Source of the DNA: an uncultured Gammaproteobacteria bacterium
Lineage (GTDB): Bacteria > Patescibacteriota > Microgenomatia > UBA12405
Reading direction: 5' to 3'
Assembly (NCBI GenBank): GCA_964549165.1
Contig: CAZJUH010000002.1
Coordinates: 1,896-65,895 of the forward strand
Length of the DNA stretch: 64,000 bases
The number at the start of each line of letters is the position of its first letter. Position 1 is the stretch's first letter. This document shows, in pieces, positions 1-64,000 of the stretch. The translations under genes were made by a program, and so were the position numbers. The notes beneath the pieces are model-generated. The model saw only the letters and a program-made list of their open reading frames with translations, searched no databases and was not told where the DNA came from.

Positions 1-302
1 TTCGCGACCGCAAAACTCTCGCTGAAGACGGCATGTTCAGTGTTGTTTTAATGGTCAACAAAGAAGCTGGTATTCTATTCAAAGAGCCGATAATCCTTTC
101 CCGGGGTTTTGTTTTTATGAAAGAAAATACCGATCTTATCGATTATCTAAAAGAAGAAGTTGTCAAAAAATTTAGTGAAGTTATCAGTAAGCCGGCTAAT
201 TTCGAATATATTCGTACTGAAATTCAGGCCTATCTTGAAACTATAATCAAAGATAAAACAGGTCGAGAGCCAATGGTTTTACCTCTTATTATTGAAGTTT
301 AA
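1..302 (+). CDS. rnj: Ribonuclease J, C-terminal fragment (5' end lies outside the window)
   Basis: The ORF is open from the window edge. The tail ...ISRGFVFMKENTDL...REPMVLPLIIEV resembles the RNase J C-terminal domain. Confidence 0.5.
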   Translation, partial: RDRKTLAEDGMFSVVLMVNKEAGILFKEPIILSRGFVFMKENTDLIDYLKEEVVKKFSEVISKPANFEYIRTEIQAYLETIIKDKTGREPMVLPLIIEV

Positions 303-321
303 AATAGTTTTTATTAAATAA

Positions 322-357
322 TATTGTAGAGACGCATCATGATGCGTCTCTACAATA
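322..357. repeat. Perfect 36-nt palindrome TATTGTAGAGACGCATCAT|GATGCGTCTCTACAATA. Hairpin, probably a terminator, and a member of the GAGACGCAT palindromic repeat family.
   Basis: Seen directly: an 18-bp perfect stem immediately 3' of the rnj stop. The same arms recur inside alaS at 6459-6553. Confidence 0.7.
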
Positions 358-455
358 AAAAATATATTTCTATATTTCATTTGATAAACTTAATTGCTCG
401 CCTTTGTCTGCGATTTATCCCAGGCAGGACGAGCATTTTTGTTGTTTTATGTAGA

Positions 456-484
456 TTGGAGACAAAGATGAGCTGAGGTATAAT
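456..484 (+). promoter_or_regulatory. Sigma70-like promoter TTGGAG-17-TATAAT. The -10 ends 5 nt before the ATG at 490, so the transcript is possibly leaderless.
   Basis: Consensus -10 TATAAT at 479-484, a 17-nt spacer, and a 4/6 match at -35. Confidence 0.35.
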
Positions 485-489
485 CCTTC

Positions 490-768
490 ATGCCACTTTT
501 TGTAAAAGAAACCTCATCTAAGGGAGAGATTTGTGAATATACTCTAAATGATTTAGAGTACTCTTTTGTTACTGATTCCAATCAGGAAGTACAATTAACT
601 TTAGTAAGTAATCCTAAATTAGGCGGAGAAATAGAAACAAGGGAAGGGAAAAAATTTCACCTACCGTCTCTTATGGAAAATTCAAATCATTTACTCAATG
701 CTATTGAGTTTCGTTTTTTTAACAAAAAGGTTGAAATTCATTCTCTTGTTAAAGATACTAAAATTTAG
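490..768 (+). CDS. Hypothetical protein (92 aa)
   Basis: ORF lies downstream of a consensus promoter. No recognisable family. Confidence 0.4.
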   Translation: MPLFVKETSSKGEICEYTLNDLEYSFVTDSNQEVQLTLVSNPKLGGEIETREGKKFHLPSLMENSNHLLNAIEFRFFNKKVEIHSLVKDTKI

Positions 769-794
769 TTTATTTTTTACTGTTAAAATAACTC

Positions 795-2216
795 ATGGCT
801 AAATCACAGTTAAAGGATTTCAATACCAACCTCTCAGAATGGTTTACTGATGTTATTTTAAAATCAGAGCTTGCCGATTATGCCCCAGTTAAGGGCTGCA
901 TGATTATTCGTCCTTACGGCTATGCTCTTTGGGAGGGGATTCAGCAATTTTTAGATAAATTAATTAAGGAAAAAGGTGTTAAAAATGCCTATTTTCCGCT
1001 TTTTATCCCCATGCACTATTTGCAAAAAGAAAAAGAGCATGTCGAGGGCTTTTCTCCACAGCTGGCGGTGGTCACTATTGCTGGCGGTGAAGAGTTGACT
1101 GAGAAATTAGCTATTCGTCCCACTTCTGAAACCATCATATACGATATGTATAAAAAGTGGACATCGTCATGGCGCGATCTTCCAGTTTTAATTAACCAAT
1201 GGTGTAATATTGTCCGCTGGGAAAAAAGAACTTATCTATTTTTGAGAACTTCTGAATTTTTATGGCAAGAGGGTCACTGTGCCCATCTGACTCATGAAGA
1301 TTCAAATGAGATGGTGATATGGGCCTTAGATGCTTACGAAAAAACCTATCACGAATTAATGGCTATGTACGGAATCAAAGGTAAAAAAAGTCAATCAGAA
1401 AAATTTCCCGGTGCTGGTGATACCTATACTTTTGAATGTATGATGCCAAACGGCAAGGCTCTTCAGGCTTGTACTTCTCACGATCTTGGTCAAAATTTTT
1501 CCAAATCATTTGACTGGACCGTTCAGGATAAAAATGGTGAAAAAGCTTATCCTTGGCAAAATTCCTGGGGTCTATCAACAAGGGCTATCGGAGGTTTAAT
1601 TATGGCTCATGGTGATGAAAACGGCCTTAAACTGCCATCTCAAATTGCCCCCACTCAAATAGTCATTGTCCCCATACCTGGTCACGAAAAAGCCTTAAAT
1701 AAGGCCCAGGAAATTTTTTCTGATCTTAAAAAACAATTTAGAGTCGAAATAGACCTTGTTGACGGCGAAACTGCCGGCTTCAAATTTAACAAATGGGAAT
1801 TAAAAGGTATCCCTCTCAGACTTGAAATCGGAGACCGTGATGTCGCCAGTGACTCTGTTATTATTACTCGTCGAGATACCAGTGAAAAAATTACGGTAAA
1901 AAATGAAGATTGTAGTCTGAAGATTGAAGATTTACTAAAAGAAATTCAAAATAATTTATTTAATATTCACAAAAAATTTACCGAAGATCACACTTTTTCC
2001 ATTGATTCTTATGATGAATTTAAAAAAATTATGGACTCTTCTCGTGGTTTTATCAAGGCTCATTGGTGTGAAGACCCTCAGTGTGAAGCCGAAATAAAAA
2101 AAGACACTAAAGCTACTACTCGCTGTTTACCTCTTGATGCTCCAGAGGAAGAGGGGAAATGTATTCATTGTGGTCAGCCCTCTCATCACCGCTGGCTCTT
2201 TGCTTTGTCTTACTAA
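795..2216 (+). CDS. proS: Prolyl-tRNA synthetase, archaeal/eukaryotic-type class II, with a C-terminal Zn-binding motif
   Basis: Class II aaRS motifs are present, and the C-terminal CxxC...CIHCG tail is typical of archaeal-type ProRS. Confidence 0.9.
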   Translation: MAKSQLKDFNTNLSEWFTDVILKSELADYAPVKGCMIIRPYGYALWEGIQQFLDKLIKEKGVKNAYFPLFIPMHYLQKEKEHVEGFSPQLAVVTIAGGEELTEKLAIRPTSETIIYDMYKKWTSSWRDLPVLINQWCNIVRWEKRTYLFLRTSEFLWQEGHCAHLTHEDSNEMVIWALDAYEKTYHELMAMYGIKGKKSQSEKFPGAGDTYTFECMMPNGKALQACTSHDLGQNFSKSFDWTVQDKNGEKAYPWQNSWGLSTRAIGGLIMAHGDENGLKLPSQIAPTQIVIVPIPGHEKALNKAQEIFSDLKKQFRVEIDLVDGETAGFKFNKWELKGIPLRLEIGDRDVASDSVIITRRDTSEKITVKNEDCSLKIEDLLKEIQNNLFNIHKKFTEDHTFSIDSYDEFKKIMDSSRGFIKAHWCEDPQCEAEIKKDTKATTRCLPLDAPEEEGKCIHCGQPSHHRWLFALSY

Positions 2217-2220
2217 TTTT

Positions 2221-2254
2221 TTTTAGATTTTAGAATTTAGATTTTAGATTTTTC
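2221..2254. repeat. Tandem heptamer array (TTTTAGA x4, ending TTTAGATTTTTCC) immediately upstream of ftsK
   Basis: Seen directly. Related arrays occur at 5312-5331, 22521-22553 and 50964-51003. Confidence 0.5.
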
Positions 2255-2277
2255 CATTTTTACTCTATACTGTATTT

Positions 2278-4416
2278 ATGCCCCGCGGACGCAAGAAAAA
2301 TCGAATTCTCCCTACCCTAAAACTTAAGCCAGATACTGTCAAGTCAATTTTCTTCATCTTCTTTTTAATTTTGGCCATACTATCAGTATTTTCATTTCTT
2401 CAACAGGGGAGTATTGCTTCCGATGTAAACTTAATTTTAACTAAATATTTTGGGTGGGGTGCAGTTATGGTTCCCTTTTTATTTCTCCTTATCTCTTTTC
2501 TTTTTACAAAAGTTAAATCAGCTCTTCGCGAAGCCAATGTCTTTTTTGGTTTTTGTATTATGTTTTTTGCTCTTCTGGGTCTTTTCAAACAAGGATTTTT
2601 GGGTGCCTTCTTTTGGGAACAATTTTTAGCTTTATTTTCCGAAGTACTTACCTTTATTATTTTCTTTTTTGCTCTGATAGTCGGTTTTGTCGTTCTTTTT
2701 GATACTAATGTGGCTCAAATTTTTAAATTTTTTGCTCATCTTTTTCAAATGATTAAAAGATATTCGGTTGGCCAAAGCAATAAACTAAAAGATAAAAAAG
2801 CCAGAGAAATGGCTAAAAACCCCATCTATCAATCAGAAATGAATACCTCCTCTAGTTCTGAATTAAATCTAAATCGAGATAAAGATGTTTCAAAATCATC
2901 GTCAAAGGCTGATTTTGGAGTAGTCAATATTCCTCCCGTTATCAAAAATTCTTCTCCACTGACCTCTTCTGGCAATCAGACTTGGGTTTATCCCTCACTT
3001 TCAATTTTTGATAATACTCCCGGTGCCAAAGCAGATCGGGGAGATGTTCGTAAAAATGCTCAAATTATTGAGACAACATTAGAATCTTTCGGTATTACTG
3101 CTCGCGTTGCCGAAGTAAACGATAGTCCTTCTGTAACTCAATATGCCCTCGAGGTTTCTCTGGGGACAAAACTAGCCAAAATACTTTCTTTAAGCAACGA
3201 TCTAGCCATGGCCCTGGCTGCTCCTGGTGGCCAAATCAGAGTCGAAGCTCCCATTCCTGGAAGATCTCTTGTTGGTATTGAAATGCCAAACCGTTCTCTT
3301 GAAGTTGTCCCAATCAGGGCAATTTTGGAATCAGATATCATGAAAAATGCCAAAAGCAAAATTTCAGTTCCTCTTGGTCTTGATGTGGCTGGTCAGCCTA
3401 GAATTGCTGATATTTCCAAAATGCCTCACGTTTTAATTGCCGGTCAAACCGGCTCCGGAAAATCAATTTGTATTAATTCCTGGATTTCAACCCTACTTTT
3501 TCGAGCTTCTCCTGATGAAGTTCGTCTGATTATGGTGGATCCAAAACGGGTTGAACTTTCGCAGTACAATGGCATTCCCCATTTACTTACTCCTGTTATC
3601 GTTGAGCCAGAAAAAGTTGTTTCTGCCTTAAAATGGGCTGTTAATGAAATGGAGCATCGTTATAAGCTTTTTACCGAAGTTGGGGCAAAAAATATTGAAG
3701 GTTACAACAACATGTCAGGTTTTCAAGCTATTCCCTATATTTTGATTGTGATTGATGAGCTGGCCGAAATCATGCTTTTTTCTCCCGCCGAAGTTGAAGA
3801 CAATATCTGTCGTATTGCTCAAATGGCCCGGGCCGTCGGCATTCATTTAGTTTTAGCCACCCAGCGGCCATCAGTCAATATTATTACCGGTCTAATCAAG
3901 GCTAATATTCCAACTCGCATTGCCTTTGCTGTTGCCTCAATGACCGATTCTCGGGTCGTATTAGATACTCCAGGTGCCGAAAAATTACTTGGTCGGGGTG
4001 ACATGCTTTATATTCCTCCTGACTTGGCCAAGCCCGTCAGAATTCAGGGCTGTTTTATTTCCGATAAAGAAGTAAATCGCCTAATTGATTTTTTGAAAAC
4101 TCAGCGCAGTGGTGATTACAACGATGAAATCACAAAGCAGCCAGTTAGTAGTCCCAATTCAATTAGTAAAAATATGATGGTCAGTGATGGTGAGGAGCGC
4201 GATGCTGTCTTTGACGATGCCGTTAAATTAATTCAAGATACTGGCAAAGCGTCTGCCTCTTTTATGCAACGTCATTTAAAGCTTGGTTATGCCCGCGCCG
4301 CTAGAGTTCTTGATGAACTTCAAGCGGCTGGTATCGTTGGCCCAGTCAATGGTGCTAAGCCTCGAGAAATTTTAATTCCCCATAAAAGTTCTTCCGATAA
4401 TAATTTGGAAGAATAA
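2278..4416 (+). CDS. ftsK: DNA translocase FtsK/SpoIIIE
   Basis: N-terminal TM segments, Walker A GQTGSGKS, and a C-terminal gamma/winged-helix domain. Confidence 0.9.
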   Translation: MPRGRKKNRILPTLKLKPDTVKSIFFIFFLILAILSVFSFLQQGSIASDVNLILTKYFGWGAVMVPFLFLLISFLFTKVKSALREANVFFGFCIMFFALLGLFKQGFLGAFFWEQFLALFSEVLTFIIFFFALIVGFVVLFDTNVAQIFKFFAHLFQMIKRYSVGQSNKLKDKKAREMAKNPIYQSEMNTSSSSELNLNRDKDVSKSSSKADFGVVNIPPVIKNSSPLTSSGNQTWVYPSLSIFDNTPGAKADRGDVRKNAQIIETTLESFGITARVAEVNDSPSVTQYALEVSLGTKLAKILSLSNDLAMALAAPGGQIRVEAPIPGRSLVGIEMPNRSLEVVPIRAILESDIMKNAKSKISVPLGLDVAGQPRIADISKMPHVLIAGQTGSGKSICINSWISTLLFRASPDEVRLIMVDPKRVELSQYNGIPHLLTPVIVEPEKVVSALKWAVNEMEHRYKLFTEVGAKNIEGYNNMSGFQAIPYILIVIDELAEIMLFSPAEVEDNICRIAQMARAVGIHLVLATQRPSVNIITGLIKANIPTRIAFAVASMTDSRVVLDTPGAEKLLGRGDMLYIPPDLAKPVRIQGCFISDKEVNRLIDFLKTQRSGDYNDEITKQPVSSPNSISKNMMVSDGEERDAVFDDAVKLIQDTGKASASFMQRHLKLGYARAARVLDELQAAGIVGPVNGAKPREILIPHKSSSDNNLEE

Positions 4417-4421
4417 TCAAT

Positions 4422-5018
4422 ATGAAACGTGCTTCAACTATTCTCGAGTCTGCTCGCCTCGACCGGGAAATTGATTTTACTGATATTTGTAAAAAAACAA
4501 AAATTCCACTTCGCTATTTAATCGCCTTCGAAAATGAAAATACTAAAGATTTTCCCGAGGAGCCTTATTGTTCCCTAATGGTCAAGGACTATGCTGAGTT
4601 TTTAGGTTTAAATGGGGAAGAGCTTTTATCTCTATTTCGTCGCGATTATGATCGGCATCATCCCAATGTTGCCAAAAGTCGCTCCTTGTTTTCTTTAACC
4701 CCTCAATTTAGTTTTACCTTTTTTATTATTCTTCTCTCTCTATTTTTTGGTCTTTATTTAATCTCTGAATATTTAAAATTCAATCGCCCGCCTCATTTAG
4801 AAGTAAATTGGCCGGAGAATATTTCCGAGTCTTCAATTAAAATTTCCGGAAAAACTGATCCTGAGTCCACTGTTAAGATAAATGATTCTCTGGTCCTTGT
4901 TGATCTTGAGGGGAATTTTACCAAAGAACTTCAAATTTCTACACCTGAGGCTAAAATTATCATCGAAGCTAAATCTCCAGCTGGCAAAGTTACGATTGAT
5001 GAAAAAGTCCTAAAATAG
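4422..5018 (+). CDS. RodZ-like HTH (XRE) membrane protein
   Basis: N-terminal HTH, a single TM segment and a C-terminal beta-rich domain. Confidence 0.45.
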   Translation: MKRASTILESARLDREIDFTDICKKTKIPLRYLIAFENENTKDFPEEPYCSLMVKDYAEFLGLNGEELLSLFRRDYDRHHPNVAKSRSLFSLTPQFSFTFFIILLSLFFGLYLISEYLKFNRPPHLEVNWPENISESSIKISGKTDPESTVKINDSLVLVDLEGNFTKELQISTPEAKIIIEAKSPAGKVTIDEKVLK

Positions 5019-5032
5019 TCTATACTATTCTC

Positions 5033-5278
5033 ATGGATATCAATCAAATCGTCATCATCATTTCACTTTTGTCTATTTCCACCGTTGTTGTTATTGTCGG
5101 GATCTATCTCATTAAGTTAATAAAAGATCTAAGAGTAACAGTGGGTGAAACCAATAAAATCATTTCTTCAGTTTCTCAGCCTCTTTCTTCTTTTTCTGAA
5201 TTTTTAATGGGTTTCAGAAACGGTTTTTCTCTTTTTAATTCTTTTTTCAATAAAGACAAAAAAGAAAAAAATAATTAA
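5033..5278 (+). CDS. Small hypothetical membrane protein
   Basis: The N-terminal half has a single TM helix. No homology is recognisable. Confidence 0.3.
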   Translation: MDINQIVIIISLLSISTVVVIVGIYLIKLIKDLRVTVGETNKIISSVSQPLSSFSEFLMGFRNGFSLFNSFFNKDKKEKNN

Positions 5279-5311
5279 TTAATTTTTATTTGTTATTTAT
5301 TAATTATTCGA

Positions 5312-5331
5312 CTTTAGACTTTAGAATTTAA
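5312..5331. repeat. Short heptamer array (CTTTAGA x2 followed by ATTTAAT) upstream of ORF 5339
   Basis: Seen directly. Confidence 0.35.
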
Positions 5332-5338
5332 TAAATTT

Positions 5339-5701
5339 ATGTCTTGTTGTAATGATAAAGATTGCGATTGTCATCAACATAGTAGTTTTATTTTTGGTTT
5401 GATTATCGGCTTAGTTATCGCTGCTGTCGTTGCCATTGTTGTCTATAAAAATAACCGTGAAGTCGTCCTTTTAAAATTAAAAAAACAAATTGAAAAATTT
5501 ATTTCGGCCATAGGTCGATCTGCCTCTGGCGGAAAACCAAAATCAGAAGAAATTATCGAATCATTTATTACCCCTAATGTACCGAGAAAAAAAATTATCA
5601 AAAATATAAAGAAAGACGTTGTTATTCCTAAAAACCTAATTATTGCCGACACAACCCCGAAATCAATTTCCTCCAAGCCAAGGAAAATGTTTAAAAAATA
5701 A
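5339..5701 (+). CDS. Hypothetical membrane-anchored Lys-rich protein with a Cys/His-rich N-terminus. It contains a half-copy of the TCCGCC-NNN-GGCGGA element (5519-5533), which encodes RSASGG.
   Basis: TM helix plus the repeat-derived peptide. Confidence 0.35.
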   Translation: MSCCNDKDCDCHQHSSFIFGLIIGLVIAAVVAIVVYKNNREVVLLKLKKQIEKFISAIGRSASGGKPKSEEIIESFITPNVPRKKIIKNIKKDVVIPKNLIIADTTPKSISSKPRKMFKK

Positions 5702-7528
5702 TTGGAGTTTCCCTGCTATAATTCCTCTATGAACGCCAGGCAGTTAAAAGACATTTTTGTCAACTTTTTTGTTTCAAAGGGCCATGTCGAAATTCCCTCC
5801 GCCTCTCTTATTCCCGAAAACGATCCCACCACTCTTTTTATCTCTGCCGGCATGCATCCTTTAGTTCCTTATCTCTTGGGGCAGTCACACCCATTCGGAA
5901 AACGTTTAGTTAATGTTCAAAAATGTTTAAGAACCGGCGATATTGATGAAGTTGGCGACACCTTTCATCACACTTTTTTTGAAATGCTAGGCAACTGGTC
6001 ACTTGGTGATTATTTTAAAGAAGAAATGATTGCCATGTCTTATGAATTTTTAATCAAAATATTAAATTTAGACAAAAATAATCTCGAAGTAACCTGTTTT
6101 GCGGGTAATCAGTCTTCCGAAAAAGACGAAATTAGTGCCAGTAATTGGAAAAAATGTGGTATTCCAAAAAATAAAATAAAATTTATTACTGACAATTGGT
6201 GGGGTCCAGCTGGTACCACCGGTCCTTGTGGTCCGGACAGCGAAATGTTTTTTAATGGTCTTGAAATTTGGAATGACGTTTTTATGGAATTTAATAAAAA
6301 TGCCGACGGAACTTTTTCTAAATTAAAACAACAAAATGTTGATACTGGCATGGGAGTCGAAAGGACCACTGCTGTTTTATCCGGTCTTTCAGATAATTAT
6401 TTGACTCCTATTTGGCAGTCAATTATCAAAAAAATTGAAGAAATTTCGGGGAAATCATATGTAGAGACGAACTGCGTGCGTCTCTCTCAAACACAAAACG
6501 AAAATAACACATCACAAAACATTAAAGGAGACGCATACAATGCGTCTCTACAAATCCAAAAACCATTTCGTATTATTGCTGACCACATTCGTGCTGCTGT
6601 TTTTATCATTGCCGATGGAGTTGAGCCAAGTAACAAAGAAGCCGGATATGTTCTTCGCCGCCTTATTCGCCGGGCCATCCGTCAAGGAAAATTAATCGGA
6701 ATCGAAAATAATTTTCTAAAAATTGTCGCTCTGGTCGTTTTAGACAATCAAGATAATTATGCTGGAATTTATCCAGAACTTGATTTAAATAAAAATAAAA
6801 TATTAGAAACTTTAGAAGCCGAAGAAATTAGATTTCGTCGTACTCTTAACAAAGGTCTCGGTGAAATAACTAAACTAATTGATCGACAAAAAAATGTTTC
6901 TGGCAAACAGGCTTTTGATTTATATCAGTCTTTTGGTTTCCCGGTCGAAATGATTGCTGAAGAATTAAAAAAGAATAATTTATCCTTAGATTTGGCCGAA
7001 TTTAATCGTCTTAAAGATGAGCATCAAAAACAATCTCAAACTCTTTCGGCGGGCAAATTTAAATCAGGTCTTGCCGATCACAGTGAGATTATCACCAAAT
7101 ATCACACCGCCACTCATCTTTTACATGCTGCCCTGCGACAAGTTTTGGGCAAGCATGTTGAGCAGTCTGGTTCAAATATAACTGCTGAGAGGTTGCGTTT
7201 TGACTTTTTCCACCTTGAAAAAGTTTCCGATCTTGAGTTAAAAGAAATTGAAAAACTCATCAATGAACAAATAAATTTAAAATTGCCAGTTACAGTGGAG
7301 TCGATGAAATTTACTGATGTTAAAAAATCTGGGGCTCTGGCCTTTTTTGGCGCTAAATATCCGGAAATTGTTACTGTCTATATCATTGGTGATCCCAAAA
7401 AATATTTTTCCAAAGAAGTCTGTACCGGTCCCCACGTTGATAATACCGGTAAACTCGGAATTTTTGAGATTCAAAAAGAAGAATCCGCGGGTAGTGGCAA
7501 GCGCCGGATTTATGCTATTCTTAAGTAA
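5702..7528 (+). CDS. alaS: Alanyl-tRNA synthetase, ending after the editing domain (no C-Ala domain). The start is probably at 5729.
   Basis: N-terminal catalytic-domain motifs (FHHTFFEMLGNWSLGDYFK) and editing-domain HxxxH (HTATHLLHAAL). Only 608 aa, ending KRRIYAILK. Confidence 0.85.
   Translation: MEFPCYNSSMNARQLKDIFVNFFVSKGHVEIPSASLIPENDPTTLFISAGMHPLVPYLLGQSHPFGKRLVNVQKCLRTGDIDEVGDTFHHTFFEMLGNWSLGDYFKEEMIAMSYEFLIKILNLDKNNLEVTCFAGNQSSEKDEISASNWKKCGIPKNKIKFITDNWWGPAGTTGPCGPDSEMFFNGLEIWNDVFMEFNKNADGTFSKLKQQNVDTGMGVERTTAVLSGLSDNYLTPIWQSIIKKIEEISGKSYVETNCVRLSQTQNENNTSQNIKGDAYNASLQIQKPFRIIADHIRAAVFIIADGVEPSNKEAGYVLRRLIRRAIRQGKLIGIENNFLKIVALVVLDNQDNYAGIYPELDLNKNKILETLEAEEIRFRRTLNKGLGEITKLIDRQKNVSGKQAFDLYQSFGFPVEMIAEELKKNNLSLDLAEFNRLKDEHQKQSQTLSAGKFKSGLADHSEIITKYHTATHLLHAALRQVLGKHVEQSGSNITAERLRFDFFHLEKVSDLELKEIEKLINEQINLKLPVTVESMKFTDVKKSGALAFFGAKYPEIVTVYIIGDPKKYFSKEVCTGPHVDNTGKLGIFEIQKEESAGSGKRRIYAILK
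6459..6553. repeat. Composite in-frame insertion in alaS made of two GAGACG...CGTCTC hairpins. Hairpin A is arms 6463-6469 with 6479-6485. Hairpin B is 6528-6536 with 6540-6548. They flank a 36-nt AC-rich core.
   Basis: Seen directly. The arms match the intergenic palindrome at 322-357 (TGTAGAGACGCAT / ATGCGTCTCTACAA). The encoded segment VETNCVRLSQTQNENNTSQNIKGDAYNASLQIQ lies where AlaS normally has a short linker before R[IV]IADH. Confidence 0.6.
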
Positions 7529-9576
7529 TGGAGGCTTCCTATTATTGGCTCATTTCTATCACTACCCAGGCTGTTTCTGTCGGCTTAATAAAACGAGATA
7601 ATCCAAATACCTTGGTGGCCCTTGGTCCGGAAACCGAATGGCTTTCTGATAATCCTGATTCCTTTCTTCATTCTGTTGATATTTCTCTCTCTGCTGCTGC
7701 CGAAAAAGCTCTTTTGGAACCTGAGCAAGAACCGGAATTTAGTGCTTTTATCTTACCTCCAAGTTGGATTGGCAATGATGGCAAAATATTTTCCAATTAC
7801 TTAAAATTACTCGAAAGCCTCTGTCATTCTCTCGAGCTAAAACCACTTGGTTTTATTAGTAATGATGAGGCATTTATTGAATCAGTCAATAAAAATGATT
7901 CTTTTCCCCCTAGTTTTATTCTTGTTTATTTAGGAAAAAAAGAATTTTCTCTGTCCCTGGTTTATCTCGGAGAAGTTAAAAAACGCCTAAGTCAAACTTT
8001 AATCAATGATTTTTCCCCCGAGGATCTGGAAAATGCCCTTCTTACCATTCAAATGGAATCAGCTCTGCCACCTAGAATTTTAATTTTTGGTAATTTAAAC
8101 CAGGGTATTGTTGATGATTTAAAAAATTACTCCTGGGTTGGCAAAAAAAATATTGAAACTTTTCTTCATTTACCTGATGTTACTGCCTTTGAACCTGAAG
8201 AATTATTTAGTCTTTATAGCCAAACCGTTTCTTCTCAAATTGATAATAATCCGGTTGAAACCAAACTCGAAACTCCATCAACTCCACTAGTTGAAGAAGA
8301 AAATCTGGTTGAAGCTGAAACTATTTCTCCGGAAAACGAAGTTGCTCCCGAGGATTTAGGTTTTACTGAGACTGTCGAGCTAAACGAATCAAAGCCCAAA
8401 GTCAAAATCACTCTTCCGGCTTTTTCTTTTCCTAAATTTAAAATACCTCATCTAAATTTTAATCCTTGGTTTTTGTTGCCCCTGGCTTTATCCCCACTCT
8501 TAATTTTAATTCCTTATTTTTTGATAAAAGCCGAAATTACTATTAATTTTAACCCAATAGAAATAAATAAAGATTTTAATCTAAGCCTTGACTCAACTGC
8601 CACTTCAGTTTCAAGTACCCTTCTACCCGCTGATAAAAAGATTATCGATTTAAATTTTTCCGAATCACTTCCAACTACTGGTCAAAAAGAAACAGGTGAC
8701 AAGGCCAAAGGTGAAATCACTATCTTTAATAAAGCCGATAAAATTCAAAATATTTCTAAGGGAACTGTAATGACTGATAACTCAAACAAAAAATATGAAC
8801 TTTTAACTTCGATTCAGGTTCCCTCTTCTTCTTTTAATTTAGGCTCTGGGACTATTACTATGGGTCAGACAAAGGCAAATGCTATTGCTAGCGATATCGG
8901 CTCTGAATTTAATTTAAATAAAGACACTTTATTAAGTTTTAAAGATGATTCCAATCTCCTCGCCAAGGTAAATGAAGGCTTTACTGGGGGGAGTCGTCGT
9001 CAAATCCGAGTTGTTAGTGTTGATGATAAAAATAAATTAAGCCAATCAGTTGAGGCATCTTTGGGGACTCAAATTTCTCAAAAGATAAATTCAGATAGTA
9101 ATTACCGCGAGCTCTTAAAAGAGACTCTTTTTGTTGACAAAAAACAATTAGTTTTCAGCCGGGAGATAGGTGAAGAAGCCGAAACCCTAGAAGTTAATGC
9201 CAACTTAACTATTTCTCTTCTCCAAATTAATCCCCAGAAAAAAGATAGTATCATCAAAACTCTCCTAGCTAGTGATCAAAACTTTCTTCAGTCGGTGGCC
9301 TCTCCTTCTGATTTTACTTTTTCTTTTACTGCCACTAAAAACAGTTCTCAAAAATCAATCGGAAAACTAACCCTTACTGGTAAGACCTTACCCAAGATTG
9401 ACGTTGACCATCTTCGTTCACTTTTAGCTGGTAAAGATTTTACCAAAGCCATGAGGATAATTGAGTCTCAACCACGTGTCTACGATCGGAATATTCAAAT
9501 TATTCCCTCAGTATTTTCCTTTTTAAAAAGATTACCCCCCTCAGCCGATAAAATTACCATTATTTCTAAATTTTAA
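7528..9576 (+). CDS. Large hypothetical membrane protein (682 aa). The N-terminal cytoplasmic region is possibly actin-like/PilM-FtsA-like. It has a central TM segment and a Ser/Thr-rich extracellular C-terminus.
   Basis: Hydrophobic segment FLLPLALSPLLILIPYFLI. No confident family assignment. Confidence 0.35.
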   Translation: MEASYYWLISITTQAVSVGLIKRDNPNTLVALGPETEWLSDNPDSFLHSVDISLSAAAEKALLEPEQEPEFSAFILPPSWIGNDGKIFSNYLKLLESLCHSLELKPLGFISNDEAFIESVNKNDSFPPSFILVYLGKKEFSLSLVYLGEVKKRLSQTLINDFSPEDLENALLTIQMESALPPRILIFGNLNQGIVDDLKNYSWVGKKNIETFLHLPDVTAFEPEELFSLYSQTVSSQIDNNPVETKLETPSTPLVEEENLVEAETISPENEVAPEDLGFTETVELNESKPKVKITLPAFSFPKFKIPHLNFNPWFLLPLALSPLLILIPYFLIKAEITINFNPIEINKDFNLSLDSTATSVSSTLLPADKKIIDLNFSESLPTTGQKETGDKAKGEITIFNKADKIQNISKGTVMTDNSNKKYELLTSIQVPSSSFNLGSGTITMGQTKANAIASDIGSEFNLNKDTLLSFKDDSNLLAKVNEGFTGGSRRQIRVVSVDDKNKLSQSVEASLGTQISQKINSDSNYRELLKETLFVDKKQLVFSREIGEEAETLEVNANLTISLLQINPQKKDSIIKTLLASDQNFLQSVASPSDFTFSFTATKNSSQKSIGKLTLTGKTLPKIDVDHLRSLLAGKDFTKAMRIIESQPRVYDRNIQIIPSVFSFLKRLPPSADKITIISKF

Positions 9577-9577
9577 A

Positions 9578-10312
9578 ATGAGTTATCTTTATGTCAAAAG
9601 TCCGCCAAAGACTGTCAGGCGAAGAAGGGTTATTTCTTCCAGTCACAAAAAATATTTTGCCTCTTTTTTTCTTTTTTCGGGGATATTTTTATTTCTCTCC
9701 GCTATTTTACCCATTCTTCAGTTTCAGCTCGGTTATTCCACTAAATTTAATCAAATCCTAAACCCTTTATCACCTCAATTTTACAACCATCCTGGTTCAG
9801 TCCTTGGCGATGTAAATACTGATTACACCCAGCTTTCCAATTGGTTCGTCAATGATCCTGGGCAAAACATTTCTTCTCCTTTACCAAATTATTCTCTTTC
9901 TTCTTACTATGTTTCCATCCCAAAGCTAAAAATAAAAGAGGCGCAGGTTATTTTTGGTAGTACTGATTTAAAAAAAAGTTTAATTCATTATCCTAAAACG
10001 GCTCTCCCTGGTCAGTATGGTTCACCTGTAATATTTGGCCACTCGGTTTTACCTCAGTTTTTTAACCCCGAGTCTTATCTAACTATTTTTTCGACCCTTT
10101 ATAAACTAAAACAAGGCGATGAAATTTTTGTCAATTATGATCAAATTCAATATAAATATTTAGTTGAAGAAATGTTTGAAATTCAACCTACGGACCTTTC
10201 GGTCTTAGAGCAACGCTTTGATGGTCGTTACATTACTCTCATTACCTGTTCTCCCCCAGGGACTTATTTGCGTCGTTTAATTATAAAAGGTAGAATTGCT
10301 GACAACCTATGA
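9578..10312 (+). CDS. Sortase-family transpeptidase
   Basis: N-terminal TM anchor, catalytic His context (IFGHSV), the TLxTC motif (ITLITCSPP) and a conserved Arg (YLRRL). Confidence 0.7.
   Translation: MSYLYVKSPPKTVRRRRVISSSHKKYFASFFLFSGIFLFLSAILPILQFQLGYSTKFNQILNPLSPQFYNHPGSVLGDVNTDYTQLSNWFVNDPGQNISSPLPNYSLSSYYVSIPKLKIKEAQVIFGSTDLKKSLIHYPKTALPGQYGSPVIFGHSVLPQFFNPESYLTIFSTLYKLKQGDEIFVNYDQIQYKYLVEEMFEIQPTDLSVLEQRFDGRYITLITCSPPGTYLRRLIIKGRIADNL
9601..9624. repeat. Possible degenerate or deleted copy of the TCCGCC-AAA-GGCGGA element inside the sortase 5' end. It is read in a different frame from the other copies, giving SPPKTVRRR.
   Basis: Both outer arms match the family (TCCGCCAAAG...TCAGGCGAAG), but the central GCGGATCCGCC is replaced by ACTG. 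Confidence 0.3.
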
Positions 10313-10680
10313 ACTCTCTTGCGATCGACTTTGGTACCAAAAGAATTGGTCTGGCCTATTCTTTAAATAATATAATTTTTACCCTACCAATGCTTAATAA
10401 TGATGATGAAATTTTCAAAAAACTTTCTCAGATAGTTTTAGATTATAAAATTAATAAAATTTATGTTGGTCTTTCCGAGGGCAAGATGGCTCAGATTACC
10501 AAAACCTTTGTTTTAAAGCTTTCAAACATGATAAAATTACCTATCGAAACAGTTGAAGAGGCAGTCTCGACAATTGAAGCCGATAATCTTTTTCTCAAGA
10601 ATAAAAAAAAACATAAGGTGTATCAAAAAGAAATCGATTCTATGGCTGCCGCCATTATTCTAAATCGGGTTATTAATTAA
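10309..10680 (+). CDS. ruvX: Putative pre-16S rRNA nuclease / Holliday-junction resolvase-like protein YqgF (RuvX)
   Basis: N-terminal IDFGTKRIGLAYS, RNase H-like fold. Confidence 0.75.
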   Translation: MNSLAIDFGTKRIGLAYSLNNIIFTLPMLNNDDEIFKKLSQIVLDYKINKIYVGLSEGKMAQITKTFVLKLSNMIKLPIETVEEAVSTIEADNLFLKNKKKHKVYQKEIDSMAAAIILNRVIN

Positions 10681-10688
10681 TAGAAAGT

Positions 10689-10886
10689 ATGTTTAAAAAT
10701 CTAATTTCCCCTATTCAAGCTTGGTTGTTATCTCAGGGCCGTTGCGTTGGTTGCGGGGAAGAACTTTCCAAGGGTCAAAGAAAAGTTATTCGAGGACAAA
10801 CTACGGTTACTTGTCGTTGTGGTCGTATTTTCATTCATCATCACAAGACCGACACTTATCGCCGAGCTCTTTTCAATGAAATTTAA
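10689..10886 (+). CDS. Small Zn-ribbon protein (CxxC...CxC). It would end at the proposed mltG start.
   Basis: CVGCG...CRCGRIF motif. It may instead be the 5' part of a longer mltG reading frame. Confidence 0.25.
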   Translation: MFKNLISPIQAWLLSQGRCVGCGEELSKGQRKVIRGQTTVTCRCGRIFIHHHKTDTYRRALFNEI

Positions 10887-11805
10887 AAGTAGATTAGTTG
10901 CCATTTTTTTAGTTATTTTTTTCGTCCTAATTTTTTATTTTTATCTTTCTCTCTTGCCTCCATCCTCTGATTCATCCAAAAAAGTTTTTGTTATCAACGA
11001 GGGTGACAGTCTGTCAACGATTGCCCTTCGTTTAGAAAAAAATAAATTTATTAAAAATCGCTTTAGTTTTATTGTTTATAGTTATTTACTTGGGTTAAAC
11101 CAAAAAATTCAAGCCGGTAATTTTTATCTGACTTCATCCCAAAAAATACCGGATTTAATCAAAAATATTAGTCGCGGCGGGAGTACTGATTATTGGCTAA
11201 AAATTATTCCTGGTACCAGGGTTGAACAATTTTCTCCCAGTCCTGAGTTTACTCTTATAAGTCAGGATCTAGAGGGTAAATTATTTCCCGATAGTTATCT
11301 AATCCCGCAGGACTATACTCCCGAAAATATATTATCTATTATTGCCAAAAATTATCAGCAAAAATTATCGCAGGCCCAGCTTGGAGCTACTACTAAATAT
11401 TCCGATAAAGACGTCTTAATTATTGCTTCACTTTTAGAGCGTGAAGCCAAAGGATTAACTGACAAAAAAATTATTGCCGGAATAATTGACAATCGTTTAA
11501 GTACTCATATGCCTCTTCAAATTGATGCCACCATTCAGTATGCGAGGGATTCTCTCGGGAATACTATTGATTTTTGGAAACCTATCGCCAAAGCTGATAT
11601 AAATATTGTTTCTCCTTTTAACACTTACAAAAATCAAGGTCTACCCCCCGCGCCCATTTGCAATCCCGGTCTTGATTCCATTATCGCTGCTTATCATCCG
11701 AGTATTACTGATTATCTCTATTATATTCACAATACTACCGACCAAATTCATTATGCTTCAACTTTGTCGGAGCACAACGCCAACATTGCCAAATATTTAA
11801 AATAA
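10876..11805 (+). CDS. mltG: Endolytic murein transglycosylase MltG (YceG family)
   Basis: N-terminal TM segment and the YceG domain. Start chosen at the internal Met (MKFKSRL...). Confidence 0.75.
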   Translation: MKFKSRLVAIFLVIFFVLIFYFYLSLLPPSSDSSKKVFVINEGDSLSTIALRLEKNKFIKNRFSFIVYSYLLGLNQKIQAGNFYLTSSQKIPDLIKNISRGGSTDYWLKIIPGTRVEQFSPSPEFTLISQDLEGKLFPDSYLIPQDYTPENILSIIAKNYQQKLSQAQLGATTKYSDKDVLIIASLLEREAKGLTDKKIIAGIIDNRLSTHMPLQIDATIQYARDSLGNTIDFWKPIAKADINIVSPFNTYKNQGLPPAPICNPGLDSIIAAYHPSITDYLYYIHNTTDQIHYASTLSEHNANIAKYLK

Positions 11806-12891
11806 CTATTTCTCTTTTTTATTTACGAGATCGTTCAATATATTCCAACGTCTTTTTTTCTCACTCATTGGTATTTCATCTTTAAATAGTTTTGCCGACA
11901 CGGTTCCCCTTCGGGGTGAATATTTGTTTAAATAGGTAATTTCAAAATCAACCTTTTTACATACATCAACCGTATTTTGAAACGCTTTTTTATCCTCGCC
12001 GGGAAAGCCAATAATAATATCGGTTGAAAATCTGACATCAGTCACTTTATCTTTAATTTTTTTGACTAAATCTAAATATTCTTTTTGGGTATAGCCACGG
12101 TTCATATTTTTTAGCACTGTATCATCGCCAGATTGAAAGGGGAGATGAAGAAGCCTATCAATATTATGGTATTTACCTATAATTTCTATTAATTCATCCG
12201 AAAAATCCCAGGGGTTACTACTGATAAAAGACACTTTTGTTAATTCTTTTTTCGCCACCTCTTCAAGCAACTTCGGGAAAGCGCTTTTAATTCTTTTTTT
12301 ACCCATTGAAGATTGAAGATTGCAGATTGAAGATTGATTTAAATCTGCCCCATACGAATTTACGTTTTGTCCGATGAGTACAACCTCCTTAAATCCTCTT
12401 TTAATTGCCCCATCAACTTCTTTTAAAATATCCTCAATTTTACGTGATATTTCCTTTCCCCTGGCATAGGGCACAATACAATAAGAACAGTAGTTGTTAC
12501 AGCCGCTACTAATAGTAATTAAAGCTGCTCTTTTTTTATCTCTGAGTGCCTCCACTTCAAAGCTTATCTTTTTAATTGGTAGCATTTCATCGACTCCCTT
12601 AATATTTTTTTTAGAAATCGGCACCAAGCATCCCGTCAAAATAATTCTTCGTCTCGCCGAAGCATTTGCGGAGGCGGATTCCGCTTTTCTTATCTTATCT
12701 ATTAGTCCATACACCCTATTCTCGGCTGATTCCCGAATGACACAGCTATTGATAACAATAAGGTTAGCTTCTTTCCAGTTTTCTACGAGCCGATATCCTT
12801 TGTCTTGATAATAAGTCTTTATTCTTTCCGAATCAGATTCGTTTTGAGCACAGCCAAATGTTTTTAGATATAGTTTATTTTTTCGTAGCAC
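11806..12891 (-). CDS. Radical-SAM methylthiotransferase of the MiaB/RimO family (no TRAM domain seen)
   Basis: N-terminal MTTase domain (TFGCAQNESDSE), radical-SAM CxxxCxxC (SSGCNNYCSYC). Confidence 0.8.
   Translation of the reverse strand: MLRKNKLYLKTFGCAQNESDSERIKTYYQDKGYRLVENWKEANLIVINSCVIRESAENRVYGLIDKIRKAESASANASARRRIILTGCLVPISKKNIKGVDEMLPIKKISFEVEALRDKKRAALITISSGCNNYCSYCIVPYARGKEISRKIEDILKEVDGAIKRGFKEVVLIGQNVNSYGADLNQSSICNLQSSMGKKRIKSAFPKLLEEVAKKELTKVSFISSNPWDFSDELIEIIGKYHNIDRLLHLPFQSGDDTVLKNMNRGYTQKEYLDLVKKIKDKVTDVRFSTDIIIGFPGEDKKAFQNTVDVCKKVDFEITYLNKYSPRRGTVSAKLFKDEIPMSEKKRRWNILNDLVNKKEK
12305..12338. repeat. GATTGAA-type heptamer array (x5) inserted in-frame in the MiaB-like gene. 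It encodes NQSSICNLQSS.
   Basis: Seen directly. A near-identical array occurs at 26955-26987 in an unrelated gene. Confidence 0.55.
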
Positions 12892-13366
12892 GAATCATTT
12901 TACCACCACCCACTATTCCTCCAGCTCCGGTTAATAAAGCGATTAATCCAGGCCAGATGACTCCCGCGGCAGGCAAAGCCTCGGTGCCACTGTCGCTATT
13001 GACCGCATCCCAGTTAACATTGTCAACGCCAGTGGTTAGAGTAAAACTAATATTTGATCCACTACTGGTCAATACTACTTGATGATCCCCGTCAGTTAAA
13101 GCAGGGGAGCTATAGCTCCAATTTCCTGATTCATCGGCTACCGCAGTTCCTTTTTCTCCATCAATATCAATTTCAACCGAAGCACCAGCGGCCGCATCGC
13201 CCAATAATACTGGGCTTGAGCCTGTGTACCACCATTGCGATAACTGTCGGCCACTAGTGTTAACTCCACCAATCGATTTTAAATTAAAACCCCCAGCCAT
13301 AACTTTGTTTCCAGAAAACAAAAATAAAGCACCAACCATAAAAGAGAAAAATATTTTTTTAATCAT
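12875..13366 (-). CDS. Secreted surface protein with an Ig-like region and a sortase-type C-terminal sorting signal (LPAAG, hydrophobic stretch, basic tail)
   Basis: Signal peptide MIKKIFFSFMVGALFLFSGNKVMA. The C-terminus reads LPAAGVIWPGLIALLTGAGGIVGGGKMIRATKK. Confidence 0.6.
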   Translation of the reverse strand: MIKKIFFSFMVGALFLFSGNKVMAGGFNLKSIGGVNTSGRQLSQWWYTGSSPVLLGDAAAGASVEIDIDGEKGTAVADESGNWSYSSPALTDGDHQVVLTSSGSNISFTLTTGVDNVNWDAVNSDSGTEALPAAGVIWPGLIALLTGAGGIVGGGKMIRATKK

Positions 13367-13429
13367 AAATAAATATACAATAAAATCTATTTTATTGCAC
13401 TCCAGTCTCAATAATGAGATTATTATTTC

Positions 13430-14416
13430 ATGACAGACAATCAACCAAACCCTAGCTATCAAGATATTTTAGACAAGTACGCTGAAAGTATTAGCTCAAA
13501 AGAAAACCCCCAGATTCCTGAGGAAAAAATTATTAAACCCGAGCCGGAATTAGAACCAATTAATCCTCCTCAGTCCATCCTTACCCCAGAAGAAGAAATT
13601 GTTAAATCACCGCCTCAAATCGAAGCTCCTCCGACTCCTGAGGCAATTAACCCTCCTACGCCCCTCGTCTCGCCGGAGCCTTCTAGCGAAGGCGGATCTG
13701 ACCTTATTTCACCGCCTAAAAAAGAAAATCATTTCTTTAAATATCTCTTTTTCTTTTCCTTAATTGTTTTTATTATTGTCTTGGTTTTAGTCGTTATTTC
13801 TTTTTTAAATTCTCAAAAACCAATTTCAAATAGTCCAGAAATTCCCATAAATAATGTTTCCCCAACTTCTGCCCCGACTGATTTTTGCGAACTCAATGAT
13901 CAAAAACACTCAGTTGGTACAACTTTTTCTGCTAACGATGGCTGCAATACCTGTACCTGTGGGGAGGATTTAATCATTAACTGCACTACCAAAACCTGCG
14001 ACCTCACCCCAACTCTCCCCGCCACATCTTCACCATCTGCCAAACCATCAACCAGCACTCTTAAATCTCAAGTCGAAGATTGGAAAACTTATACCAAAAG
14101 TAGTGAAAATTTATCTTGGGATAAGTGCGAAGAAGAATCAACAGTTTCTGTAAGTCTCAAAGATGTGGTGTCAAAAAATCCAATTTTTACTAAAAGAATA
14201 GATGGTGTTTATTTAGCTTATTCTTTAAAATCAAATTTTACTGCCGAAGATATCGGTAAATTTGTCATGTGTCAAGCCGGAGGAGAATATCCTATAAAAA
14301 TTATTGAGGATAAAATTTTATGGGTTCATGCTTGTTCAACGGGAATTGCTCCAGATAATCCCAAATGTGAGGACACTCTCACTGCAATAAAAAAACTCTA
14401 TGGTTATGTAAAATAA
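13430..14416 (+). CDS. Hypothetical membrane protein: Pro/Glu-rich N-terminus, one TM segment, and a Cys-rich extracellular domain
   Basis: TM segment YLFFFSLIVFIIVLVLVVISFL. About 8 Cys in the ectodomain. Confidence 0.4.
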   Translation: MTDNQPNPSYQDILDKYAESISSKENPQIPEEKIIKPEPELEPINPPQSILTPEEEIVKSPPQIEAPPTPEAINPPTPLVSPEPSSEGGSDLISPPKKENHFFKYLFFFSLIVFIIVLVLVVISFLNSQKPISNSPEIPINNVSPTSAPTDFCELNDQKHSVGTTFSANDGCNTCTCGEDLIINCTTKTCDLTPTLPATSSPSAKPSTSTLKSQVEDWKTYTKSSENLSWDKCEEESTVSVSLKDVVSKNPIFTKRIDGVYLAYSLKSNFTAEDIGKFVMCQAGGEYPIKIIEDKILWVHACSTGIAPDNPKCEDTLTAIKKLYGYVK

Positions 14417-14418
14417 TT

Positions 14419-14988
14419 ATGAACAAATCAAACTTACTTTTACCCTCTGTCTTAGCTGTTTTATTTACTTCTATTTTAATTATTCTTTCTCCAAATTCTC
14501 AAAAACTATCTCTTTCTTCTCCCACCCCTAGTCCCATTTCTACCGAATCGATTTCCCCCACCCCCGACTTCACCGCCGATTGGAAAACATATAATGACGA
14601 ATTACTTAAAGTAGAATTTAAATATCCTTCGCATTATATCCAAGAAATCACTCAAAATAATAGCTATTATTCTGTTGACCTTTTAGGTTTGGATTACCAG
14701 ACCATTGACAGCGATATGGGAACTCAAAGAAGGGGTACTTTTTTTATTATCACTGAAAATCCAAAATGTAATTCAGGTGCAATAATTGGTGAAACATTAA
14801 TTACTTCTAACAAAATTTATACTATTTACAAAATTAATGGGTACGAAGGTCCGGATTACAAATCTGCTGTTTTAAAAAAACCAAACGGTGATTGTTTAAG
14901 TTTTGGTTGTATGTCAGAAAATCTTTGTGAAGAATCGATTTTTGAAGATTTTGTTTCCATTCTCTCCACCTTTAAATTTATCCCCTAA
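14419..14988 (+). CDS. Hypothetical secreted protein
   Basis: N-terminal signal peptide. Cys-containing C-terminus. Confidence 0.35.
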   Translation: MNKSNLLLPSVLAVLFTSILIILSPNSQKLSLSSPTPSPISTESISPTPDFTADWKTYNDELLKVEFKYPSHYIQEITQNNSYYSVDLLGLDYQTIDSDMGTQRRGTFFIITENPKCNSGAIIGETLITSNKIYTIYKINGYEGPDYKSAVLKKPNGDCLSFGCMSENLCEESIFEDFVSILSTFKFIP

Positions 14989-14997
14989 ATCTCCCCC

Positions 14998-15026
14998 TTG
15001 CTCTACATATAAATTAAGTATATAAT
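14998..15026 (+). promoter_or_regulatory. Sigma70-like promoter TTGCTC-17-TATAAT upstream of rpoB, with a 5' UTR of about 95 nt
   Basis: Perfect -10 at 15021-15026. Confidence 0.45.
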
Positions 15027-15122
15027 TCTCCACATTTGGCGAGCGGTTGGTACATAACTCGCTTGTCCGCGCAATTGCAAAGCTATTGGCGGATCGCTTC
15101 TCTTATATTTTTAAACTTAACG

Positions 15123-18100
15123 ATGCCTTCCGCAAAAAGAACTAATTGGGGTAAAAAATATCCTCAAATTCCTGCTTTAGATTTATTAGCTGTTCAAAAA
15201 GAATCCTGGGAAAAATTTCTCAAAACCGATCTCGAAGAAACCGTCCGTGCCATTTCTCCTATCTCCGATTACACTGGTAACAACTGGCTTTTAGAACTGG
15301 GTGAACTTTTTTACGATAAACTGACCTTAACTCCAGAAATTTCCCGTCTTAAGGGTTTAAATTATACTGTTCCCGTCTATACCAAGGCTAAACTTACCAA
15401 TAAAAGAACTGGTCTCGTCCGTGAAGAAGATGTTTTTCTTCTAAATCTTCCTACCATGACCCCCGAAGCTACCTTTATTATTAATGGTATCGAAAGGGGA
15501 GTTATCAATCAATTAGTTCGCTCTCCCGGAGTGTATTTCACCAGTGAAATCGATCCTGCCACTGGCAAAACTCTCTGCAATGCGGAGATTCGCCCAGTTC
15601 GTGGTTCTTGGCTCGAATTTTTCATCGGCAAAAAAGATGTTATTTTTGCCCGTATTGACCGTAAAAAGAAAGTTCCTGCGACCATTATTCTCAGAGCCGC
15701 CGGGGCCTTAACCGACAAACAATTAGTTGGTGAATTCGGAGATTATATCAATGGTACTATTACCGCTGACCCCACCAAAACTCAAGAAGAAGCCTATCTC
15801 GAATTTTATCGCAAGCTTCGTCCCGGTGAACCAGTTGTTCTTGAAAACGCTCAAAAATTTTTCAACGACCGCTTTTTTGATCTTCGAACTTACGAGCTCG
15901 GTCAAGTCGGCCGCCACAAAATCAATAAAAAGTTCTCCTTTAATTTCTCTGACGAAAATAAAGAAAATTGGGTTATCAAAAAAGAAGATTTAATCGCTAC
16001 TATCCGTCATTTAATTAAACTTCAAAAAGGTGAAGCGACTCATTTTGATGACATCGATTCTCTCGCCAATCGTCGTCTTCGCCGCTGTGGTGAAATCGTG
16101 GCTCAGGTCGCTCTTCGTCCTGCTATGGCCCGTTTTGAAAGAATGGTCAAAGAGAGAATGTCTCTACTTTCCACCAAAGAAAAACCGACTCCATCTCAAA
16201 TGATCAATCCTCAGCCCCTTATTTCTTCTCTCAATACCTTTTTTAGAAGCAATCAGCTTTCAGCTATTCTAGACCAGACCAATCCTCTGGCTGAGCTTGA
16301 TTTACTTCGACGAGTCACCGTAGTTGGTGTCGGCGGTTTAACCCGCGAAAGAGCGGCTTTTTCTATCCGCGACGTTCATTCTTCTCAGTATGGCCGCATT
16401 TGTGCCGTTCGTTCTCCTGAAGGTCCAAATATTGGTCTTGTTACTTACCTCGCTCTTTATGCCAAGGTCAATAAATATGGTTTTATTGAAGCTCCTTTCC
16501 GAAAAATTGTCAAAGTCGGTAAAAATTATACCTTTTCCGATGATGTAATTTATATGGATGCTGACGATGAATACGATCATCAGATTACTCATCTTGGCAT
16601 TAAAATAGAAGACAATGTTATTAAACAAAATTGGGTTCCGGTTCGTTTTCAAGGTGAATTTTCCGAAGGTCCCATCGATCAAGTCAAATTCATTGATATG
16701 GTACCAAACGAAATTGTCGGTGCCTCTGCTTCTTTGATTCCTTTTATTGACCATGACGATGCCACCCGGGCTCTAATGGGCTCTCACATGCAGACTCAGG
16801 CTGTCCCTTTGGTTCAGCCCGAAGCTCCCATTGTAGGTACTGGTATGGAAGCTGACGTTGCTTCTGCCATGAGTCGCTGTGTCTTGTCAAAAAACAGTGG
16901 TACTGTTACTTATGTTGACGCTGACAAAGTCATTGTTGACGATATTACCTATCCTATAACAAAATTTGAAAGAACTTCACCTTATGGTACTTGTTACAAT
17001 CAACAGGTTCTCGTTAACCTTGGCGATAAGGTCAAAAAGGGCGATGTCTTAATTGATGGTCCAGCTACCAGTCAAGGAGAACTTTCTATTGGTCGGAATT
17101 TACTCGTCGCTTACGCTTCTGTTGACGGTTTGGGTTACGAAGATTCCTTTTTAATTTCTGATCGTTTAGTTAAAGAGGATGTTCTCACCAATATTCAAAT
17201 CTTCGAATACAAAGCCGATGTGGTTGAAACTAAACTTGGCACTGAAGAATTAACTAAAGATATTCCGAATGTATCTGAAGCAGAACTGGCTAAATTAACC
17301 GAAGATGGCATTGTCATGATTGGCGCCACTGTTGGTCCAAACGATATTCTTGTTGGCAAAGTCGAACCTCGAGGTGAAAAAGAATTAACTGCTGAAGAAA
17401 GGCTATTAAGAGCTATTTTTGGTGAAAAAGCCCGAGAAGTCAAAGACACTTCTCTTCGGGTTCCCAATGGTGAGGGTGGAGTCGTCATCAAAATTGAAAC
17501 TTTAGGTAAAGAAGATGGTGATGAACTTGATCCTGGTGTCAATAAAGTTGTCAAAGTTTACGTCGCTCAGCTTCGCCGAATTCAAGAAGGTGATAAAATC
17601 GCTGGTCGTCATGGAAACAAGGGTGTTATTTGCCGAATTATGCCTGAATATGATATGCCCCACCTTGCTGAAGGAACCCCAGTTGATTTGGTTATGTCAC
17701 CTCTTTCAGTTATTGCCCGTATGAATCTTGGTCAAATCCTCGAAGTTATTTTAGCAGCTGCCGGCCAAAAATTAAACAAAAAATATGCCGTACCTGTTTT
17801 CGAAAAATATAGTGAAGCTCAAATTGGTAAAGAACTTACCGAGGCTGGTCTTGCTGTCACCGGAAAAACTAAATTATTTGATGGTCGCACCGGCGATGCC
17901 TTCGATCAAGATGTGGTTATTGGTGTTGGTTATATTCTAAAACTCGTCCATATGGTTGATGACAAGGTTCATGCTCGTTCTACTGGTCCCTATTCTCTCG
18001 TTACTCAGCAGCCTCTTGGTGGAAAAGCCAGAATGGGTGGTCAACGTCTCGGGGAAATGGAAGTTTGGGCTCTTGAGGCTCATCAAGCGGCTCATATTTT

Positions 18101-18329
18101 ACAGGAAATGCTGACTATCAAATCCGATGATATCGAAGGTCGAACGCATGCCTTTCAAGCTATTATTAAAGGTCAAGCTATTCCTGAGCCAGCCATTCCT
18201 GAGTCATTTAAGGTATTAACCAAAGAACTCGCTGGATTAGCACTTGATATTTCTCCTGTCGGAATGAAACCCGTCGCTGAAGAAGAAAAAGATGATTCAA
18301 AAGTTGAAGATTTAAAGGAGGACAACTAA
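15123..18329 (+). CDS. rpoB: DNA-directed RNA polymerase beta subunit
   Basis: Conserved RpoB blocks throughout. Start chosen at MPSAKRTNWGKK rather than the upstream in-frame Met. Confidence 0.9.
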   Translation: MPSAKRTNWGKKYPQIPALDLLAVQKESWEKFLKTDLEETVRAISPISDYTGNNWLLELGELFYDKLTLTPEISRLKGLNYTVPVYTKAKLTNKRTGLVREEDVFLLNLPTMTPEATFIINGIERGVINQLVRSPGVYFTSEIDPATGKTLCNAEIRPVRGSWLEFFIGKKDVIFARIDRKKKVPATIILRAAGALTDKQLVGEFGDYINGTITADPTKTQEEAYLEFYRKLRPGEPVVLENAQKFFNDRFFDLRTYELGQVGRHKINKKFSFNFSDENKENWVIKKEDLIATIRHLIKLQKGEATHFDDIDSLANRRLRRCGEIVAQVALRPAMARFERMVKERMSLLSTKEKPTPSQMINPQPLISSLNTFFRSNQLSAILDQTNPLAELDLLRRVTVVGVGGLTRERAAFSIRDVHSSQYGRICAVRSPEGPNIGLVTYLALYAKVNKYGFIEAPFRKIVKVGKNYTFSDDVIYMDADDEYDHQITHLGIKIEDNVIKQNWVPVRFQGEFSEGPIDQVKFIDMVPNEIVGASASLIPFIDHDDATRALMGSHMQTQAVPLVQPEAPIVGTGMEADVASAMSRCVLSKNSGTVTYVDADKVIVDDITYPITKFERTSPYGTCYNQQVLVNLGDKVKKGDVLIDGPATSQGELSIGRNLLVAYASVDGLGYEDSFLISDRLVKEDVLTNIQIFEYKADVVETKLGTEELTKDIPNVSEAELAKLTEDGIVMIGATVGPNDILVGKVEPRGEKELTAEERLLRAIFGEKAREVKDTSLRVPNGEGGVVIKIETLGKEDGDELDPGVNKVVKVYVAQLRRIQEGDKIAGRHGNKGVICRIMPEYDMPHLAEGTPVDLVMSPLSVIARMNLGQILEVILAAAGQKLNKKYAVPVFEKYSEAQIGKELTEAGLAVTGKTKLFDGRTGDAFDQDVVIGVGYILKLVHMVDDKVHARSTGPYSLVTQQPLGGKARMGGQRLGEMEVWALEAHQAAHILQEMLTIKSDDIEGRTHAFQAIIKGQAIPEPAIPESFKVLTKELAGLALDISPVGMKPVAEEEKDDSKVEDLKEDN

Positions 18330-21300
18330 TGTTTAAATTTAAAAATATGCTCGATTTTACTGGTATCGAGATTAAACTCGCTTCCCCAGAAGAGATTCTC
18401 TCCTGGTCAAGTGGTGAAGTTTTAAAACCGGAAACCATAAACTATCGTTCTTGGCGTCCTGAAAAAGATGGTCTTTTTTGTGAAAAAATCTTTGGACCCT
18501 CCCGTGATTACGAATGTTATTGTGGCAAATACAAAAAAATCCGATTTAAGGGTGTTATTTGCGATAAATGCGGAGTTGAAGTCACTACTAGCAAGGTTCG
18601 TCGTGAACGTATGGGTCACATTGCCCTAGCAGCTCCTATTGCTCATTTATGGTACCTTCGAAATACCCCCTCACCTTTAAGTGTGATTCTCGATGTTCCC
18701 CAAAAAGAGCTTGAAGCTGTCGTTTATTTTACAAAATACTTAGTTACTGCCATTGACGCCGATAAAAAGAAAGAAGCTTTAGTAAATCTGGAAATAAATT
18801 CTGAAAAACGCCAAAGTCAAATCGATGTTGACTCAAAAGAGTCAATTGAAAAACTCAAAGCTCAAACTGCCAAAGAGAAAAAAGATCTTGACAATAAAAT
18901 TAAAAATAAAGATCAGCTTTTAATTGCCAAAGAAGAGCGTGAGGTAAGGCTGAAGCAGGATGTTCAAAAAATTGAAAATAAAGCTACCAGCGAGAAAAAC
19001 CGCATCGAATCTTTAATCAAATTTCTTGAAGATAAGATCAAAAGCATGGAAGTTCTCTCTGTCCTTACTGACGAAGAAGAATTTTACTTAGCTCAGTTTA
19101 AAGCCGATATTTTTTATCAGGCCAAAATGGGGGCCGAGGCTTTACTTGAAGTCTTAAAAAATCTTGATTTACCTGAAACTGTAAAAAATCTTAAAAAAGA
19201 ACTAGCCAAAACCAGCAGCAAACTTAAAAAGAAAAAGATCATGTACAAAATCCGAATTTTAAATGGCATGATTGAAAATTCTATTAGTCCCGCCTGGACC
19301 ATCTTACAATATATCCCGGTTATTCCACCAGATCTTCGGCCTATGGTTCAGCTTACCGGTGGCCGCTTTGCTACTTCTGATTTAAATGATTTATATCGCC
19401 GTCTCATTAATCGTAATAATCGTCTTAAGAAATTAATCAAACTTGGCGCTCCTGAAATCATTCTTCGAAATGAAAAAAGAATGCTCCAAGAATCAGTTGA
19501 TATTCTCATTGATGCTCAAAAAGCCTCAAAGAATAAACGAAAAAGTAGCAAGCGTTTACCTCGTTCCCTTTCAGATCTACTTCGGGGTAAAAAAGGTCGT
19601 TTCCGACGTAATTTACTCGGGAAAAGAGTCGACTATTCTGGTCGTTCTGTCATTGTGGTTGGTCCCGAACTAAAATTAAATCAAGTCGGTCTTCCCAAGG
19701 AAATTGCTCTCGAAATGTATCGACCCTTTGTTCTCCGAGAGCTAATGGACAGTGGTCTGGCTGCCAATATCAAATCTGCCAAAAATTTAATTGATCACCG
19801 TATCAATGAGGTTTATGATATTTTGGAAAAAGTTACCAAAAATACTTACGTTCTCTTAAACCGGGCCCCCACTCTTCACAAACTTTCAATTCAGGCCTTT
19901 AAACCGGTCTTAACTGACGGTCTGGCTATTCGTCTTCACCCTTGTGTCTGTAAGGGTTTCAACGCCGACTTTGACGGAGACCAAATGGGGGTTCATTTAC
20001 CTCTATCCGCCGCCGCTCAAAGAGAAGCTAAGCACTTAATGTTGCCTTCGAGAAATCTTCTCAAACCTTCTGACGGGGCTCCAGTTTCTATTCCTTCTCA
20101 GGAAATGGCCGTCGGCTGTTATTACATCACCTCTGTCCGTTCCGAGGATATTTCCAAAGAAACTCAGTCTGATTTTAAAGACTTATCAATTATGGGAGAC
20201 AAGGATGAATTAATTTTAGCCTATCAATCAGGAAAAATTGGCTTAAGAGAATTAGTGGCTGTCAGAATCGAAGGTAAACTAATTAAGACTACTTATGGTC
20301 GAGTTTGGTTTAACTCTGTCTTGCCAAAAGAATTTGAGTTTTTAAATCTGCCTATGGCGGGAGCTAAAGCTTTAAATGACCTAATCGTTAAGTCTTTAGA
20401 AATTTCTAGTCGTTTAAAAACTGTCAAATTAATCGATTCCTTAAAAGATATCGGTTTTGCTGGTTTTACTCTCTCGGGACTTTCTCTCTCTATGCTTGAT
20501 ATGGGCTATCTTCCCGAAAAAAAATCAATTATTGCCGCGGCTGACAAGAGAGTCGTTGAAATTGAAAACAATTATAAAATGGGTCTAATTAGCAATGAAG
20601 AGAAAAAACGTCTCTCTCAAAGTGTCTGGATGGAAATTACCGAAAGTATTGCTGAAAAGACCTGGGAAACTTTAGACAGCGATTCTCCAATTCGCATTGT
20701 TTCCGCCGCTGGTATCAAGCGGGCCAGTAAAGATCAAATCAAACAGCTTTCTGGTATGAGAGGTCTGATGGTTGATCCTACGGGAAAAATCGTTCAACTA
20801 CCTACTAAAAGCAACTTTCGTGAAGGTCTTTCTGTGTTTGAATACATTACCGGTACTCGGGGCACTCGCAAGGGTCTGGCTGACACCGCTCTGCGTACTG
20901 CCGATGCTGGTTACTTAACTCGTCGTCTCGTTGATACCTCTCATGTCGCCATTACCCGCGAAAATGACTGTGGTACAACTCGTTTTTGGACTATTGATCG
21001 TAATGAAAAAGGTCGGGAAAAATTCTTTGGTCGTCGTCTTCTTGGTCGGGTTCTCGGTAGTGATGTCATTGATCCCAAAAACAAAAAAATTATTGCCAAA
21101 AAAGGTGATTTAGTCGACAATCATCTGCAAAGCATAATTGAGACCAGCGAAGTCAAAACCGTTGATGTTCGTTCTCCGCTAACTTGTAAATCAAAAATTG
21201 GCCTTTGTCGTCAATGTTACGGCTGGGATTTATCCAGTCGCCAGCTCGTTGGCTTTGGTGTTCCCGTTGGGGTCATCGCTGCCCAGTCTGTCGGTGAACC

Positions 21301-22069
21301 GGGTACCCAGTTAACTCTCCGAACTAAGCACACGGGTGGTGTTCTCGGAGTTGACGTGACTCAAGGTTTACCCCGTATTCAGGAATTATTCGAGGTCAGG
21401 ACTCCAAAATTACCCTCTCCTCTGGCTGAAATAGACGGCAAGGTAAAAATTAAAGAAAATATCGATGGCTATGAAATAAAACTCAGTGGTAAAGACAAAA
21501 ATAATGCCGCCAAAACCGTCAATTATTTACTTCCCAGCAATGTCACCCTATTAGTTGGTGATGGTGATTTGGTTGGCCAGGGAACTCAGCTTTGTTCTGG
21601 ACCGATTGATGTCAGAGAGATTCTCGAAGTATCGGGTCTTGAAGCTGCTCAGCGCTATCTGATAAATTCCATTCAAGGGGTTTATGAATCTCAAGGTATT
21701 GGTATTCACGATAAACACATTGAAGTAATTGTCAGGGAAATGAGCGATAAACTAAAAATTGAAGATCCAGGTGATACCAATTTCCTTTATGGTCAGGTGG
21801 TAACTAGGCCTGTTTATGAAGCTGAAAATGATAAAGCCAAAGAAAACGTCAAAGACGGCAAAGCTTCAAAAGGACACAAAGTTCTTTTGGGTTTAATTCA
21901 ATCGTCTTTGACCACAGGTTCATGGCTTTCTGCCGCTTCTTTCCAGCAAACTACCGGAGTCTTAACCGAGGCTTCGCTGCTGGCCGAGGTTGATAACTTG
22001 ATAGGTCTAAAAGAAAATGTTATTATCGGACGTCTTATTCCTGTCGGAAAAAGCCAGGAAATTAAATAA
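18329..22069 (+). CDS. rpoC: DNA-directed RNA polymerase beta' subunit
   Basis: Zn-finger CxxC, NADFDGD catalytic motif, and conserved C-terminal blocks. Confidence 0.95.
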
Positions 22070-22071
22070 AT

Positions 22072-22494
22072 ATGCCTACCTATAACCAACTAATTAGTAA
22101 ATGTCGCAAAGTTCGTCGTCTTAAATTAAGAACCGGAGCTTTACGGGATAATTTTAATAGTATCAAAAATAGTAGTGTTGTTACCTACAATCCTCAAAAA
22201 AAAGGAGTGGTAACGGTCGTTAAAACCATGACTCCCAAAAAGCCTCATTCAGCTTTGCGAAAAGTGGCCAAGGTTCGTCTCAGTAATCGGGCCACGGTAA
22301 CGGCTTATATTCCTGGAATTGGGCACAATTTAGCCGAACACGGTATTATTTCTATTCGCGGTGGTCGGGTCCGAGATCTTCCCGGTGTCCGCTACCATAT
22401 TATTCGCGGTAAATATGACGCCGGTGCTGTTGCCGGTCGTCAGCAATCCCGCAGTAAATATGGCGCGAAAAAATCCACTAAAGCTTCCGCTTAA
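22072..22494 (+). CDS. rpsL: 30S ribosomal protein S12
   Basis: Canonical S12 sequence ([11 protein letters not shown]...). Confidence 0.95.
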
Positions 22495-22520
22495 TATTAT
22501 ATGTTAAATTTATTAAAAAT

Positions 22521-22553
22521 ATTTAGAATTTAGGCTTTAGGCTTTAGATTTTA
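22521..22553. repeat. Heptamer array TTTAGAATTTAGGCTTTAGGCTTTAGATTTT between rpsL and rpsG
   Basis: Seen directly. Nearly identical to 50971-51003. Confidence 0.5.
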
Positions 22554-22569
22554 ATTTTTATTTTATTTT

Positions 22570-23052
22570 ATGTCACGCAAAGGTCAAAGCAAAATTAGAG
22601 AAGTTCTTCCTGATACCAAATATAACAGTATTGTGGTTACCAAATTAATTAATCGGGTGATGTATGCCGGCAATAAAAATGCAGCTCAAAAACAAGTTTA
22701 CGAAGCTTTAGATATTTTTAAAAAAGACAGTAAAAGCGAAGATATTATTACTACTCTAGAGCAGGCTCTTGACAATCTTAAACCCAAAGTTGAGGTTCGA
22801 CCTCGCCGTATCGGCGGAGCCGTTTACCAGGTACCCACTCCTGTTCGAGGCACTCGTCAATATTCTCTGGCCATCAGATGGCTTGTCACCTCTGCTCGTA
22901 AACGCCCAAATAAACAATTTCACACTTTTGCTGGGAAATTAGCCGCCGAGCTTTTGGCGACTCTAAACAACGAAGGAGCTTCGATAATGAAGCGTCAGGA
23001 AATCGAGAGAATGGCTGATGCCAACAAGGCCTTTGCCCACCTTAGATGGTAA
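22570..23052 (+). CDS. rpsG: 30S ribosomal protein S7
   Basis: Canonical S7. Confidence 0.95.
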   Translation: MSRKGQSKIREVLPDTKYNSIVVTKLINRVMYAGNKNAAQKQVYEALDIFKKDSKSEDIITTLEQALDNLKPKVEVRPRRIGGAVYQVPTPVRGTRQYSLAIRWLVTSARKRPNKQFHTFAGKLAAELLATLNNEGASIMKRQEIERMADANKAFAHLRW

Positions 23053-23069
23053 TATGTTAAGATATTTTA

Positions 23070-24404
23070 ATGTCGTTATTCTCGAAACCTAAAGTTGTTC
23101 TCTGGCCTAAAAAAGACAGCCTTGAAATCTATTTTGATAAAACTGACAACAATACTCTTTCTTTTGAAACTGATCTTTGGCAGGCACAGTCTGAGGACAG
23201 TCTCCAAAATTTAGCCAACTTTTTTCAAAAAAATAATATTTCGGAGGTTTACGTTATCTTGGACGATACTTACGTTATTATCAAAACCTTTATTTATGAT
23301 TCAGTAATTGCAACTCTTGATCCAAATGAGGTAGTTACTTTAGCCAAAGATTCGGTCGATTTCAAAATCTCACCCGAAGCCGTCACCTTTGATCTAGAGC
23401 CTGACAATGAGCGTACTTTAGTTCGTACCCGAATTTTTAATCAAGAAAAATTTCTCCTCCTAACCACCAATCTTGAAAAACTAGGCCTAAAAGTTATAGA
23501 TTTCGAAACTCTTTCTTCCGCCATTGCCAAGCTTTACGCTCATTTTGACAATGGTCAACATTTCTTTTTTTATCCTATAAATACGCACGATTATGTGGCT
23601 ATTCTTTCAAGCAAAGGTCACGTCTATTTGACTTCGATTATTAAAAAAACTTTGCCCGAGCTTAAAAAATTACTTAATTATTCCCAGGCTTTTTTCAATA
23701 ACCCGAAGCCTTCTCAGTATTTTCCCGGTGAAAATTACAATGAAAGTGAAATTTGCCAGCGCTTTCAAAAAGCGTCAAATTTACCTCTGCCAGTTCTTTC
23801 CTTTTTTGTTGGCACGGCCAAACCAAATTCTGCTATAATAAAACCAACAGAACCTCTTATTGATTCACCTCAAAGTCAAATTTCTATGGAAAATAATAAA
23901 AAAAATATTTTACCGATTATTGCTGTTTTTTTAATTACAATTTTAATCACTGCCGCCATTGTTTGGTTTGTTCTTAATCAAAATAATAAAAATACTGAAA
24001 TTAACACTCCTGCCGGTGATTCACTTCCTGAGACCAGTGAAATAAGCGCCACAGTTGTTAGCCAGGCTCCCACTCCAACTTTAGCTGAAATTAGTAAAAC
24101 CATAAAAATTCAGGTTTTAAATGCCACTGATATTAATGGTCAAGCTGCCACTATCAAGACGGAGTTAACCAGTCTTGGTTTTACTAGCGTTACCACCGGC
24201 AATAGGGCTAAAAAAGAAACTACCAATCAGATTCAAGCCAAAAAAGAAATTGCGACTGATTATTTTTTACAGAAAATTCCTCAATTTTCTAAGAGTACTG
24301 TTACCGAATTATCAGCCACTTCCAGTTACGACCTTATTTTTATTATTGGTACAGATCTTAAAGCGACCAGCACTCCCTCGGCTTCTCCTAGTATTAATCC
24401 TTAA
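23070..24404 (+). CDS. Hypothetical membrane protein with a C-terminal LytR_C-like domain
   Basis: A TM segment around residue 280, and a C-terminal IKIQVLNATDINGQA...DLIFIIGTDLK resembling the LytR/CpsA/Psr C-terminal domain. Confidence 0.4.
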   Translation: MSLFSKPKVVLWPKKDSLEIYFDKTDNNTLSFETDLWQAQSEDSLQNLANFFQKNNISEVYVILDDTYVIIKTFIYDSVIATLDPNEVVTLAKDSVDFKISPEAVTFDLEPDNERTLVRTRIFNQEKFLLLTTNLEKLGLKVIDFETLSSAIAKLYAHFDNGQHFFFYPINTHDYVAILSSKGHVYLTSIIKKTLPELKKLLNYSQAFFNNPKPSQYFPGENYNESEICQRFQKASNLPLPVLSFFVGTAKPNSAIIKPTEPLIDSPQSQISMENNKKNILPIIAVFLITILITAAIVWFVLNQNNKNTEINTPAGDSLPETSEISATVVSQAPTPTLAEISKTIKIQVLNATDINGQAATIKTELTSLGFTSVTTGNRAKKETTNQIQAKKEIATDYFLQKIPQFSKSTVTELSATSSYDLIFIIGTDLKATSTPSASPSINP

Positions 24405-24409
24405 ATACC

Positions 24410-25432
24410 ATGAAAATTTTAGTCACCGGTGGTTGTGGCTTTATCGGCAGCAATTTTATCCACTATTGGCTTTCTCGACACCCAGATGATTTTATTGTGA
24501 ATCTTGACAAGCTTACTTACGCCGCTAATCCCGCCTCTCTAAAAGATTTAGACGGTAGTTTTCACTATCAATTTATTCAGGGTGATATCTGTGATGAAAA
24601 TTTAGTCGACACAATTTTGTCAGACAAAATTGAGTTAATTGTTCATTTTGCCGCCGAATCTCATGTTGATCGGTCGATTGATGATCCTCTCCTTTTTGTC
24701 AAAACTAATGTCCTTGGAACCTATACTCTATTAAACTACGCCAAAAAACACGGTAATATTCGTTTTCATCACGTTTCCACTGACGAAGTCTTTGGCTCTA
24801 TTCCTTTTGGCTCATCGGCTCAGTTTTCAGAGCAGACTCCCTATGATCCTTCTTCTCCTTACTCCGCTTCAAAAGCAGCTTCAGATCATTTTGTCCGCTC
24901 TTTCCACAAAACCTTTGATTTGCCTATCACTATCACTAATTGCTCAAATAATTACGGTCCTTTTATGAATCCGGAAAAAATGATTCCTCGGATGATTACA
25001 AATATTATTGATAATAAAAAAATTCCTGTTTATGGCCGAGGAGAAAATTTTCGCGACTGGCTTTATGTGACTGATCACTGCTCCGCTATCGAGTCTGTCA
25101 TTGCTCGGGGGAAAATTGGTGACACTTATTGTATTGGCGGTCTTAAAGAAACTTCAACCAATATTGATCTTGTTAAAAAAGTTCTCAAGTTAATGGGTGG
25201 GGATGAGTCTCTGATTGAATTTGTGGCTGACCGGCCTGCCCACGATAATTATGCCGTTTCTTGGGAAAGAATACATCATGAGCTTGGCTGGGAACCCAAA
25301 GAGACTCTTGATTCTGGCCTTATCAAAATGATTGCCTGGTATAAGGAAAACGAATCATGGTGGCGTAGTGCCAAAACCGAAGCCGAAGCCTTTTATCAAA
25401 AGCTTAACGACTATAAAAATTTAAACAAATAA
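24410..25432 (+). CDS. rfbB: dTDP-glucose 4,6-dehydratase
   Basis: GGCGFIGS Rossmann motif, YSASKAASD catalytic motif. Confidence 0.85.
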   Translation: MKILVTGGCGFIGSNFIHYWLSRHPDDFIVNLDKLTYAANPASLKDLDGSFHYQFIQGDICDENLVDTILSDKIELIVHFAAESHVDRSIDDPLLFVKTNVLGTYTLLNYAKKHGNIRFHHVSTDEVFGSIPFGSSAQFSEQTPYDPSSPYSASKAASDHFVRSFHKTFDLPITITNCSNNYGPFMNPEKMIPRMITNIIDNKKIPVYGRGENFRDWLYVTDHCSAIESVIARGKIGDTYCIGGLKETSTNIDLVKKVLKLMGGDESLIEFVADRPAHDNYAVSWERIHHELGWEPKETLDSGLIKMIAWYKENESWWRSAKTEAEAFYQKLNDYKNLNK

Positions 25433-26004
25433 TGCCCTACGAACAAATAAGCGAAACAGATTTAAAGGGTGTTTTTAAAATTCAGCCAAAAGTTTTTATT
25501 GACGCGAGGGGTTATTATTCACCCACCTTAGTCGTCTCAGAGTTTGAAAAAGCCACTAGTGGTTCTTTTAACTTAATTCAAGTTGCCTCTTCATTCAATT
25601 CCGAAAAAGGAATTTTTCGTGGACTACATTATCAAGCTCCTCCCTATACGCAGGGTAAATTAGTTATGGTCACGGAGGGCTCAGTTTTAGATATTGCTCT
25701 CGATATTCGAAAAAATTCTCCCACTTTTGGCCAGCACATCACTGAGGTTTTAACTGCCAAAAAACAAAATCAACTTTGGGTTTCGCCAGGATTTGCCCAT
25801 GGTTATCTGGCTCTCGAAAATAACACCCGCTTCACTTATTTTGTCACCGGTGGGGTTTACTCACCTCAAAACGAAAAGGGAGTTAATGTTTTTGATTCTT
25901 CGCTCAAGATTGATTTACCTCTCAGTTGCGGTGAAATTAAGCTCAGTGACAAAGACCAGCTTTTACCAAATTTAAGCGATATTTTAAAAGAAAACTTATT
26001 ATGA
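25432..26004 (+). CDS. rfbC: dTDP-4-dehydrorhamnose 3,5-epimerase
   Basis: Cupin-fold RmlC motifs. Confidence 0.8.
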   Translation: MPYEQISETDLKGVFKIQPKVFIDARGYYSPTLVVSEFEKATSGSFNLIQVASSFNSEKGIFRGLHYQAPPYTQGKLVMVTEGSVLDIALDIRKNSPTFGQHITEVLTAKKQNQLWVSPGFAHGYLALENNTRFTYFVTGGVYSPQNEKGVNVFDSSLKIDLPLSCGEIKLSDKDQLLPNLSDILKENLL

Positions 26005-26903
26005 AAAAACAAATTTTAGGGACTGGCCTATCCGGCTTAGTAGGTTCGAGAGTAGTTGAGCTCAATCCAGATTTTAACTTTGCCGATGCTTCTCTTGAGA
26101 CTGGCGTCAATATTCTTGATAAAAAGGAATTAGAGCAGTTTTTTAAAGACAATCCCGAGTCTAATATTCTTATTCATTTCGCCGCTTTTACTGATACCAA
26201 TGCCGCCTGGAATCAAAAAGGGGATAAAAACGGTCTCTGCTATCAACTAAATGTCAACGGTACCCAAAACATAGTCGATTTATGTAAAGAGTATCATGAA
26301 TATTTAATCCATATTTCCACTGATTTTGTTTTTGATGGCACCAAAAAAACTGAATATACTGAAAAAGATTTACCTCATCCCCTCGATTGGTATGGGGAAA
26401 CTAAATATCTGGCCGAAAAATTAATTTTAGACTCCGGTCTCCCCGCTTCTATTGTTCGAATTGCCTTTCCTTACCGATCTTCATCAACCACCAAAGTCGA
26501 TTTTGTCAGAAAAATAATTAATAAACTTCAGAATAATGAGACGGTGACCATGTTTACCGACCAGAAAACAACTCCCACCTTTATCGATGACATTGGTCTC
26601 GGTTTGCGCTTTTTTATTGATAAAAAACCAAATGGTATTTACCATCTTGTCGGACCCACTTCCCAATCACCCTACGATACGGCCAAAAATATTGCTCAAG
26701 TTTTTGATTTAAACGCTGATTTAATTAAAAGCTCATCTCTTGAAGATTATCTGCGTACTCCTGGTGCCCGTCCTTATGCCAAAAACTTAAGTTTATCAAG
26801 TCAAAAATTTTCAACCGAATCCGGTTTTTTCCCTAGAAATCCTATTTCCGGTTTTGAAGAATTAAAACGGCAGCTTTCTCTCCCTCCCTCACCGCGTAGT
26901 TAA
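26001..26903 (+). CDS. rfbD: dTDP-4-dehydrorhamnose reductase
   Basis: RmlD-like short-chain reductase. Coupled to rfbC by a 4-nt overlap. Confidence 0.7.
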   Translation: MKKQILGTGLSGLVGSRVVELNPDFNFADASLETGVNILDKKELEQFFKDNPESNILIHFAAFTDTNAAWNQKGDKNGLCYQLNVNGTQNIVDLCKEYHEYLIHISTDFVFDGTKKTEYTEKDLPHPLDWYGETKYLAEKLILDSGLPASIVRIAFPYRSSSTTKVDFVRKIINKLQNNETVTMFTDQKTTPTFIDDIGLGLRFFIDKKPNGIYHLVGPTSQSPYDTAKNIAQVFDLNADLIKSSSLEDYLRTPGARPYAKNLSLSSQKFSTESGFFPRNPISGFEELKRQLSLPPSPRS

Positions 26904-28080
26904 CCCCTCTATCTTCCGGATAAATCATCGCAAAATTCGCCTGAATTACTTTATTGTTTGATTGAAGATTGGAGATTGAAGATTGATAATTAGTGGTCAC
27001 AATGTGCTGCGCGTATTTAAATTTAAAAACAAATTTTTCTTCAATTTCTTTTTCCTTAAACTCAGGAAAAATTTTTTTTAGATATCCAAAAAAATCTTTT
27101 TCAATCAAAGCATCTTTACAGGTAAAATATTTGTGATTTTGGGGTAAATATGTTCCCATGTAATAAATATTTTTATCGCCATAATTTTCTGTTCCAACTA
27201 AATTAGTGTGTTGAATAAAAGCCAGAAAAGGGGATTTGGTGTCGTTAATGTTGTGCCAATAAAATTTGCTTAAATTTTGTTTTGAAGAAAAAACTACCGT
27301 TACCGCTCCCAAATAACCAATATTTTCTATCGGCGCCGTACTAATAATTTTGTCATATTCTTTTTCTAATTTTCCAAAATCTAAAATCTCATTTCTCATC
27401 TCTATTCTTCCCCCCATCTTTTTGATTCTCTTTTCTAGTTCATCAATAATCAGTTGAAATCCACCATTCATATATCCCAAATATTCCCTTGCCACGCCAA
27501 AGCCTTTGGCGTCGGCGGGTTTTCCTTTCGAATTCCCCCTGGTATGAATTCTAGCCCACATCCAGGCCATTGAAATATCTTTATACCTATCACTAAATTT
27601 ACCTTTGAGCAGTGGCTCCCAGACAACTCGATAAGCTCTGTCTCCACACCATTTTTTCATCCATTTATAGGCTAAAACATTTTCAAATTTTTTCCAATTA
27701 TTTTTTTTTTCGAGATATATTTTGACCAGACCCAGTCGCAGTTTATCAATTAAACTGAGTGGCTTAAATTTCAATAAATCCATGGCTCCGGCAAAAGGAT
27801 ATACTTTCCCCTCGTAGTAAAGGGCCGTCTTACTCTCATACCATTTCAATTTATTTTCCAAGCCTAATTCTTTTATTAAGGCGATTATTTCTTTATCGCC
27901 TTTAAAAATATGATGATAGGCTTTTTCCAAATTAGTCCCCTCTATTTTAAATCCGCCTAAAAGTCCACCCAAATCCTCGCTCTTTTCAAATATAGTTACT
28001 TGATATTTTTTTTGTAATAGCCGATAAGCGGCTACAAGTCCAGTAATTCCTCCGCCCACCACTAATATTTTCGACTTCAT
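26842..28080 (-). CDS. FAD-dependent oxidoreductase (amine-oxidase / UDP-galactopyranose-mutase-like fold)
   Basis: N-terminal GGGITGL dinucleotide-binding motif. Its 3' end overlaps the rfbD 3' end by about 62 nt. Confidence 0.5.
   Translation of the reverse strand: MKSKILVVGGGITGLVAAYRLLQKKYQVTIFEKSEDLGGLLGGFKIEGTNLEKAYHHIFKGDKEIIALIKELGLENKLKWYESKTALYYEGKVYPFAGAMDLLKFKPLSLIDKLRLGLVKIYLEKKNNWKKFENVLAYKWMKKWCGDRAYRVVWEPLLKGKFSDRYKDISMAWMWARIHTRGNSKGKPADAKGFGVAREYLGYMNGGFQLIIDELEKRIKKMGGRIEMRNEILDFGKLEKEYDKIISTAPIENIGYLGAVTVVFSSKQNLSKFYWHNINDTKSPFLAFIQHTNLVGTENYGDKNIYYMGTYLPQNHKYFTCKDALIEKDFFGYLKKIFPEFKEKEIEEKFVFKFKYAQHIVTTNYQSSISNLQSNNKVIQANFAMIYPEDRGVNYAVREGEKAAVLILQNRK
26955..26987. repeat. 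GATTGAA-type heptamer array inserted in-frame in the FAD-oxidoreductase gene. It encodes NYQSSISNLQSNN.
   Basis: Seen directly. Paralogous to 12305-12338. Confidence 0.55.
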
Positions 28081-28126
28081 TTATGCTATGATACTATGTT
28101 TAAAATCAATTAATAAAACTAAAATT

Positions 28127-30238
28127 ATGGCAGAAGCTATTCAAGTCAGCAAAAACAGAGTCGTCCCGATGGATAAAGTTAGAAACATCGGCATTATCGC
28201 TCATATTGATGGTGGTAAAACCACCACTACTGAGCGCTTGCTTTTTTATACTGGCAATATCCACAAAATCGGTTCTGTTGATGAGGGAACTACTACCACC
28301 GATTCTATGATTCAGGAACGGGAGAGAGGGATTACTATTCAATCCGCCTGTGTCACCACCTATTGGAAAAATTATCGTATCAATATTATCGATACTCCGG
28401 GGCACGTTGACTTTACTGCTGAGGTAGAAAGATCTCTTCGCGTTCTCGACGGAGCCATTATGATTTTTGACGGTAATGCTGGGGTTCAGGCGCAAAGCGA
28501 AACTGTTTGGCGTCAAGCTGATAAATATCAAGTTCCTCGCCTCGCCTATGTCAATAAAATGGACAAGATTGGCGCTTCTTTTCAGGCCACCCTTGAGTCT
28601 ATCAAGCAAAAACTTCATGCTCCGATTGTGTCAGTGGTTTATCCCATCGGCGAAGAGCACGATTTTATGGGGGTCATTGATCTTATGGAGATGAAAATGA
28701 TTGTCTATGATAAAGATGAAGAAGGTATGGAATTTACCGTCAAAGATGTTACTCCTGAATATTTAGAGGCAGCCACGGCAGCCCGGGCGGCTATGGTTGA
28801 AAAAATTGCCAGTGAAGATGAGACTTTAATGGAAAAATTCCTAAGTGATCAGGAAATCTCTGTCGCTGAATTAAAAGCGGTTTTGCGCCACGCGACTATC
28901 AATAGAAAATTATTCCCAGTTTATTGTGGTGCTTCTTGGCGAAACAAGGGAATTCATCCCATTTTGGATGCCATTGTTGATTATCTTCCTTCACCTCTTG
29001 ATATTCCTCCCACCGAGGGTTTTGATATTGTAACGGGCGAGGTCATCAGTCGAAAAGCGGAAAATCAAGAACCTTTTTCCGGTCTTTTATTCAAAGTTCA
29101 ATCTGATCCTCATGTGGGTACTCTTTCTTATGTCCGGATTTATTCTGGGACCGTCAAAACCGGTCAAGAAGTATACAATCCCAATAAGCAAAAAAACGAA
29201 AGAATTGGCCGTTTACTGCTTATGCATGCTGATAAACGCGAAGGAATAGAAGAAGGTTATGCTGGCGAAATTATTGCTTGTATTGGTTTAAAAGAATCAA
29301 CTACCGGTGACACTCTTTGTGACAAGCTTCACCCCATTTCTCTGTCTCCCATTCAATTTTCCGAACCGGTAATTTCCCTCTCAATTGAACCGGAAACTGC
29401 CGATGATCAGGAAAAAATGGGAGCTGCCCTAAATCGTCTATCTTCAGAAGATCCGACTTTTAAAGTCTCATATAACCACGAAACTGGTCAAACTATTATC
29501 GCCGGTATGGGTGAACTCTACCTTGAAATTATCGTTGACCGTCTTAAAAGAGAATTTGGAGTTAATGTTAAAACCGGAGCCCCTCAGGTTGCTTATCGGG
29601 AAACTATCTCTGCTAACGCTGAAGGTGAGGGTAAATATATTCATCAGTCTGGAGGTCATGGTCAATACGGCCACTGTAAAATCCGCATTGAACCCAAAAA
29701 TAGAGGCGAAGGCGTGGAATTTGTCAACGCCATCAAAGGTGGAGTAATTCCCGCCAATTTTATCCCGGCCATTGAAAAAGGAGTTCGTGAGACTCTAACC
29801 AAGGGGATAATCGCTGGTTATCCTTGTACCGATATCAAAATTTCTGTTTATGACGGTTCTTATCACGATGTTGATTCATCTGAAGCCGCTTTTAAATTAG
29901 CCGGATCTTACGCCATTAAAGACGCTTTTGTTCAAGCAAACCCTTTAATTCTTGAACCTATCATGAAGTTTGAAGTAGCGACTCCTTCAGAATTTTTAGG
30001 CACCGTTATCGGTGACCTTTCTTCGAGGCGTGGTCAAGTTGGCGGTACTTCTGAAGCTTTTGGCTTTACTACCGTTACTGCCACTGTTCCACTTGAAGCT
30101 GTTCGCGGCTATGCTACTGTTATCCGCTCCTTGACTCAGGGTCGAGGCTCTTTTTACATGGAACCCAGTCACTATGACCCCGTTCCCCGTGATATTCAAG
30201 AAAAATTGACCATCAAAACCACCGACAAAAAAGATTAA
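28127..30238 (+). CDS. fusA: Elongation factor G
   Basis: GTPase motifs AHIDGGKTT, DTPGHVDF. Start chosen at MAEAIQV. Confidence 0.9.
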   Translation: MAEAIQVSKNRVVPMDKVRNIGIIAHIDGGKTTTTERLLFYTGNIHKIGSVDEGTTTTDSMIQERERGITIQSACVTTYWKNYRINIIDTPGHVDFTAEVERSLRVLDGAIMIFDGNAGVQAQSETVWRQADKYQVPRLAYVNKMDKIGASFQATLESIKQKLHAPIVSVVYPIGEEHDFMGVIDLMEMKMIVYDKDEEGMEFTVKDVTPEYLEAATAARAAMVEKIASEDETLMEKFLSDQEISVAELKAVLRHATINRKLFPVYCGASWRNKGIHPILDAIVDYLPSPLDIPPTEGFDIVTGEVISRKAENQEPFSGLLFKVQSDPHVGTLSYVRIYSGTVKTGQEVYNPNKQKNERIGRLLLMHADKREGIEEGYAGEIIACIGLKESTTGDTLCDKLHPISLSPIQFSEPVISLSIEPETADDQEKMGAALNRLSSEDPTFKVSYNHETGQTIIAGMGELYLEIIVDRLKREFGVNVKTGAPQVAYRETISANAEGEGKYIHQSGGHGQYGHCKIRIEPKNRGEGVEFVNAIKGGVIPANFIPAIEKGVRETLTKGIIAGYPCTDIKISVYDGSYHDVDSSEAAFKLAGSYAIKDAFVQANPLILEPIMKFEVATPSEFLGTVIGDLSSRRGQVGGTSEAFGFTTVTATVPLEAVRGYATVIRSLTQGRGSFYMEPSHYDPVPRDIQEKLTIKTTDKKD

Positions 30239-30335
30239 GAGTCTTTACAAGGTTTTTATTTCTCTCTTTTTGTGCTATCATCGGATAAATTACTCGAAAA
30301 AGCTTTAATTTTGTTTTTTTGGCTTCACTTCCATC

Positions 30336-30364
30336 TTGCGAATCTGAGGCCTTACTGATACAAT
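30336..30364 (+). promoter_or_regulatory. Candidate internal promoter TTGCGA-17-TACAAT in the 200-nt fusA-tuf spacer
   Basis: Hexamers seen directly. Untested. Confidence 0.3.
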
Positions 30365-30440
30365 TCTAAAGCGTTTTTCGCTACAATTATATTGTTATTA
30401 ATTTTCCGCGGAAAGCGGATATTTTACAAAAAACAAACAT

Positions 30441-31613
30441 ATGGCAGACGTCTATAAAAGAAACAAACCGCACGTTAATGTCGGTACTATTGGTCATGTT
30501 GACCATGGCAAAACTACTTTAACTGCAGCTATTACAAAAACCCAAGGAAACGCAAAATCATACGCTGATATTGCCAAGGGAGGCACCGTTCGTGATGCCA
30601 ACAAAATCGTTACTATTGCTATTTCTCATGTTGAATATGAGAGCGAAAAAAGACACTACGCTCATATCGACTGTCCAGGCCACGCTGACTATGTCAAAAA
30701 CATGATTACCGGTGCCGCTCAAATGGATGGCGCTATTTTGGTAGTTTCTGCTCCTGATGGCCCAATGCCTCAAACCCGCGAGCACGTTTTACTTGCAAAG
30801 CAGGTAAATGTTCCCGCCCTCGTCGTCTTTTTAAACAAAGTCGATTTAGTTACCGATGCTGAATTTTTAGATTTAGTTGAAATGGAAATAAGGGATCTTT
30901 TAACCAAATATGGTTATCCAGGCAGCGAAATTCCTATCATCCGTGGTTCTGCTCTTAAAGCCTTAAATGGTGATGCTGAAGGCATTGAATCCATTAAAAA
31001 ATTAATGGAAGCTCTCGATACCTATATTCCTGAGCCTATTCGTGAACTTGACAAGCCATTTTTAATGCCGATTGAAGACGTCTTTTCGATCAAAGGTCGC
31101 GGTACTGTCGCTACCGGTAGAATCGAACGCGGTCTCGTCAAAATCAACGACGAAGTCGAAATTGTCGGTCTTCGAGACACCAAAAAAGTCGTGGTCACTG
31201 GAGTCGAAATGTTCCACAAACAACTTGAACAAGGTCAAGCTGGCGACAATGTTGGTTTGCTTCTTCGGGGCATCGAAAAAGACGATATTGAACGCGGTCA
31301 GGTTCTAGCCAAAATCGGCACTATTACTCCTCACACCGAATTCAAAGCTGAAGTGTTGTTGCTCAAAAAAGAAGAGGGTGGTCGTCATACTCCAATTTTT
31401 GCTGGTTATCGACCTCAAGTCTTTATTAGAACCACTGACGTCACCGGCGAAGTTATCCTCCCTGACGGTGTCGAAATGGTTATGCCAGGTGATAATGCCC
31501 ATGTTACCATTAAATTAATAAAAGCCGTTGCCATGGAATCGGGCTTCCGTTTCGCTATCCGCGAAGGTGGTCTAACTGTTGGTGCCGGTGCTATCACTGA
31601 AATTATTAAATAA
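30441..31613 (+). CDS. tuf: Elongation factor Tu
   Basis: Canonical EF-Tu. Confidence 0.95.
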
Positions 31614-31615
31614 AA

Positions 31616-31924
31616 ATGAAAGGCACCCGGATTCGTATTAGACTTAAATCTTTTGACCACCGCCTCATTGACGAGGCGGCGGTCAAGATTGTTGAGGCTG
31701 CGATTACCGCCGGTGCTTCTGTTCAAGGCCCCATTCCTTTACCTACTGCCCGTAAACTCATTACAGTTTTAACTAGTCCTCATACCGATAAAAACGCTCG
31801 TGATCACTACGAAGTTTTGACTCACAAGCGTCTAATTGATATCTTCAGCACTAATCTTCGGACTGTCGACAGTCTTCAGCACCTCGACTTACCCTCTGGA
31901 GTTGAAGTTGAAGTCAAGATGTAA
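31616..31924 (+). CDS. rpsJ: 30S ribosomal protein S10
   Basis: Canonical S10. Confidence 0.95.
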   Translation: MKGTRIRIRLKSFDHRLIDEAAVKIVEAAITAGASVQGPIPLPTARKLITVLTSPHTDKNARDHYEVLTHKRLIDIFSTNLRTVDSLQHLDLPSGVEVEVKM

Positions 31925-31931
31925 TACCGCT

Positions 31932-32489
31932 ATGATTTCTGGATTCCTCACTCAAAAAAAATACATGACTAGTCTTTTTTCCGAAGCTGGTAAAAGGATA
32001 GGAGTTACTGTTTTAGAGGCGAGGCCCCTGACTGTCAACCGACTCCGAAGCAAAGACAAAGACGGTTACGAAGCTCTTCAGCTCAAAACTCACAAAAATA
32101 AATTAATAGAATTTAAATCTACCAGCGAAACTTATCCCGAACTAAAGACAGAAATCACTATCGATACGGTTTTTTCTCCCGGCGACCAGGTTTCAGCGAC
32201 CAGCAATAGTAAAGGTCGTGGATTTGCTGGTGTTATCAAGCGCCATGGTTTTCATCGCCAGCCTGTTACCGGCGGTCAATCCGACCGGGTTCGTGCCCCT
32301 GGTTCCATCGGTGCCCAGACTCCTGGAAAAGTCATTAAAGGTAAAAAAATGCCCGGACATTACGGTAATACTAAAGTTACAGTCTCCAATTTAAAAATTT
32401 TTAAAGTTGATAAAGATCAGAATTTACTTTATGTCACCGGTGCCGTTCCTGGCCATGTTAATTCTTGGGTTGTAATTTCTAAAAAATAA
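31932..32489 (+). CDS. rplC: 50S ribosomal protein L3
   Basis: L3 motifs. Start chosen at MISGFLTQKK. Confidence 0.9.
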   Translation: MISGFLTQKKYMTSLFSEAGKRIGVTVLEARPLTVNRLRSKDKDGYEALQLKTHKNKLIEFKSTSETYPELKTEITIDTVFSPGDQVSATSNSKGRGFAGVIKRHGFHRQPVTGGQSDRVRAPGSIGAQTPGKVIKGKKMPGHYGNTKVTVSNLKIFKVDKDQNLLYVTGAVPGHVNSWVVISKK

Positions 32490-32491
32490 TT

Positions 32492-33127
32492 ATGAAAGCA
32501 AGTTTATATAATCTCCAGGCAGAAAAGATAAAAGAAGTCACCCTTCCCGCTGCTTTTTTTGATGCCAAAATCAATGATGATTTAATTGCTCAGGCCATCA
32601 AAATTTATCTTCACAATCAACGCGCCGCTCATGCGGTCGCTAAACACCGAGGTGAAATTGCCGGAACTACCAAAAAAATGTATGCCCAAAAAGGTACCGG
32701 TCAGGCTCGTCATAGTACTGCCAAGGCTCCTCAATTTGTGGGCGGAGGTTCGGCCAACGGTCCCAGAGGTAATCAAAAAACTCCCATGCGTCTATCTCAA
32801 AAACTACGTCAATCAGCCTTAAAATCCGTCTTATCTAAATTTGCCAAAGATAAATCAATTATTGTCATTGACAAATTATCGGCGATTGAACCCAAAACAA
32901 AATCAGCTTCAGCTTTTATCGGAAAACTCGAAAAACAAATCGAATCGTTGGCAAATAGCCGTAAAATTGGTATCATAACCAGTCGTCATTTTGATAGCGT
33001 CCAGCGCGCTTTTAGAAACATTCCCGACATTAATTTAATCTCAGTTAGATCTCTCAATAGTTATGATTTAGCGAGACAAAATTATTTAATTTTTACGGCC
33101 ACCGCCTTAAAACAACTAAGCAAATAA
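32492..33127 (+). CDS. rplD: 50S ribosomal protein L4
   Basis: Operon position and L4 motifs. Confidence 0.9.
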   Translation: MKASLYNLQAEKIKEVTLPAAFFDAKINDDLIAQAIKIYLHNQRAAHAVAKHRGEIAGTTKKMYAQKGTGQARHSTAKAPQFVGGGSANGPRGNQKTPMRLSQKLRQSALKSVLSKFAKDKSIIVIDKLSAIEPKTKSASAFIGKLEKQIESLANSRKIGIITSRHFDSVQRAFRNIPDINLISVRSLNSYDLARQNYLIFTATALKQLSK

Positions 33128-33131
33128 AAAT

Positions 33132-33419
33132 ATGATTATTAAAAGGCCTTTAGTCACTGAAAAAGCCATCGCTGCCCAGTCAAATGGGAAGTATTCCTTT
33201 CTCGTTGATCAAAAAGCTAACAAAAATCAAGTCGCCGCTGAGTTTAAATCACTTTTTGGTATCAACGCTCTAAAAGTAAATTTATTTAATTTAAAAGGAA
33301 AGATAAAAACCAACTGGAAAACTCGTAGTCCCATTGTTCATCCCGATCGTAAAAAAGCCGTTATTACTATTAAAAAAGATCAAAAAATCGATCTTTTAAC
33401 CCTAAAAAATGAAAAATAG
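33132..33419 (+). CDS. rplW: 50S ribosomal protein L23
   Basis: Operon position and L23 motifs. Confidence 0.9.
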   Translation: MIIKRPLVTEKAIAAQSNGKYSFLVDQKANKNQVAAEFKSLFGINALKVNLFNLKGKIKTNWKTRSPIVHPDRKKAVITIKKDQKIDLLTLKNEK

Positions 33420-34152
33420 ATTATTAACCATCAAGAAAAAGCGCAGCGGTCGTGACTCTCAGGGTCATGTTTCAGTTCGCCACCGCGGTGGTGAACACAA
33501 ACGTTTTCTCCGTCTCATCGACTGGAAAAGAAACAAGATTGATGTTAAAGCCAAAGTTACCATTATTGAATACGATCCCAACCGCAGTGCCAACATTGCT
33601 TATCTCAGCTACGAAGACGGTTCTAAATCCTATATTTTAGCCACTGCCAACCTAAAGGTGGGTGATGTTATTGTCTCTTCTCCCAAGGCTCCCATCAAAG
33701 ATGGTAACAGGTTGCTTCTAAAAAATATTCCCGTTGGTACTCCTATCAACTGCCTGGAATTTCAAGCTGGTCGTGGGGCGCAGATAATTAAATCTGCCGG
33801 TTCTGCCGCTTTTATTCAATCAATTGATGTCAACAAGGTAACAGTTAAATTACCCTCCGGCGAGCTTCGCCTTTTTCCTGGTAACGCCTGCGCTACCATT
33901 GGTCAAATTGGTAATGTCGATCATTCAAACATTAAATTAATTAAAGCCGGTGATTCTCGCCACCGTGGCATTCGACCCTCTGTTCGGGGTGTGGCTCAAA
34001 ATCCTCACTCTCATCCTCATGGAGGCGGTGAAGGTCGCTCCAGTATTGGTATGAATCCCAAAACTCCTTGGGGTAAACCAGCCATGGGTAAAAAAACCAG
34101 AAAACATAAAAAAGCCTCAAATAAGTTAATTATTCAACGAAGAAAAAAGTAA
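33409..34152 (+). CDS. rplB: 50S ribosomal protein L2
   Basis: Canonical L2, C-terminal GGGEGR. Confidence 0.95.
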   Translation: MKNRLLTIKKKRSGRDSQGHVSVRHRGGEHKRFLRLIDWKRNKIDVKAKVTIIEYDPNRSANIAYLSYEDGSKSYILATANLKVGDVIVSSPKAPIKDGNRLLLKNIPVGTPINCLEFQAGRGAQIIKSAGSAAFIQSIDVNKVTVKLPSGELRLFPGNACATIGQIGNVDHSNIKLIKAGDSRHRGIRPSVRGVAQNPHSHPHGGGEGRSSIGMNPKTPWGKPAMGKKTRKHKKASNKLIIQRRKK

Positions 34153-34155
34153 ACT

Positions 34156-34431
34156 ATGGCTAGATCGTCAAAAAAAGGTCCCTACATCGATGCTAAATTG
34201 ATAAAAAAAACAGCGGCGAGTCACGATGCCACTCCTATTAAAACTTATGCCCGGGGTAGTCAAATTTCTCCTGATTTTGTCGGTCATCATTACTCTGTTC
34301 ACAATGGTCACAAATTTATTGAAGTTTATGTCACTGAAGACATGGTCGGTCATCGTTTTGGTGAGTTTTCCTTGACGAGAACCTTTAAAGGTCATGGTCG
34401 GATAGTTAAGCGGGTTATTGAAAAAACATAA
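34156..34431 (+). CDS. rpsS: 30S ribosomal protein S19
   Basis: Canonical S19. Confidence 0.95.
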
Positions 34432-34434
34432 AAT

Positions 34435-34881
34435 ATGGCTAAAGAAATTAATAAAACTACTACCAAAAAAGTTGTTGCAAAAAAAGTTGCTACTCCGGTT
34501 GTAGCCACTCCAGTAGTCCCCGAGGTCGAATTCAAATTATCAAAATACACCGATAAAAATTTAAAAATTTCTCCCCGAAAACTTCGTCTTTTGGCCACTT
34601 CAATCAAGAAGATATCCCCCGAAATTGCTTTAACTAAATTATCTTTGACCAATACCAAAGCTGCCAGAGTTTTGGTCTCGGCTCTAAAAACTGCCATTTC
34701 TGTCGCTAAAAATAATTACGATCTATCTCCCGAGACTCTTAAATTTGATACAATTACCGTCAACGAAGGTCCCAAAACCAAACGGATGGATAAATCTCAT
34801 GGCTCTCATTTTGCCAGAGGTATAATCATCAAACGTCACAGTTACTTAACCATAATCATTAAAGGTCAAGTCAAAAAATAA
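34435..34881 (+). CDS. rplV: 50S ribosomal protein L22 (Lys/Val-rich N-terminal extension)
   Basis: L22 core. Confidence 0.9.
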   Translation: MAKEINKTTTKKVVAKKVATPVVATPVVPEVEFKLSKYTDKNLKISPRKLRLLATSIKKISPEIALTKLSLTNTKAARVLVSALKTAISVAKNNYDLSPETLKFDTITVNEGPKTKRMDKSHGSHFARGIIIKRHSYLTIIIKGQVKK

Positions 34882-34884
34882 TTT

Positions 34885-35529
34885 ATGGGTCAAAAAATTA
34901 ATCCAATTGCTTTCAGGCTAAAAACCACCTCCACCTCTCCCGAGTGGCAGTCTTCCTGGTATGCCAGCAAAACCAAATATAAAGAGCTTCTTCTCGAAGA
35001 CTACAAAATTCGCCAGGTTTTACAAAAAAAACTATCTTCGGCGGGTATTGTTGCTATTCGAATTGAACGTTCAGCTAAAAAAATTAAATTAATTTTAATT
35101 GTTTCCCGTCCAGGTCTGGTCATTGGTCGTGGTGGTAAAGAGCTCGAAGCCACCAAGCTTGAAGTTCAAAAAATAATTGGCAAACAAAAAACCAAAACCA
35201 ACATTGATATTCAGGTTGAAGAATTTAAAAATACCGATTTATCAGCTAAATTAGTAGCTGAAAAAATTTCTTTTCAGCTTGCTAAGCGTATGCCTTACCG
35301 TCGCGTTGTTTTATCTGCCATTGAAAAATCTATGGCCGCTGGCGTCAAAGGGATAAAAGTAATTCTCTCTGGTCGTATAAATGGCGCCGAAATTAGTCGC
35401 CGGGAAAAATTTCATCAAGGCCAAGTTCCCTTAAGTACCATAAAAGCTAGAATTGATTATGCCGAAGTTCCGTGTCTGACCCGGTCCGGATATATCGGGG
35501 TTAAAGTTTATCTTTGCTTAACTCAATAA
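34885..35529 (+). CDS. rpsC: 30S ribosomal protein S3
   Basis: KH domain plus the S3 C-terminus. Confidence 0.95.
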   Translation: MGQKINPIAFRLKTTSTSPEWQSSWYASKTKYKELLLEDYKIRQVLQKKLSSAGIVAIRIERSAKKIKLILIVSRPGLVIGRGGKELEATKLEVQKIIGKQKTKTNIDIQVEEFKNTDLSAKLVAEKISFQLAKRMPYRRVVLSAIEKSMAAGVKGIKVILSGRINGAEISRREKFHQGQVPLSTIKARIDYAEVPCLTRSGYIGVKVYLCLTQ

Positions 35530-35530
35530 C

Positions 35531-35935
35531 ATGTTACAACCATCACGTACTAAATACCGAAAGCAATTTCGTGGTCGAATGAGAGGTAATTCTCAGGGTA
35601 ATTTAGTCGCCTTTGGTGAATATGGCTTAAAAGCCATGACTTGCGGCTGGATTACCAGCAATCAAATTGAAGCCGCCCGTCGGGCTATTGCCCATGCCAC
35701 CAAGAGAAATGGTCGTATTTGGATTCGTATTTTCCCTGACAAACCCTTTACTCAAAAAGGTGCTGGTGCCCCCCTTGGTGCTGGCAAAGGTGATGTCAAG
35801 GGTTATGTCTGTGTTATTCGTCCTGGTCGTATTTTATTCGAAGTTACTGGCATTACCTTGGCCGAGGCTCATGAAGCTTTGAAACTTGCCGCTGCCAAAT
35901 TACCAGTTATTACCAAAGTAGTTAAAAGAAAATAA
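35531..35935 (+). CDS. rplP: 50S ribosomal protein L16
   Basis: Canonical L16. Confidence 0.95.
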   Translation: MLQPSRTKYRKQFRGRMRGNSQGNLVAFGEYGLKAMTCGWITSNQIEAARRAIAHATKRNGRIWIRIFPDKPFTQKGAGAPLGAGKGDVKGYVCVIRPGRILFEVTGITLAEAHEALKLAAAKLPVITKVVKRK

Positions 35936-35950
35936 TTTACTAAAGATTTT

Positions 35951-36148
35951 ATGAAAAAAACTGATAAAATTGCCTACAAGCAAAAAACAAAAGAAGAATT
36001 GATTACTAATTTGGCTGATCTTAGAAAAAAATTGATGGAAGCCAAGAGTAAACAATATTTAGGCAATCAAAAAGATACTTCTGTTTTTAAAAAAATTCAG
36101 TCAGAAATAGCCTTAATTTCGACATTAATTAATCAAAATGACAGATAA
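35951..36148 (+). CDS. rpmC: 50S ribosomal protein L29
   Basis: Operon position, small helical protein. Confidence 0.85.
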   Translation: MKKTDKIAYKQKTKEELITNLADLRKKLMEAKSKQYLGNQKDTSVFKKIQSEIALISTLINQNDR

Positions 36149-36407
36149 AATTACTCCCAAAACTGGAAAAATTTTTACCGGCATTGTTGTCTCTGACAAA
36201 ATAGCTAGCACTATTGTGATCTCCTTGTCCTACACCTTTCGCCATCCTCTTTATCAAAAAATAGTCAAGAAAAATAAAAAAATTTATGCTGAAAATAATC
36301 TCAAGGCCAAAATTGGCGATACCGTTAAAGTTCGTGAAACTCGACCTTTAAGTAAACTCAAAAGATTCATTACCTTAGAAATTATTAAATCGGGCACCGC
36401 CGAGTAA
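36138..36407 (+). CDS. rpsQ: 30S ribosomal protein S17
   Basis: Canonical S17. Confidence 0.9.
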
Positions 36408-36408
36408 T

Positions 36409-36777
36409 ATGCTTCAACTTAGAACCCGTCTCAAACCAGCTGATAATTGCGGCGCCAAATCTCTCGAAATTATGCATATTTATATTGGTTCAAAGCACAA
36501 ACAGGCCGGTATTGGCGACACTGTTCTCGCCGTTGTCAAAGAAGCAATGCCCAATGGTCTTGTCAAAAAGAAAGAAAAAGTTAAGGCTGTTATCGTCCGT
36601 ACCAAAAAAGAATTAGGTCGTACCGATGGCTCATATATTCGTTTTTCCGACAATGCTGCTGTCATTATTGATTCTCAAAAAAATCCTCGGGGTACTCGCA
36701 TCTTTGGCCCAATTGCCCGCGAAATAAAAGATGCCGGTTATACCAAAATTGCTTCTATGGCCAAGGAGGTTTATTAA
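36409..36777 (+). CDS. rplN: 50S ribosomal protein L14
   Basis: Canonical L14. Confidence 0.95.
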
Positions 36778-36778
36778 T

Positions 36779-37099
36779 ATGAAAATTCAAAAAGGTGATA
36801 AAGTCGAAATTTTAATTGGTAAAGATAAGGGTCGCAGTGGGCAGGTTCTTCGTGTTTTTACTAAAAATGAAGAAATAATTATCAAAGGCTTAAATTTATT
36901 CAAAAAACATATAAAACCTAGTCAAGGTCAAAAAGGTGGTATTGTTGAAAAAGAAAGAGTCCTGAAAGTTAGTAAAGTCATGCTAATTTGTCCGAGCTGT
37001 GGCAAAAAAGTTCGCGTTGCTTACCAAATTGATAAAAACGGTGACAAATCAAGAATTTGTCGCAAATGTAAATCTATTATTATGCCGAGCAAAAAATAA
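36779..37099 (+). CDS. rplX: 50S ribosomal protein L24 with a C-terminal Zn-ribbon. Start at MKIQKGDKV, with an AAGGAGGT Shine-Dalgarno sequence at 36764-36771.
   Basis: KOW motif. CPSCGKK...CRKC. Confidence 0.9.
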   Translation: MKIQKGDKVEILIGKDKGRSGQVLRVFTKNEEIIIKGLNLFKKHIKPSQGQKGGIVEKERVLKVSKVMLICPSCGKKVRVAYQIDKNGDKSRICRKCKSIIMPSKK

Positions 37100-37104
37100 A
37101 TCAT

Positions 37105-37635
37105 ATGATATCACCTTATCTTAAAGAAATTAATCAAAAACTAACTCAGACACTGGGAATAAAAAATCCCAATGCTTTGCCTAAATTAACTAAAGTCGTT
37201 ATTAATTATCGTGTTTCCGAGGGTCGGGAAAGTAAAGAACTTTTAGCTGCCGCTGAAAAAGAATTAATGGCCATTACTGGTCAAAAACCACGTTTGGCCC
37301 GTTCCAAAAAATCTGTTGCGGCTTTTAAACTTCGTCAGGGAGAACCTCTTGCTTATAAGGTAACCCTTCGCTCTAGTCGGATGTATGATTTTATCAATAA
37401 GCTTTTTAACTTAGTCTTACCTCGTCTTCGTGACTTTAAAGGTTTGCCTTTAGATTCTTTCGATAAACAGGGAAATTATTCCCTCACAATTCGTGATCAA
37501 ACTTATTTTCCTGAGATAGATCTCGATGTTATCAATAAAATTCGATCAGTTGAAGTTACTCTATGTATTTCTGCTTCTTCAATCGAGGAGTCAAAAATGT
37601 TATTATCCACCCTGGGATTTCCCTTTGAAAAATAA
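37105..37635 (+). CDS. rplE: 50S ribosomal protein L5
   Basis: Canonical L5. Confidence 0.9.
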
Positions 37636-37637
37636 AT

Positions 37638-37823
37638 ATGGCCACCACTGCAAAAAAAGTTAGAGAACTAAAAAAATTAAAGTATTCTGTGCGTTACCAC
37701 AATCGCTGTCAGCTTTGTGGTCGACCTAGGGCATATATTCGCCTTTTCGGACTTTGTCGTTTATGCTTTAGAAAATTAGCCAACACTGGCGCCCTTCCTG
37801 GGGTTAAAAGAGCCAGCTGGTAA
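37638..37823 (+). CDS. rpsN: 30S ribosomal protein S14, Zn-binding (type Z)
   Basis: 61 aa with CQLCGR...CRLCFR. Confidence 0.9.
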
Positions 37824-37827
37824 ACCT

Positions 37828-38196
37828 ATGATTAACTCTCTTTCATGTGACTTATTAATTAGAATCAAAAACGGTAGTCGGGCTGGTCGAAAAAATATTT
37901 CGGCACCCTTATCAAAATATTCTGTTTCTATTCTGGAAAAACTTAAAAAACACGGATTTATTGCTGATTTTACTGTTGATTCAAAAGAAAGACTCATTTC
38001 CATAAGTCAGCCCCGAATTCAAGATTTGGAAATCTATTCGAGACCTTCTCGCCGTCTTTATTGTACTTCTTCTTCCGTTCCTTGGGGAAAAACTCCAAAT
38101 TCATTAATTATTATTTCCACTTCCAGTGGTTTGCTCTCTCAAAAAGAGGCCGTCACCAAAAAACTTGGCGGGGAGCTTGTCGCTGAAATTTGGTAA
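37828..38196 (+). CDS. rpsH: 30S ribosomal protein S8
   Basis: Canonical S8. Confidence 0.9.
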   Translation: MINSLSCDLLIRIKNGSRAGRKNISAPLSKYSVSILEKLKKHGFIADFTVDSKERLISISQPRIQDLEIYSRPSRRLYCTSSSVPWGKTPNSLIIISTSSGLLSQKEAVTKKLGGELVAEIW

Positions 38197-38202
38197 ATAT
38201 TT

Positions 38203-38742
38203 ATGTCACGCATCGGCAAACAGATTATTATTATCCCAGAAAATGTCACTGTCAAAAGTGAGGCCTCTCTGGTTACTATTACCGGTCCCATGGGAACCCT
38301 CAGCCACAATATTCCCCCCAAAATCCAAGTTATCGTCGAAAACAATCAAATAAAAGTTACTCGCCTCGCCGAAGATAAGCAAACCCGTTCGAGTCATGGC
38401 ACACTTCGGGCTCATTTAAATAATATCGTTAAAGGAGTCGTTACTCCATGGAAAAAAGAACTAGAAATTCGTGGCACCGGATACAAAGCCTCAGTTTCCG
38501 GTAATAAATTAACTGTTCTTGCTGGTTATATTCACCCCGTCTTTATTTTGGCTCCAGAAGGTATTACTATCATTGTCAACGAAGAAACCAAAATCATTGT
38601 TTCGGGCTCTAATCGAGAAGTTGTCGGTCAAATTGCCAGCAATATTCGAAAAATCCGTCCTCCAGAGCCTTATAAAGGTAAGGGGATTCGTTATCTAAAT
38701 GAATTTATTAAGTTAAAAGCCGGTAAAACCGCCAAAGCTTAA
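38203..38742 (+). CDS. rplF: 50S ribosomal protein L6
   Basis: Canonical L6. Confidence 0.9.
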
Positions 38743-38747
38743 AAAAT

Positions 38748-39092
38748 ATGACCACCCTTAATCAAAGTAAAACCAGACGTCTTCGCCGAGTTCGAGGAAA
38801 AATATCTCAAAATATTACTATTCCCCGTCTTTCGGTATTTCGGAGTAATTGTCATATTTGGGCTCAAATAATTGACGATAAACACGGCAAAACCTTAGTT
38901 TCTGCCTCCACCAAAACTGAAAAGACCAAGGGCACCAAATCCGAACAGGCTAAAGCCGTTGGTAAAGCCATTGCCAAACTAGCGGGGGTCAAAAAAATTA
39001 CCTTTATTAGATTTGATCGTGGTCTCTATCGTTATCACGGCCGGGTAAAAGCCTTGGCCGAGGGTGCCAGAGACGGAGGTCTAAAATTTTAA
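38748..39092 (+). CDS. rplR: 50S ribosomal protein L18
   Basis: Canonical L18. Confidence 0.9.
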
Positions 39093-39098
39093 AAAATT

Positions 39099-39554
39099 AT
39101 GTACCAAGACAGAGAAGAAAAAATAGTCAGTGAATTTACCGACAAAGTTGTCGAAATTAAACGTGTTTCTAAAAAAACTAAAGGTGGTAATCAGATTTCC
39201 TTTACCGCTCTAGTGGTTACGGGAGACAAGAAAAATCGAGTTGGGGTTGGTCATGGCCGGGCTAAAAGTGTCGCCGATGCTATTCAAAAAGCTATCAATC
39301 GGGGTCGAAAATCACTCATCGAAGTTCCTATTATTAATGGAACTATTCCTGCCTCCATCAAATTAAAATTCAAGGGAGCTGTTATTCTTCTTCGTCCCGG
39401 TAAAGAGGGAAGCGGTTTAATCGCCGGCGGTCCTATCCGCTCAGTTGTTGAGCTGGCCGGAATCAAAGATGTTGTCAGTAAAATCATTGGCTCAAGAAAT
39501 AAATCTATTAATGTTTGGGCCACCATTAAAGCGTTAGAGATTCTCAAAAAATAA
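39099..39554 (+). CDS. rpsE: 30S ribosomal protein S5
   Basis: Canonical S5. Confidence 0.9.
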   Translation: MYQDREEKIVSEFTDKVVEIKRVSKKTKGGNQISFTALVVTGDKKNRVGVGHGRAKSVADAIQKAINRGRKSLIEVPIINGTIPASIKLKFKGAVILLRPGKEGSGLIAGGPIRSVVELAGIKDVVSKIIGSRNKSINVWATIKALEILKK

Positions 39555-39555
39555 T

Positions 39556-40011
39556 ATGGATATTTTATCTTCTTTAAACAAAACCACTACCAAGCAGTCC
39601 AAGCGTGTCGGTCGGGGGATTGGTTCTGGAGTCGGCGGTCACACTACTGGCCGTGGTGCCAAGGGAGATAATGTTAGGGGTCACAGCAAATTAACCTTTG
39701 ACGGCACAAAAATCAAAAAAGGTTGGTTAAAAAGATTACCATTCCTACGGGGAAAACATCGTTTATTGCCCCTAAATGATACCTATATTGTTTCTTTAAC
39801 CCAAATTAATTCCTGGTTTAAAACTGGTGAAATTGTTGAGAAAAAAACTATTTTCGAAAAAATCCTCAGGACTACCAAAAGAGATTTAACTAAAAAAATC
39901 AAAGTCTTGTCTACCGGCAATCTTGATAAAAAATTAACTTTTAAAGGTCTTGAGCTTTCGGAGAAAGCGTCTTCAAAAGTATTAGCCTCAGGTGGTAAGA
40001 TAGAGTCATGA
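39556..40011 (+). CDS. rplO: 50S ribosomal protein L15. It follows rpsE directly, so no rpmD (L30) gene is present.
   Basis: [19 protein letters not shown]. Confidence 0.9.
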
Positions 40012-41288
40012 ATTATCTGACAAAATCATTGTCCCTTTATAAAGAGGGTTTAAAATCTCCCTTGCTTCGAAAAAAAATATTATTTACTCTGGGTATCTTA
40101 GTTCTTTTTCGTCTGATTGCTCATATTCCGGTCCCTGGTGTTAACCTCGCTTTATTAAAATCTTTTTTTGCTCAAAATCAGCTTTTATCTCTTCTCGATA
40201 TTTTTTCTGGTGGTACTCTCGCCAATTTTTCTATTGCCGCTTTGGGACTAAATCCCTATATCAATGCTTCGATTATGCTCCAGCTTTTGGGTTTTGTCAT
40301 TCCCGAGCTTAAAGAACTCCAAAAAGAAGGGGAATATGGGCAGTCCAAATTAAATCAATACACCAGAATTATTACCATTCCTCTCTCTATCTTTCAATCT
40401 CTTGGAATGTACGGCATTTTAAAATCTCAAAATATTATTGGGCAGCAGTCTATTTTAGTTATTGTCGCCCTGATTGCTTCGATGGTCACTGGCACGATGA
40501 TTATGATTTTTCTTGGTGAATTAATTAATGAATTTGGAATTGGAAATGGTATTTCCGTTATGATTTTTGCTGGGATTATTTCTCGCTTACCTGTGTCTGC
40601 CATTCAGTCGCTAAGTCTTGCTGATTTTTCCAATCCTCAAACCCTATTCAATCTAATCTTGTTCTTGGCTCTAGTAGTGGCCATTATTTTTGCTGTCGTT
40701 ACTATTGAAGAAGCAGTGTTTAGGATTCCCGTATCTTACGCTAAAAGAGCTCAAACAACCTATCTTCCCATAAAAGTAAACGTCGCCGGTGTCATGCCGA
40801 TTATTTTTGCTGTTTCCCTTGTTTCCCTGCCTACTCTTTTAGGTCAAGCTTTGAGTCGAGTTGGCAATCAAGCTATCGCCACCTTTGCCCGTAATTTATC
40901 CTCTGCCTTTAGTGGGACTAGTGTTCTTTATTTACTTACCTATTTTGTCATGGTTATTGCCTTTACTTTTTTCTATTCTACTGTTGTTTTTAAACCAAAA
41001 GATGTTGCCGAAGAGCTTCGTAAATCAGGCGGTTTTATTCCTGGAATTCGTCCCGGGATAGCTACTGAAAAAAGACTGGAATATTTACTTTATCGGGTTG
41101 TTTTCATCGGTGCCTTCTTTTTAGCCATGATTGCCGTCATTCCTTCTGTCATTCAAAAAATAACCGGGATAACTTCACTTAGTATTGGCGGTACTTCCGT
41201 TTTGATTGTTGTTTCCGTTATTTTAGAGTTAAATCGTAAAATTGAAAACGTGGTTCAAATGTATAATTACGATAAACTAACTTACTAA
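40008..41288 (+). CDS. secY: Preprotein translocase subunit SecY
   Basis: Ten TM segments and SecY signature blocks. Confidence 0.95.
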
Positions 41289-41296
41289 AACCCTTT

Positions 41297-41331
41297 CCCC
41301 GATAAATCGGGGCTTTCCCCTTCAAAAAGGG
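41297..41331. repeat. GC-rich hairpins CCCCGATAAATCGGGG and CCCCTTCAAAAAGGG upstream of the DUF559 gene. The second is the inverted partner of 41748-41760.
   Basis: Seen directly. Confidence 0.45.
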
Positions 41332-41336
41332 AATTT

Positions 41337-41735
41337 ATGAAAATTAATAATAATTTACTTACTCAAAGAGGACACAATCCTTACCTTCTTGAGTTAAGAG
41401 AATTATCGAGAGTAAATCGTCAAAATCCAACTAAAGCTGAATTATTAATTTGGAACACGATTTTACGGAAAAAATATTTAGGCTATAAATTTCTGAGACA
41501 AAAACCATTAAATCAATTTATTCTTGATTTTTATTGCTCAAAATTATTACTAGACATTGAAATTGATGGAGATTCCCATCTTAATCAAAAAAATCATGAC
41601 GATGGTCGGGACGAAATTTTATCTAGTCTCGGAATTAAAACTATTAGGTATAATAATGAAGCAGTATTAATGACCTTAAATACCGTTATAGAAGATTTAA
41701 AGGTTCAAATTAATAATCGACAGGATGAAATATAA
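41337..41735 (+). CDS. DUF559 / Vsr-like (restriction-endonuclease fold) endonuclease-domain protein, inserted between secY and adk
   Basis: Conserved DUF559 pattern: a Lys near the N-terminus, FLRQKP...F.LDFYC..L..D.EIDG..H, and a C-terminal IRY.N. Confidence 0.7.
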   Translation: MKINNNLLTQRGHNPYLLELRELSRVNRQNPTKAELLIWNTILRKKYLGYKFLRQKPLNQFILDFYCSKLLLDIEIDGDSHLNQKNHDDGRDEILSSLGIKTIRYNNEAVLMTLNTVIEDLKVQINNRQDEI

Positions 41736-41747
41736 TTTAATTAATTG

Positions 41748-41777
41748 CCCTTTTGAAGGGAAATGTCCCGAAGGGAC
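41748..41777. repeat. Hairpins CCCTTTTGAAGGG and GTCCCGAAGGGAC downstream of the DUF559 gene
   Basis: Seen directly. The first is the reverse complement of the upstream CCCTTCAAAAAGGG apart from a 1-nt loop difference. Confidence 0.45.
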
Positions 41778-41789
41778 AAAGGGTTTTTA

Positions 41790-42380
41790 ATGTTAAATTT
41801 ATTTATCATTGGCCCGAGCGGCTGCGGCAAATCAACTCAAGCCAAGTTAATTGCGGAGAAATATAACCTAACCCATTTATCTATGGGCCAGCTTCTTCGA
41901 GATGAAATTGCCGCTGATAGTGGTTTTGGCGATGAAGCCAAATCTTATCTTGATAATGGTAAATTAGTTCCCGACGATTTAATTTTTGATATTTTAATTG
42001 CTAAACTAAACACCTTAAACAATCAAAATTTTATCATCGATGGTTTCCCCAGGGTTTTAAATCAAGGCAAATATATGGAATATTATTTAAAGAAAAAAGA
42101 CTTGCCATTTTCTTTGTTAATTCATTTAAGTGTTACTTTTGGGGAAATATCTACTCGTCGTGCCAAACTTGGCGTTGAGTTTCAAGATGAGAATAGAACT
42201 GACAATACTCCCGAGGCTATTGCTTCCCGTCAGCAATTTTACGATGAGGGTATCGCTCCCATTCGTGAATATTTTGAATCAAAGGGCCTTTTTGTTGACA
42301 TTGACGGCAACCACCCCGTTGAACCTATCTTTAGCGATATCTGTCAGAAAATTGATAAATTATTAATTAACTCTAAATGA
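41790..42380 (+). CDS. adk: Adenylate kinase
   Basis: P-loop GPSGCGKST and the LID region. Start chosen at MLNLFIIGP. Confidence 0.9.
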   Translation: MLNLFIIGPSGCGKSTQAKLIAEKYNLTHLSMGQLLRDEIAADSGFGDEAKSYLDNGKLVPDDLIFDILIAKLNTLNNQNFIIDGFPRVLNQGKYMEYYLKKKDLPFSLLIHLSVTFGEISTRRAKLGVEFQDENRTDNTPEAIASRQQFYDEGIAPIREYFESKGLFVDIDGNHPVEPIFSDICQKIDKLLINSK

Positions 42381-42580
42381 AAGAACCACAAGTCAAAGGT
42401 ACTGTTACTGAGGTTTTACCCGATCAGTTATTTCGGGTCAAGCTCGAAGACGATCGTGTCATCGTCTGTTATTTAGCCGGCAAACTAAAAATGCACCATA
42501 TTCGCTGCCTTGCCGGTGACACTGTTTCGGTTGTTTTATCACCCGACGGCAACAAGGGTCGAATAACCTACCGCGGTTAA
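42377..42580 (+). CDS. infA: Translation initiation factor IF-1
   Basis: Canonical S1-like IF-1. Confidence 0.95.
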   Translation: MKEPQVKGTVTEVLPDQLFRVKLEDDRVIVCYLAGKLKMHHIRCLAGDTVSVVLSPDGNKGRITYRG

Positions 42581-42603
42581 GTTCTTGTTATTAAATTTAC
42601 TCT

Positions 42604-42632
42604 TTGATATTACTGGCAGTTTAGGTTACAAT
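42604..42632 (+). promoter_or_regulatory. Candidate promoter TTGATA-17-TACAAT for the alpha operon (rpmJ-rpsM-rpsK-rpsD-rpoA-rplQ)
   Basis: Hexamers seen directly. Confidence 0.35.
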
Positions 42633-42648
42633 ACCAAAGCCAAAGTTT

Positions 42649-42762
42649 ATGAAAGTAAAATCAAGCATAAAACCCCGCTGCAAAAATTGTAAAATCGTCA
42701 TTAGACGAGGTATAAAACGAGTTATTTGTTCCACCAAAAGACACACCCAAAAACAGGGTTAA
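42649..42762 (+). CDS. rpmJ: 50S ribosomal protein L36 (37 aa), absent from the ORF track because it is under 60 aa
   Basis: Manual translation gives MKVKSSIKPRCKNCKIVIRRGIKRVICSTKRHTQKQG, the Zn-ribbon L36 pattern. Confidence 0.85.
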   Translation: MKVKSSIKPRCKNCKIVIRRGIKRVICSTKRHTQKQG

Positions 42763-42766
42763 TTTT

Positions 42767-43183
42767 ATGAGAATTTCCGGAATTGAAATCCCTGATAATG
42801 AGAGAGCGCAGGTGGCTCTGACTCGATTTTATGGTATTGGTCCCAAAAATGTCATTAAACTAGCCAAAAAAGCTGGTATTGATTTAAATACCAGAATAAA
42901 AACTTTAAGTCGCGACGATATCGGATCTTTAATGAAAGCTCTCGAAGATTTTCAAACAGAAGGCGATTTAAAAAGAGAAATTCGTGAAAATATTGATCGC
43001 TTAAAAGCCATTAAATGTTATCGTGGAATCCGGCACATTGTTTCTCTTCCTGTCCGTGGTCAAAGAACCAAGTCTAACTCTCGTACTCGCAAGGGTAGAA
43101 AGAAAACAGTCGGTTCTCTTACCAAGGAAGCTTGGGCAAAAATTGAAACCCAGCAAAAAGCCGCTGACGTCGCAAAAAAATAA
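42767..43183 (+). CDS. rpsM: 30S ribosomal protein S13
   Basis: Canonical S13. Confidence 0.95.
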   Translation: MRISGIEIPDNERAQVALTRFYGIGPKNVIKLAKKAGIDLNTRIKTLSRDDIGSLMKALEDFQTEGDLKREIRENIDRLKAIKCYRGIRHIVSLPVRGQRTKSNSRTRKGRKKTVGSLTKEAWAKIETQQKAADVAKK

Positions 43184-43195
43184 AATTTTAACCAT

Positions 43196-43666
43196 ATGGC
43201 AACCACAAAAACAAATACCACTCCTGTCGTTACCGCTCCTGTCTCTGCCAAAGGCGGATCCGCCTCAGGCGGAAAAAAAACTAAATCTCTTCCCAAGGCT
43301 AAAAAAGTTGTTAAAAGTCTGGCCGAAGGTCGACTTTACATTCAGTCAACCTTCAACAATACTATCGTCACTATTACCGATATTAAGGGCAATACTCTCG
43401 CCTGGTCAAGTGCTGGTCAGTGTGGCTTTAAGGGTTCTCGTAAATCGACTCCCTATGCCGCCACCACTGCTATCGAAAAGGCTCTTGAGGCTGTCAGACC
43501 AATTGGAATTAAAAAATTAGCAGTTTATCTAAAAGGACCAGGTACCGGCCGAGATGCCGCTCTTCGTTTTCTTCGCGCCAAGCGAGATTTTGAAGTCGAT
43601 CTCATTGCCGATGTCACCCCCATTCCTCACAACGGCCCCAGGCCTCCAAAGGCCCGCCGAGTTTAA
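43196..43666 (+). CDS. rpsK: 30S ribosomal protein S11, with an N-terminal extension that carries a repeat-element insertion
   Basis: S11 core from [14 protein letters not shown] onwards. The extension contains [10 protein letters not shown]. Confidence 0.9.
43247..43273. repeat. TCCGCC-NNN-GGCGGA double-hairpin element centred on GGATCC, inserted in-frame in rpsK (encodes AKGGSASGG)
   Basis: Seen directly. Near-identical copies at 45640-45666 and 51003-51032, with a half-copy at 5519-5533. Confidence 0.65.
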
Positions 43667-43677
43667 AAAAAATTACC

Positions 43678-44307
43678 ATGAGAAGTACACTTGATACTAA
43701 ATGTCGACTTTGCCGTAGTGAAGGCGTAAAACTTTATTTAAAAGGCGCTCGTTGTTTTTCTCCTAAATGTCCCCTTGAAAAGAAAGGAGCTGTCAGGCCT
43801 GGAATGCACGGTACCAAAAGAAGTCGAAAGCCCACCGATTATGGGATTCAACTAAGAGCCAAACAAAAAGCTAAGCGTTTTTATGGAATTGCCGAGACTC
43901 AGTTCAAAAATTATTACACCGCCGCCAAAAAATTAAAAGGTTTGGTCGGTGAAAATTTATTAATTCTTATCGAAAGAAGACTGGACAATGTTATTTATCT
44001 ATCTGGTCTCTGTTTATCCAGAAGTCACGCCAAGCAGTTAATCAGTCATAAAGATGTTTTTGTAAATGGTAAAGTTTTAAATATTTCTTCTTATTTAGTA
44101 AAAGTAGGGGATGTCATTACTTTAAAAGCAAAAAATCTTAAAAAAAATGGCGAAACTTATAAATACGCCGATAAGGACTTTAAGGCTCCGCAGTGGATTG
44201 ATTTAGACAAATCCAAATCCAGCGCCAAAATCATTGCCCTTCCCATCATCGATCAGAATCATAACGGGATCGATGTAAATTTAATTATTGAATATTATTC
44301 AAGATAA
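43678..44307 (+). CDS. rpsD: 30S ribosomal protein S4 (Zn-binding N-terminus)
   Basis: CRLCRSEGVKL...CFSPKC. Confidence 0.95.
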   Translation: MRSTLDTKCRLCRSEGVKLYLKGARCFSPKCPLEKKGAVRPGMHGTKRSRKPTDYGIQLRAKQKAKRFYGIAETQFKNYYTAAKKLKGLVGENLLILIERRLDNVIYLSGLCLSRSHAKQLISHKDVFVNGKVLNISSYLVKVGDVITLKAKNLKKNGETYKYADKDFKAPQWIDLDKSKSSAKIIALPIIDQNHNGIDVNLIIEYYSR

Positions 44308-44322
44308 CAAAAGGAGAAAACT

Positions 44323-45243
44323 ATGATCGATACTAGTCGCTTTCATATTAAAACCATTAAACAAACTTCCACTTATGGCAAGTTTGAGCTTACTCCACTT
44401 GTTGGAGGTTTAGGTCACACCCTCGGTAATAGTCTTCGTCGAATTCTTTTAATCACTATTCCCGGTGCGGCAATCACTCACATTAAAATCGATGGTGCCA
44501 CTCATTTATTTACCACTTTACCTGGGGTAAAAGAAGATCTCGTCGAAATTTCGCTCAATCTAAAAAAGATTAAATTTGCCTATGCCAAGGAAGAACCTAC
44601 GATATTAATTTTAGACAAAAAAGGCAAGGGTATTGTTACTGCCGCTGATATTGCTGATAGCTCTGTCTGTAAGGTTTCTAATCCAGATCAGGTCATCGCT
44701 ACTCTAACCGACACCAAAGCCCACCTTAAAATTGAAATGACGGTTGAGCGTGGGGTTGGCTATTCTCTGGCTCGTGAACAAAAAACTGATATTGTTGGTG
44801 AAATTATCCTCGATGCCACCTTTACTCCCGTTTTAAAAGCCAATTATACTGTTGAGCCCACTCGTCTTGGTAAAAAGAGCAATTACGATAAATTAACCAT
44901 GGAGATTTGGACCGATGCTTCAATTGAGCCTCTCACTGCCCTAAAAATGGCCGCCAAAGATTTAATTAATGCCCTTGACCAGATTGTTGATACTCGTGAA
45001 TTCGAAGACGAAGTCATCACCCTCGACTCTATGCCCATCAACCAAATGGCTGAAATCTCAGTTGAAGAAATTGAATTACCTCTTCGGGTGACCAACGCCC
45101 TCAAAAAAGCTGATTATTCGACCATTAACGATTTAGTTAAGGCCGGTAGAGCCGATGTCAGTAAAGCCAAAAACGTCGGTGAAAAATCATTAAGAATTAT
45201 TGATGCCTGGCTTGAGGAAAAGGGCTTTTCCTGGAATAAATAA
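44323..45243 (+). CDS. rpoA: DNA-directed RNA polymerase alpha subunit
   Basis: N-terminal domain plus C-terminal domain. Confidence 0.95.
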   Translation: MIDTSRFHIKTIKQTSTYGKFELTPLVGGLGHTLGNSLRRILLITIPGAAITHIKIDGATHLFTTLPGVKEDLVEISLNLKKIKFAYAKEEPTILILDKKGKGIVTAADIADSSVCKVSNPDQVIATLTDTKAHLKIEMTVERGVGYSLAREQKTDIVGEIILDATFTPVLKANYTVEPTRLGKKSNYDKLTMEIWTDASIEPLTALKMAAKDLINALDQIVDTREFEDEVITLDSMPINQMAEISVEEIELPLRVTNALKKADYSTINDLVKAGRADVSKAKNVGEKSLRIIDAWLEEKGFSWNK

Positions 45244-45244
45244 G

Positions 45245-45727
45245 ATGAGACATCGAATTGCAGGCTATCATTTAGGTCGGACCATTAATCAAAGAAAAAA
45301 TCTGTATAGATCTCAGCTGCGCTCTTTGTTTACTTACGGTTTTATCAATACGACCGTTACCAAAGCCAAATCTATCCTGCCTCTGGCAGAAAAAATTGCC
45401 CTCGCCGCCGTCAAGGCCGACCTAAATTCTCGTCGCTATATTTTTACCTTTTTTCAAGATCGAAATATCGTAAATAGGATAGTAACAGCTTTTTCTACTA
45501 CTTTTCCCGGCCAGACTCAAAACTTTACTCAGTTAAAAAATGTAAAATTCCGGCAAGGGGATAATGCTTTAATTGTTCGATTAAGTTTTATCAAAGAGGT
45601 AAATAGTCTCCCCGTCATTAAAGAAAAAGAAAAAAAATCCGCCAAAGGCGGATCCGCCTCAGGCGGAGAAGTTAAAAAGAAAGTTCCTGCCAAGAAAGCA
45701 GTCGCAAAGAAGGAGACTAAAAAATGA
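45245..45727 (+). CDS. rplQ: 50S ribosomal protein L17, with a Lys-rich C-terminal extension of about 40 aa that carries the repeat element
   Basis: L17 core from MRHRIAGYHLGRT. The tail reads [17 protein letters not shown]. Confidence 0.9.
   Translation: MRHRIAGYHLGRTINQRKNLYRSQLRSLFTYGFINTTVTKAKSILPLAEKIALAAVKADLNSRRYIFTFFQDRNIVNRIVTAFSTTFPGQTQNFTQLKNVKFRQGDNALIVRLSFIKEVNSLPVIKEKEKKSAKGGSASGGEVKKKVPAKKAVAKKETKK
45640..45666. repeat. TCCGCC-NNN-GGCGGA double-hairpin element inserted in-frame in the rplQ 3' extension
   Basis: Seen directly. GCCAAAGGCGGATCCGCCTCAGGCGGA is identical to the rpsK copy. Confidence 0.65.
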
Positions 45728-46146
45728 AAGCTAAAACAACAGTTTTAAAAGGAAGCAATCCTGTTCGATTATGGATATTAGTTGACTTATCGGGTAAAAC
45801 TCTAGGTCGAGTCGCCACTGAAATTGCAGCCTTATTAATGGGCAAAAATAAAGCGACCTTCTCTTATCATCGTGATGATGGTGACTATGTCGTGGCCATC
45901 AACGCTAAAGATATTGTCGTTACTGGCAAAAAATTAAAACAAAAAATTTATTATCATCACACTGCTTATACCGGCAATTTAAACGAGTTATCTCTAAAAG
46001 ATCTTTTAAAGAAAGACCCGAGGAAAGTAATCGAATTTGCTGTTTACGGTATGCTTCCCAAAAATCATCTTCGGGCCAAAAGAATGCGTCGTTTAAAAAT
46101 ATTTATTAACGCCGAGCATAAATATGCTGAAAAATTAGGTAAATAA
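45724..46146 (+). CDS. rplM: 50S ribosomal protein L13
   Basis: Canonical L13. Confidence 0.95.
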   Translation: MKAKTTVLKGSNPVRLWILVDLSGKTLGRVATEIAALLMGKNKATFSYHRDDGDYVVAINAKDIVVTGKKLKQKIYYHHTAYTGNLNELSLKDLLKKDPRKVIEFAVYGMLPKNHLRAKRMRRLKIFINAEHKYAEKLGK

Positions 46147-46149
46147 AAT

Positions 46150-46566
46150 ATGGCTACTTCTAAAACATCAAAAAAAAACTTAACCACTTATGTCTATGCT
46201 CTCGGCAGACGCAAAGCTGCCGTGGCGACTCTAAAATTATTTAAAGGTAAGGGTGAATCAAGTATCAACTCTCGTCCTTTAAATAAATATTTTCCTCTCA
46301 CTTTCTCTCGTTTAGATTTACCCTTTGTTACCACTGAGACTCTAAATAAATACTACTTTAGCGCTAAAATTGTTGGTGGAGGCAAAACTGGCCAGCTCGC
46401 TGCTTTAATTTTAGCTATTTCTCGCGCCCTCAAAAAAAGTAATCCTGATATGACTTTAGCCTTAGCCCAGGCTAATTTACTGACAGTCGATGCCCGTGTT
46501 CGCGAACGCCGCATGGTTGGTACCGGTGGCAAAGCGAGACGCCAAAAGCAATCTCCAAAGCGTTAA
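46150..46566 (+). CDS. rpsI: 30S ribosomal protein S9
   Basis: Canonical S9 with a C-terminal ...RRQKQSPKR. Confidence 0.95.
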   Translation: MATSKTSKKNLTTYVYALGRRKAAVATLKLFKGKGESSINSRPLNKYFPLTFSRLDLPFVTTETLNKYYFSAKIVGGGKTGQLAALILAISRALKKSNPDMTLALAQANLLTVDARVRERRMVGTGGKARRQKQSPKR

Positions 46567-46585
46567 GCTAGTGGTAAAATAAAAA

Positions 46586-48304
46586 GTGGCCGAAAAACGT
46601 TCTAATAGTAATCTTAAGTTGTTTGTATTAGCCAAGCCTTATACTGGCCTTATTCTTCTGGTTCTGGCGGTCACTTTTACCTCTAATGGCTTAAATCTGA
46701 TACTTCCAAAGCTTGTTGCCCAAACTATCGACGTTTTTCGATCAAATAATTCTCTTCCCGTCACTTTTATTAGAAATTTTTCCTTGATTATTGTTTTTAT
46801 TTTTGTTTTTTCTTCTCTTCAAAGTATTTTACAAACCTATTTGTCAGAAAAATTTGCCCGTGATTTAAGGGAAAAATTAATTAATAAAATTTCTAATCAA
46901 CCCTATCTATTTATTCATCAGTTTACTCCAGAAAAATTGCTAACTAATTTAATCGCTGATGTCGACAATATAAAGCTGGTTATTTCTCAGGCCTTAATTC
47001 AGGTTTTTGCTTCCATCATTATCATTATTGGGGCCACTTATTTGTTAATTTCTATTAATTGGAAATTAGCTTTGATTGTTCTATCAATTATTCCCTTTAT
47101 TGTGGTTATCTTCATTCTTATTTTTCACAAAATCAGAAAATATTTCCTCCGCTCCCAGTCCATTATCGATAAGCTCAACCAAGTTATTAACGAAAGTATT
47201 ATTGCTTCCTCTTTAATTCGGATTATTAATTCTCAACAATGGGAATTCTTAAAATTTAGCGCTGTCAGCCAGGAAGCCCGGCAAGTTGGTCTGTCGATTT
47301 TAAAATTATTTTCCAGTTTAGTCCCACTTATTAGCCTGATTGCCAACGCCAGTATCGTGGCTATTTTATTAATTGGCGGCAAATCCATAGTTTTGGGGAC
47401 CTTCACTATTGGTTCTTTCACCGCTTTTATGAGTTACATCTCAATGCTTATCTTTCCAATCGTAGTTTTGGGTTTTATTAGTAATTTGATTGCTCGGGCT
47501 GCCGTTTCTTTTGAACGAATTAATCAGGTTTTAGAAGCTCCGGTTGAAAAAATTTATGGCGATATCGAGACCGAAATTAAAGGAAATATTGTTTTTAAGA
47601 ATGTAAATTTAATCCTAAATAATAAACAAATTCTTAAAAACGTTTCATTTAATCTCAAAGCCAATCGTAAAACGGCCATTCTTGGACCTACTGCCGCTGG
47701 TAAAACCCAGATTTTTTATCTGATTGCCGGTTTAATAAAACCGAGTTCCGGTCAAATTTTAATTGATAATGTCCCTCTTTTTGACTATTCCCAAAATTGC
47801 TTAAGCAGTCAGATTGGTTTGGTTTTTCAGGATTCTTCCATCTTTAATGCTACTATTTTGGAAAATATTAATTTTAAGAATAAAAACGATCCTAGTGCTG
47901 TTAATAAAGCCATTGAGACCGCAGAGCTTAAAAATTTTATTGAGACTCTACCCCATGGTTTAAATACTAAAATTGCTGAAAGGGGCAACAATTTATCCGG
48001 TGGTCAAAAACAAAGAATTACTTTAGCTCGGGCTTTGGTTCTTAATCCCAAGATTTTGTTATTGGACGATTTTACTGCCAGGGTTGACAAAGATACCGAA
48101 AAAAGGATTATTGCTAATTTAGACAAAAATTATTCCGAAACCACCGAAGTGATTATCACTCAGCAAATTTCTTCTGCCCTGGATGCCGATCAAATAATTT
48201 TAGTCATGGAAGGAGAGATTTTGGCGGTGGGCACTCATGCTTCTCTTCTGAAAAAATCTCCTGAATACAGACAAATTTATAATTCACAGCAGGATTTGAC
48301 ATGA
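46586..48304 (+). CDS. ABC transporter permease/ATPase (type I exporter, MsbA-like), subunit 1, with a GTG start
   Basis: Six TM segments plus an NBD (Walker A GPTAAGKT, signature LSGGQKQR). Confidence 0.85.
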   Translation: MAEKRSNSNLKLFVLAKPYTGLILLVLAVTFTSNGLNLILPKLVAQTIDVFRSNNSLPVTFIRNFSLIIVFIFVFSSLQSILQTYLSEKFARDLREKLINKISNQPYLFIHQFTPEKLLTNLIADVDNIKLVISQALIQVFASIIIIIGATYLLISINWKLALIVLSIIPFIVVIFILIFHKIRKYFLRSQSIIDKLNQVINESIIASSLIRIINSQQWEFLKFSAVSQEARQVGLSILKLFSSLVPLISLIANASIVAILLIGGKSIVLGTFTIGSFTAFMSYISMLIFPIVVLGFISNLIARAAVSFERINQVLEAPVEKIYGDIETEIKGNIVFKNVNLILNNKQILKNVSFNLKANRKTAILGPTAAGKTQIFYLIAGLIKPSSGQILIDNVPLFDYSQNCLSSQIGLVFQDSSIFNATILENINFKNKNDPSAVNKAIETAELKNFIETLPHGLNTKIAERGNNLSGGQKQRITLARALVLNPKILLLDDFTARVDKDTEKRIIANLDKNYSETTEVIITQQISSALDADQIILVMEGEILAVGTHASLLKKSPEYRQIYNSQQDLT

Positions 48305-50067
48305 CCAACTACACCTTAAAATTTTTTGATAAAGACACTCGGGAAAAACTTCATTTTTGGAGATTAGCCCGTCAATTTTGGCACATTTTAAAGGATGAAA
48401 AATCAAAATTAATTATTGCCACCATTTCCATCGCTGTTAATTCTGCGGCCAGCATTGCCGCTCCTTTTATTTTGGGTTATACCATTGACCATTTTATCAT
48501 CCAAAAAAATTTAAATGGCCTCACTAATTTTTCCTTAATTTTGGCCGGAATCTATTTAATCACTTTTGCGACTAATTTTATTCAGGTTCGCACCATGGGT
48601 ACTTTAGGCCAAAATATCTTATTTAAGCTCAGAAATTCCCTTTTTTCCAAAATTCAAAGCTTGCCTTTAAAATTTTTCAATCAAAATAAACTTGGTGATT
48701 TAATTTCTCGGATCAACAACGACACTGATAAATTAAATCAATTCTTTTCTCAACAATTAAACCAGTTTGTCGGCAATATTTTTACTCTTATTGGTATTGG
48801 TATCTTTATTTTCTTTATCAACTACCGTCTGGCTATGGTGACTTTATCCGCTGCTATTTTTTTGTTTATTATTACTTCAATTATTTCTCCCTGGATTGCC
48901 CGGCGCAATCGACTCAGTTTACAAAGTTTGGGTGGTCTTTCCGCCGAAGTTTCCGAAAGTCTTAATTATTTTAAAGTTATTGTCTCTTTTAACCGCCGTG
49001 ATTATTTTCGGGAAAATTTTAATCATTCCAACACTGAAAATTTTCAGATGTCCTTTCGTTCCGGTATTGCTAACAATTTAATGGGCCCCATCTATGACTT
49101 CTCTGGCAATTTGGCTACTTTATTAGTTTTACTTTATGGAATTTTTTTGATCACTCAAGGCCAACTGACAATCGGTATTTTAATTTCTTTCTTAAGTTAT
49201 ACCGATCGTTTTTATGGACCACTTCGTCAAATGGCCTCTCTTTGGGCCGGAGTTCAAACCGCCCTGGCAGCTTGGAACCGGATTTTTGAAATTCAGCACT
49301 TGAAATCGGACATGGAAATTTTACCCGAATCTAAGGAAAAAGATACCAAATCAATGATGCACTTTGAAAATGTAGTGTTTGGTTACGACGAAGAAAACCC
49401 GGTTCTGAAGAAAGTTAATTTCAATTTTCTAGAAGGCAAAACTTACGCCATTGTCGGTCCTACCGGCGGTGGTAAAAGTACCATTGCTTCGCTCATGTCT
49501 CGGCTCTACGATCCCCAAAAGGGTACCGTTTATCTCAACGATTGTGATATCCGTACTTATCAGCCCAAAGATTTATCCCAAAAAATTGGCTTTATCTTAC
49601 AGGAACAATATTTATTTACCGGTACGGTCGGGGAGAATATTGTTTACGGCAATCTGGAATTCAAAAAATATTCTAAAAAGAAACTGGAAAAATTATTAAG
49701 TGAATTAAATTTAGATTCTTTAATTAATAAATTCGAAGACGGCCTTGACACTAAAATTGTTTATAACAGTGAAAGCATTAGTCTAGGTCAAAAACAACTG
49801 ATTTCTTTTATCCGGGCTATCATCCGCCGGCCAGAATTATTAATTATGGATGAAGCTACCGCTAATATTGATACTGTTACCGAGGGCTTGTTGCAAACAA
49901 TTATTAATAAATTACCAAAAAATACCACTAAGGTTATTATTGCTCATCGTTTAAATACCATCAAAAATGCCGACGAAATCTACTTTGTTAACAATGGCCA
50001 GGTTGTCACGGCTCAGTCTCTTGAACATTCAGTCGAGATGATTACCAAAAGCAATAAGAACTCTTAA
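48301..50067 (+). CDS. ABC transporter permease/ATPase (type I exporter), subunit 2. Likely a heterodimer partner.
   Basis: Six TM segments plus an NBD (GPTGGGKST). The signature motif is degenerate (ISLGQKQL), which suggests an asymmetric heterodimer. Confidence 0.85.
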   Translation: MTNYTLKFFDKDTREKLHFWRLARQFWHILKDEKSKLIIATISIAVNSAASIAAPFILGYTIDHFIIQKNLNGLTNFSLILAGIYLITFATNFIQVRTMGTLGQNILFKLRNSLFSKIQSLPLKFFNQNKLGDLISRINNDTDKLNQFFSQQLNQFVGNIFTLIGIGIFIFFINYRLAMVTLSAAIFLFIITSIISPWIARRNRLSLQSLGGLSAEVSESLNYFKVIVSFNRRDYFRENFNHSNTENFQMSFRSGIANNLMGPIYDFSGNLATLLVLLYGIFLITQGQLTIGILISFLSYTDRFYGPLRQMASLWAGVQTALAAWNRIFEIQHLKSDMEILPESKEKDTKSMMHFENVVFGYDEENPVLKKVNFNFLEGKTYAIVGPTGGGKSTIASLMSRLYDPQKGTVYLNDCDIRTYQPKDLSQKIGFILQEQYLFTGTVGENIVYGNLEFKKYSKKKLEKLLSELNLDSLINKFEDGLDTKIVYNSESISLGQKQLISFIRAIIRRPELLIMDEATANIDTVTEGLLQTIINKLPKNTTKVIIAHRLNTIKNADEIYFVNNGQVVTAQSLEHSVEMITKSNKNS

Positions 50068-50082
50068 GAGTTAAAATAATTA

Positions 50083-50811
50083 ATGTCTTTAATCCAATCT
50101 TTAATTCTCGCTTTTGTTCAGGGTCTTACCGAATTTTTGCCTATTTCTTCTGATGGACACTTAAATTTAGTTCAATATCTTTTTGGTTTTTCCCCTTCTC
50201 TTACTTTTGATATTTATCTTCATCTTGCTACCTTTTTTTCAGTTATTTTTTTCTTCAGAAAAAGACTCTCATATTTTTTCTCAAATATAAAATATATTTT
50301 TATTGGTTCAATTCCAGTCATAGTTACTGGTTTTTTTTTAAAAGATTACATAACAACTATTTTTATTAATCCTAAACTTCTTCCTTTTTTCTTTTTAATC
50401 ACCGCCCTCTATACCCTCTTTACAAAATTTATTAAAAAACAAGATAAAAAAATCACCTATTTATCAGCCTTAATTATTGGTATATTTCAAGCTCTTGCTC
50501 TTCTCCCGGGAGTATCTCGAAGTGGGGGAACTATCTTTTCCGCCCTTCTTTTAGGTCTTTCGCCAATTAATGCTTTTAATTTTTCTTTTTCATTATTTAT
50601 TCCTGCCACATTTGGGGCAATTTTACTCGAAATAAAAAATATCTTATCTCTAAATATCCTAACCTTAAACAATCTTGTGGCTTTTATTGTTACCTTTTTA
50701 GTTGGACTACTTGCTTTAAACTTTCTTGAAAAAGCACTTACTAGCAACAGATTTTGGTTTTTCGGTATTTACACCCTAATTTTATCTCTGACTTTGTTTT
50801 TTGTTCTTTAG
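50083..50811 (+). CDS. uppP: Undecaprenyl-diphosphatase (BacA/UppP)
   Basis: GLTEFLPISSDGHL and PGVSRSG motifs. Confidence 0.85.
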   Translation: MSLIQSLILAFVQGLTEFLPISSDGHLNLVQYLFGFSPSLTFDIYLHLATFFSVIFFFRKRLSYFFSNIKYIFIGSIPVIVTGFFLKDYITTIFINPKLLPFFFLITALYTLFTKFIKKQDKKITYLSALIIGIFQALALLPGVSRSGGTIFSALLLGLSPINAFNFSFSLFIPATFGAILLEIKNILSLNILTLNNLVAFIVTFLVGLLALNFLEKALTSNRFWFFGIYTLILSLTLFFVL

Positions 50812-50963
50812 GCCTCGGCAATTTTGCCCGTAATCTGAATTTCTTTAAATTTTTTAATACTCTTGATTGTTTTTCTTAAAGCTTTAAAGCGCGCCTCAAA
50901 ATTTATTACCTCAACATAAAATTCCGACACTACCAAAAGCTCTTTATTTTTATTTTTCATATT

Positions 50964-51003
50964 TTTTAGGTTTTAGAATTTAGGCTTTAGGTTTTAGATT
51001 TTT
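50964..51003. repeat. Heptamer array TTTTAGGTTTTAGAATTTAGGCTTTAGGTTTTAGATTTTTCC, abutting the GGATCC palindrome
   Basis: Seen directly. Confidence 0.5.
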
Positions 51004-51659
51004 CCGCCAGAGGCGGATCCGCCTTTGGCTGAAGATTTTTTTTCAATTAGTTGTTTTCCAAAGCTAACGCAAAGCTGTTCGAGATCTAAAAGATGAAAAC
51101 CTTTTTTAGAAATCGCCCTTTCCATCGCCTCATTAACTTTTGTAGGTTCTTTGCAGTTAATATGCTCCGCATCGACTTCTGGATTTACGGTTTTAATCAG
51201 TTCTACCGGTATCAAAGCGATACTAGGGACACCCTTTGGAGTCGATTTTGTTTTTGTCCCCTTTGGAGTCGTCGGGCTACTTTGACCTGTCGTCAGAGAA
51301 TAGAGGTGGTTATTGGCCACGATTACGGTAATATCGATATTTAATCTGGCCGCGGCTATTAAATGACTAAGTCCTTCGCCATAAATTCCCCCGTCTCCAC
51401 CAATGGCAATTACATTTAACTCGGGATTAGCTAGTTTTATTCCCACCGCTGTCGGGATACATCGACCATGGAGGGAATGAACCCCCCAAGCCTTTACAAA
51501 ATCAGCCATATTACCGATACAGCCAATATCATAGACAATTACCGTCTTGTCTTGATCTAAATTCATTTTTGCCAAAGTATTTTGAAGTCCTGCGTAAATA
51601 ACATAATCTTCACATCCCGGACACCAGGTGGGGATAACCCCTGATCGCCAATTAGTCAT
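50994..51659 (-). CDS. korB: 2-oxoacid:ferredoxin oxidoreductase beta subunit (TPP-binding)
   Basis: CPGCGD-like motif (WCPGCED) and the TPP-binding GDGG block. Confidence 0.8.
   Translation of the reverse strand: MTNWRSGVIPTWCPGCEDYVIYAGLQNTLAKMNLDQDKTVIVYDIGCIGNMADFVKAWGVHSLHGRCIPTAVGIKLANPELNVIAIGGDGGIYGEGLSHLIAAARLNIDITVIVANNHLYSLTTGQSSPTTPKGTKTKSTPKGVPSIALIPVELIKTVNPEVDAEHINCKEPTKVNEAMERAISKKGFHLLDLEQLCVSFGKQLIEKKSSAKGGSASGGKI
51003..51032. repeat. TCCGCC-NNN-GGCGGA double-hairpin element at the 3' end of korB (minus strand). It is read in the same codon frame as the other copies and encodes [12 protein letters not shown].
   Basis: Seen directly. Its reverse complement differs by 1 nt from the rpsK/rplQ copies. 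Confidence 0.65.
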
Positions 51660-53235
51660 TGAGAGCCTCCTTTATTTCTTCCGGAAAGAATGGTCTTCCG
51701 TCATATTTTAATATTTTTTTAGTAAATTCAACTGTCATTTGTGATTTTAGCAGTGTTTCGAGCTGTGTCGTTGCATTATTTTCAATCAATATTTTTTCAT
51801 CAAAAGCATTAATTATTTGACCTATTTTAGGGTCAATTGGCCACATTCCCTTGATTTGCAAAAAGGCGTAATCTTCTTTATTATTCATTTCTTTTAAGGC
51901 CTCTAAAATTGCTCCCTTGCTTGAGCCCCAGGCGACAATAATTTTTTTGGCTTTATCGCTTCCATAAAGATTTACTTTGGGCATCGCCGTCAAAATATCT
52001 TTTATCTTATTTAATCTTAAATCAACGGCTTTTTTACTTTCCATTGCTCCTTCAACCGAAAATCCTTCATTATTATGTTCATAGCTATTATATAGTTTTA
52101 TTTTTTGCCTTTTTCCAGGGATTGCTTTTAGACTTTCAATTTTTTCTTCTTTTTCTTTATCAAAATTTTTTGTATTAGCACTGGACTCCGATAAGTTTTT
52201 ATCAGAAAGCATAATCACGGGAATATCAAATTTATTGGCCAGATTTAGTGCCAATTTACTTAATTCATAGGCTTCTTCATGGTCACCCGCGGCAAAGACT
52301 ATTTTAGGAAATTCACCGTGACCACTATGCACCGCAAAAAGTAAATCTCCTTGACTCGTCCAGGTTGGCATCCCGGTGGCTGGACCTGGCCGCTGGGAGA
52401 GGAAATAGACCACTCCTAGTCCTGCCTGAGCGTTGAAGCTGATTGTTTCTGTCATGAGCGCAAAACCACCACCTGAGGTGCCTACGGCCGCCCTAGCTCC
52501 TGCCATTGAAGCGCCTGAGGCAATTGAGGCTACGGCAATCTCATCTTCGGGATGAATTACCTTGATTTTAAATTCGTCAATATTTTTGGCTAAAAAGTGG
52601 AGTAAGCCTGAAGCTGGAGTCATGGGGTAGGCCACGAACATCTGAAGACCCGCTTTATACAGCCCCCACCCAGCCGCTTCGTTGCCGTCAACGATGATCA
52701 TTTTTTCTGCATTATTACCTTTATCTATAGGTAATTTTTGACAATTTTTCTCAGCCCAGTTATATCCTATTTCAAATGCTTTTAAATTGATAGAATCACA
52801 ACCAAAAGCCTCTTCAATATTTTTTTTAGCAAAATTCTTATCTAGATTAAGTAAAAAAGCAAGTAGCCCCAGGGAAATAGTATTGGTATAGAGATTTCCC
52901 CCAAGCTCACTACACATTTCTTTAAAAGGAATATCTATTTTACCGTCATTATCGGCAAAGACGAATGTTTCTTTTTTAAATTCGTTCTCGTGTTCTTGCC
53001 AGTGTCCAGCAACGAGTGATATAAAAATATCTAATTTTTTGTGAACACAGTAGACCTTATCAACCGAAAAACTAACCTGATAGGTATTGTGTCCTCCTCG
53101 GACTAAAGATGGATATTCCGAATAATCCTGGAGAAAATATCCGCTTTCATTTAACATTTTGGCAAGTAAGAGACCTGCCGACTTAATTCCTGTTCCTGCC
53201 GGCCCAGCAATTTTGATTGTCCATACTTTATTCAT
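51652..53235 (-). CDS. korA: 2-oxoacid:ferredoxin oxidoreductase alpha subunit, fused with an N-terminal gamma domain
   Basis: N-terminal gamma-like IAGPAGTGI, then the alpha-subunit core. Coupled to korB by an 8-nt overlap. Confidence 0.75.
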   Translation of the reverse strand: MNKVWTIKIAGPAGTGIKSAGLLLAKMLNESGYFLQDYSEYPSLVRGGHNTYQVSFSVDKVYCVHKKLDIFISLVAGHWQEHENEFKKETFVFADNDGKIDIPFKEMCSELGGNLYTNTISLGLLAFLLNLDKNFAKKNIEEAFGCDSINLKAFEIGYNWAEKNCQKLPIDKGNNAEKMIIVDGNEAAGWGLYKAGLQMFVAYPMTPASGLLHFLAKNIDEFKIKVIHPEDEIAVASIASGASMAGARAAVGTSGGGFALMTETISFNAQAGLGVVYFLSQRPGPATGMPTWTSQGDLLFAVHSGHGEFPKIVFAAGDHEEAYELSKLALNLANKFDIPVIMLSDKNLSESSANTKNFDKEKEEKIESLKAIPGKRQKIKLYNSYEHNNEGFSVEGAMESKKAVDLRLNKIKDILTAMPKVNLYGSDKAKKIIVAWGSSKGAILEALKEMNNKEDYAFLQIKGMWPIDPKIGQIINAFDEKILIENNATTQLETLLKSQMTVEFTKKILKYDGRPFFPEEIKEALND

Positions 53236-53337
53236 AATGTTTCTATTCTACTATACATTGCTTTTAATTTTAACTGTGTTAAACTACTCTCTGATTTGCG
53301 AACGCCTTCCTGCACCTCTTTAGTTGTGCTTGAATAA

Positions 53338-54597
53338 TTGTGGGCCAAATGCTCATCAATTATTATGTATCAACAAAATACTACTTCTCGTCCTGCACGC
53401 CACTTTGCTCATTTTTCCAGTCCTTCTCGCGCTTTTTCTTCACACCCTCGTTTTTCTGGGCCTTCCCGTGGTGCTCCCCATCGTCGTTTTGGCAGCATTA
53501 TTAATCCGGCCCTTTTTATTAAAAAAGCCGAGGAATTTACTAAAATTGAGGAAACTAATCCTGTTCATTCTTTTTCCGATTTTAATTTTAATTCCCAACT
53601 TTTAGCCAATATCAAGGCTAATTCTTATCTTAAACCAACTCCAATTCAAGATAAGTTAATTTCTGAAGTTATCGCTGGCCGTGACGTTCTCGGTGTCGCC
53701 AATACTGGTACCGGCAAAACCGCTGCCTTTGCCCTACCTTTAATTAATGAAATTATTAGAAACCCCCACAAAAGAATTTTAATTTTAGCTCCGACCCGTG
53801 AACTGGCTCAGCAGATTAAAGATGATTTCCGCTGCTTTACTCCTGGTCTTAAGGTGTATTTAGCTCTGGCTATTGGCGGTGCCTTTATGCGTGAACAAAT
53901 AATGGATATTCGTCGTGGTCCCAATGTCATTATTGGTACTCCGGGCCGGGTGATGGATCTCGGTCGTCGTCGGGTCATCAATTTTGCTCAGTTTGACACA
54001 CTCGTTCTCGACGAAGTCGATCGGATGCTTGATATGGGTTTTGTCGCTGATATTAAATCAGTTGTTTCTCAAATAACTCAAAAACATCAGACTTTATTTT
54101 TTTCCGCCACTGTCGATAAAAAAATAGAAACTTTAATTGACACTTTTTTGACGAATCCAGTTAAGGTTTCCGTCAAAACTACTACCACTTCTTCTCACGT
54201 TGACCAAAACGTTGTCAAAGTTGAACGTTATCGAAAAGAAGAAGTTCTCTGCGACATGTTAAAAAAACCAGAATTTAAAAAGGTTCTTATTTTTGCGTCG
54301 ACTAAAATGTATACCGAAAAACTCTATTTATCTTTACAACAAAAAGGCTTTAAAGTAGGTTCTATTCACGGCGACAAAAGACAAAGTCAGCGAATAACTA
54401 CAATTAGATCCTTTAAAAACGACAGTCTCAATATTTTAGTGGCGACCGATGTGGCCGCTAGAGGTCTTGATATTCATGATATTACCCACGTTATCAATTT
54501 TGATCAGCCAGCTACTTATGATGATTATATTCATCGTATCGGCCGCACTGGCCGGGCCGATCAAAAAGGTTACGCCCTGACCTTTATTGAGCCTTAA
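53338..54597 (+). CDS. DEAD-box ATP-dependent RNA helicase (Arg/Ser-rich N-terminal extension; the true start is uncertain)
   Basis: Q-motif, Walker A (TGTGKT), DEVD and SAT motifs, and HRIGRTGR. Confidence 0.85.
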   Translation: MWAKCSSIIMYQQNTTSRPARHFAHFSSPSRAFSSHPRFSGPSRGAPHRRFGSIINPALFIKKAEEFTKIEETNPVHSFSDFNFNSQLLANIKANSYLKPTPIQDKLISEVIAGRDVLGVANTGTGKTAAFALPLINEIIRNPHKRILILAPTRELAQQIKDDFRCFTPGLKVYLALAIGGAFMREQIMDIRRGPNVIIGTPGRVMDLGRRRVINFAQFDTLVLDEVDRMLDMGFVADIKSVVSQITQKHQTLFFSATVDKKIETLIDTFLTNPVKVSVKTTTTSSHVDQNVVKVERYRKEEVLCDMLKKPEFKKVLIFASTKMYTEKLYLSLQQKGFKVGSIHGDKRQSQRITTIRSFKNDSLNILVATDVAARGLDIHDITHVINFDQPATYDDYIHRIGRTGRADQKGYALTFIEP

Positions 54598-54643
54598 AAT
54601 CAAGCTCTTTTATTTCAAAAAGCGAAGGTGTTATACTCAAAGC

Positions 54644-55285
54644 ATGAAAAAAATAACTACTGTCAAAAAAACTGCTAGCAAAACAATTAAAAAAGCTCCC
54701 GTCATTACTCAACCTGTAAAAAAAGTTAATTTCACTCCTTTTATTGTTGTTTTAGCCCTTGCTGTTTTAGCTTTCCTTTATTACCGCTTTGGAGTCGTGG
54801 CCACCGTCAATGGCAAACCCATCTCTCGACTTGCCTATCTTCAAAATTTAATCAAGCTCGATCAAAAACAAACTTTAAAACAAATGGCCAATGAAGCCTT
54901 GATTTACCAAGAAGCTCAAAAGCAGGGAATTGAAATAGAAAAAAGTATAATTGACACTGAAATCGCCAGCATCGAAGCCAAAATAGTTGAACAAGGTCAA
55001 ACGCTTGAAGCCGCTCTAAGTGCTGAGGGTATGACTAAATCAGATCTAGAAGCCCAAATTCGAATTCAAAAAATTGCCGAAAAATTATCGAATCCCAATG
55101 TCGAGATCACTCAGGCCCAGATTGACGAATATTTAACAAAAAATAAATCTTATTTACCCGCTAATTCCACCAAGGAGCAGCTTCAAGAACTTGCCAAAAC
55201 TCAGTTAACCACCGAAATAAAAAATACGGCTGTCAACACCTGGTTTAGTGAACTCCAGAAAAACTCTCAAATCGTTATCCGCTAA
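54644..55285 (+). CDS. SurA N-terminal-domain-like periplasmic chaperone (membrane-anchored)
   Basis: TM anchor followed by a helical SurA_N-like region. Start chosen at MKKITTVKK. Confidence 0.4.
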   Translation: MKKITTVKKTASKTIKKAPVITQPVKKVNFTPFIVVLALAVLAFLYYRFGVVATVNGKPISRLAYLQNLIKLDQKQTLKQMANEALIYQEAQKQGIEIEKSIIDTEIASIEAKIVEQGQTLEAALSAEGMTKSDLEAQIRIQKIAEKLSNPNVEITQAQIDEYLTKNKSYLPANSTKEQLQELAKTQLTTEIKNTAVNTWFSELQKNSQIVIR

Positions 55286-55302
55286 TATTTTTTAAACTTA
55301 AT

Positions 55303-55335
55303 AAAAGCCCCTAAAAATTTAGGGGCTTTTTAATT
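55303..55335. terminator. Bidirectional rho-independent terminator: AAAAGCCCCTAAA-AA-TTTAGGGGCTTTT with flanking T/A runs, between convergent genes
   Basis: Seen directly: a 13-bp perfect stem with a T-run on both strands. Confidence 0.6.
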
Positions 55336-55565
55336 AATTTAATTTTTTCCTGACGATCTAATTTTTTTATTCTGGCTTCCTCAATCAAAGCTGCTGATCT
55401 ATCGGCAAATTCTGCAGAAAAGGCCACTTTTACCGGCCGTCTGGCCTTGGTATATTTTGCGCCAAGTTTAGACGAATTATGCTCTTCAATTCTTCTTTCC
55501 AAATTAGTCGTAATTCCCGTGTATAAAGTCCCATCATTACATTGCAAAATATATACAAAATACAT
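55311..55565 (-). CDS. GIY-YIG nuclease family protein (UPF0213-like)
   Basis: YFVYILQCNDGTLYTGIT...RRIEEHN motif set. Confidence 0.8.
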   Translation of the reverse strand: MYFVYILQCNDGTLYTGITTNLERRIEEHNSSKLGAKYTKARRPVKVAFSAEFADRSAALIEEARIKKLDRQEKIKLIKKPLNF

Positions 55566-55567
55566 TG

Positions 55568-55888
55568 TTAAAAAATATAAACTAATTTTTCAAAATCAAT
55601 TATTCGGTTGCTCTTATCAAGTTTAATTCCTTCGGCTTTATAAATTTTCCGACGGCTCTTATCTATTTTCGGGTCAGTCCAAATTTTACCGCTGCTATAA
55701 ACAATTCTATGCCACGGCACCTCGTCTCTTTTATCACTTTTCCATAAAATACTGGTTACCATTTGTGCCAAAATCGGATGTCCTCCCGCGGCGACGGCCA
55801 GTAAACCATATGTCGTCACTCTTCCCTTCGGAATCGATAAGGCCAGTTCCACTACTTTTCGGCTAAATTCCCCGGGCGCTTGTTTCAT
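55568..55888 (-). CDS. Alkyltransferase-like (ATL) protein. It has the MGMT DNA-binding domain, but the active-site Cys is replaced by Trp (PWHRIV).
   Basis: TYGLLA...PWHRIV, where canonical MGMT has PCHRV. Confidence 0.6.
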   Translation of the reverse strand: MKQAPGEFSRKVVELALSIPKGRVTTYGLLAVAAGGHPILAQMVTSILWKSDKRDEVPWHRIVYSSGKIWTDPKIDKSRRKIYKAEGIKLDKSNRIIDFEKLVYIF

Positions 55889-55891
55889 TTT

Positions 55892-57052
55892 TTATTTCTT
55901 CTTTTCTCTAAAATATTTTTTATTTTTTAATTTCTCTGGCAGTAAATCTTCCTTGGTGTACATGTCATAACCTTTTCCATATCCCAAATCTTTCATCAGC
56001 TTTGTTTCGGGATTAAGAATTGATAGGGGAATGGGTAAATTGCCGTAAGTTTGGACATCTTTTAAGGCGCTCATAAATGCGTCATAGGCGCTTCGGTCCT
56101 TTGGACACTTAGCGAGATATGTCACTCCATGGGCCAAATTTTCCTGACACTCAGGATAACCAATTGTTTCCACCGCCCGGAAAACCGCGTTGGCTACTAA
56201 TAATGCCGATGAAGAGGCAAGACCTATATCCTCCGATGCAAACACCACCATTCTTCTGGCAATAAATTTCGGATCTTCTCCCGCCGCCACCATTCGCGCC
56301 AGATAATAAAGTGCCGCATCCACGTCACTGGCCCGCATCGATTTGATAAACGCCGAAATTGTATTGTAATGTTCCTCGCCCTTTTTATCAAAACGTAAAA
56401 AAGAATTTTGCAGAGCATTTTTTAAAGATTCTATTTTTAAATCACCATACAAAGTTGAGGCATTATCAATCATGGTGATAGCCTGTCTGGCATCACCATT
56501 AGCCATATTGACGAGCCACTCTTTAGCACTCTTGGTCATCTTTATTTTCAAAATTTTTAGGCTCCTGTTTATGATTTCCCCCATCTCTTCCTCTGATAAT
56601 TCTTTTAAAACAAAAACTCGGCACCGGGACAATAAGGGAGCGATTACTTCAAAGCTAGGGTTCTCAGTTGTTGCTCCGATTAAAGTCAGAGCTCCCGTTT
56701 CCACATAAGGCAACAAAAAATCTTGTTGGGCTTTATTAAAACGGTGGATTTCGTCTAAAAATAAAATTTTTTTTATTAATCCGGGATTGTTTGATGAAAT
56801 TATTTTTCTAATATCATCTTTACTCGCCGACACGGCTGACATTTCGTATAGCTCAGCCTCTGCTTCTTTAGCAATTATTTTAGCCAGAGTTGTTTTCCCC
56901 ACTCCCGGAGGTCCCCAAAAAATCATTGAGAATATTTGATGATTTTCAATAGCGAGGCGCAGCGGTTTTCCTTCTCCTACTAAATGTTTTTGCCCAATAA
57001 ATTCGTCTAAATTCTTTGGTCTAAGGATGGCGGCTAGTGGTTCATTGCTCAT
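55892..57052 (-). CDS. rarA: Replication-associated recombination protein A (AAA+ ATPase RarA/MgsA)
   Basis: Walker A GPPGVGKTT, sensor motifs, and a C-terminal MgsA helical domain. Confidence 0.8.
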   Translation of the reverse strand: MSNEPLAAILRPKNLDEFIGQKHLVGEGKPLRLAIENHQIFSMIFWGPPGVGKTTLAKIIAKEAEAELYEMSAVSASKDDIRKIISSNNPGLIKKILFLDEIHRFNKAQQDFLLPYVETGALTLIGATTENPSFEVIAPLLSRCRVFVLKELSEEEMGEIINRSLKILKIKMTKSAKEWLVNMANGDARQAITMIDNASTLYGDLKIESLKNALQNSFLRFDKKGEEHYNTISAFIKSMRASDVDAALYYLARMVAAGEDPKFIARRMVVFASEDIGLASSSALLVANAVFRAVETIGYPECQENLAHGVTYLAKCPKDRSAYDAFMSALKDVQTYGNLPIPLSILNPETKLMKDLGYGKGYDMYTKEDLLPEKLKNKKYFREKKK

Positions 57053-57136
57053 GTCTCATATTATATTCTAGTTTATAATAATATAGTAACCAAAAAATTC
57101 TTATTGATTTTAATTATTTTTTTTACTTGGAAAAAA

Positions 57137-57925
57137 TTATCGAAATAATTTATTAATCTCTGGCATCATATTAATTGTTGTCTCATAGCCAATTTGAATA
57201 TATTTCTTTGCTTTTACAAAATCCAATACATTTATATCTTCCACTGGCGGTAGTATTTTTATGTCAGCCTTTTCCAGGTCAAGAATTGATAATTTTTTTA
57301 TCATCACTTGCATTGAAGAAAAAGCCATTTTTACAATATTAGCTCGGGAAATATTGCCATAATTTTTTGGAAATATCTTGCTGTAAAGCCCCACCGCGAT
57401 AATTTTTTCTTCAGGACTTGGTTCAACTTCGGAGGTGGGAATTGGATTGACCGCTCCACCGTCAATTAAAATTTTATCCTCAAACTTAACTGGAGAAAAA
57501 AGAGCGGGAATTGCACATGAGGCTCTAATGGCAGTAGCTAGTTTTCCTTTATCGAAAACATATTTATTTCCAGTGATAAGGTCAGCACAAACCGCTTTAA
57601 ATTTTATTGGTAAATCTTCAACCCTTTTTTCTCCACATAGTTCGTCCAAAAATGATTCCATTTTTTGCCCTCGCAGGAGTGCTGTTTTTGTTGGCCTTTC
57701 CATTAGTATTTTAAACAATTTTAAATAACCAATTTTGTCAACTATTTTTTCTAAATTTTTCTCATTCGGATCAGCTGCGTACAAACCTCCAATCATGGCT
57801 CCGACTGAGGTGCCAGCTATCTGTGTAATTTCAAAATTGTTTTCCCTTAAGGCTTTTATGACTCCGAGATGTGCCAATCCCTTTGATCCCCCACTTCCTA
57901 ATACTAAACAGATTTTTTTATTCAT
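57137..57925 (-). CDS. Patatin-like phospholipase
   Basis: GSGGSKG oxyanion motif, GTSVG nucleophile elbow, DGG catalytic Asp. Confidence 0.75.
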   Translation of the reverse strand: MNKKICLVLGSGGSKGLAHLGVIKALRENNFEITQIAGTSVGAMIGGLYAADPNEKNLEKIVDKIGYLKLFKILMERPTKTALLRGQKMESFLDELCGEKRVEDLPIKFKAVCADLITGNKYVFDKGKLATAIRASCAIPALFSPVKFEDKILIDGGAVNPIPTSEVEPSPEEKIIAVGLYSKIFPKNYGNISRANIVKMAFSSMQVMIKKLSILDLEKADIKILPPVEDINVLDFVKAKKYIQIGYETTINMMPEINKLFR

Positions 57926-57981
57926 TCGACAAATATAACATATTAGCAATCGAAATCTTTATATGCTATCAATCAATAATT

Positions 57982-58629
57982 TTACTGCTTAAGATCTGAT
58001 ACTTCTTTGGGGGTTAAATGTCTTGATTCCCCGGGAGTTAAATCTCCGATTTTCAAATTTCCAATTCTAATTCTTTTTAACCTCTTGACTCTTAGTCCGG
58101 CCTCCCAGCACATTTCTCTGATTTGTCTTTTTTTACCTTCAAACATAATTATATTTATTTTATTTTTTTCGATTCTCGCAATTTTATTAATGCCAAGTTT
58201 AATTTTATTATTTTTTATTTCTCTGTCGAGGACTACTTCATATTCTTTTTCTAAGTGAAATTTTGGATGTGTCAATTTTAAAGCCAGATCACCATCATTA
58301 GTTAGCAGCGTTAAACCTTCTGAGTCTTTATCGAGTCTTCCTACTGGATACAATCTATTTTTACTTTTTATAAGATCAATTACTTTTTGTCGTCCTCTTT
58401 CATCACTTACTGTTGATACTATTCCGACCGGTTTATAAAGCATAATATATTCCTTATTCTCGCGGGATATTATCTCAAGACCGTCAAGTGATATTTTTTC
58501 TTTTCCCTGTATTTTGTCACCCAAATTAGCTATAGTTTCGTTAATTTTAATCCTTCCCTCTTCAATTAATTTATCCGATCCTCTTCGAGAAGCGATTCCC
58601 GCCTCGGCCAAAAATTTATTTAAACGCAT
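57982..58629 (-). CDS. Pseudouridine synthase (RsuA/RluB family) with an N-terminal S4 domain
   Basis: MRLNKFLAEAGIASRR and the catalytic VGRLDKDSEGL. Confidence 0.85.
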   Translation of the reverse strand: MRLNKFLAEAGIASRRGSDKLIEEGRIKINETIANLGDKIQGKEKISLDGLEIISRENKEYIMLYKPVGIVSTVSDERGRQKVIDLIKSKNRLYPVGRLDKDSEGLTLLTNDGDLALKLTHPKFHLEKEYEVVLDREIKNNKIKLGINKIARIEKNKINIIMFEGKKRQIREMCWEAGLRVKRLKRIRIGNLKIGDLTPGESRHLTPKEVSDLKQ

Positions 58630-58640
58630 AGCATAGTATA

Positions 58641-59525
58641 ATGAATTTTATGTCGGATAAATACACCGCTCTTTGGGTTTCCCATTCTTCTATTTCCACT
58701 TTTCTCGAATGTCCTCGGGCTTACTATCTCAAAAATATCTATAAAGACTCCAAAAGTGGCCACAAAATTAAACTGATGTCGCCTCCTTTGGCTCTTGGTC
58801 AAGCTGTTCACGAAGTTATCGAATCTCTTTCGGAAATCAAAACTGATCTCCGTTTTAAAGAGCCCCTTCTTGATAAATTTGAAAATTCATGGAAAAAAAT
58901 CTCTGGAGAAAAGGGGGGATTCTTTGATAAAAATATTGAATATGACTATAAAAAAAGAGGCGAGGCTATGATCCGCCGAGTTGTCAATAATCCTGGTCCA
59001 CTTGGGGAATTGGCAATTAAAATAAACATGGATCTACCCTACTATTGGCTCTCTGAGGAGGACAATATTATTCTTTGTGGCAAAATTGACTGGCTCAAAT
59101 ATTATCCTGATAGTGATAGTGTCGAAATTATCGATTTCAAAACCTCTCGTCACGAAGAAGGGGAAGATTCTCTACAACTGCCTATTTACCATCTTCTCGT
59201 AAAAAATTGTCAAAATCGTGAGGTTACTGCCGCTTCTTATTGGTATCTTGATAGTAGCGACGAGTTGACTCCAAAAAAATTATCTGATGTAAAAGAGGCC
59301 CAGGAAAAAATTCTAAAAATTGCCAAGAGAATCAAATTACAAAAATCGCTTAGTAAATTTGATTGCCCCAGTGGCAAAACCGGTTGCCGTGCTTGTCGTC
59401 CTTATGAATCAATTCTCAAAGGCGAAGCCAAATTTGTTGGACTTGATGATTTTAAAGCTGATGTTTATGTCTTGGATAAAGATACAACGGGTTCGGATAA
59501 GGAAGGCGGGAGCAAAATACTTTAA
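58641..59525 (+). CDS. PD-(D/E)XK nuclease with a Cas4/AddB-like four-Cys (putative Fe-S) cluster. Stand-alone, with no cas neighbours.
   Basis: N-terminal C (LECPRAY), D...EIIDFK...K catalytic triad, and C-terminal CPSGKTGCRAC. Confidence 0.55.
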   Translation: MNFMSDKYTALWVSHSSISTFLECPRAYYLKNIYKDSKSGHKIKLMSPPLALGQAVHEVIESLSEIKTDLRFKEPLLDKFENSWKKISGEKGGFFDKNIEYDYKKRGEAMIRRVVNNPGPLGELAIKINMDLPYYWLSEEDNIILCGKIDWLKYYPDSDSVEIIDFKTSRHEEGEDSLQLPIYHLLVKNCQNREVTAASYWYLDSSDELTPKKLSDVKEAQEKILKIAKRIKLQKSLSKFDCPSGKTGCRACRPYESILKGEAKFVGLDDFKADVYVLDKDTTGSDKEGGSKIL

Positions 59526-60127
59526 AATAAACCCACTTGCGGCACCATTTCGACCTTGGGATAGGAAAAATTAACCTTAAAGCCTCTTTGGGTATTCCAT
59601 TTATCAATATATTTTAATTTTTTATTTTTCAAACCAAAATCATAAACTTCTTTGGTAACAACCACATCCATTTCGCAGTATTTTTTTAATTTAGCCAAAG
59701 ATTCTTTGGTGTGTTCTTGCCAGTAATAAACCGCGTTTAAGCCATTATCAATTTTGCCATGACCCAGTGTTTCAGCGGCAATTGAATTAAGGCTTAATCT
59801 AAACCCTATCGCATTTTTAATATGGTCCATAATATCAAAATGATTTATTTTTTTAAAATCATAGGGAGCTAGGGGAGCTAGCGCCGGGACGTCAAAATGA
59901 AGAGAATTAAAGCCGATAATTCGGTCTACATTTGAAAATAAAACCCACATTTTGTCAAAATCCTGCTCAAAAAAGCTTTCTATTTTTCCCTCTATTTCAT
60001 CAAAATTATCATCCAGTTTTCTTTTGTAAATTGAAACAATTGAAATTCCCAAATCAGCCGGATTATATCCCTCGATATCATCAAAAATTTTTTTAGTCTC
60101 AATATCAAAAATTACTTCACTTACCAT
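59522..60127 (-). CDS. DEDDy-type 3'-5' exonuclease domain protein (RNase H-like fold)
   Basis: Exo I FDIET, Exo II HFDVPAL, Exo III YCEMD. Confidence 0.55.
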   Translation of the reverse strand: MVSEVIFDIETKKIFDDIEGYNPADLGISIVSIYKRKLDDNFDEIEGKIESFFEQDFDKMWVLFSNVDRIIGFNSLHFDVPALAPLAPYDFKKINHFDIMDHIKNAIGFRLSLNSIAAETLGHGKIDNGLNAVYYWQEHTKESLAKLKKYCEMDVVVTKEVYDFGLKNKKLKYIDKWNTQRGFKVNFSYPKVEMVPQVGLF

Positions 60128-60212
60128 TGAATTAATAGAATATCACTTTTATTCTACATTGCCAAAGCCATAAATTAGGCATTTTTTTCTATATTTGATA
60201 TATTAGTAAGCT

Positions 60213-61058
60213 ATGCCCAGTTCCTTATATTCAACTTTTGGCTTTCGCCAAATTCTCCGGCCCATTAATCGAGATTTAAAACACCATTATCTTTCTTCTA
60301 CTTTAAGAGCCATTGTTGAAAAAGTTTCTCGCAATTTTACGATAAATCTTTCTTCGAAAACACAAGAAGCCCTAAAAAATGATCCGGTCCTTTTGATTTG
60401 TAATCATCCTGCCCAGGCTGATGTTTTACTTCTCCTGGCCGCTCTCCCCCCAAGACCCAAAACATATTTAGTGGTTATGCATGGTTTATGGTCGATTTTA
60501 CCAGCTATTAATAAATATCTCATTCCTGTTTATATTAATCACCGGGTTGAAGACTATCGTCATCCTGATTGGAAATTAAAACTTTTTAAAAAATTTCACT
60601 ATATTCCTGAGTATTCAAAAGAAGTGGCTCATCAAAAAAATATTAAAAGTATTAGCCTAGCAACTACTAAAATTGACGAAGGTTCTCTTGTTGGCATTTT
60701 TCCTACTGGCGGTTCTGAAAACGGTCGTGATTTTTTGCCAGGGGTTGGATACATTGTCAAAAATTTGAAATATCCGCAGAAAACCAAAATTATTATGGCT
60801 CATGTGAGTGGCACTTCAAGCTGGGATTTTATCCGTATTCTCCCTTTTATCGGCAAAATTATGCCTAAATTTAAAATCGAATTTTCCGATCCTCTGTCCG
60901 CCGATAATTTTAGTGGAGACAATGGTCGCTTTATTTCTTTAAAGCTTCAAAATGTTTACGATCGCTGGTCTCTGCCATTTTATCTCTTACCTAAATTTCA
61001 AAAGGCCGCCTATTATCTCCGTTCCCTTCTTTTCTTTTTTCTTTTCCGAGGTCAATAG
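60213..61058 (+). CDS. Putative lysophospholipid acyltransferase (PlsC-like)
   Basis: HX4D motif NHPAQAD, FPTGG block, and a hydrophobic C-terminus. Confidence 0.45.
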   Translation: MPSSLYSTFGFRQILRPINRDLKHHYLSSTLRAIVEKVSRNFTINLSSKTQEALKNDPVLLICNHPAQADVLLLLAALPPRPKTYLVVMHGLWSILPAINKYLIPVYINHRVEDYRHPDWKLKLFKKFHYIPEYSKEVAHQKNIKSISLATTKIDEGSLVGIFPTGGSENGRDFLPGVGYIVKNLKYPQKTKIIMAHVSGTSSWDFIRILPFIGKIMPKFKIEFSDPLSADNFSGDNGRFISLKLQNVYDRWSLPFYLLPKFQKAAYYLRSLLFFFLFRGQ

Positions 61059-61154
61059 AAAAATCGTGTTAGAATACGATGACATTGACTAAACTATAGC
61101 GGGCTTAATTTGTAGTATCTTAAGCGGGCATGCCCGCCGTAGCTTTAGCATAGG

Positions 61155-61228
61155 CGGGGATTGGCGCAATTGGCTAGCGCGCACGCATGGGGTGCGTGAG
61201 GTTGCAGGTTCGAATCCTGTATTCCCGA
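61155..61228 (+). tRNA. tRNA-Pro (anticodon GGG). The terminal CC is encoded 3' of this interval; the final A is not encoded.
   Basis: A hand-folded cloverleaf. The acceptor is CGGGGAT/ATTCCCG with a C1:G72 pair. The D-arm is GCGC-AATTGGCTA-GCGC. The anticodon arm is CACGC-AU GGG GU-GCGTG. The variable loop is AGGTT. The T-arm is GCAGG-TTCGAAT-CCTGT. The discriminator is A73. Confidence 0.7.
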
Positions 61229-61300
61229 CCCGCTCAAAGCTTCGCATTGAAGCGGGTCAGCCATAATGTGCAAAGCACTTTAGGCTGACTTAATTTAAAT

Positions 61301-61855
61301 ATGTCTCATCTTCCGTGGAAAACTCTATCATCAAAAATTGTCTATCAAAATCCGTGGATAAAAATCCACGAGGATAAAGTTATTCGGCCAGATGGCAAAG
61401 AAGGACTCTATGCTTTTTTAAGTAAGCCAGCCGCCGTTTTTATTTTAGCCAAAGACAAAGACGGTTTTTTCTATTTTATTCGTCAGTACCGCTATCCTCT
61501 CAAAAAATATATTTATGAACTTCCCGCCGGAGTTGTTGATGACCATCGCTACTTAACTAATGCCAAAAGAGAACTCAAAGAAGAAACCGGTCTTAGTGCC
61601 AAAAAATGGGTATCTCTTGGCAAATTTTATGTTGCCCCTGGACACGAAAATGTGGCGGTTCACTCCTTTTTGGCGCTAACTGTTGATGAACATTTACTTA
61701 GCCAAAAAAACCAAGAAGGCGATGAATCAATTCAAAAAATTATAAAATTATCGACAACTCAGGTAAAAAAATATATTAATTCCGGTAAAATCGAATGCGG
61801 TATTACTTTGGCCACCTGGAATCTGTATCTTAATTCTAAGTTTTACGCAAAGTAA
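61301..61855 (+). CDS. NUDIX hydrolase (ADP-ribose pyrophosphatase-like)
   Basis: Nudix box GVVDD...RELKEETGL. Confidence 0.8.
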   Translation: MSHLPWKTLSSKIVYQNPWIKIHEDKVIRPDGKEGLYAFLSKPAAVFILAKDKDGFFYFIRQYRYPLKKYIYELPAGVVDDHRYLTNAKRELKEETGLSAKKWVSLGKFYVAPGHENVAVHSFLALTVDEHLLSQKNQEGDESIQKIIKLSTTQVKKYINSGKIECGITLATWNLYLNSKFYAK

Positions 61856-63347
61856 ATTCAATCTTTTCTCCAATTTCAGGCAAAACTACTCGAGCTGGAT
61901 ACCCCCTCTCTTTAAAGGCCTCGGCCATTTTTGTTCTATTGTTATTGTTCCCATGGATAATACCAATTATTTCCAGTTCGTTTAAATTAAACCTATTGAT
62001 ATACTTAAAAGTGTCACTCTCGCCACTAATATGTCCGGTAAAAACATCTAAATGTTCAACTTTTGCGCCTCTAGTGCCATTTTTGTTAATGAGGTAGCCC
62101 TGGTCAGTCAATTTTCGCCCTTCGGTCCCCTCGACCTGATAACAGGTCAAAATAATGCCGTTTTTAGGATTTGTGCCAAAATTTTTATCAATATAATTTC
62201 TGACTCGACCATGACCGAGCATACCTCCACTCGTAATTACAATTGAATTCTGATTATTGGCTATCAAAGAGCGAGATATTTCTACCGATTCTCTATTGCT
62301 GGCAACTAGCTGACAATTATTTAATTCAAAACGCTTTTTACTGCTTAATAAATTTTTATAAAACTCAGGATCGTTACCAAATCTGCTCGTCATAAACAAA
62401 TCTGAATCTGCCACATAGGTCTCTTCAAATTTAGAAGCTAGAGGGGCATCTTTGTAAATTTTTGTATTTTGAGGAATATCCCCCTTTTCTTGGGCGTAGC
62501 GAATTATTTCTACTATTTCCTGGTTTCTTTGCATTGATATCGCCGGGATAGCGACTGATCCACCATCTCTTAAAATTTTATTTATTGAGCCAAGAAACTG
62601 TTCATACTTTTCATCAAAATTAACTGACTCTCTATCAAAATTAGTTGACTCTATCCAGAGGGCTTTTATTGGCAAATCTTTTGGATAGTCTCTTTCTTTT
62701 GTTTCTCCCCAGCCCCCACAAATCGCCTGAACTTCTTTGCCAATATCACCTGAAAACAAGATCCCCCCCGAAAGTCCCTCTTTTTCCATAATTATTGAAG
62801 CTGAGCCGGGGATGTGTCCGTTGTAGGTCCAGAGTGCCGACAATTTGTCGTGTTTATTGCCAATTCTTATTTGTCGACCCATTCTGACGGTATTGACATA
62901 TCCAAGTACCATATCTATGTCCTCGCAGGTATAAAGATTATCTTGATCTTTTTGAATTTTCGCCGAATCTTTAAGAATTATTTCCATTAGTTCCCTGGTC
63001 ATTTCCGTTGTTAAAGTTCTCGGGGTAGAGCTTTTTTTATAAAAAAGTGGCAGCCTAGCTACATGATCAGCATGAGCGTGAGTTAATAAAATATCGGTGA
63101 TATTTTTTGTATTGCCAAGATCCTCGGCGTTTCGGCTTTTTCCGTCAGGCAAAAAAGCATCGTACTTTCCTTGAAAAATACCAGCGTCAATCACAATTGT
63201 ACTTTCTCCGTGCCTTAGTTTATGGAGTGATCCGGTCACAATTCCTCCCGCCGCTCCATGCGACTCGATGCTGAATTTCTCTTCGAAACATTCAGCTGAT
63301 TTACTCATGCCTTGTTTATTTTCCCCATAATTATATCTAAACGTCAA
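61836..63347 (-). CDS. Metallo-beta-lactamase / beta-CASP family ribonuclease (RNase J / CPSF-like)
   Basis: HxHxDH motif (LTHAHADH) and a downstream beta-CASP-like region. 503 aa. Confidence 0.55.
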   Translation of the reverse strand: MTFRYNYGENKQGMSKSAECFEEKFSIESHGAAGGIVTGSLHKLRHGESTIVIDAGIFQGKYDAFLPDGKSRNAEDLGNTKNITDILLTHAHADHVARLPLFYKKSSTPRTLTTEMTRELMEIILKDSAKIQKDQDNLYTCEDIDMVLGYVNTVRMGRQIRIGNKHDKLSALWTYNGHIPGSASIIMEKEGLSGGILFSGDIGKEVQAICGGWGETKERDYPKDLPIKALWIESTNFDRESVNFDEKYEQFLGSINKILRDGGSVAIPAISMQRNQEIVEIIRYAQEKGDIPQNTKIYKDAPLASKFEETYVADSDLFMTSRFGNDPEFYKNLLSSKKRFELNNCQLVASNRESVEISRSLIANNQNSIVITSGGMLGHGRVRNYIDKNFGTNPKNGIILTCYQVEGTEGRKLTDQGYLINKNGTRGAKVEHLDVFTGHISGESDTFKYINRFNLNELEIIGIIHGNNNNRTKMAEAFKERGYPARVVLPEIGEKIEFTLRKT

Positions 63348-63445
63348 TATATTCTATTGTCACAACTTCGTCAACGAGATGTTTCTTCGCCTTTTCTTCG
63401 GTTTTGCCCCTTGACTTGATACTGTCACGCCTGTTATTACTTAAC

Positions 63446-64000
63446 TATGAAAAATAAAAAAGTAAAATCTGTAATTTCTCATACCAATTCTTCCCTTCAA
63501 GATAAAAAAGGCGAAGCCGTACGTCTGGCTATGGAGCAAATTACCAAAGCCTATGGTGAGGGTGCCATTATGAAGATGGGTGAACGCACTGATATGGATA
63601 TTGAAGTTATTCCTACTGGCTGTTTACCTCTCGATATTGCCTTAGGTGTGGGTGGTTTACCTCGTGGTCGAGTCACGGAAATTTTTGGTCCAGAAGCCTC
63701 AGGTAAGACTACGCTTTCTCTTCATGTCATTGCCGAGGCTCAAAAAATGGGGGGTACGGCTGCTTTTATTGATGCCGAGCACGCTCTCGAGCCAGTCCGC
63801 GCCGCCACTGTCGGTGTTGATCTTAATAATCTCTTAATTTCTCAGCCAGACAATGGTGAACAAGCTTTAGAAATTGTTGAGACTTTGGTTAGATCAAATG
63901 CCGTTGATGTTATCGTCGTTGATTCTGTGGCCGCTCTGGTTCCCAAGGCCGAAATTGAAGGTGAGATGGGGGATTCTATGATGGGGGTTCAGGCCCGGCT
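63446..64000 (+). CDS. recA: Recombinase RecA, N-terminal fragment (continues beyond the window)
   Basis: Walker [10 protein letters not shown] and L1-region motifs. Confidence 0.9.

Follow-up and report, generated by a model that had tools for sequence, protein, structure and literature searches.

In Candidatus Shapirobacteria, the lineage that hosts the DNA analysed here, the str string is split between rpsG and fusA by a cell-envelope module whose constant members are a LytR_C membrane protein and a reversed flavoenzyme. The split is very probably an ancient, lineage-defining rearrangement, with the module fixed in the ancestor of the clade and retained since. In the window (the whole stretch of 64,000 nucleotides) the genes concerned are arranged as follows.

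15036-18329: rpoB (ORF listing and profile searches)
18329-22069: rpoC (ORF listing and profile searches)
22072-22494, forward strand: rpsL (S12), 5' part of the interrupted str string (ORF; Pfam Ribosom_S12_S23)
22570-23052, forward strand: rpsG (S7), last translation gene ahead of the block (PF00177 Ribosomal_S7, 172.7 bits)
23070-24404, forward strand: LytR_C bitopic membrane protein, 444 amino acids (PF13399, profile search)
24410-25432, forward strand: rmlB, dTDP-glucose 4,6-dehydratase (TIGR01181)
25432-26004, forward strand: rmlC, dTDP-4-dehydrorhamnose 3,5-epimerase (TIGR01221)
26001-26903, forward strand: rmlD-like gene, putative dTDP-4-dehydrorhamnose reductase (PF04321)
26842-28080, reverse strand: FAD-dependent oxidoreductase (NCBIfam PRK07233)
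28127-30238, forward strand: fusA (EF-G), 3' part of the interrupted str string (ORF, profile search and the start used by relatives)
30441-31613, forward strand: tuf (EF-Tu), with rpsJ and the S10 cluster directly 3' (ORF listing)

The rpsG-fusA gap of 5,074 nt (23053-28126) thus holds five genes, of which one is reversed, and the two translation genes are not adjacent. The mechanical fusA ORF runs from 28088, the start common to relatives being 28127 (MAEAIQV). A preliminary description had reported a five-gene block breaking the str string at this point, and the ORF listing and profile searches confirm both the interruption and the gene identities, apart from its suggestion that the oxidoreductase is Glf-like. 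An assembly artefact is excluded, the gene order recurring in >25 independent assemblies.

Synteny was examined in one genome per GTDB species, scanned with S7, which gave 26 species-representative loci for Candidatus Shapirobacteria (S7 identity 61-96%), a lineage that NCBI ranks as phylum Shapironibacteriota. The block also turns up in several public records filed under Gammaproteobacteria, Methanoperedens or Pseudobdellovibrionaceae. The LytR_C gene lies downstream of rpsG in 25 of the 26 loci, and in the exception (L017) the contig stops 176 nt past rpsG. Wherever both rpsG and fusA are present (12 of 12 loci), the LytR_C gene and the reversed oxidoreductase lie between them, with a gap of 5.06-8.3 kb. 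The corresponding gap is 17-102 nt in nine outgroup loci (Woesebacteria, other Patescibacteria, Blastocatellia, Caldisericia, Glassbacteria and others), and the block was not found in the other Patescibacteria sampled. Sequence identity of the LytR_C protein and of the oxidoreductase declines in parallel with that of S7 and RpoC, as expected under vertical descent. The preliminary description had allowed for a recent insertion and had noted that an arrangement ancestral to the whole phylum would speak against it; such an arrangement is largely what the synteny comparison found across Candidatus Shapirobacteria. Clade-wide synteny refutes recent insertion of the block as a whole, and the block is an old and conserved trademark of the lineage. 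Since sister lineages within Microgenomates are thinly sampled (roughly five loci, S7 identity 52-57%), the node of insertion is only bracketed.

Transcription across the split

The LytR_C protein starts 17 nt past the rpsG stop, the subsequent spacings in the block are 5, -1 and -4 nt, and a scan for terminator-like sites found none from rpsG up to the 3' end of rmlD (to 26813), an arrangement compatible with read-through from rpsL-rpsG. We infer co-transcription in which the tightly packed unit rpoB-rpoC-rpsL-rpsG would continue at its 3' end into the LytR_C gene and rmlBCD; an envelope scaffold and a rhamnose precursor would then be made alongside the machinery of transcription and translation. 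This unit would be closed by the flavoenzyme gene, which is convergent and overlapping. Because an opposite-strand gene and envelope genes part rpsG from fusA, fusA-tuf would have to possess a promoter of its own, for which a candidate is found in the following spacer.

28081-28126: divergent spacer between the oxidoreductase gene and fusA, 46 nt, with an extended -10-like motif TGcTATGAT at 28084-28092, oriented for fusA

The opposite strand of the spacer carries a -10-like hexamer, TATCAT, about 7 nt ahead of the ATG of the oxidoreductase gene. A stretch of 29 nt, CATTTATGCTATGATACTATGTTTAAAAT, is identical in the window and in four relatives (L002, L011, L012 and L014) and differs by one base in a fifth (L013); the spacer around it diverges, and S7 of the six loci differs by up to 25%. 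This conserved motif with its extended -10-like element probably restarts fusA-tuf transcription. A single rpsG-rfb-fusA transcript, which the preliminary description had suggested testing, is made less likely by the reversed flavoenzyme gene together with the promoter-like motif, both of which speak for a separate fusA transcript. Taken as a whole, the promoter scan performed no better than on shuffled sequence (24 sites versus 22 expected), and the TGNTATNATA pattern was not enriched in the window (4 versus 2.1 expected).

It is conceivable, if somewhat unlikely, that the split has no regulatory meaning and is a neutral rearrangement that became fixed because the genomes are small and seldom recombine, the inserted genes being expressed from their own promoters independently of rpsL-rpsG. 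In six relatives (L007, L010, L015, L016, L018 and L021), rpsG and the LytR_C gene are separated by 400-3400 nt and even by opposite-strand genes, so co-transcription with rpsG is not obligatory in the clade, and rpsG-fusA adjacency has also been lost in a Treponema (L034) and a Planctomycetota (L036) locus. A purely neutral origin nevertheless fits less well with the maintenance of the position across the clade although genes are often gained or lost inside the block, with the short spacers (17-83 nt, devoid of terminator-like hairpins) in the subclade of the window, and with the strong conservation of the fusA-proximal motif.

The constant core: LytR_C protein and flavoenzyme

The LytR_C protein and the flavoenzyme are the constant core of the block, and the rml genes are its variable cargo. 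Three parts are distinguished in the LytR_C protein.

23091-23819, forward strand: cytoplasmic N-terminal domain, aa 8-250, predicted actin-like (PilM/FtsA/GspL-like) fold (AF2 and Foldseek)
23910-23987, forward strand: transmembrane helix, aa 281-306 (AF2 helix; conserved hydrophobic stretch ILPIIAVF...)
24099-24356, forward strand: extracytoplasmic LytR_C domain, aa 344-429 (PF13399)

The accessory LytR_C domain (38.5 bits versus a cut-off of 22.2) is the sole Pfam match at E <= 0.01; no match was obtained with the PilM, T2SSL, PilN or FtsA profiles, and the catalytic LytR_cpsA_psr domain (PF03816) is absent from the Pfam search. Homologues number 344, and every named one belongs to Shapirobacteria or Patescibacteria; for the N-terminal domain, 31 representative clusters only were retrieved among 1.84e9 proteins. 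A basic NNKKN stretch ahead of the helix places the N-terminus inside the cell. In the AF2 model the pLDDT of the N-terminal domain is mostly about 85-96 (72-83 around aa 190-220), and Foldseek matches it to PilM, FtsA and GspL at probability 1.0, with E = 2.5e-11 for PilM (5eox) and a TM-score of about 0.5, relative to the target, for the GspL/EpsL cytoplasmic domain. The phosphate-binding DxG and GxG motifs are missing from this domain, invariant W12 and P13 standing in the place of DxG. Because the modelled fold is actin-like and lacks nucleotide-binding motifs, the cytoplasmic domain is probably a GspL-style pseudo-ATPase scaffold.

An improbable alternative makes the LytR_C protein a type IV pilus or secretion component, that is a true PilM-PilN or GspL orthologue with rml genes as incidental neighbours. 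PilM and GspL are indeed its top structural matches, it has the same architecture as GspL, with an actin-like domain, a membrane helix and a small external domain of alpha/beta type, and type IV pili abound in CPR bacteria. However, besides the negative profile searches, no locus has pilus genes in the block, the family is confined by sequence to one clade whereas pilus genes are widespread, and external LytR_C domains are known from wall-ligase contexts (PMC11832169). A bolder extension of the scaffold reading, to which little probability is assigned, takes the protein as a transmembrane coupler between a cytoplasmic partner (candidates would be the divisome, an ATPase of the pilus type or some polymerising machinery) and the external assembly of the wall glycopolymer that contains rhamnose. 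If so, its fixed place directly behind rpsG would tie its dosage to ribosome dosage, growth rate and envelope synthesis would be hard-wired to each other in a bacterium that is ultra-small and episymbiotic, and the phytoene-desaturase-like flavoenzyme would modify the lipid carrier.

The flavoenzyme matches PRK07233 with 407.5 bits (curated cut-off 252), and also Pfam Amino_oxidase and NAD_binding_8. The PRK07233 family is described as NAD(P)/FAD-dependent oxidoreductase, its function being unannotated. In relatives the gene keeps its position and orientation, always on the strand opposite to fusA. By sequence, its best PDB match is PF1083 (3nrn; E = 1e-7), a protein that is itself uncharacterised. 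A structure model of moderate confidence (pLDDT 68.7) retrieved 5mog with E = 1.9e-19 and a TM-score of 0.70, and the 50 structural matches listed comprise phytoene desaturase, protoporphyrinogen oxidase, monoamine oxidase and other related flavoproteins. The enzyme, as modelled, resembles phytoene desaturase and protoporphyrinogen oxidase, and its substrate is probably lipophilic. The proposal of a Glf-like enzyme (UDP-galactopyranose mutase) does not hold: the GLF profile (PF03275) gave no match, and no UGM occurs among the 50 structural matches listed. Three local features concern this gene.

26842-26903: 62 nt shared by the 3' ends of the convergent rmlD and oxidoreductase genes (ORF listing)
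26960-26985: tandem heptamer GATTGAA/GATTGGA, about 3.7 units, in the 3' region of the oxidoreductase gene
About 27491-27520, reverse strand: in-frame GC-rich palindromic insertion, 27 nt, with CGCCAAAGGCTTTGGCG core, encoding roughly KPADAKGFG

The overlap, already pointed out in the preliminary description with the reservation that a mis-called stop might explain it, is real and not the product of such a stop, since the C-terminus ...AAVLILQNRK matches that of a homologue (P0123) and relatives also overlap (L002 and L011-L015; 12, 18, 18, 50, 50 and 56 nt). A GATTGAA insertion had likewise been claimed: the heptamer repeat is present in the gene, but the aligned oxidoreductase has the same length as its homologues at this place, which indicates sequence replacement and not a length insertion. 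The repeat lies where the diverged segment around rmlD, described below, ends on its right. The palindrome is a true length insertion of the window copy and occurs in none of 14 aligned homologues.

The rml cassette

RmlB (TIGR01181, 454 bits versus a cut-off of 365) carries GxxGxxG and YxxxK motifs in its translation, and RmlC scores 158.9 bits with TIGR01221 (cut-off 155.75) and 179 bits with PF00908. The RmlD-like protein also has GxxGxxG and YxxxK and scores 166 bits with PF04321 and 157 bits with TIGR01214, under the equivalog cut-off of 224, and its exact product remains putative. RmlB and RmlC of the RmlABCD pathway are therefore identified in the window and RmlA is not, in agreement with the earlier claim: tblastn with an in-clade RmlA gave a best E of 0.9, and no NTP_transferase appeared in Pfam scans of 20 other ORFs of the window.

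Across relatives the cassette is a mosaic that comprises rmlABCD, BCD, CD, B or none of these genes. Two deeper-branching lineages among those sampled (L022 and L024) have rmlABCD, with an NTP_transferase gene between those for LytR_C and RmlB (PF00483, 201 bits in L022; the L024 copy was recognised by its 73% tblastn identity to that of L022). The order in L040 is rpsG, LytR_C, rmlB, oxidoreductase, fusA; rmlB is missing from L018, and L021 has zero rml genes, the oxidoreductase coming next after LytR_C. On a 564-kb contig (Ga0209340_1000003) the block lacks rmlA, and an rmlA-like gene about 70 kb away adjoins a GT2-GtrA gene near an LCP ligase; a true LCP gene is thus found in the genome of a relative, outside the block.

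Alleles vary as well. RmlC occurs in the clade as two types (35-40% mutual identity; 'type 2' in the window) at odds with S7 relationships. The window rmlD has 51% amino acid identity with that of the closest relative, L002, and DNA identity between the two is 51-65% over 26094-26972 and 80-94% on the flanks. By these comparisons rmlD is a replaced allele, in a cassette that undergoes allele replacement. Such replacement is usual for surface-glycan loci.

That the five genes entered the str operon of this organism recently by horizontal transfer is extremely improbable: the G+C content of the block (0.34-0.39) lies somewhat below that of flanking rpoC and fusA (0.40-0.44), rmlC and rmlD alleles disagree with species relationships and an integrase adjoins the block in L021, but reduced G+C is usual for less conserved genes beside highly expressed ones, exchange is seen in the rml cassette only, identities of the two core proteins track S7 and RpoC, and every Shapirobacteria locus sampled, even at 61% S7 identity, agrees in position, order and orientation.

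Significance and comparison with known systems

The split is a clean and, overall, moderately interesting genomic synapomorphy for Shapirobacteria, useful for binning and taxonomic checks. It indicates that the str string can stay split across a whole candidate phylum, with a putative compensating promoter ahead of fusA. The cell-wall biology of CPR bacteria is largely unknown, and the GspL-like actin-fold/LytR_C membrane protein and the PRK07233 flavoenzyme are clade-constant candidates for a role in their envelope biogenesis. No concept is overturned, operon erosion and the exchange of surface-glycan cassettes being already well known.

The canonical str operon of E. coli and most bacteria agrees with the window in its four genes, in their order and common strand, and in their place within the rpoBC-str-S10-spc array; in all sampled Shapirobacteria, by contrast, rpsG and fusA are parted by 5-8 kb of envelope genes, one of them reversed. 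Gram-positive rmlBCD/rfbBCD rhamnose wall clusters share the tight packing, RmlB and RmlC above equivalog cut-offs and an RmlD-like SDR, whereas here glycosyltransferases, a flippase or rmlA do not adjoin, the genes sit in the translation superoperon and their content varies by relative. The flavoenzyme shares with the phytoene desaturase/protoporphyrinogen oxidase/monoamine oxidase superfamily an N-terminal GxGxxG FAD-binding domain and, as modelled, the fold (TM 0.6-0.7), but its identity to any solved structure is only 14-18%.

GspL and PilM-PilN resemble the LytR_C protein in having an actin-like domain without a functional ATP site (Foldseek E about 1e-8 to 1e-11 to the Shapirobacteria domain), one membrane helix and a small external alpha/beta domain. 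The Shapirobacteria family differs in its lack of profile similarity, its LytR_C external domain, its restriction to one clade and its lack of a secretion or pilus gene context. VirR (Rv0431) and Cei (Rv2700) of Mycobacterium tuberculosis, LytR_C-only proteins that act in wall integrity and bind LCP ligases via the LytR_C domain (PMC11832169), likewise have a membrane-anchored external LytR_C domain without an LCP domain. The likeness to Cei extends to a partial NCBIfam match that spans the membrane helix and the first part of LytR_C (39.5 bits, far under the cut-off of 150), and the Shapirobacteria protein is set apart from both by its extra 250-aa cytoplasmic domain with a predicted actin fold.

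Gene order between rpsG and fusA

Rather than following rpsG directly, fusA is separated from it by five genes, as seen in the layout from rpoB to tuf.

Genes from rpoB to tuf (coordinates in the window, strand, product, basis of assignment)
15036-18329, +, rpoB (ORF listing)
18329-22069, +, rpoC (ORF listing)
22072-22494, +, rpsL (ORF listing)
22570-23052, +, rpsG (ORF listing)
23070-24404, +, LytR_C-domain protein, 444 aa (PF13399 at aa 344-429, 38.5 bits)
24410-25432, +, RmlB, 340 aa (TIGR01181, 454 bits against a cut-off of 365)
25432-26004, +, RmlC, 190 aa (TIGR01221, 158.9 bits against a cut-off of 155.75)
26001-26903, +, RmlD-type reductase, 300 aa (PF04321, 166 bits)
26842-28080, -, PRK07233-family NAD(P)/FAD oxidoreductase, 412 aa (407 bits against a cut-off of 252)
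28088-30238, +, fusA (ORF listing; conserved start at 28127)
30441-31613, +, tuf (ORF listing), with the S10 cluster next

The preliminary description had placed this block inside the str string, and ORF listing and profile searches confirm both the block and its annotation, as well as the 62-nt convergent overlap of rmlD and the oxidoreductase gene (26842-26903). In the profile searches, the RmlD-type reductase scores 157 bits with TIGR01214, under its cut-off of 224, and the oxidoreductase also matches Pfam Amino_oxidase and NAD_binding_8. RmlA is indeed missing from the window, as tblastn with in-clade RmlA and Pfam scans of 20 further ORFs returned none. The exact LytR_C protein is also encoded on a Logan contig, where the genes stand in this same order; an assembly chimera is ruled out by an identical contig in the independent Logan assembly and by repetition of the order in >25 assemblies. 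The window has further envelope genes: a 682-aa protein without Pfam match (7528-9576) adjoins a sortase (9578-10312), MltG/YceG (10747-11805) lies 5′ of rpoB and UppP/BacA (50083-50811) lies 3′ of the ribosomal cluster; the 20 window ORFs scanned included neither a glycosyltransferase nor an LCP ligase.

A scan with the S7 protein, using one genome per GTDB species, gave 38 loci, and the 26 with S7 at least 61% identical, including obviously mislabelled bins, make up the Shapirobacteria set (NCBI rank: Candidatus Shapirobacteria, phylum Shapironibacteriota, within the Microgenomates/Patescibacteria group). By tblastn of the window proteins, the LytR_C gene follows rpsG in 25 of these 26 loci, the exception (L017) ending 176 nt past rpsG. 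Wherever both rpsG and fusA are present (12/12 loci), the LytR_C gene and the reverse-strand oxidoreductase gene lie in between, with a gap of 5.06-8.3 kb; the spacer is 17-102 nt in nine outgroup loci (a Woesebacteria, other Patescibacteria with S7 52-57% identical, and other phyla). Because of this clade-wide position, the block is ancestral to Shapirobacteria, and hence ancient. The recent insertion suspected earlier is contradicted by synteny across relatives, which also rules out recent horizontal transfer of the entire block. A broken str string is uncommon but not unique, since fusA does not follow rpsG in a Treponema (L034) or a Planctomycetota (L036) locus either. According to a published survey, EF-G I is usually, not always, encoded in the str operon (PMC3150367).

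No description of this arrangement was found in the searchable literature, relative to which the following are new: the arrangement as a synapomorphy of Shapirobacteria, its organisation as a core plus a cassette in which alleles are replaced, and the actin-fold/LytR_C architecture of the first block gene. Operon erosion and surface-glycan cassette exchange, the phenomena behind the arrangement, are already known.

Shapirobacteria/Patescibacteria-type rpoBC-str regions also occur in MAG records titled 'uncultured Gammaproteobacteria', 'Pseudomonadales', 'Candidatus Methanoperedens' and 'Pseudobdellovibrionaceae' (L004, L007, L009, L014, L020, L024, L025, L027, L029, L030 and L032), which are probably mislabelled or contaminated bins.

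The variable rml cassette

Relatives differ in the genes that lie between LytR_C and oxidoreductase.

Content of the cassette in the window and in homologous loci
rmlBCD, compact version of 5.06-5.25 kb: the window, its closest relative L002, and L011-L014
rmlB alone: L040, Rifle aquifer Shapirobacteria
rmlC and rmlD without rmlB: L018
no rml genes, an integrase adjoining the block: L021
rmlABCD: L022 and L024, deeper-branching

In L022, an NTP_transferase (201 bits) lies between the LytR_C gene and rmlB, and rmlA of L024 was identified through 73% tblastn identity to this copy. Additional block genes in other loci encode radical SAM, NUDIX, 2-hydroxyacid dehydrogenase, metallo-beta-lactamase-fold, YecM and HAD proteins. 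A block without rmlA need not mean a genome without it: the str block of the 564-kb contig Ga0209340_1000003 has no rmlA, yet an rmlA-like gene occurs ~70 kb off on that contig, next to a GT2-GtrA glycosyltransferase gene and close to that of a true LCP ligase. Two loci have broken block genes, namely rmlD in L014 (192 + 80 aa; 6487-7352 of that locus) and the oxidoreductase gene in L011 (two ORFs of 151 + 266 aa; 14332-15643), reflecting either lineage pseudogenisation or assembly frameshifts.

RmlC comes in two types, only 35-40% identical to each other, whose distribution conflicts with S7 and RpoC relationships. The window and L002 share 51% protein identity in RmlD, as against 96% in S7, 94% in RmlB and 86% in RmlC; correspondingly, DNA identity is 80-94% from rpoC to rmlC and again from 26973 on, and drops to 51-65% across 26094-26972. 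The replaced rmlD segment has its right edge exactly at a tandem heptamer repeat (26960-26985). Judged by these sequence comparisons, the rml genes are mosaic.

This heptamer, (TGAAGAT)n with ~3-5 units, is found inside three unrelated coding genes of the window.

Positions of (TGAAGAT)n
1904-1940, in the prolyl-tRNA synthetase gene
12307-12343, in the gene of a radical-SAM/UPF0004 enzyme
26960-26999, in the oxidoreductase gene

In the oxidoreductase, the region encodes QSSISNLQS; homologues are equally long but different there, with QSSISNLQS common to some and another repeat-like sequence (e.g. LRITNYEL) in others. Intergenic spacers contain heptamer-like repeats as well (TTTAGAT / TTTAGGC / TTTAGAA), at 2204-2252, 22504-22552 (the rpsL-rpsG spacer) and 50947-50995; in L002, one lies ahead of fusA.

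The window copy of the oxidoreductase gene also carries a 27-nt in-frame GC-rich palindromic insertion (~27491-27520, core CGCCAAAGGCTTTGGCG), unique to it in comparison with 14 aligned homologues. One homologue (P0150) has another insertion, PPEAGR, elsewhere in the protein. GC-rich palindromes (GCCAAAGGC...GCC core) occur within ORFs of the window or at their ends, with further copies at 5504-5536, 43244-43276, 45638-45670 and 51003-51035, a pattern reminiscent of the in-frame palindromic elements (RPEs) of Rickettsia.

Spacer motifs and predicted transcription

Successive spacers from rpoB to rmlD measure -1, 2, 75, 17, 5, -1 and -4 nt, and the plus strand has no predicted terminator-like hairpin from rpsG to 26813. 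Such a layout would fit envelope genes that extend the rpoBC-rpsLG unit at its 3′ end. Co-transcription with rpsG is not universal in the clade, since in several relatives the LytR_C gene is set apart from rpsG by a long spacer or by genes on the opposite strand. The oxidoreductase gene is convergent with the rpoB-rmlD unit and divergent from fusA, from which it is separated by 46 nt; a single transcript from rpsG to fusA is unlikely.

Within this 46-nt spacer, the 29-nt CATTTATGCTATGATACTATGTTTAAAAT is identical in the window, L002, L011, L012 and L014, and differs by one base in L013, while the remaining spacer diverges. It holds an extended -10-like element, TGcTATGAT (28084-28092), and on the opposite strand a TATCAT hexamer ~7 nt 5′ of the oxidoreductase ATG. 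A generic promoter scan was not above background, and for TGNTATNATA as a candidate promoter signature genome-wide the window shows no enrichment (4 matches versus 2.1 expected); the predicted promoter therefore rests on conservation, not enrichment. At gathering thresholds, Rfam models matched one tRNA only in the entire window, hence the block has no known riboswitch or r-protein leader.

Deeper lineages (L007, L008, L018, L022, L024 and L025) show a -10-like GTGTTATCATAAT followed by a GC-rich hairpin and a T-run before fusA. In the window, a comparable succession (TTGCGA-17-TACAAT, then GC-rich hairpin and T-run) is seen 5′ of tuf at 30336-30419, where the hairpin matches no Rfam family. 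Lying ~20-75 nt ahead of the fusA or tuf start codon, hairpin and T-run may represent a 5′-leader hairpin or attenuator. At 58629-58641, divergent genes for a pseudouridine synthase and a PD-(D/E)XK nuclease lie 11 nt apart (CAT-AGCATAGTATA-ATG), with -10-like sequences on both strands of the spacer, resembling the oxidoreductase/fusA spacer; this sequence suggests leaderless or near-leaderless transcripts.

The oxidoreductase and the LytR_C protein

By sequence, the oxidoreductase has only weak matches in the PDB, in the FAD-binding N-terminus, the best being the uncharacterised PF1083 (3nrn, E = 1e-7). Its AlphaFold2 model, of moderate confidence (pLDDT 68.7, pTM 0.69), is nearest to rice phytoene desaturase (5mog, E = 1.9e-19, TM 0.70), the other closest structures being protoporphyrinogen oxidases and monoamine oxidases. 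The Glf-like identity proposed at the outset is ruled out, the HMM search having found no GLF domain and the 50 structural matches listed including no UDP-galactopyranose mutase. Since phytoene desaturase and protoporphyrinogen oxidase act on lipophilic substrates, it is reasonable to guess, no more, that the substrate is lipid-linked.

The LytR_C protein has 344 database homologues, all of one length class and, where the source is named, from Shapirobacteria or Patescibacteria. In their alignment, an N-terminal region of 250 aa with strong conservation is followed by a hydrophobic helix, a linker rich in Pro and Thr, and the LytR_C domain. A complete HMMER pass with the N-domain over 1.84 billion cluster representatives retrieved 31 clusters only, most of them, including all full-length matches, of ~435-525 aa; the family is clade-restricted. 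It is not an LCP ligase, as it has no PF03816 domain.

The AlphaFold2 model of the N-domain (pLDDT ~85-96 mostly, 72-83 near aa 190-220) has an actin-like ATPase fold: Foldseek against the PDB retrieves PilM (5eox, E = 2.5e-11), FtsA, BT_3980 and the cytoplasmic domains of EpsL/GspL (TM-score ~0.5 relative to the target), and more weakly MreB and Ppx/GppA. In the alignment, invariant LWPK and FYP(L/I)N stand in place of the phosphate-binding DxG and GxG motifs, so that the N-domain is most likely a non-catalytic scaffold, like GspL. Profile-level similarity to GspL or PilM is absent, but the architecture is that of GspL or of a PilM-PilN fusion, actin-like inside, with a single helix through the membrane and a small external alpha/beta domain. 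A role as a wall-associated scaffold is proposed by analogy, because the LytR_C-only proteins VirR and Cei of M. tuberculosis uphold wall integrity and contact LCP ligases via LytR_C (PMC11832169).

Follow-up and report, generated by a model that had tools for sequence, protein, structure and literature searches.

Several kinds of described systems come close to the element reported here. The BoxC/PIT/TMECO repeats (Bergler 1992 and Hoyne 2000, as cited in Bartholdy et al. 2015, PMC4666352) are built of three blocks: pyrimidines, the purines that pair with them into a hairpin, and a mirror copy of the first block. They are intergenic, occur in either orientation as single copies or inverted pairs, and are tied to local genome variability. 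BoxC/PIT/TMECO repeats form triplexes in vitro and mark variable regions. For TMECO, Bartholdy et al. (PMC4666352) observed no stable triplex in vivo; they report that a mobility-related gene was never met near these repeats, nor does the published work describe an associated nuclease gene. In REP/REPIN-RAYT systems, a single-copy nuclease gene lies between inverted copies of a structured repeat with a conserved single-stranded head before its hairpin, and this repeat is also found gene-less, as solos, inverted doublets and alternating arrays. Finally, Vsr-like (EDxHD) homing endonucleases such as I-Bth0305I (PMC2677866, PMC3239194) are encoded by free-standing genes wedged between host coding regions, with an upstream hairpin hiding the ribosome-binding site, and they show patchy presence and absence at one conserved site with co-transferred flanks.

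Here, we describe a cassette of ~500 bp that shares features with each of them and occupies precisely the gap from the secY stop to the adk start in a 64-kb window (the whole stretch of DNA analysed). A DUF559 nuclease gene is bounded in it by two inverted copies of an end module. Unlike BoxC/PIT/TMECO, with loops of 1–6 nt, the modules of candidate phyla put a 13–30-nt GC hairpin between head and duplex, a gap that is only 3 nt in the E. coli, Deinococcus and Photobacterium motifs, and their blocks are shorter and A/T-richer (5–7 triplets). Also, in contrast to the dispersed BoxC/PIT/TMECO repeats, the window holds only two copies, both bounding a gene. Whereas RAYTs have an HUH/Y1 fold and REPs are GTAG-headed simple palindromes, the cassette enzyme has a PD-(D/E)XK (Vsr) fold and its module is a double hairpin with triplex potential; since the module is found only at the cassette in the window, REP-like dispersal is not seen in this genome. 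The nuclease shares its catalytic fold with the Vsr-like homing endonucleases. Unlike the I-Bth0305I type, however, it has no N-terminal DNA-binding extension and lies between two complete genes, not in an intron, intein or fractured gene, and inverted end modules are a feature of the cassette but not of these endonucleases. E. coli YcjD and N. gonorrhoeae NGO0050 (PDB 3HRL) belong to the same Pfam family and have triplex-type motifs beside their genes as well; their identity to the window nuclease is only 30–34%.

An intact DUF559 nuclease gene between secY and adk

The upstream host gene secY (40008–41288, + strand; Pfam SecY, E 1.4e-96) encodes a protein 97% identical to that of Candidatus Shapirobacteria UBA4809, and its TAA stop (41286–41288) overlaps the initial bases of the left end module (41286–41336, + strand), which was delimited by reading the sequence and scored 58.8 bits with a covariance model. 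The nuclease gene follows at 41337–41735 (+ strand) and is intact, its 132-aa product matching Pfam PF04480 (DUF559, E 2.7e-25), which confirms the original prediction of a DUF559/Vsr-fold gene at this place. The right end module (41736–41789, - strand) was recognised as an inverted copy of the left one, with a covariance-model score of 55.5 bits at 41741–41790, and it is followed by the downstream host gene adk (41790–42380, + strand; Pfam ADK, E 3.3e-36). The start homologous to that of other adk genes is the ATG at 41790, giving an N-terminus M-L-N-L-F in which the second codon of all empty-site relatives is absent; translation from another in-frame ATG, at 41763 in the right module, would lengthen the protein by 9 residues. 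The nuclease gene is present in one copy in the 64 kb, is co-oriented with its neighbours within an essential operon, and has a GC content of 27% versus 38% for the window.

The DUF559 profile gave 88.8 bits for a cut-off of 20.6, with 105 of its 109 positions covered. D64, E75, D77, H81, D88, R91 and R104 are invariant or nearly so among 120 homologues and are all found in the window protein, to which P0001 is identical in our collection. Loss of catalytic residues had been named beforehand as the mark of a pseudogene; all of them are kept, and the ORF is under purifying selection (dN/dS 0.05–0.16). The AlphaFold2 model of the 132-aa protein (pLDDT 84.6) had 3HRL as its best Foldseek match (E 1.2e-6, rmsd 2.0 Å, target-normalised TM 0.88), and phmmer also linked the nuclease to 3HRL (E 2.5e-14). 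The second-best PDB match was 3R3P, the catalytic domain of the homing endonuclease I-Bth0305I (probability 1.0, TM 0.69–0.70, 21% identity), which phmmer did not reach at the sequence level. Only two short helices precede the nuclease core in the model, and the 132-aa protein has no extra DNA-binding region for long-target specificity. Pfam Vsr did not match the nuclease, 1VSR was a weak structural match only (Foldseek E 0.37), and, unlike in the Vsr system, no Dcm-type cytosine methyltransferase lies next to the gene, whose neighbours are secY and adk. A phage origin was considered and rejected: searching viral contigs with the two end patterns returned unrelated hairpins or nothing, and PHROGs and PADLOC gave weak partial matches only.

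Structure and conservation of the end modules

The left module starts with the pyrimidine head TAAAACCCTTT (41286–41296), followed by hairpin 1 CCCCGATAAATCGGGG (41297–41312), a CTTT linker and hairpin 2 CCCCTTCAAAAAGGG (41317–41331), which is weakened by a G-to-A change and whose purine arm AAGGGA lies 5 nt before the nuclease ATG. On the - strand, the right module likewise consists of a head AAAAACCCTTT, hairpin 1 GTCCCTTCGGGAC and hairpin 2 CCCTTCAAAAGGG. Read on the + strand, its hairpins are CCCTTTTGAAGGG (41748–41760) and GTCCCGAAGGGAC (41765–41777), followed by AAAGGG (41778–41783), 6 nt before the adk ATG. All four GC hairpins originally predicted at the flanks are thus present, and the hairpins quoted as reverse complements of each other are nearly so, differing by one extra A. 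The terminal inverted repeats proposed on that basis turned out to be longer than claimed, covering nearly the whole of both spacers: they are ~50 nt long with two GC hairpins in each, and are 81% complementary over 36 nt, with AAAACCCTTT/AAAGGGTTTT in addition at their outer ends. Their local alignment score of 33 was reached by none of 5000 base shuffles of the spacers (mean 11.8, max 26) and by none of 5000 random window pairs at equal spacing (mean 12.1, max 27).

Each ~48-nt end module is a pyrimidine head followed by a GC hairpin and a pyrimidine/purine hairpin. With a head that mirrors the 5' arm of the pyrimidine/purine hairpin, the module could form an intrastrand triplex like those of BoxC/PIT/TMECO. 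In line with this, a triplex-motif scan found both window modules, and two further matches in the 64 kb look spurious. The left module folds into two local hairpins and is 75–94% identical at the nucleotide level between cassettes whose ORFs are 65–92% identical. With filters off, the module covariance model detected only the two cassette copies in the whole 64 kb, the next best hit scoring 8.4 bits; both copies were in its training set, so that the informative part is that nothing else in the window scores. Rfam had no matching family, either for the window modules or for those of 13 loci.

In a MAFFT alignment of the modules, hairpin 1 of the 3-C head type was shifted by one column, and a hand-built HMM and a covariance-model alignment were therefore used instead. 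In the module family, 87% of cells were paired, a count that leans towards structure because the covariance-model alignment is fitted to the model, and the covariation score was 0.262 compared to 0.116 in shuffled (0/500) and at most 0.098 in slid alignments. Moreover, covariation of the head with the purine arm, in the parallel sense, is seen across 117 modules: their run lengths are equal in 83 of them versus 37 ± 4.5 in shuffles (0/5000), and the positions after the run match in 218 of 351 cases versus 167 ± 6 (0/5000). Judged by this covariation, the modules are selected structures.

We considered two roles for the modules at the RNA level. First, they were rejected as intrinsic terminators, as they contain no T-run and occur in either orientation to their neighbour genes (15 opposite/opposite, 12 opposite/same, 10 same/same and 8 same/opposite); PIT elements have neither terminator nor promoter activity, according to work cited in PMC4666352. 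Second, a long-range stem looping out the ORF is predicted for the 541-nt transcript (z -3.8) and is a possibility according to this folding. Such a stem is not required, however, since solo modules keep their head without a partner and the hairpin 2 loops at the two L013 ends are not complementary.

Gain, loss and exchange of the cassette

The secY|adk junction was empty in 13 of the 24 closest (Shapirobacteria-type) loci, where the secY TAA is followed after 0–5 nt by the adk ATG, as in L002 (...ACTTATTAAAATGCCATTAAATC...). Every occupied genome has an empty-junction relative with 95–97% SecY identity (the window and L081 compared to L002, L012 to L014, and L008 to L025). Conversely, cassettes with matching ends were found at secY|adk in other lineages (L008, L012, L013, L081, L087, L090 and L098), and DUF559 copies with such flanking hairpins also lie at other junctions. 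Both the empty site and the further copies had been proposed as checks; the opposite picture of an old gene carried by all relatives at the same place without flanking repeats is contradicted by the empty relatives and the recurring ends.

The nuclease phylogeny disagrees with the host phylogeny. For instance, the L087 and L090 hosts have SecY proteins 96% identical but nucleases only 61% identical, and the L087 nuclease is 86% identical to that of the window while their SecY proteins are 84% identical. The identities of SecY and Adk to those of the window are themselves discordant (78% and 94% for L011, 88% and 64% for L006). In addition, adk codon 2 is lost in five cassettes of divergent hosts and kept by every empty allele. 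As this adk marker travels with the cassette, it suggests that the junction allele was transferred as a whole by recombination and did not arise by fresh transposition. The closest homologues, on 11, 3 and 12 contigs from independent assemblies, are all at secY|adk, as are all close homologues (65–92% identity); such clustering at one site is expected no less from plain recombination in conserved flanks than from a site-specific homing enzyme. Seven cassettes gave no consistent target-site duplication: L012 has TTAA at either side, the window has CTAA/TTAA, and the five others show none. Truncated genes, remnants and nested modules were observed in L019, L013, L016, L098 and L102.

As read from junction alleles and phylogenies, the cassette has been gained and lost among closely related Shapirobacteria and exchanged between lineages. 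The proposal of a small mobile or homing-type endonuclease cassette is hence supported by empty sites, patchy recurrence, discordant phylogeny and an intact gene.

Modules and DUF559 genes at other sites

In ~600 kb of Microgenomates secY loci, modules were found only at secY|adk beside DUF559 genes or remnants, except for a single L020 module at adk|infA without DUF559. Paralogous cassettes at dnaJ|nusA, at frr|rseP and, in one case, beside tRNA-Cys have modules too. The paralogues at dnaJ|nusA and frr|rseP are 53–57% identical and keep the conserved surface. L117 and L202 have a module array that encloses a nuclease with 37% identity to the homologue P0020. Hairpins just before the ATG were found in every DUF559 cassette examined. 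Modules without a gene also occur, either alone, paired or in arrays; metagenome contigs carry as many as 4 copies in 13 kb, and left-right doublets were found in L216, L124, L167, L100, L013 and L098. In the metagenome sample, which was chosen by a pattern derived from the module, the few kb retrieved around gene-less modules mostly contained no DUF559.

Beyond the candidate phyla radiation, stringent triplex motifs were present within 700 nt of seven of the eight DUF559 loci, namely those of E. coli (ycjD), Synechocystis, N. gonorrhoeae, Deinococcus, Azospirillum, Sphingobium and Photobacterium. The density of triplex motifs at DUF559 loci was 1.2–4.2 per kb, compared to 0–0.08 per kb in 50-kb controls from the same replicons. 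In Deinococcus, a DUF559 gene lies inside paaD|paaZ between ~50-nt near-perfect inverted repeats, and module-only copies are found elsewhere on Deinococcus plasmids. The E. coli gene ycjD, which is stably kept in phylogroups A, B1 and C (PMC12817139), is followed at 168 nt by TMECO no. 9. Published TMECO counts are 13–30 in ycjD-carrying and 1–13 in ycjD-less phylogroups, a correlation that amounts to one phylogenetic split, and phylogroups D and E have 10–13 TMECOs despite having no ycjD. Together, these loci show, by motif content, that DUF559 genes across bacterial phyla are flanked by a triplex-type motif. In the open-access literature we found no description of the cassette or of a link between DUF559 and BoxC, and this link is new as far as could be found.

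Discussion

Our preferred reading, which we hold to be somewhat more likely than not, is that the locus carries a ~500-bp selfish, horizontally mobile DUF559 cassette bounded by inverted triplex-type modules, in which nuclease and modules form one functional unit spread by recombination. The enzyme would recognise the folded module in single-stranded or supercoiled DNA and nick at or beside it. Recombinational repair of the break would then copy the cassette into empty junctions that are homologous, as might happen following DNA uptake. By analogy with RAYT transposases and REP/REPIN, this repair might occasionally seed gene-less modules, doublets and arrays. The modules may also limit the harm to the operon, the left hairpin 2 sequestering the Shine-Dalgarno-like AAGGGA of the nuclease gene and the right module supplying AAAGGG 6 nt ahead of the adk start. 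Several points count against this reading: to our knowledge, DUF559 proteins have neither a demonstrated nuclease activity nor a demonstrated substrate, the module is not dispersed in the window, close homologues cluster at one site, target-site duplications are inconsistent, most gene-less modules of the metagenome sample lie apart from DUF559, TMECOs persist in ycjD-less phylogroups D and E, TMECO gave no stable triplex in vivo, and the left hairpin 2 of the window is weakened.

The strongest alternative, although we consider it unlikely, is a classical free-standing homing endonuclease, which would cut the empty secY|adk junction so that double-strand-break repair from an occupied allele copies the cassette, the modules serving expression control only (sequestration of the ribosome-binding site, insulation, and a new ribosome-binding site for adk). 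This would fit several observations: all homologues of 61–92% identity with context examined are at secY|adk, the junction sequence is highly conserved, the loss of adk codon 2 moves along with the cassette, much like a marker in homing co-conversion, and after 3HRL the nearest fold is that of I-Bth0305I. Known free-standing Vsr-like homing genes also have upstream hairpins hiding the ribosome-binding site (PMC2677866), like the one preceding the ATG of the DUF559 cassettes. However, a protein of only 132 aa without an extra DNA-binding domain is not what such homing would suggest, and the diverged paralogues at dnaJ|nusA and frr|rseP keep the conserved surface, the modules being what is constant across sites. 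A regulatory role also leaves unexplained the inverted downstream copy, the gene-less solos, doublets and arrays, and the mirror covariation of head and arm, as well as the geometry of L202, where heads and not hairpin 2 face the gene. Moreover, the secY side next to the L087 cassette matches its sister L090, so that any co-conversion tract there must have been very short, which further argues against homing.

We regard as improbable that the gene is a resident, domesticated host nuclease for repair or processing (of triplexes, hairpins or Vsr-like mismatches), inherited vertically with repeated loss, the motifs being regulatory or substrate sites. Purifying selection on the ORF, the single co-oriented copy in an essential operon and the stability of ycjD in E. 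coli phylogroups A, B1 and C (PMC12817139) would all agree with such a gene. On the other hand, deleting the cassette could not restore adk codon 2, and thus the empty junctions of relatives with 95–97% identical SecY, which still carry this codon, count against vertical loss. The sister hosts whose nucleases are only 61% identical, the low GC content of the ORF, the truncated genes, remnants and nested modules, and the lack of the adjacent Dcm-type methyltransferase that accompanies Vsr also speak against it. As a further point for domestication, RAYTs themselves are debated as domesticated genes.

Least of all do we believe in a cut-and-paste or copy-paste transposon with the inverted repeats as ends, DUF559 as transposase and gene-less doublets as MITEs: the sharp ends (TAAAACCC ... 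GGGTTTTA), the left-right doublets, the several unrelated junctions, the Deinococcus inverted repeat and the TTAA-type flanks of L012 and the window are in its favour, but target-site duplications are inconsistent, the adk codon-2 marker moves with the cassette as in allelic replacement, close relatives are never at different sites, hairpin 1 differs between the two ends of one cassette, and we know of no PD-(D/E)XK protein acting as sole transposase, TnsA of Tn7 needing TnsB.

Returning to the nuclease-module unit, the cassette is the simplest physical coupling of the two, with one nuclease gene between two inverted modules, and this coupling recurs in E. coli, Neisseria, Deinococcus, cyanobacteria and alphaproteobacteria. 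We therefore propose, tentatively, that DUF559 nucleases (YcjD, NGO0050 and the window protein) may be the cognate enzymes of BoxC/PIT/TMECO-type repeats throughout bacteria, recognising and nicking the folded module as a PD-(D/E)XK counterpart of the RAYT-REP pair.

For the organism, the cassette would be a selfish element inside the spc operon of a highly reduced candidate-phyla genome, apparently without breaking the operon, and travelling between lineages as a secY|adk junction allele. BoxC/PIT/TMECO repeats have been known for three decades (since 1992) without a known mobilising enzyme, and the cassette offers a candidate. The structurally solved 3HRL and YcjD of E. coli both belong to DUF559, a very large nuclease family for which this function would be new. 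If our proposal is true, nicking by DUF559 enzymes would be what spreads and maintains BoxC/PIT/TMECO-type repeats and makes the genome locally unstable at them, and a large family would thereby gain a function.

The secY-adk junction holds a DUF559 cassette with inverted ends

As stated in the original prediction, a DUF559 gene lies between secY (40008-41288, + strand; its product is 97% identical to SecY of MAG UBA4809) and adk, whose start was set by homology at 41790 (+ strand; MLNLFIIGPSGCGK). This 132-aa ORF (41337-41735, same strand as secY) matched DUF559 (Pfam, E 2.7e-25) and no other family profile convincingly, and its GC content is 27% vs 38% for the window. The window comes from a Microgenomates (CPR) genome of Candidatus Shapirobacteria. 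All four GC hairpins quoted by the original prediction were found in the sequence, and the flanks proved to be inverted repeats, as it had described for one hairpin on either side. Indeed, the left (41289-41336) and right (41736-41789) spacers are inverted repeats over almost their entire length, with a local alignment score of 33 reached neither by 5000 base-shuffled spacers (mean 11.8, maximum 26) nor by 5000 random window pairs at equal spacing (maximum 27).

By scanning SecY in one genome per species (80 loci), we found the empty site sought in related genomes (secY TAA, 0-5 nt, adk ATG) in 13 of the 24 junction-spanning Shapirobacteria-type loci. Further DUF559 copies with like flanks were also present at this junction, in four of the loci retrieved for comparison (L008, L012, L013 and L019, the last truncated), and other loci had NUDIX-like or small ORFs there. 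The closest protein homologues (92%, 86% and 65% identity) lie on 11, 3 and 12 independent contigs, respectively, all at secY|adk and with the same ends, which excludes an assembly artefact. Every occupied genome is paired with a very close relative having an empty junction, as judged by SecY identity (95-97% for the window locus and L081 vs L002, 96% for L012 vs L014 and for L008 vs L025).

Other small inserts are also frequent at the Shapirobacteria junction, a hotspot that contains a nucleotidyltransferase-like ORF with a lone residual right-end module after it (L016:5281-5929), NUDIX-like ORFs (L017:5281-5742 and L020:5281-5745), a 65-aa membrane-like ORF (L023:5299-5496) and another hairpin repeat common to L018 (5282-5436) and L019 (5282-6199; GTAGAGACGCC...GGCGTCTCTAC). 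Downstream, adk of the window overlaps infA directly (42377-42380), without a map gene in between. In the closest relatives, L002 (5865-8083) and L083 (1526-3896), adk is followed by ferredoxin-like and aminotransferase genes, with an additional methyltransferase gene in L083, so that, in this lineage, the order of genes after adk is fluid as well.

The nuclease gene is intact and under selection

Loss of catalytic residues had been named as the mark of a pseudogene. Residues D64, E75, D77, H81, D88, R91 and R104, invariant or nearly so in 120 homologues, are all present in the window protein and dN/dS between cassettes is 0.05-0.16, showing an intact gene under selection. The structure nearest to the AlphaFold2 model (pLDDT 84.6) is 3HRL, the N. 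gonorrhoeae DUF559 protein NGO0050 (E 1.2e-6) and the only one reached by sequence search, followed by 3R3P, the catalytic domain of the homing endonuclease I-Bth0305I (probability 1.0, TM about 0.7); E. coli Vsr is a weak match only. Vsr, DUF559, 3HRL and 3R3P belong to one PD-(D/E)XK group (Steczkiewicz et al., PMC3424549).

The cassette ends are selected structures with a triplex-type layout

By comparing the cassettes and further copies, we deduced a module that reads, from outside to inside, as a head, (T)AAACCC(C)TYT; a hairpin 1 of variable sequence in which pairing is kept (loops often TTCG or TACG); a short linker; and a hairpin 2, YYTCCCC-TT(C/G)AAAA-GGGGARR. In a covariance-model alignment of 118 copies, which leans towards structure because it was fitted to that model, 87% of cells pair, and the covariation score is 0.262 vs 0.116 for shuffled alignments (0/500) and at most 0.098 with slid partners. 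Modules are also at least as conserved as the surrounding coding sequence. Together, these data show that the cassette ends are selected structures.

In the window, the purine arm of the left hairpin 2 places AAGGGA 5 nt ahead of the nuclease ATG, where it would form a sequestered Shine-Dalgarno-like site, and the right module places AAAGGG 6 nt ahead of the adk ATG; both sites may have roles in expression. A pre-start hairpin of the hairpin-2 kind was present in every DUF559 cassette examined, and the same arrangement occurs at free-standing Vsr-like homing endonuclease genes (Dassa et al., PMC2677866). The right module also contains an ATG in frame with adk and with no stop in between (GGGAAATGTCCC, 41763-41792), as in L081 (3520), L090 (2711), L008 and L012; a stop separates the two in L087. 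Gene callers at times begin adk at this ATG, adding 9-12 residues, and the frame may be maintained so that stray initiation still gives Adk.

The head mirrors the 5' arm of hairpin 2 (e.g. CCCCTCT vs TCTCCCC) so that the head, as a third strand, could pair in parallel with the purine arm (GGGGAGA). On the complementary strand, the layout is that of a class II purine-motif intrastrand triplex, in common with the TMECO/BoxC/PIT repeats of E. coli (CCCTCTCCC-loop-GGGAGAGGG-TTA-GGGTGAGGG; PMC4666352), but the second loop of TMECOs is 3 nt whereas CPR modules have hairpin 1 in its stead. First, the head C-run equals the arm G-run in length in 83 of 117 modules (37 +/- 4.5 shuffled; 0/5000). Second, the bases following the runs match (T-to-A, C-to-G) at 218 of 351 positions (167 +/- 6 shuffled; 0/5000), both counts being inflated by the relatedness of the copies. 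Despite this relatedness, many distinct matched types occur, including C3+TTT with G3/G4+AAT or AAA, C4+TCT with G4+AGA, C4+TCC with G4+AGG, C3+TTC with G3+AAG and C5+TCT with G5+AGA.

Modules also occur without the nuclease gene

A covariance-model search of the 64-kb window found modules at the two cassette ends only, and a simple triplex-motif scan of the same 64 kb found both of them plus 2 spurious-looking matches. In ~600 kb covering the Microgenomates secY loci, secY|adk is the only place with modules, beside DUF559 or its remnants, with the exception of L020. This locus (6740-6798, - strand) and L123 (817-865, - strand), from two other genomes, have solo modules of like type one operon junction further on, at adk|infA, with no DUF559 there.

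By scanning metagenomes with a module-derived pattern, we found at least 120 loci, including many low-GC contigs with the full module architecture and with features that the pattern did not require (CTCT after the head, a GC hairpin in the gap and a TCT/AGA extension); the covariance model found at least 118 module copies in the metagenome loci listed. Among the matches listed, modules are all intergenic, in either orientation relative to neighbouring genes, and occur as solos, left-right doublets (L124 and L167, to which L216 and L100 can be added), right-left doublets (L120, L190, L191 and L197) and tandem arrays (L177). A DUF559 gene is present in the retrieved DNA of 8 of the 120 loci among these listed matches, adjoining modules in 7 of the 8. 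The arrays of L117 and L202, made of ~230-bp units each with a left module on one side and a right module on the other, enclose the gene of a nuclease that shares 37% identity with the homologue P0020, and it is the heads, not hairpin 2, that face the gene.

More distant homologues (53-57% identity) were found at dnaJ|nusA, at frr|rseP and beside tRNA-Cys, each with modules or their remains. L102 and L016 are two loci of one 461-kb contig (Hainich H52 MAG), and in L102 (2831-3000) the intact dnaJ|nusA cassette is preceded by the remnant of an older copy (gene 3' end and right module); these two loci suggest cassette turnover at several junctions within one lineage. The L150 contig (490-4683) contains 23S and 5S rRNA genes, the former with a match to a group I intron at 3144-3343, and a solo module (4630-4683) directly follows the 5S gene.

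DUF559 genes are associated with triplex-type motifs outside CPR

A tblastn search with the window protein in plasmid records, mislabelled chromosomes among them, gave DUF559 genes from cyanobacteria, Deinococcus, Neisseria, alphaproteobacteria and gammaproteobacteria. In 7 of the 8 loci examined, the gene has stringent triplex motifs (stem of at least 7) no more than 700 nt away, and motif density at four of these DUF559 loci is 1.2-4.2 per kb vs 0-0.08 per kb in control 50-kb stretches of the same replicons (8 matches in 200 kb). The Deinococcus psychrotolerans gene lies within the paa operon (paaD|paaZ) between ~50-nt near-perfect inverted repeats, each with a motif, and Deinococcus plasmids have module-only copies at other places. 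Photobacterium has a motif array with the loop TTGAAAA, as in CPR modules. A 4.9-kb ORF of the Pseudanabaena galeata plasmid pPg_02 (L254, 151946-156811), bears the annotation "DUF559 domain-containing protein". A 1.7-kb part of it has at least 9 triplex-type motifs, lying in both orientations, and the ORF may represent an array of modules and nuclease remnants called as a gene in error, not one protein.

In the E. coli K-12 genome, the sole DUF559 match to ycjD is that gene itself. TMECO no. 9 sits 168 nt downstream of this gene, preceded by a ~45-nt duplicated remnant of the ycjD 3' end, and a degenerate motif overlaps the ycjD stop codon. Upstream of ycjD (L252:2030-2840; K-12 1351029-1351839), a hairpin with a 17-bp stem (TCACCTCATTCTGACAA...TTGTCAGAATGAGGTGA) carries GAGGTGA on its 3' arm beside the annotated start, which suggests a ribosome-binding-site sequestration as in CPR cassettes. 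Together, these data show, at the level of genome sequence, a physical association of DUF559 genes with triplex-type modules from CPR bacteria to E. coli.

The fabI-sapF spacer contains ycjD in phylogroups A, B1 and C plus ST69 and ST182, and eefRABCD in the remaining E. coli (PMC12817139). Overall, 3378 of 5426 complete E. coli genomes contain ycjD. With phylogroups assigned by us to the strains, TMECO counts per strain (Table S7 of PMC4666352) are 13-30 in 29 strains of A, B1 and C, 13 in strain 042 (D), 10-11 in E, 6-7 in F and 1-2 in the 16 B2 strains for which a count is given (strain 536 being blank). The division made in that study, "29 strains with more and 27 with fewer" TMECOs, matches ycjD presence and absence by the phylogroups so assigned, a correlation confounded because it reflects a single phylogenetic split. 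Its authors never found mobility-related genes near TMECOs and reported local instability without clear cause (PMC4666352).

The cassette is exchanged with the adjoining adk sequence

Between the L087 and L090 hosts, identity is 96% for SecY and only 61% for the nuclease, and the L087 nuclease is 86% identical to that of the window with SecY only 84% identical. Nucleotide identity between L087 and L090 is 89% in the secY 3' end, 94% in the left module, 70% in the ORF, 67% in the right module and 79% in the adk 5' end, a replacement of the ORF and right end with the left module retained. Identity to the window is also strongly discordant between SecY and Adk (78% and 94% for L011, 80% and 87% for L009, 88% and 64% for L006), which marks the junction as a recombination breakpoint and points to frequent recombination at or near it, empty-site genomes included. 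Moreover, adk starts with ATG TTA AAT (M-L-N) after five cassettes in divergent hosts (the window locus, L081, L087, L090 and L008) vs ATG NNN TTA AAT in all empty alleles. Thus, the cassette travels with the first bases of adk, and the empty alleles cannot be simple deletions of these five cassettes. This linked marker indicates that homologous recombination (allelic replacement or homing), not fresh transposition, would move the cassette; no consistent target-site duplication was found at the cassette junctions. The small mobile cassette of the original prediction is supported, these alignments showing an insertion gained, lost and exchanged among close relatives.

We propose that the nuclease acts on the folded module and that the breaks it makes would be repaired through recombination, which would carry the cassette into homologous empty junctions and seed gene-less module copies. 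What favours recognition of the module over the junction is that paralogues have the same small conserved protein at junctions that are unrelated, with the modules as the constant DNA feature. As the main rival, classical homing would target the empty secY|adk junction, the modules serving expression control only: it accounts for the single site and the co-transferred adk marker but leaves unexplained the inverted downstream module, the gene-less copies, the head-arm mirror covariation and the L202 geometry. Two others fit worse, vertical inheritance with loss being contradicted by the occupied/empty SecY pairs, the 61% nucleases in 96% SecY hosts and the adk codon marker, and cut-and-paste transposition, which lacks a consistent target-site duplication here, by that same linked marker.

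Free-standing Vsr-like homing endonuclease genes with upstream hairpins, BoxC/PIT/TMECO repeats and REP-RAYT pairs were already known. In the literature available, we found no ribosomal-protein operon containing a DUF559 cassette with inverted triplex-type ends, and no connection of DUF559 with BoxC/PIT repeats. The cassette has a substantial chance of revealing a general partnership between DUF559 nucleases and repeats, one that is directly testable in E. coli.

Follow-up and report, generated by a model that had tools for sequence, protein, structure and literature searches.

The palindromic repeat carried by the window (the whole stretch of DNA analysed here, 64,000 nucleotides of a Candidatus Shapirobacteria genome) belongs to a family of very small non-autonomous repeats that is widespread and previously undescribed. 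It is probable that these repeats are proliferating double hairpins of the REP/RPE kind, which are translated where they lie in genes and have been filtered by selection to a benign reading frame. An earlier note on the same DNA had likened the repeat to selfish palindromic elements that can be accommodated in frame within genes, and had kept it apart, as a family of its own, from the RPEs of Rickettsia; our results bear out both points and show the family to be genuine.

Structure of the element and its copies in the window

Each 15-nt unit of the repeat makes up a mini-hairpin, in which a stem of 6 bp (TCCGCC/GGCGGA) encloses a loop of 3 nt. The usual form is a 30-nt inverted dimer in which two units abut with zero spacer, giving the consensus TCCGCC-NNN-GGCGGA-TCCGCC-NNN-GGCGGA. 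On either strand the first loop reads RRA and the second TYY. The double hairpin usually has T-Y next to it on its left and R-A on its right (consensus tTy ... rAa). The ends of the element, TCCGCC...GGCGGA, form a perfect inverted repeat, i.e. terminal inverted repeats as in MITEs. The same architecture was also seen with other stems, TCTCCC/GGGAGA (four times in L212) and CCACCC/GGGTGG (in L079). No covariance model of Rfam 15 matches the element, and no prior description of a TCCGCC/GGCGGA double hairpin was found in the literature.

The element comprises ten codons and leaves the downstream reading frame intact. The sequence TCC GCC nnn GGC GGA is its own reverse complement and encodes Ser-Ala-x-Gly-Gly on both strands, and one of the three phases therefore reads this pentapeptide twice on either strand; another phase reads PPxADPPxAE. 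The stems are identical across phyla, and the codons TCC GCC ... GGC GGA are found in loci of 33-70% GC, although the search pattern had not prescribed the outermost three bases at either end; the identity is one of DNA and not of peptide. The peptide (S)AKGGSASGG, which the repeat had been thought always to encode, is indeed found in the three intact copies of the window and is the commonest type across samples, but beyond the window the loop codons vary (K/E/G/R/Q in the first loop, S/F/L/Y in the second).

Seven matches to the unit pattern were found in the window against 0.05 expected from shuffled sequences, confirming the unit as a genuine repeat. Three intact copies and one diverged copy are present. 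The first (43244..43273, plus strand) reads TCTGCC AAA GGCGGA TCCGCC TCA GGCGGA and has one stem mismatch, a T:G wobble on the sense strand that is its sole deviation. It supplies codons 17-26 of the gene for ribosomal protein S11 (43196-43666), in the N-terminal tail and upstream of the part that aligns with solved S11 structures, which begins at residues 33-40. The closest S11 orthologues are 12 amino acids shorter and lack the insert. The second copy (45638..45667, plus strand) is a perfect TCCGCC AAA GGCGGA TCCGCC TCA GGCGGA and encodes residues 132-141 of ribosomal protein L17 (gene 45245-45727), in a C-terminal tail rich in Lys beyond the conserved core of residues 1 to about 116; it is absent from the L17 tails of two relatives (L122 and L124). 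The earlier note had described three near-identical copies, all of which are present, although the first starts 3 nt before the position 43247 assigned to it.

The third copy (51003..51032, minus strand) reads TCAGCC AAA GGCGGA TCCGCC TCT GGCGGA on the gene strand, with one stem mismatch. It forms residues 209-218 within a 16-aa C-terminal extension of a KorB-like gene (50994-51659), whose product is a 2-oxoacid:ferredoxin oxidoreductase beta with a conserved domain that ends near residue 201. The KorB-like proteins of relatives end in ...FGKQLK or ...FGKQLR, and the TAA stop codon at this point is GAA in the window, where the open reading frame reads through a copy sited in the A-rich 3' spacer. 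This copy is thus an intergenic one captured through loss of the stop codon and not an insertion into the KorB gene.

The diverged copy (5504..5533, plus strand; TCGGCC ATA GGTCGA TCTGCC TCT GGCGGA) is read as SAIGRSASGG in the small ORF 5339-5701, whose product is membrane-anchored. It had been described as a half-copy at 5519-5533 but is complete, and both hairpins are kept by one compensatory pair and two G:T wobbles. In its orthologue in L128 (TCGACC ATA GGTCGA TCCGCC TTT GGCGGA) every pair is Watson-Crick, and another relative (L130) has 9 unrelated nucleotides at the site. A supposed deleted copy in the sortase gene (9601-9624) is no copy at all. Three related genomes encode the same N-terminus, KSPPKTxRxK, by divergent DNA and with no palindrome, which by the earlier note's own reasoning marks an ordinary conserved sequence.

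All four copies occupy places that tolerate extra residues, namely the N-terminal tail of S11, the C-terminal tail of L17, the KorB read-through and a linker of a membrane protein, and they probably have no host function. The three intact ones lie outside the regions alignable to solved structures. Placement at protein termini, as had been proposed, is not general: in other genomes the insert lies inside the domain envelopes of AtpD, PurA, ValRS, PheT, AspRS, CysRS, UvrB and Mfd, and the hosts include enzymes that are essential. It might be thought significant that the KorB copy, although inverted on the chromosome, is read in the same codon frame as the other two. Because each unit is its own reverse complement, with S-A-x-G-G on both strands, this observation is uninformative. 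Five of the six frames are open, as had been pointed out, but it does not follow that orientation is free of stop codons: the reverse strand of the S11 and L17 copies contains TGA in the same frame, and the orientation of these two copies is therefore forced.

Distribution, gain and loss

The element is shared across phyla and is no curiosity of one CPR genome. Scans of genome contigs and of metagenome contigs each returned at least 120 loci, so that further copies exist in very large numbers. Among the genome matches listed, as counted from record titles, about 53 loci belonged to Patescibacteria, where they spanned over 15 named classes; Omnitrophota accounted for 10, PVC for about 12 and Ignavibacteria/Bacteroidota for 4, and Chloroflexota and others were also represented. 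Two sets of loci (about 1 Mb and about 0.8 Mb) contained 110 and 134 perfect double hairpins, and shuffled sequences none. Only 2 matches were found in 2.9 million viral contigs. A role as a DNA uptake sequence was considered and rejected, since DUS/USS occur about once per kb within one competent family, and the double hairpin is present at 4 copies per 64 kb in the window and in many phyla.

Presence and absence vary between close relatives. None of the three intact copies is present in a syntenic relative with 85% nucleotide identity over 19 kb (L122), and of 120 S11 homologues few have a copy, be it intact, decayed or a single unit. Conversely, an intergenic copy of L128 has no counterpart in the window. 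Decayed copies were seen in L124, L024, L050 and L052. Close orthologues thus lack the insert, but the element itself, contrary to the expectation of the earlier note, is not lineage-specific. Neither of the two outcomes that the note had named as arguing against a repeat element was seen. The boundaries of insertion are blurred; the sites in S11, L17 and ORF5339 lie in fast-evolving, low-complexity tails with other indels. Copies from one genome tend to resemble each other: identical loop pairs were found in 8 of 20 same-genome comparisons and in 4.9% of those between genomes. Since neither a mobilising enzyme, nor a pair of empty and filled alleles within one population, nor an excision junction was found, we infer mobility from the distribution, the presence/absence pattern and the within-genome similarity, which together indicate multiplication within genomes and movement between very distant lineages. 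The 64-kb window contains no transposase, and no gene family recurred beside the copies in the 120 loci listed. In the genome-scan loci and the window (about 1 Mb) no pair of single units flanked a gene, as would be expected of a related autonomous IS with these ends; the near-canonical single units there were all decayed doubles or in-frame single units.

Reading frame and competing explanations

Most copies lie inside genes, and those in genes are predicted to be read as a Ser/Ala/Gly-rich stretch of ten residues. The SAxGGSAxGG frame (frame 0) was used by 57 of 62 copies classified as coding, or 57 of 61 when S11 was reassigned from a wrong frame, and in an independent metagenome sample by 59 of 65 copies deep inside ORFs. 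About 90% of gene-internal copies are thus in the benign frame, without stops; intergenic copies are not confined to it and occur in other frames as well. Copies tend to be oriented so that the loop residues are hydrophilic (27:12, p=0.02). Translational bypass of the 'byp' or gene 60 type was rejected as an explanation, as the near-exclusive occupancy of frame 0 and the lack of stops argue for translation.

The hairpins of diverged copies are kept through compensatory changes. Under a two-hairpin model, changes on both sides were counted for 8 pairs and 13 cells, a result reached by none of 500 shuffles, and in the metagenome copies, which are unascertained, compensation was complete in 4 of 5 that had two stem changes and in both that had four. 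It is unlikely, though worth weighing, that the double hairpin is a structural element selected by the host, acting in cis in mRNA or single-stranded DNA through transcript protection, pausing of ribosome or polymerase, or binding of a conserved protein, and retained by selection at every site, genes included. Besides the compensation, such a role would fit the orthologous coding copy of the window (5504) and L128, which keeps its pairing in two species via wobble and compensated states, the G:U-compatible deviations of the first and the diverged window copy on the sense strand, the invariance of the stems across phyla, and the predicted RNA folds, which are stable (z = -3.1 to -4.4). It would also fit three divergent Ignavibacteria in which one and the same loop of T9SS C-terminal domains carries an intact copy; these copies, with the compensated orthologous copy that was inherited vertically, could mean that host-level selection maintains the hairpins and that they are not junk. 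However, the element is sporadic among close orthologues (most S11 homologues and L122 do without it), it decays, its hosts are unrelated genes with insertions at unrelated positions, and there is no match in Rfam. Copies show no bias towards 3' ends or convergent gaps, and an intrinsic terminator can be rejected, since on both strands the hairpin is followed by A-rich and preceded by T-rich sequence and most copies lie in ORFs. The sense-strand wobbles are confounded with synonymous third-position transitions. Moreover, template switching at quasipalindromes, an established mutational process, could produce compensation mutationally, which weakens the inference of a selected structure.

The same process might be invoked to explain the palindromes without any mobility, if template switching and slippage in A/T-rich tracts converged on this sequence as the sole GC-rich palindrome encoding small residues. 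The benign Ser/Ala/Gly set of stem codons and the families of like architecture with other stems would be consistent with this origin, but it is very unlikely: thirty specific bases would have to arise de novo hundreds of times, and the sharing of loops within genomes and the presence or absence of whole elements between relatives point to a copied template. We regard it as extremely improbable that SAxGGSAxGG is a functional linker, tag or modification site of which the palindrome is a by-product. The identical peptide in three window proteins, the prevalence of the (S)AKGGSASGG type and the Lys/Ser loop bias, which shows that selection acts at the protein level, might suggest so. This reading is already contradicted by the codons, which are fixed even at 33-40% GC where synonymous drift would be expected, by copies between genes and in other frames, by orthologues without the motif or with decayed peptides such as SAKSGSTSGV, and by compensatory changes that alter the peptide (STKGG, PSGGG, LAKGE) and keep the pairing. 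Finally, chance palindromes without the outer arms make up a minority of the matches in genomes of more than 60% GC (L004, L008, L030, L053 and others). That the whole family should be chance or an artefact of assembly or sequencing has next to no probability and is likewise contradicted, since an independent Logan assembly of the same sample (L121) reproduces the window copies exactly, others occur in MAGs from many studies and in frame in real genes, and shuffles yield none.

For the preferred explanation, a proliferating non-autonomous repeat, the following course may be envisaged. As the element encodes nothing needed for its own spread, it would depend on an activity supplied in trans, the most plausible candidate being an enzyme that recognises folded hairpins, possibly of the HUH/Y1 type by analogy with REP/REPIN. 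Copies that enter genes in the Ser-Ala-x-Gly-Gly phase would survive, their translation adding a small flexible linker; the other phases (PPxADPPxAE and one more) occur almost only outside genes, and the frame statistics suggest that selection acts here as a filter.

Relationship to known repeats and to heptamer arrays

RPEs are about 100-150 bp long and confined to Rickettsia. Like the double hairpin they are palindromic and non-autonomous and occur in frame in functional ORFs, housekeeping genes included, where they are translated as an extra surface peptide. Compared by description, the double hairpin differs in its 30 nt (15-nt unit), its unrelated sequence, its occurrence in many phyla and its encoding of the same peptide class on both strands. 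Fungal mitochondria contain double-hairpin elements, GC clusters and 'byp' elements, which are very short, GC-rich, mobile double hairpins of AT-rich, gene-dense genomes and can sit in coding regions. These are organellar and the present element is bacterial; in addition, ribosomes skip byp inserts, which leaves their frame free, whereas the double hairpin is near-exclusively in frame 0. MITEs have a defined target-site duplication made by a DDE transposase. They share with the double hairpin the lack of autonomy and the terminal inverted repeats, although the whole double hairpin is one inverted repeat and the 7-nt repeats flanking it can be explained by copies that lie inside period-7 arrays. 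With 70-300 bp and TIRs of 15-30 bp (PMC3733652), MITEs also contrast with an element of 30 nt.

REPs are short, GC-rich imperfect palindromes of 20-40 nt, often in inverted doublets and some inside ORFs; one end bears a conserved tetranucleotide, GTAG or CGTC (PMC3733652). The double hairpin, as two inverted 15-nt units, resembles REP/REPIN in its GC-rich inverted doublets, its G:T pairs and compensatory variation in the stems and its within-genome populations. In contrast, it has T-Y ... R-A flanks without a GTAG/CGTC tag, its units abut with zero spacer, and most copies are inside genes. REP/REPIN-RAYT systems have a cognate RAYT (a Y1 transposase), usually flanked by REPs; no RAYT was seen in the 64-kb window or near the copies in the 120 loci listed. 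In the literature, REPIN-RAYT systems are characterised by vertical inheritance and lineage specificity. The identical stems of the double hairpin in Patescibacteria, Omnitrophota, PVC, Ignavibacteria and Chloroflexota are unlike this, and such invariance counts against our preferred explanation.

A heptamer array of the TTTTAGG/AGATTTT type (5.6 units; 50964..51002) directly abuts the KorB copy, on the other side of which lies one further AGATTTT unit; L122, without the element, has a shorter heptamer array at the same spot. Heptamer arrays, AACTGAT in L117 among them, are strikingly abundant in element-bearing loci; they sometimes abut the element, which often lies within such arrays. Flanking repeats of 7 nt (at most one mismatch) were in excess, 9 against 0.8 and 11 against 0.9, but the copies concerned lie inside period-7 arrays, where any insertion gives that pattern, and with 30+7 nt coding copies would be thrown out of frame. 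Heptamer tandem repeats are known as STRR in cyanobacteria and as TAACTGA repeats in Beggiatoaceae (PMC4679880). Like the arrays at element loci they are intergenic 7-nt arrays with a patchy distribution across distant phyla; they are tandem arrays without hairpins, unlike the double hairpin itself.

A link between double hairpins and heptamer arrays is new and unproven. It is a speculative idea, and rather doubtful, that the double hairpin is a horizontally travelling, 'coding-compatible' selfish element whose stems are exactly the GC-rich palindrome read as Ser-Ala-x-Gly-Gly on both strands, and which is also tied mechanistically to the arrays; these would be either the sites where it prefers to insert or a product of one and the same enzyme. 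If this were true, such an element could spread into CPR genomes, which are almost entirely coding, as well as into those of many other phyla, and proteins, those of the ribosome among them, would incidentally acquire flexible linkers and tails from it. The link to the arrays would then give a handle on a puzzle that dates from the cyanobacterial STRR repeats.

Copies in the window and in related genomes

With up to one mismatch allowed, the unit TCCGCC-NNN-GGCGGA was present seven times in the window, where shuffles that preserve dinucleotides predict 0.05. Fuzzy matching of the complete 30-mer led to four sites. Three of them are the full copies that the earlier note had placed in the genes for S11, L17 and KorB: one (43244-43273) encodes residues 17-26 in the N-terminal tail of S11, another (45638-45667) lies in the C-terminal tail of L17, and the third (51003-51032, minus strand) in the last 13 residues of the beta subunit of a 2-oxoacid:ferredoxin oxidoreductase. 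According to the ORF list all three are read as one identical 10-residue peptide of the SAxGGSAxGG type. The fourth site, in ORF5339, had been described as a half-copy at 5519-5533; an element is indeed present there, but as a full-length, diverged copy (5504-5533). A deleted copy suspected in the sortase gene (9601-9624, TCCGCCAAAG-ACTGT-CAGGCGAA) is ordinary conserved sequence, since the N-terminus MSYLYVKSPPKT.R.K... is encoded alike in three related genomes by divergent DNA with no palindrome.

Sequence comparison with solved structures placed the copies in S11, L17 and KorB outside the conserved folds, the alignable part beginning at residue 33-40 in S11 and reaching to approximately residue 116 in L17 and 201 in KorB. 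Because the G+C content of the window is about 37%, the codons TCC, GCC, GGC and GGA are atypical for the host. It had been thought significant that the KorB copy is read in the same frame as the others although it is inverted. This agreement is automatic, because the unit is its own reverse complement: inversion of TCC GCC nnn GGC GGA keeps the stems, so that S-A-x-G-G is read in either orientation in that phase and the orientations can be told apart by the loops only. In S11 and L17 the orientation is forced by a stop codon, as a reversed copy would have TGA in its first loop.

By its S11 homologues the source organism belongs to Candidatus Shapirobacteria (Microgenomates/Patescibacteria). 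The same copies, identical in sequence, were found in an independent assembly of run SRR13007705 by Logan and are therefore not an assembly artefact. Comparison with orthologues, as the earlier note had proposed, showed that a syntenic contig of a related species (L122), 85% identical in nucleotides across 19 kb, is without all three intact copies. Its S11 is shorter by 12 residues, its L17 tail is an unrelated Lys-rich sequence and its KorB terminates at ...FGKQLK*. We withdraw the description of the L17 copy as a "clean" 30-nt insertion, since the relative has another 30-nt stretch 12 nt downstream, so that the Lys-rich tail can be aligned in more than one way. The KorB copy sits, in the DNA alignment, in an A-rich spacer past the ancestral stop; GAA in the window replaces the TAA of the relatives and the ORF consequently runs through the element to the next stop. 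The S11 tail of a more distant relative (L124) holds a decayed copy, TCCGCCAAAAGCGGATCCACCTCTGGTGTC, and another relative (L125) has TCCACC-AAA-GGTGGA TCCGCC-TCT-GGTGGA, where one pair is compensated and another is a G:T wobble. The insert is sporadic: copies, whether intact, half or decayed, were seen in only a handful of the 120 closest homologues of S11, a pattern that repeated gain and decay would be expected to give. The diverged copy in ORF5339 is common to the window and the relative L128, whose version (TCGACC-ATA-GGTCGA TCCGCC-TTT-GGCGGA) is entirely Watson-Crick paired, and is replaced in the relative L130 by nine unrelated bases. The S11, L17 and KorB copies of the window are typical, recent members of the family and are probably neutral.

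Some neighbouring genes also deserve mention. The KorB-like gene (50994-51659) encodes only 221 aa (205 aa in relatives), compared with approximately 270-310 aa in solved homologues; the subunit ends shortly past the region alignable to the latter and is thus without their C-terminal part. A DUF559 (Vsr/restriction-endonuclease-like) gene within the ribosomal protein cluster (41337-41735, between secY and adk) is missing from the same position in L122 and L124 and looks like a small mobile insertion. Two neighbouring genes for ABC transporters (ATPase/permease fusions; 46586-50067, between rpsI and a BacA-like gene) are both absent from L122, where rpsI is followed by a short ORF and BacA.

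Distribution and structure of the double hairpin

Further copies, for which the earlier note had suggested searching, were found at no fewer than 120 loci when one genome per GTDB species was scanned with the pattern GCC-NNN-GGCGGATCCGCC-NNN-GGC, and at no fewer than 120 loci in metagenome contigs scanned with the full pattern. About 15 of the genome matches listed were chance palindromes in loci of more than 60% G+C; nearly all others had the complete 30-mer, even though the pattern did not ask for the outer TCC and GGA. Counted by record titles among the genome matches listed, at least about 53 loci belonged to Patescibacteria (more than 15 named classes), at least 10 to Omnitrophota and at least about 12 to the PVC phyla (Kiritimatiellae, Lentisphaerae, Planctomycetes and Verrucomicrobia); further matches came from Ignavibacteria/Bacteroidota, Chloroflexota/Dehalococcoidia (about 70% G+C), Firestonebacteria and unclassified MAGs. 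Phages were rejected as the main carrier because viral contigs (IMG/VR) gave just 2 matches. Both samples yielded the consensus tTy-TCCGCC-RRA-GGCGGA-TCCGCC-TYY-GGCGGA-rAa, which is dyad-symmetric and approximately 36 nt long; its left T-Y and right R-A preferences are statistically independent of each other. Rfam searches with the window region and three loci returned nothing relevant, and literature searches for the peptide, the DNA core, in-frame or palindromic repeats in CPR bacteria and REP/RAYT in Patescibacteria returned cloning primers, synthetic linkers and unrelated papers only. This is a real family of double-hairpin repeats made of 15-nt units which, as far as we can tell, is undescribed in Rfam and the searchable literature.

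ViennaRNA favours a single long hairpin for the element, with energies of -15 to -21 kcal/mol and z of -3.1 to -4.4. Covariation gave this structure no support over two local hairpins, and it was rejected. Among 73 distinct copies the two-hairpin model had 8 pairs and 13 cells changed on both sides, which none of 500 shuffles reached, whereas double changes under the long-hairpin model were no better than in shuffles. A structure-only scan for two adjacent perfect hairpins of 6-bp stem and 3-nt loop, whatever their sequence, gave 110 instances in one sample and 134 in the other, whereas shuffles gave none. Its non-canonical instances mostly had one hairpin varied with both arms changed, giving the stems TCCACC/GGTGGA, TCAGCC/GGCTGA, CCCGCC/GGCGGG, CCCTCC/GGAGGG, CTCGCC/GGCGAG and TCCTCC/GGAGGA. 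Near-canonical metagenome copies that had not been ascertained by pattern were perfectly compensated in 4 of 5 cases with two stem differences and in both cases with four; if double hits fell at random, pairing would be regained in about 1% of cases. Copies that have decayed without compensation also exist (L124 and the loci L024, L050 and L052). The covariation has to be read with the caveat that quasipalindrome template-switch mutation could make hairpins perfect without selection. An asymmetry between G:U and A:C on the sense strand was considered as a means of separating RNA- from DNA-level pairing and discarded as confounded, since synonymous third-position transitions all give sense-strand wobbles.

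Other stems with the same architecture occur, which suggests that the TCCGCC family is part of a broader class: TCTCCC-TTC-GGGAGA TCTCCC-GCA-GGGAGA is present in four copies on locus L212 (at 645, 1710, 4781 and 7013), and CCACCC-TAC-GGGTGG CCACCC-GTA-GGGTGG at position 755 of L079. Intergenic elements fused to another hairpin-forming repeat (…GTCATTCCGAGCG…TTCGCTCAGGGCAGGC… / CTGCCCTGAGCGAAGTCGAAGGGC) were seen at L007 (4569-4752 and 6390-6572) and L006 (328-400 and 542-600); together the two make up mosaic repeat blocks, which in a Kiritimatiellae MAG are duplicated at a distance of 1.8 kb.

Reading frame and host genes

In the genome sample 57 coding-classified copies were in the SAxGGSAxGG phase and five apparently in another, one of the five being the S11 copy, misassigned via an overlapping spurious ORF. 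The metagenome sample agreed: of 65 copies set 20 or more codons into an open stretch of 200 codons or longer, 59 were in this phase. Copies in other phases were almost all in short open stretches or directly upstream of long ORFs. Hosts confirmed by Pfam included ATP synthase beta (N-terminal barrel), adenylosuccinate synthetase (one single unit, SAKGG, and one double), ValRS, PheRS beta (two copies), AspRS and CysRS (both within the catalytic domains), DnaJ (G/F region), UvrB and Mfd. Along the protein, copies of the genome sample were enriched in the first tenth and elsewhere spread. With respect to the gene, the orientation giving Lys/Glu and Ser loops was preferred over Phe/Leu (27:12, p=0.02), and one and the same 10-residue version was the commonest in both samples. 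These patterns of frame, orientation and peptide suggest that cells translate the element and that insertions giving bulky or highly charged peptides are lost by selection, the phase bias itself pointing to such a filter. The element is tolerated in genes because one of its phases encodes Ser, Ala and Gly. Between genes, 17 copies were co-directional with their neighbours, 3 divergent and none convergent; these counts are like background and a context bias was rejected.

Single units, too, were found in frame: SAKGG in PurA (L014, 4339-4353) and in a small Lys-rich protein (L102, 6366-6380), and SARGG in another S11 tail (P0054). Persistence in genes is therefore possible for the 15-nt hairpin and not just for the 30-nt dimer. 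In three Ignavibacteria proteins (L036 at 6021, L051 at 390 and L087 at 2838) an intact copy occupies the same loop (…vqF-SAKGGSAxGG-nadklasGvYFYrl) of what looks like a T9SS C-terminal sorting domain. Their flanks are clearly diverged in protein sequence, and the shared position indicates either a hotspot or long-term maintenance. Two Patescibacteria MAGs encode synthetases with embedded domains unusual for this class of enzyme, namely a ValRS with a histidine-phosphatase (His_Phos_1) domain (L038, 4843-7080) and a PheRS beta with an NlpC/P60 domain (L020, 4441-6930).

Heptamer arrays, probable mobility and relation to known repeats

Direct repeats of 7 nt immediately flanking a copy (at most one mismatch) were found 9 times against 0.8 expected and, in the replicate, 11 times against 0.9; for 6, 8 or 9 nt the excess was far smaller or nil. 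This could be taken for a 7-bp target-site duplication. On inspection the copies concerned sit within or at the edge of heptamer tandem arrays, where an insertion at whatever point would be flanked by identical heptamers, and an addition of 37 nt would break reading frames; the interpretation was therefore withdrawn. The association with the arrays stands. Among arrays of at least three units, period 7 accounted for 132 in the first sample (33 of period 6, 27 of period 8) and 117 in the replicate (22 and 28). After merging of overlapping rows, array density was eightfold in unit-bearing loci (126 in 820 kb against 3 in 158 kb of a control that is not phylogenetically matched). Arrays abutted a copy in five and six cases in the two samples, with about 0.1 expected in the first by a rough calculation. 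Period 7 is the dominant tandem period in the window too. Its arrays (1904-1932, 2221-2252, 5272-5330, 12305-12337, 22521-22553, 26960-26986, 50964-51002 and 58198-58220) have units of the AGATTTT/TTTAGAn and GAAGATT types and lie mostly in intergenic spacers. Their length differs between close relatives, and the spacer upstream of ORF5339 contains both an array and an element in L128, just the array in the window, and neither of them in L129 and L130. Heptamer repeats patchily common to phyla are known but without explanation (PMC4679880, PMC4692102).

Copies within a genome resemble one another: identical loop pairs made up 8 of 20 same-genome comparisons and 4.9% of those between genomes (p about 3e-6, the pairs being not fully independent and one lying within a larger duplication). 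The element has multiplied within genomes and is shared across phyla. All-against-all BLASTP of 2,287 locus ORFs found no family recurring beside the copies and none of 20 window ORFs scanned with Pfam was a transposase, so the element is non-autonomous. No autonomous element bounded by single units was found in the genome-scan loci or the window; near-canonical singles turned out to be either doubles that had decayed or single units in frame, for instance those in PurA and the Lys-rich protein. We infer that the element is moved in trans, putatively by a hairpin-recognising enzyme, and its distribution suggests horizontal spread.

The proposal that this is a selfish repeat of the Rickettsia palindromic element type holds for its behaviour, but membership of that family fails on size and host. 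It also behaves like the minority of REPs that lie inside ORFs (PMC3733652); unlike REPs and REPINs, it is without a GTAG/CGTC tag, a RAYT nearby or lineage specificity. MITEs do not fit in size, and the 7-nt flanking repeats are explained by the period-7 arrays. A terminator was rejected because the flank polarity is wrong, the frame restriction speaks against a bypass element, and uptake sequences do not fit in density or breadth. Closest in form are the double-hairpin elements of fungal mitochondria.

The occurrence of the same stems in Patescibacteria, Omnitrophota, Planctomycetota, Ignavibacteriota and Chloroflexota leaves two options for their origin: either environmental bacteria exchange a mobilising system, or a universal host activity acts on mini-hairpins. 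Co-occurrence with heptamer arrays is a testable lead on an old unexplained class of repeats. The inserts of 5 or 10 Gly/Ser/Ala residues in essential proteins (ribosomal proteins, aminoacyl-tRNA synthetases, ATP synthase, UvrB) affect alignments, phylogenetic markers, structure prediction and annotation of the carrier lineages, and presence or absence of copies is usable for strain-level typing in metagenomes. The genomes of CPR/Patescibacteria are small, gene-dense and believed to be repeat-poor. A translatable element of 30 nt is an example of how selfish DNA can persist in such streamlined genomes.
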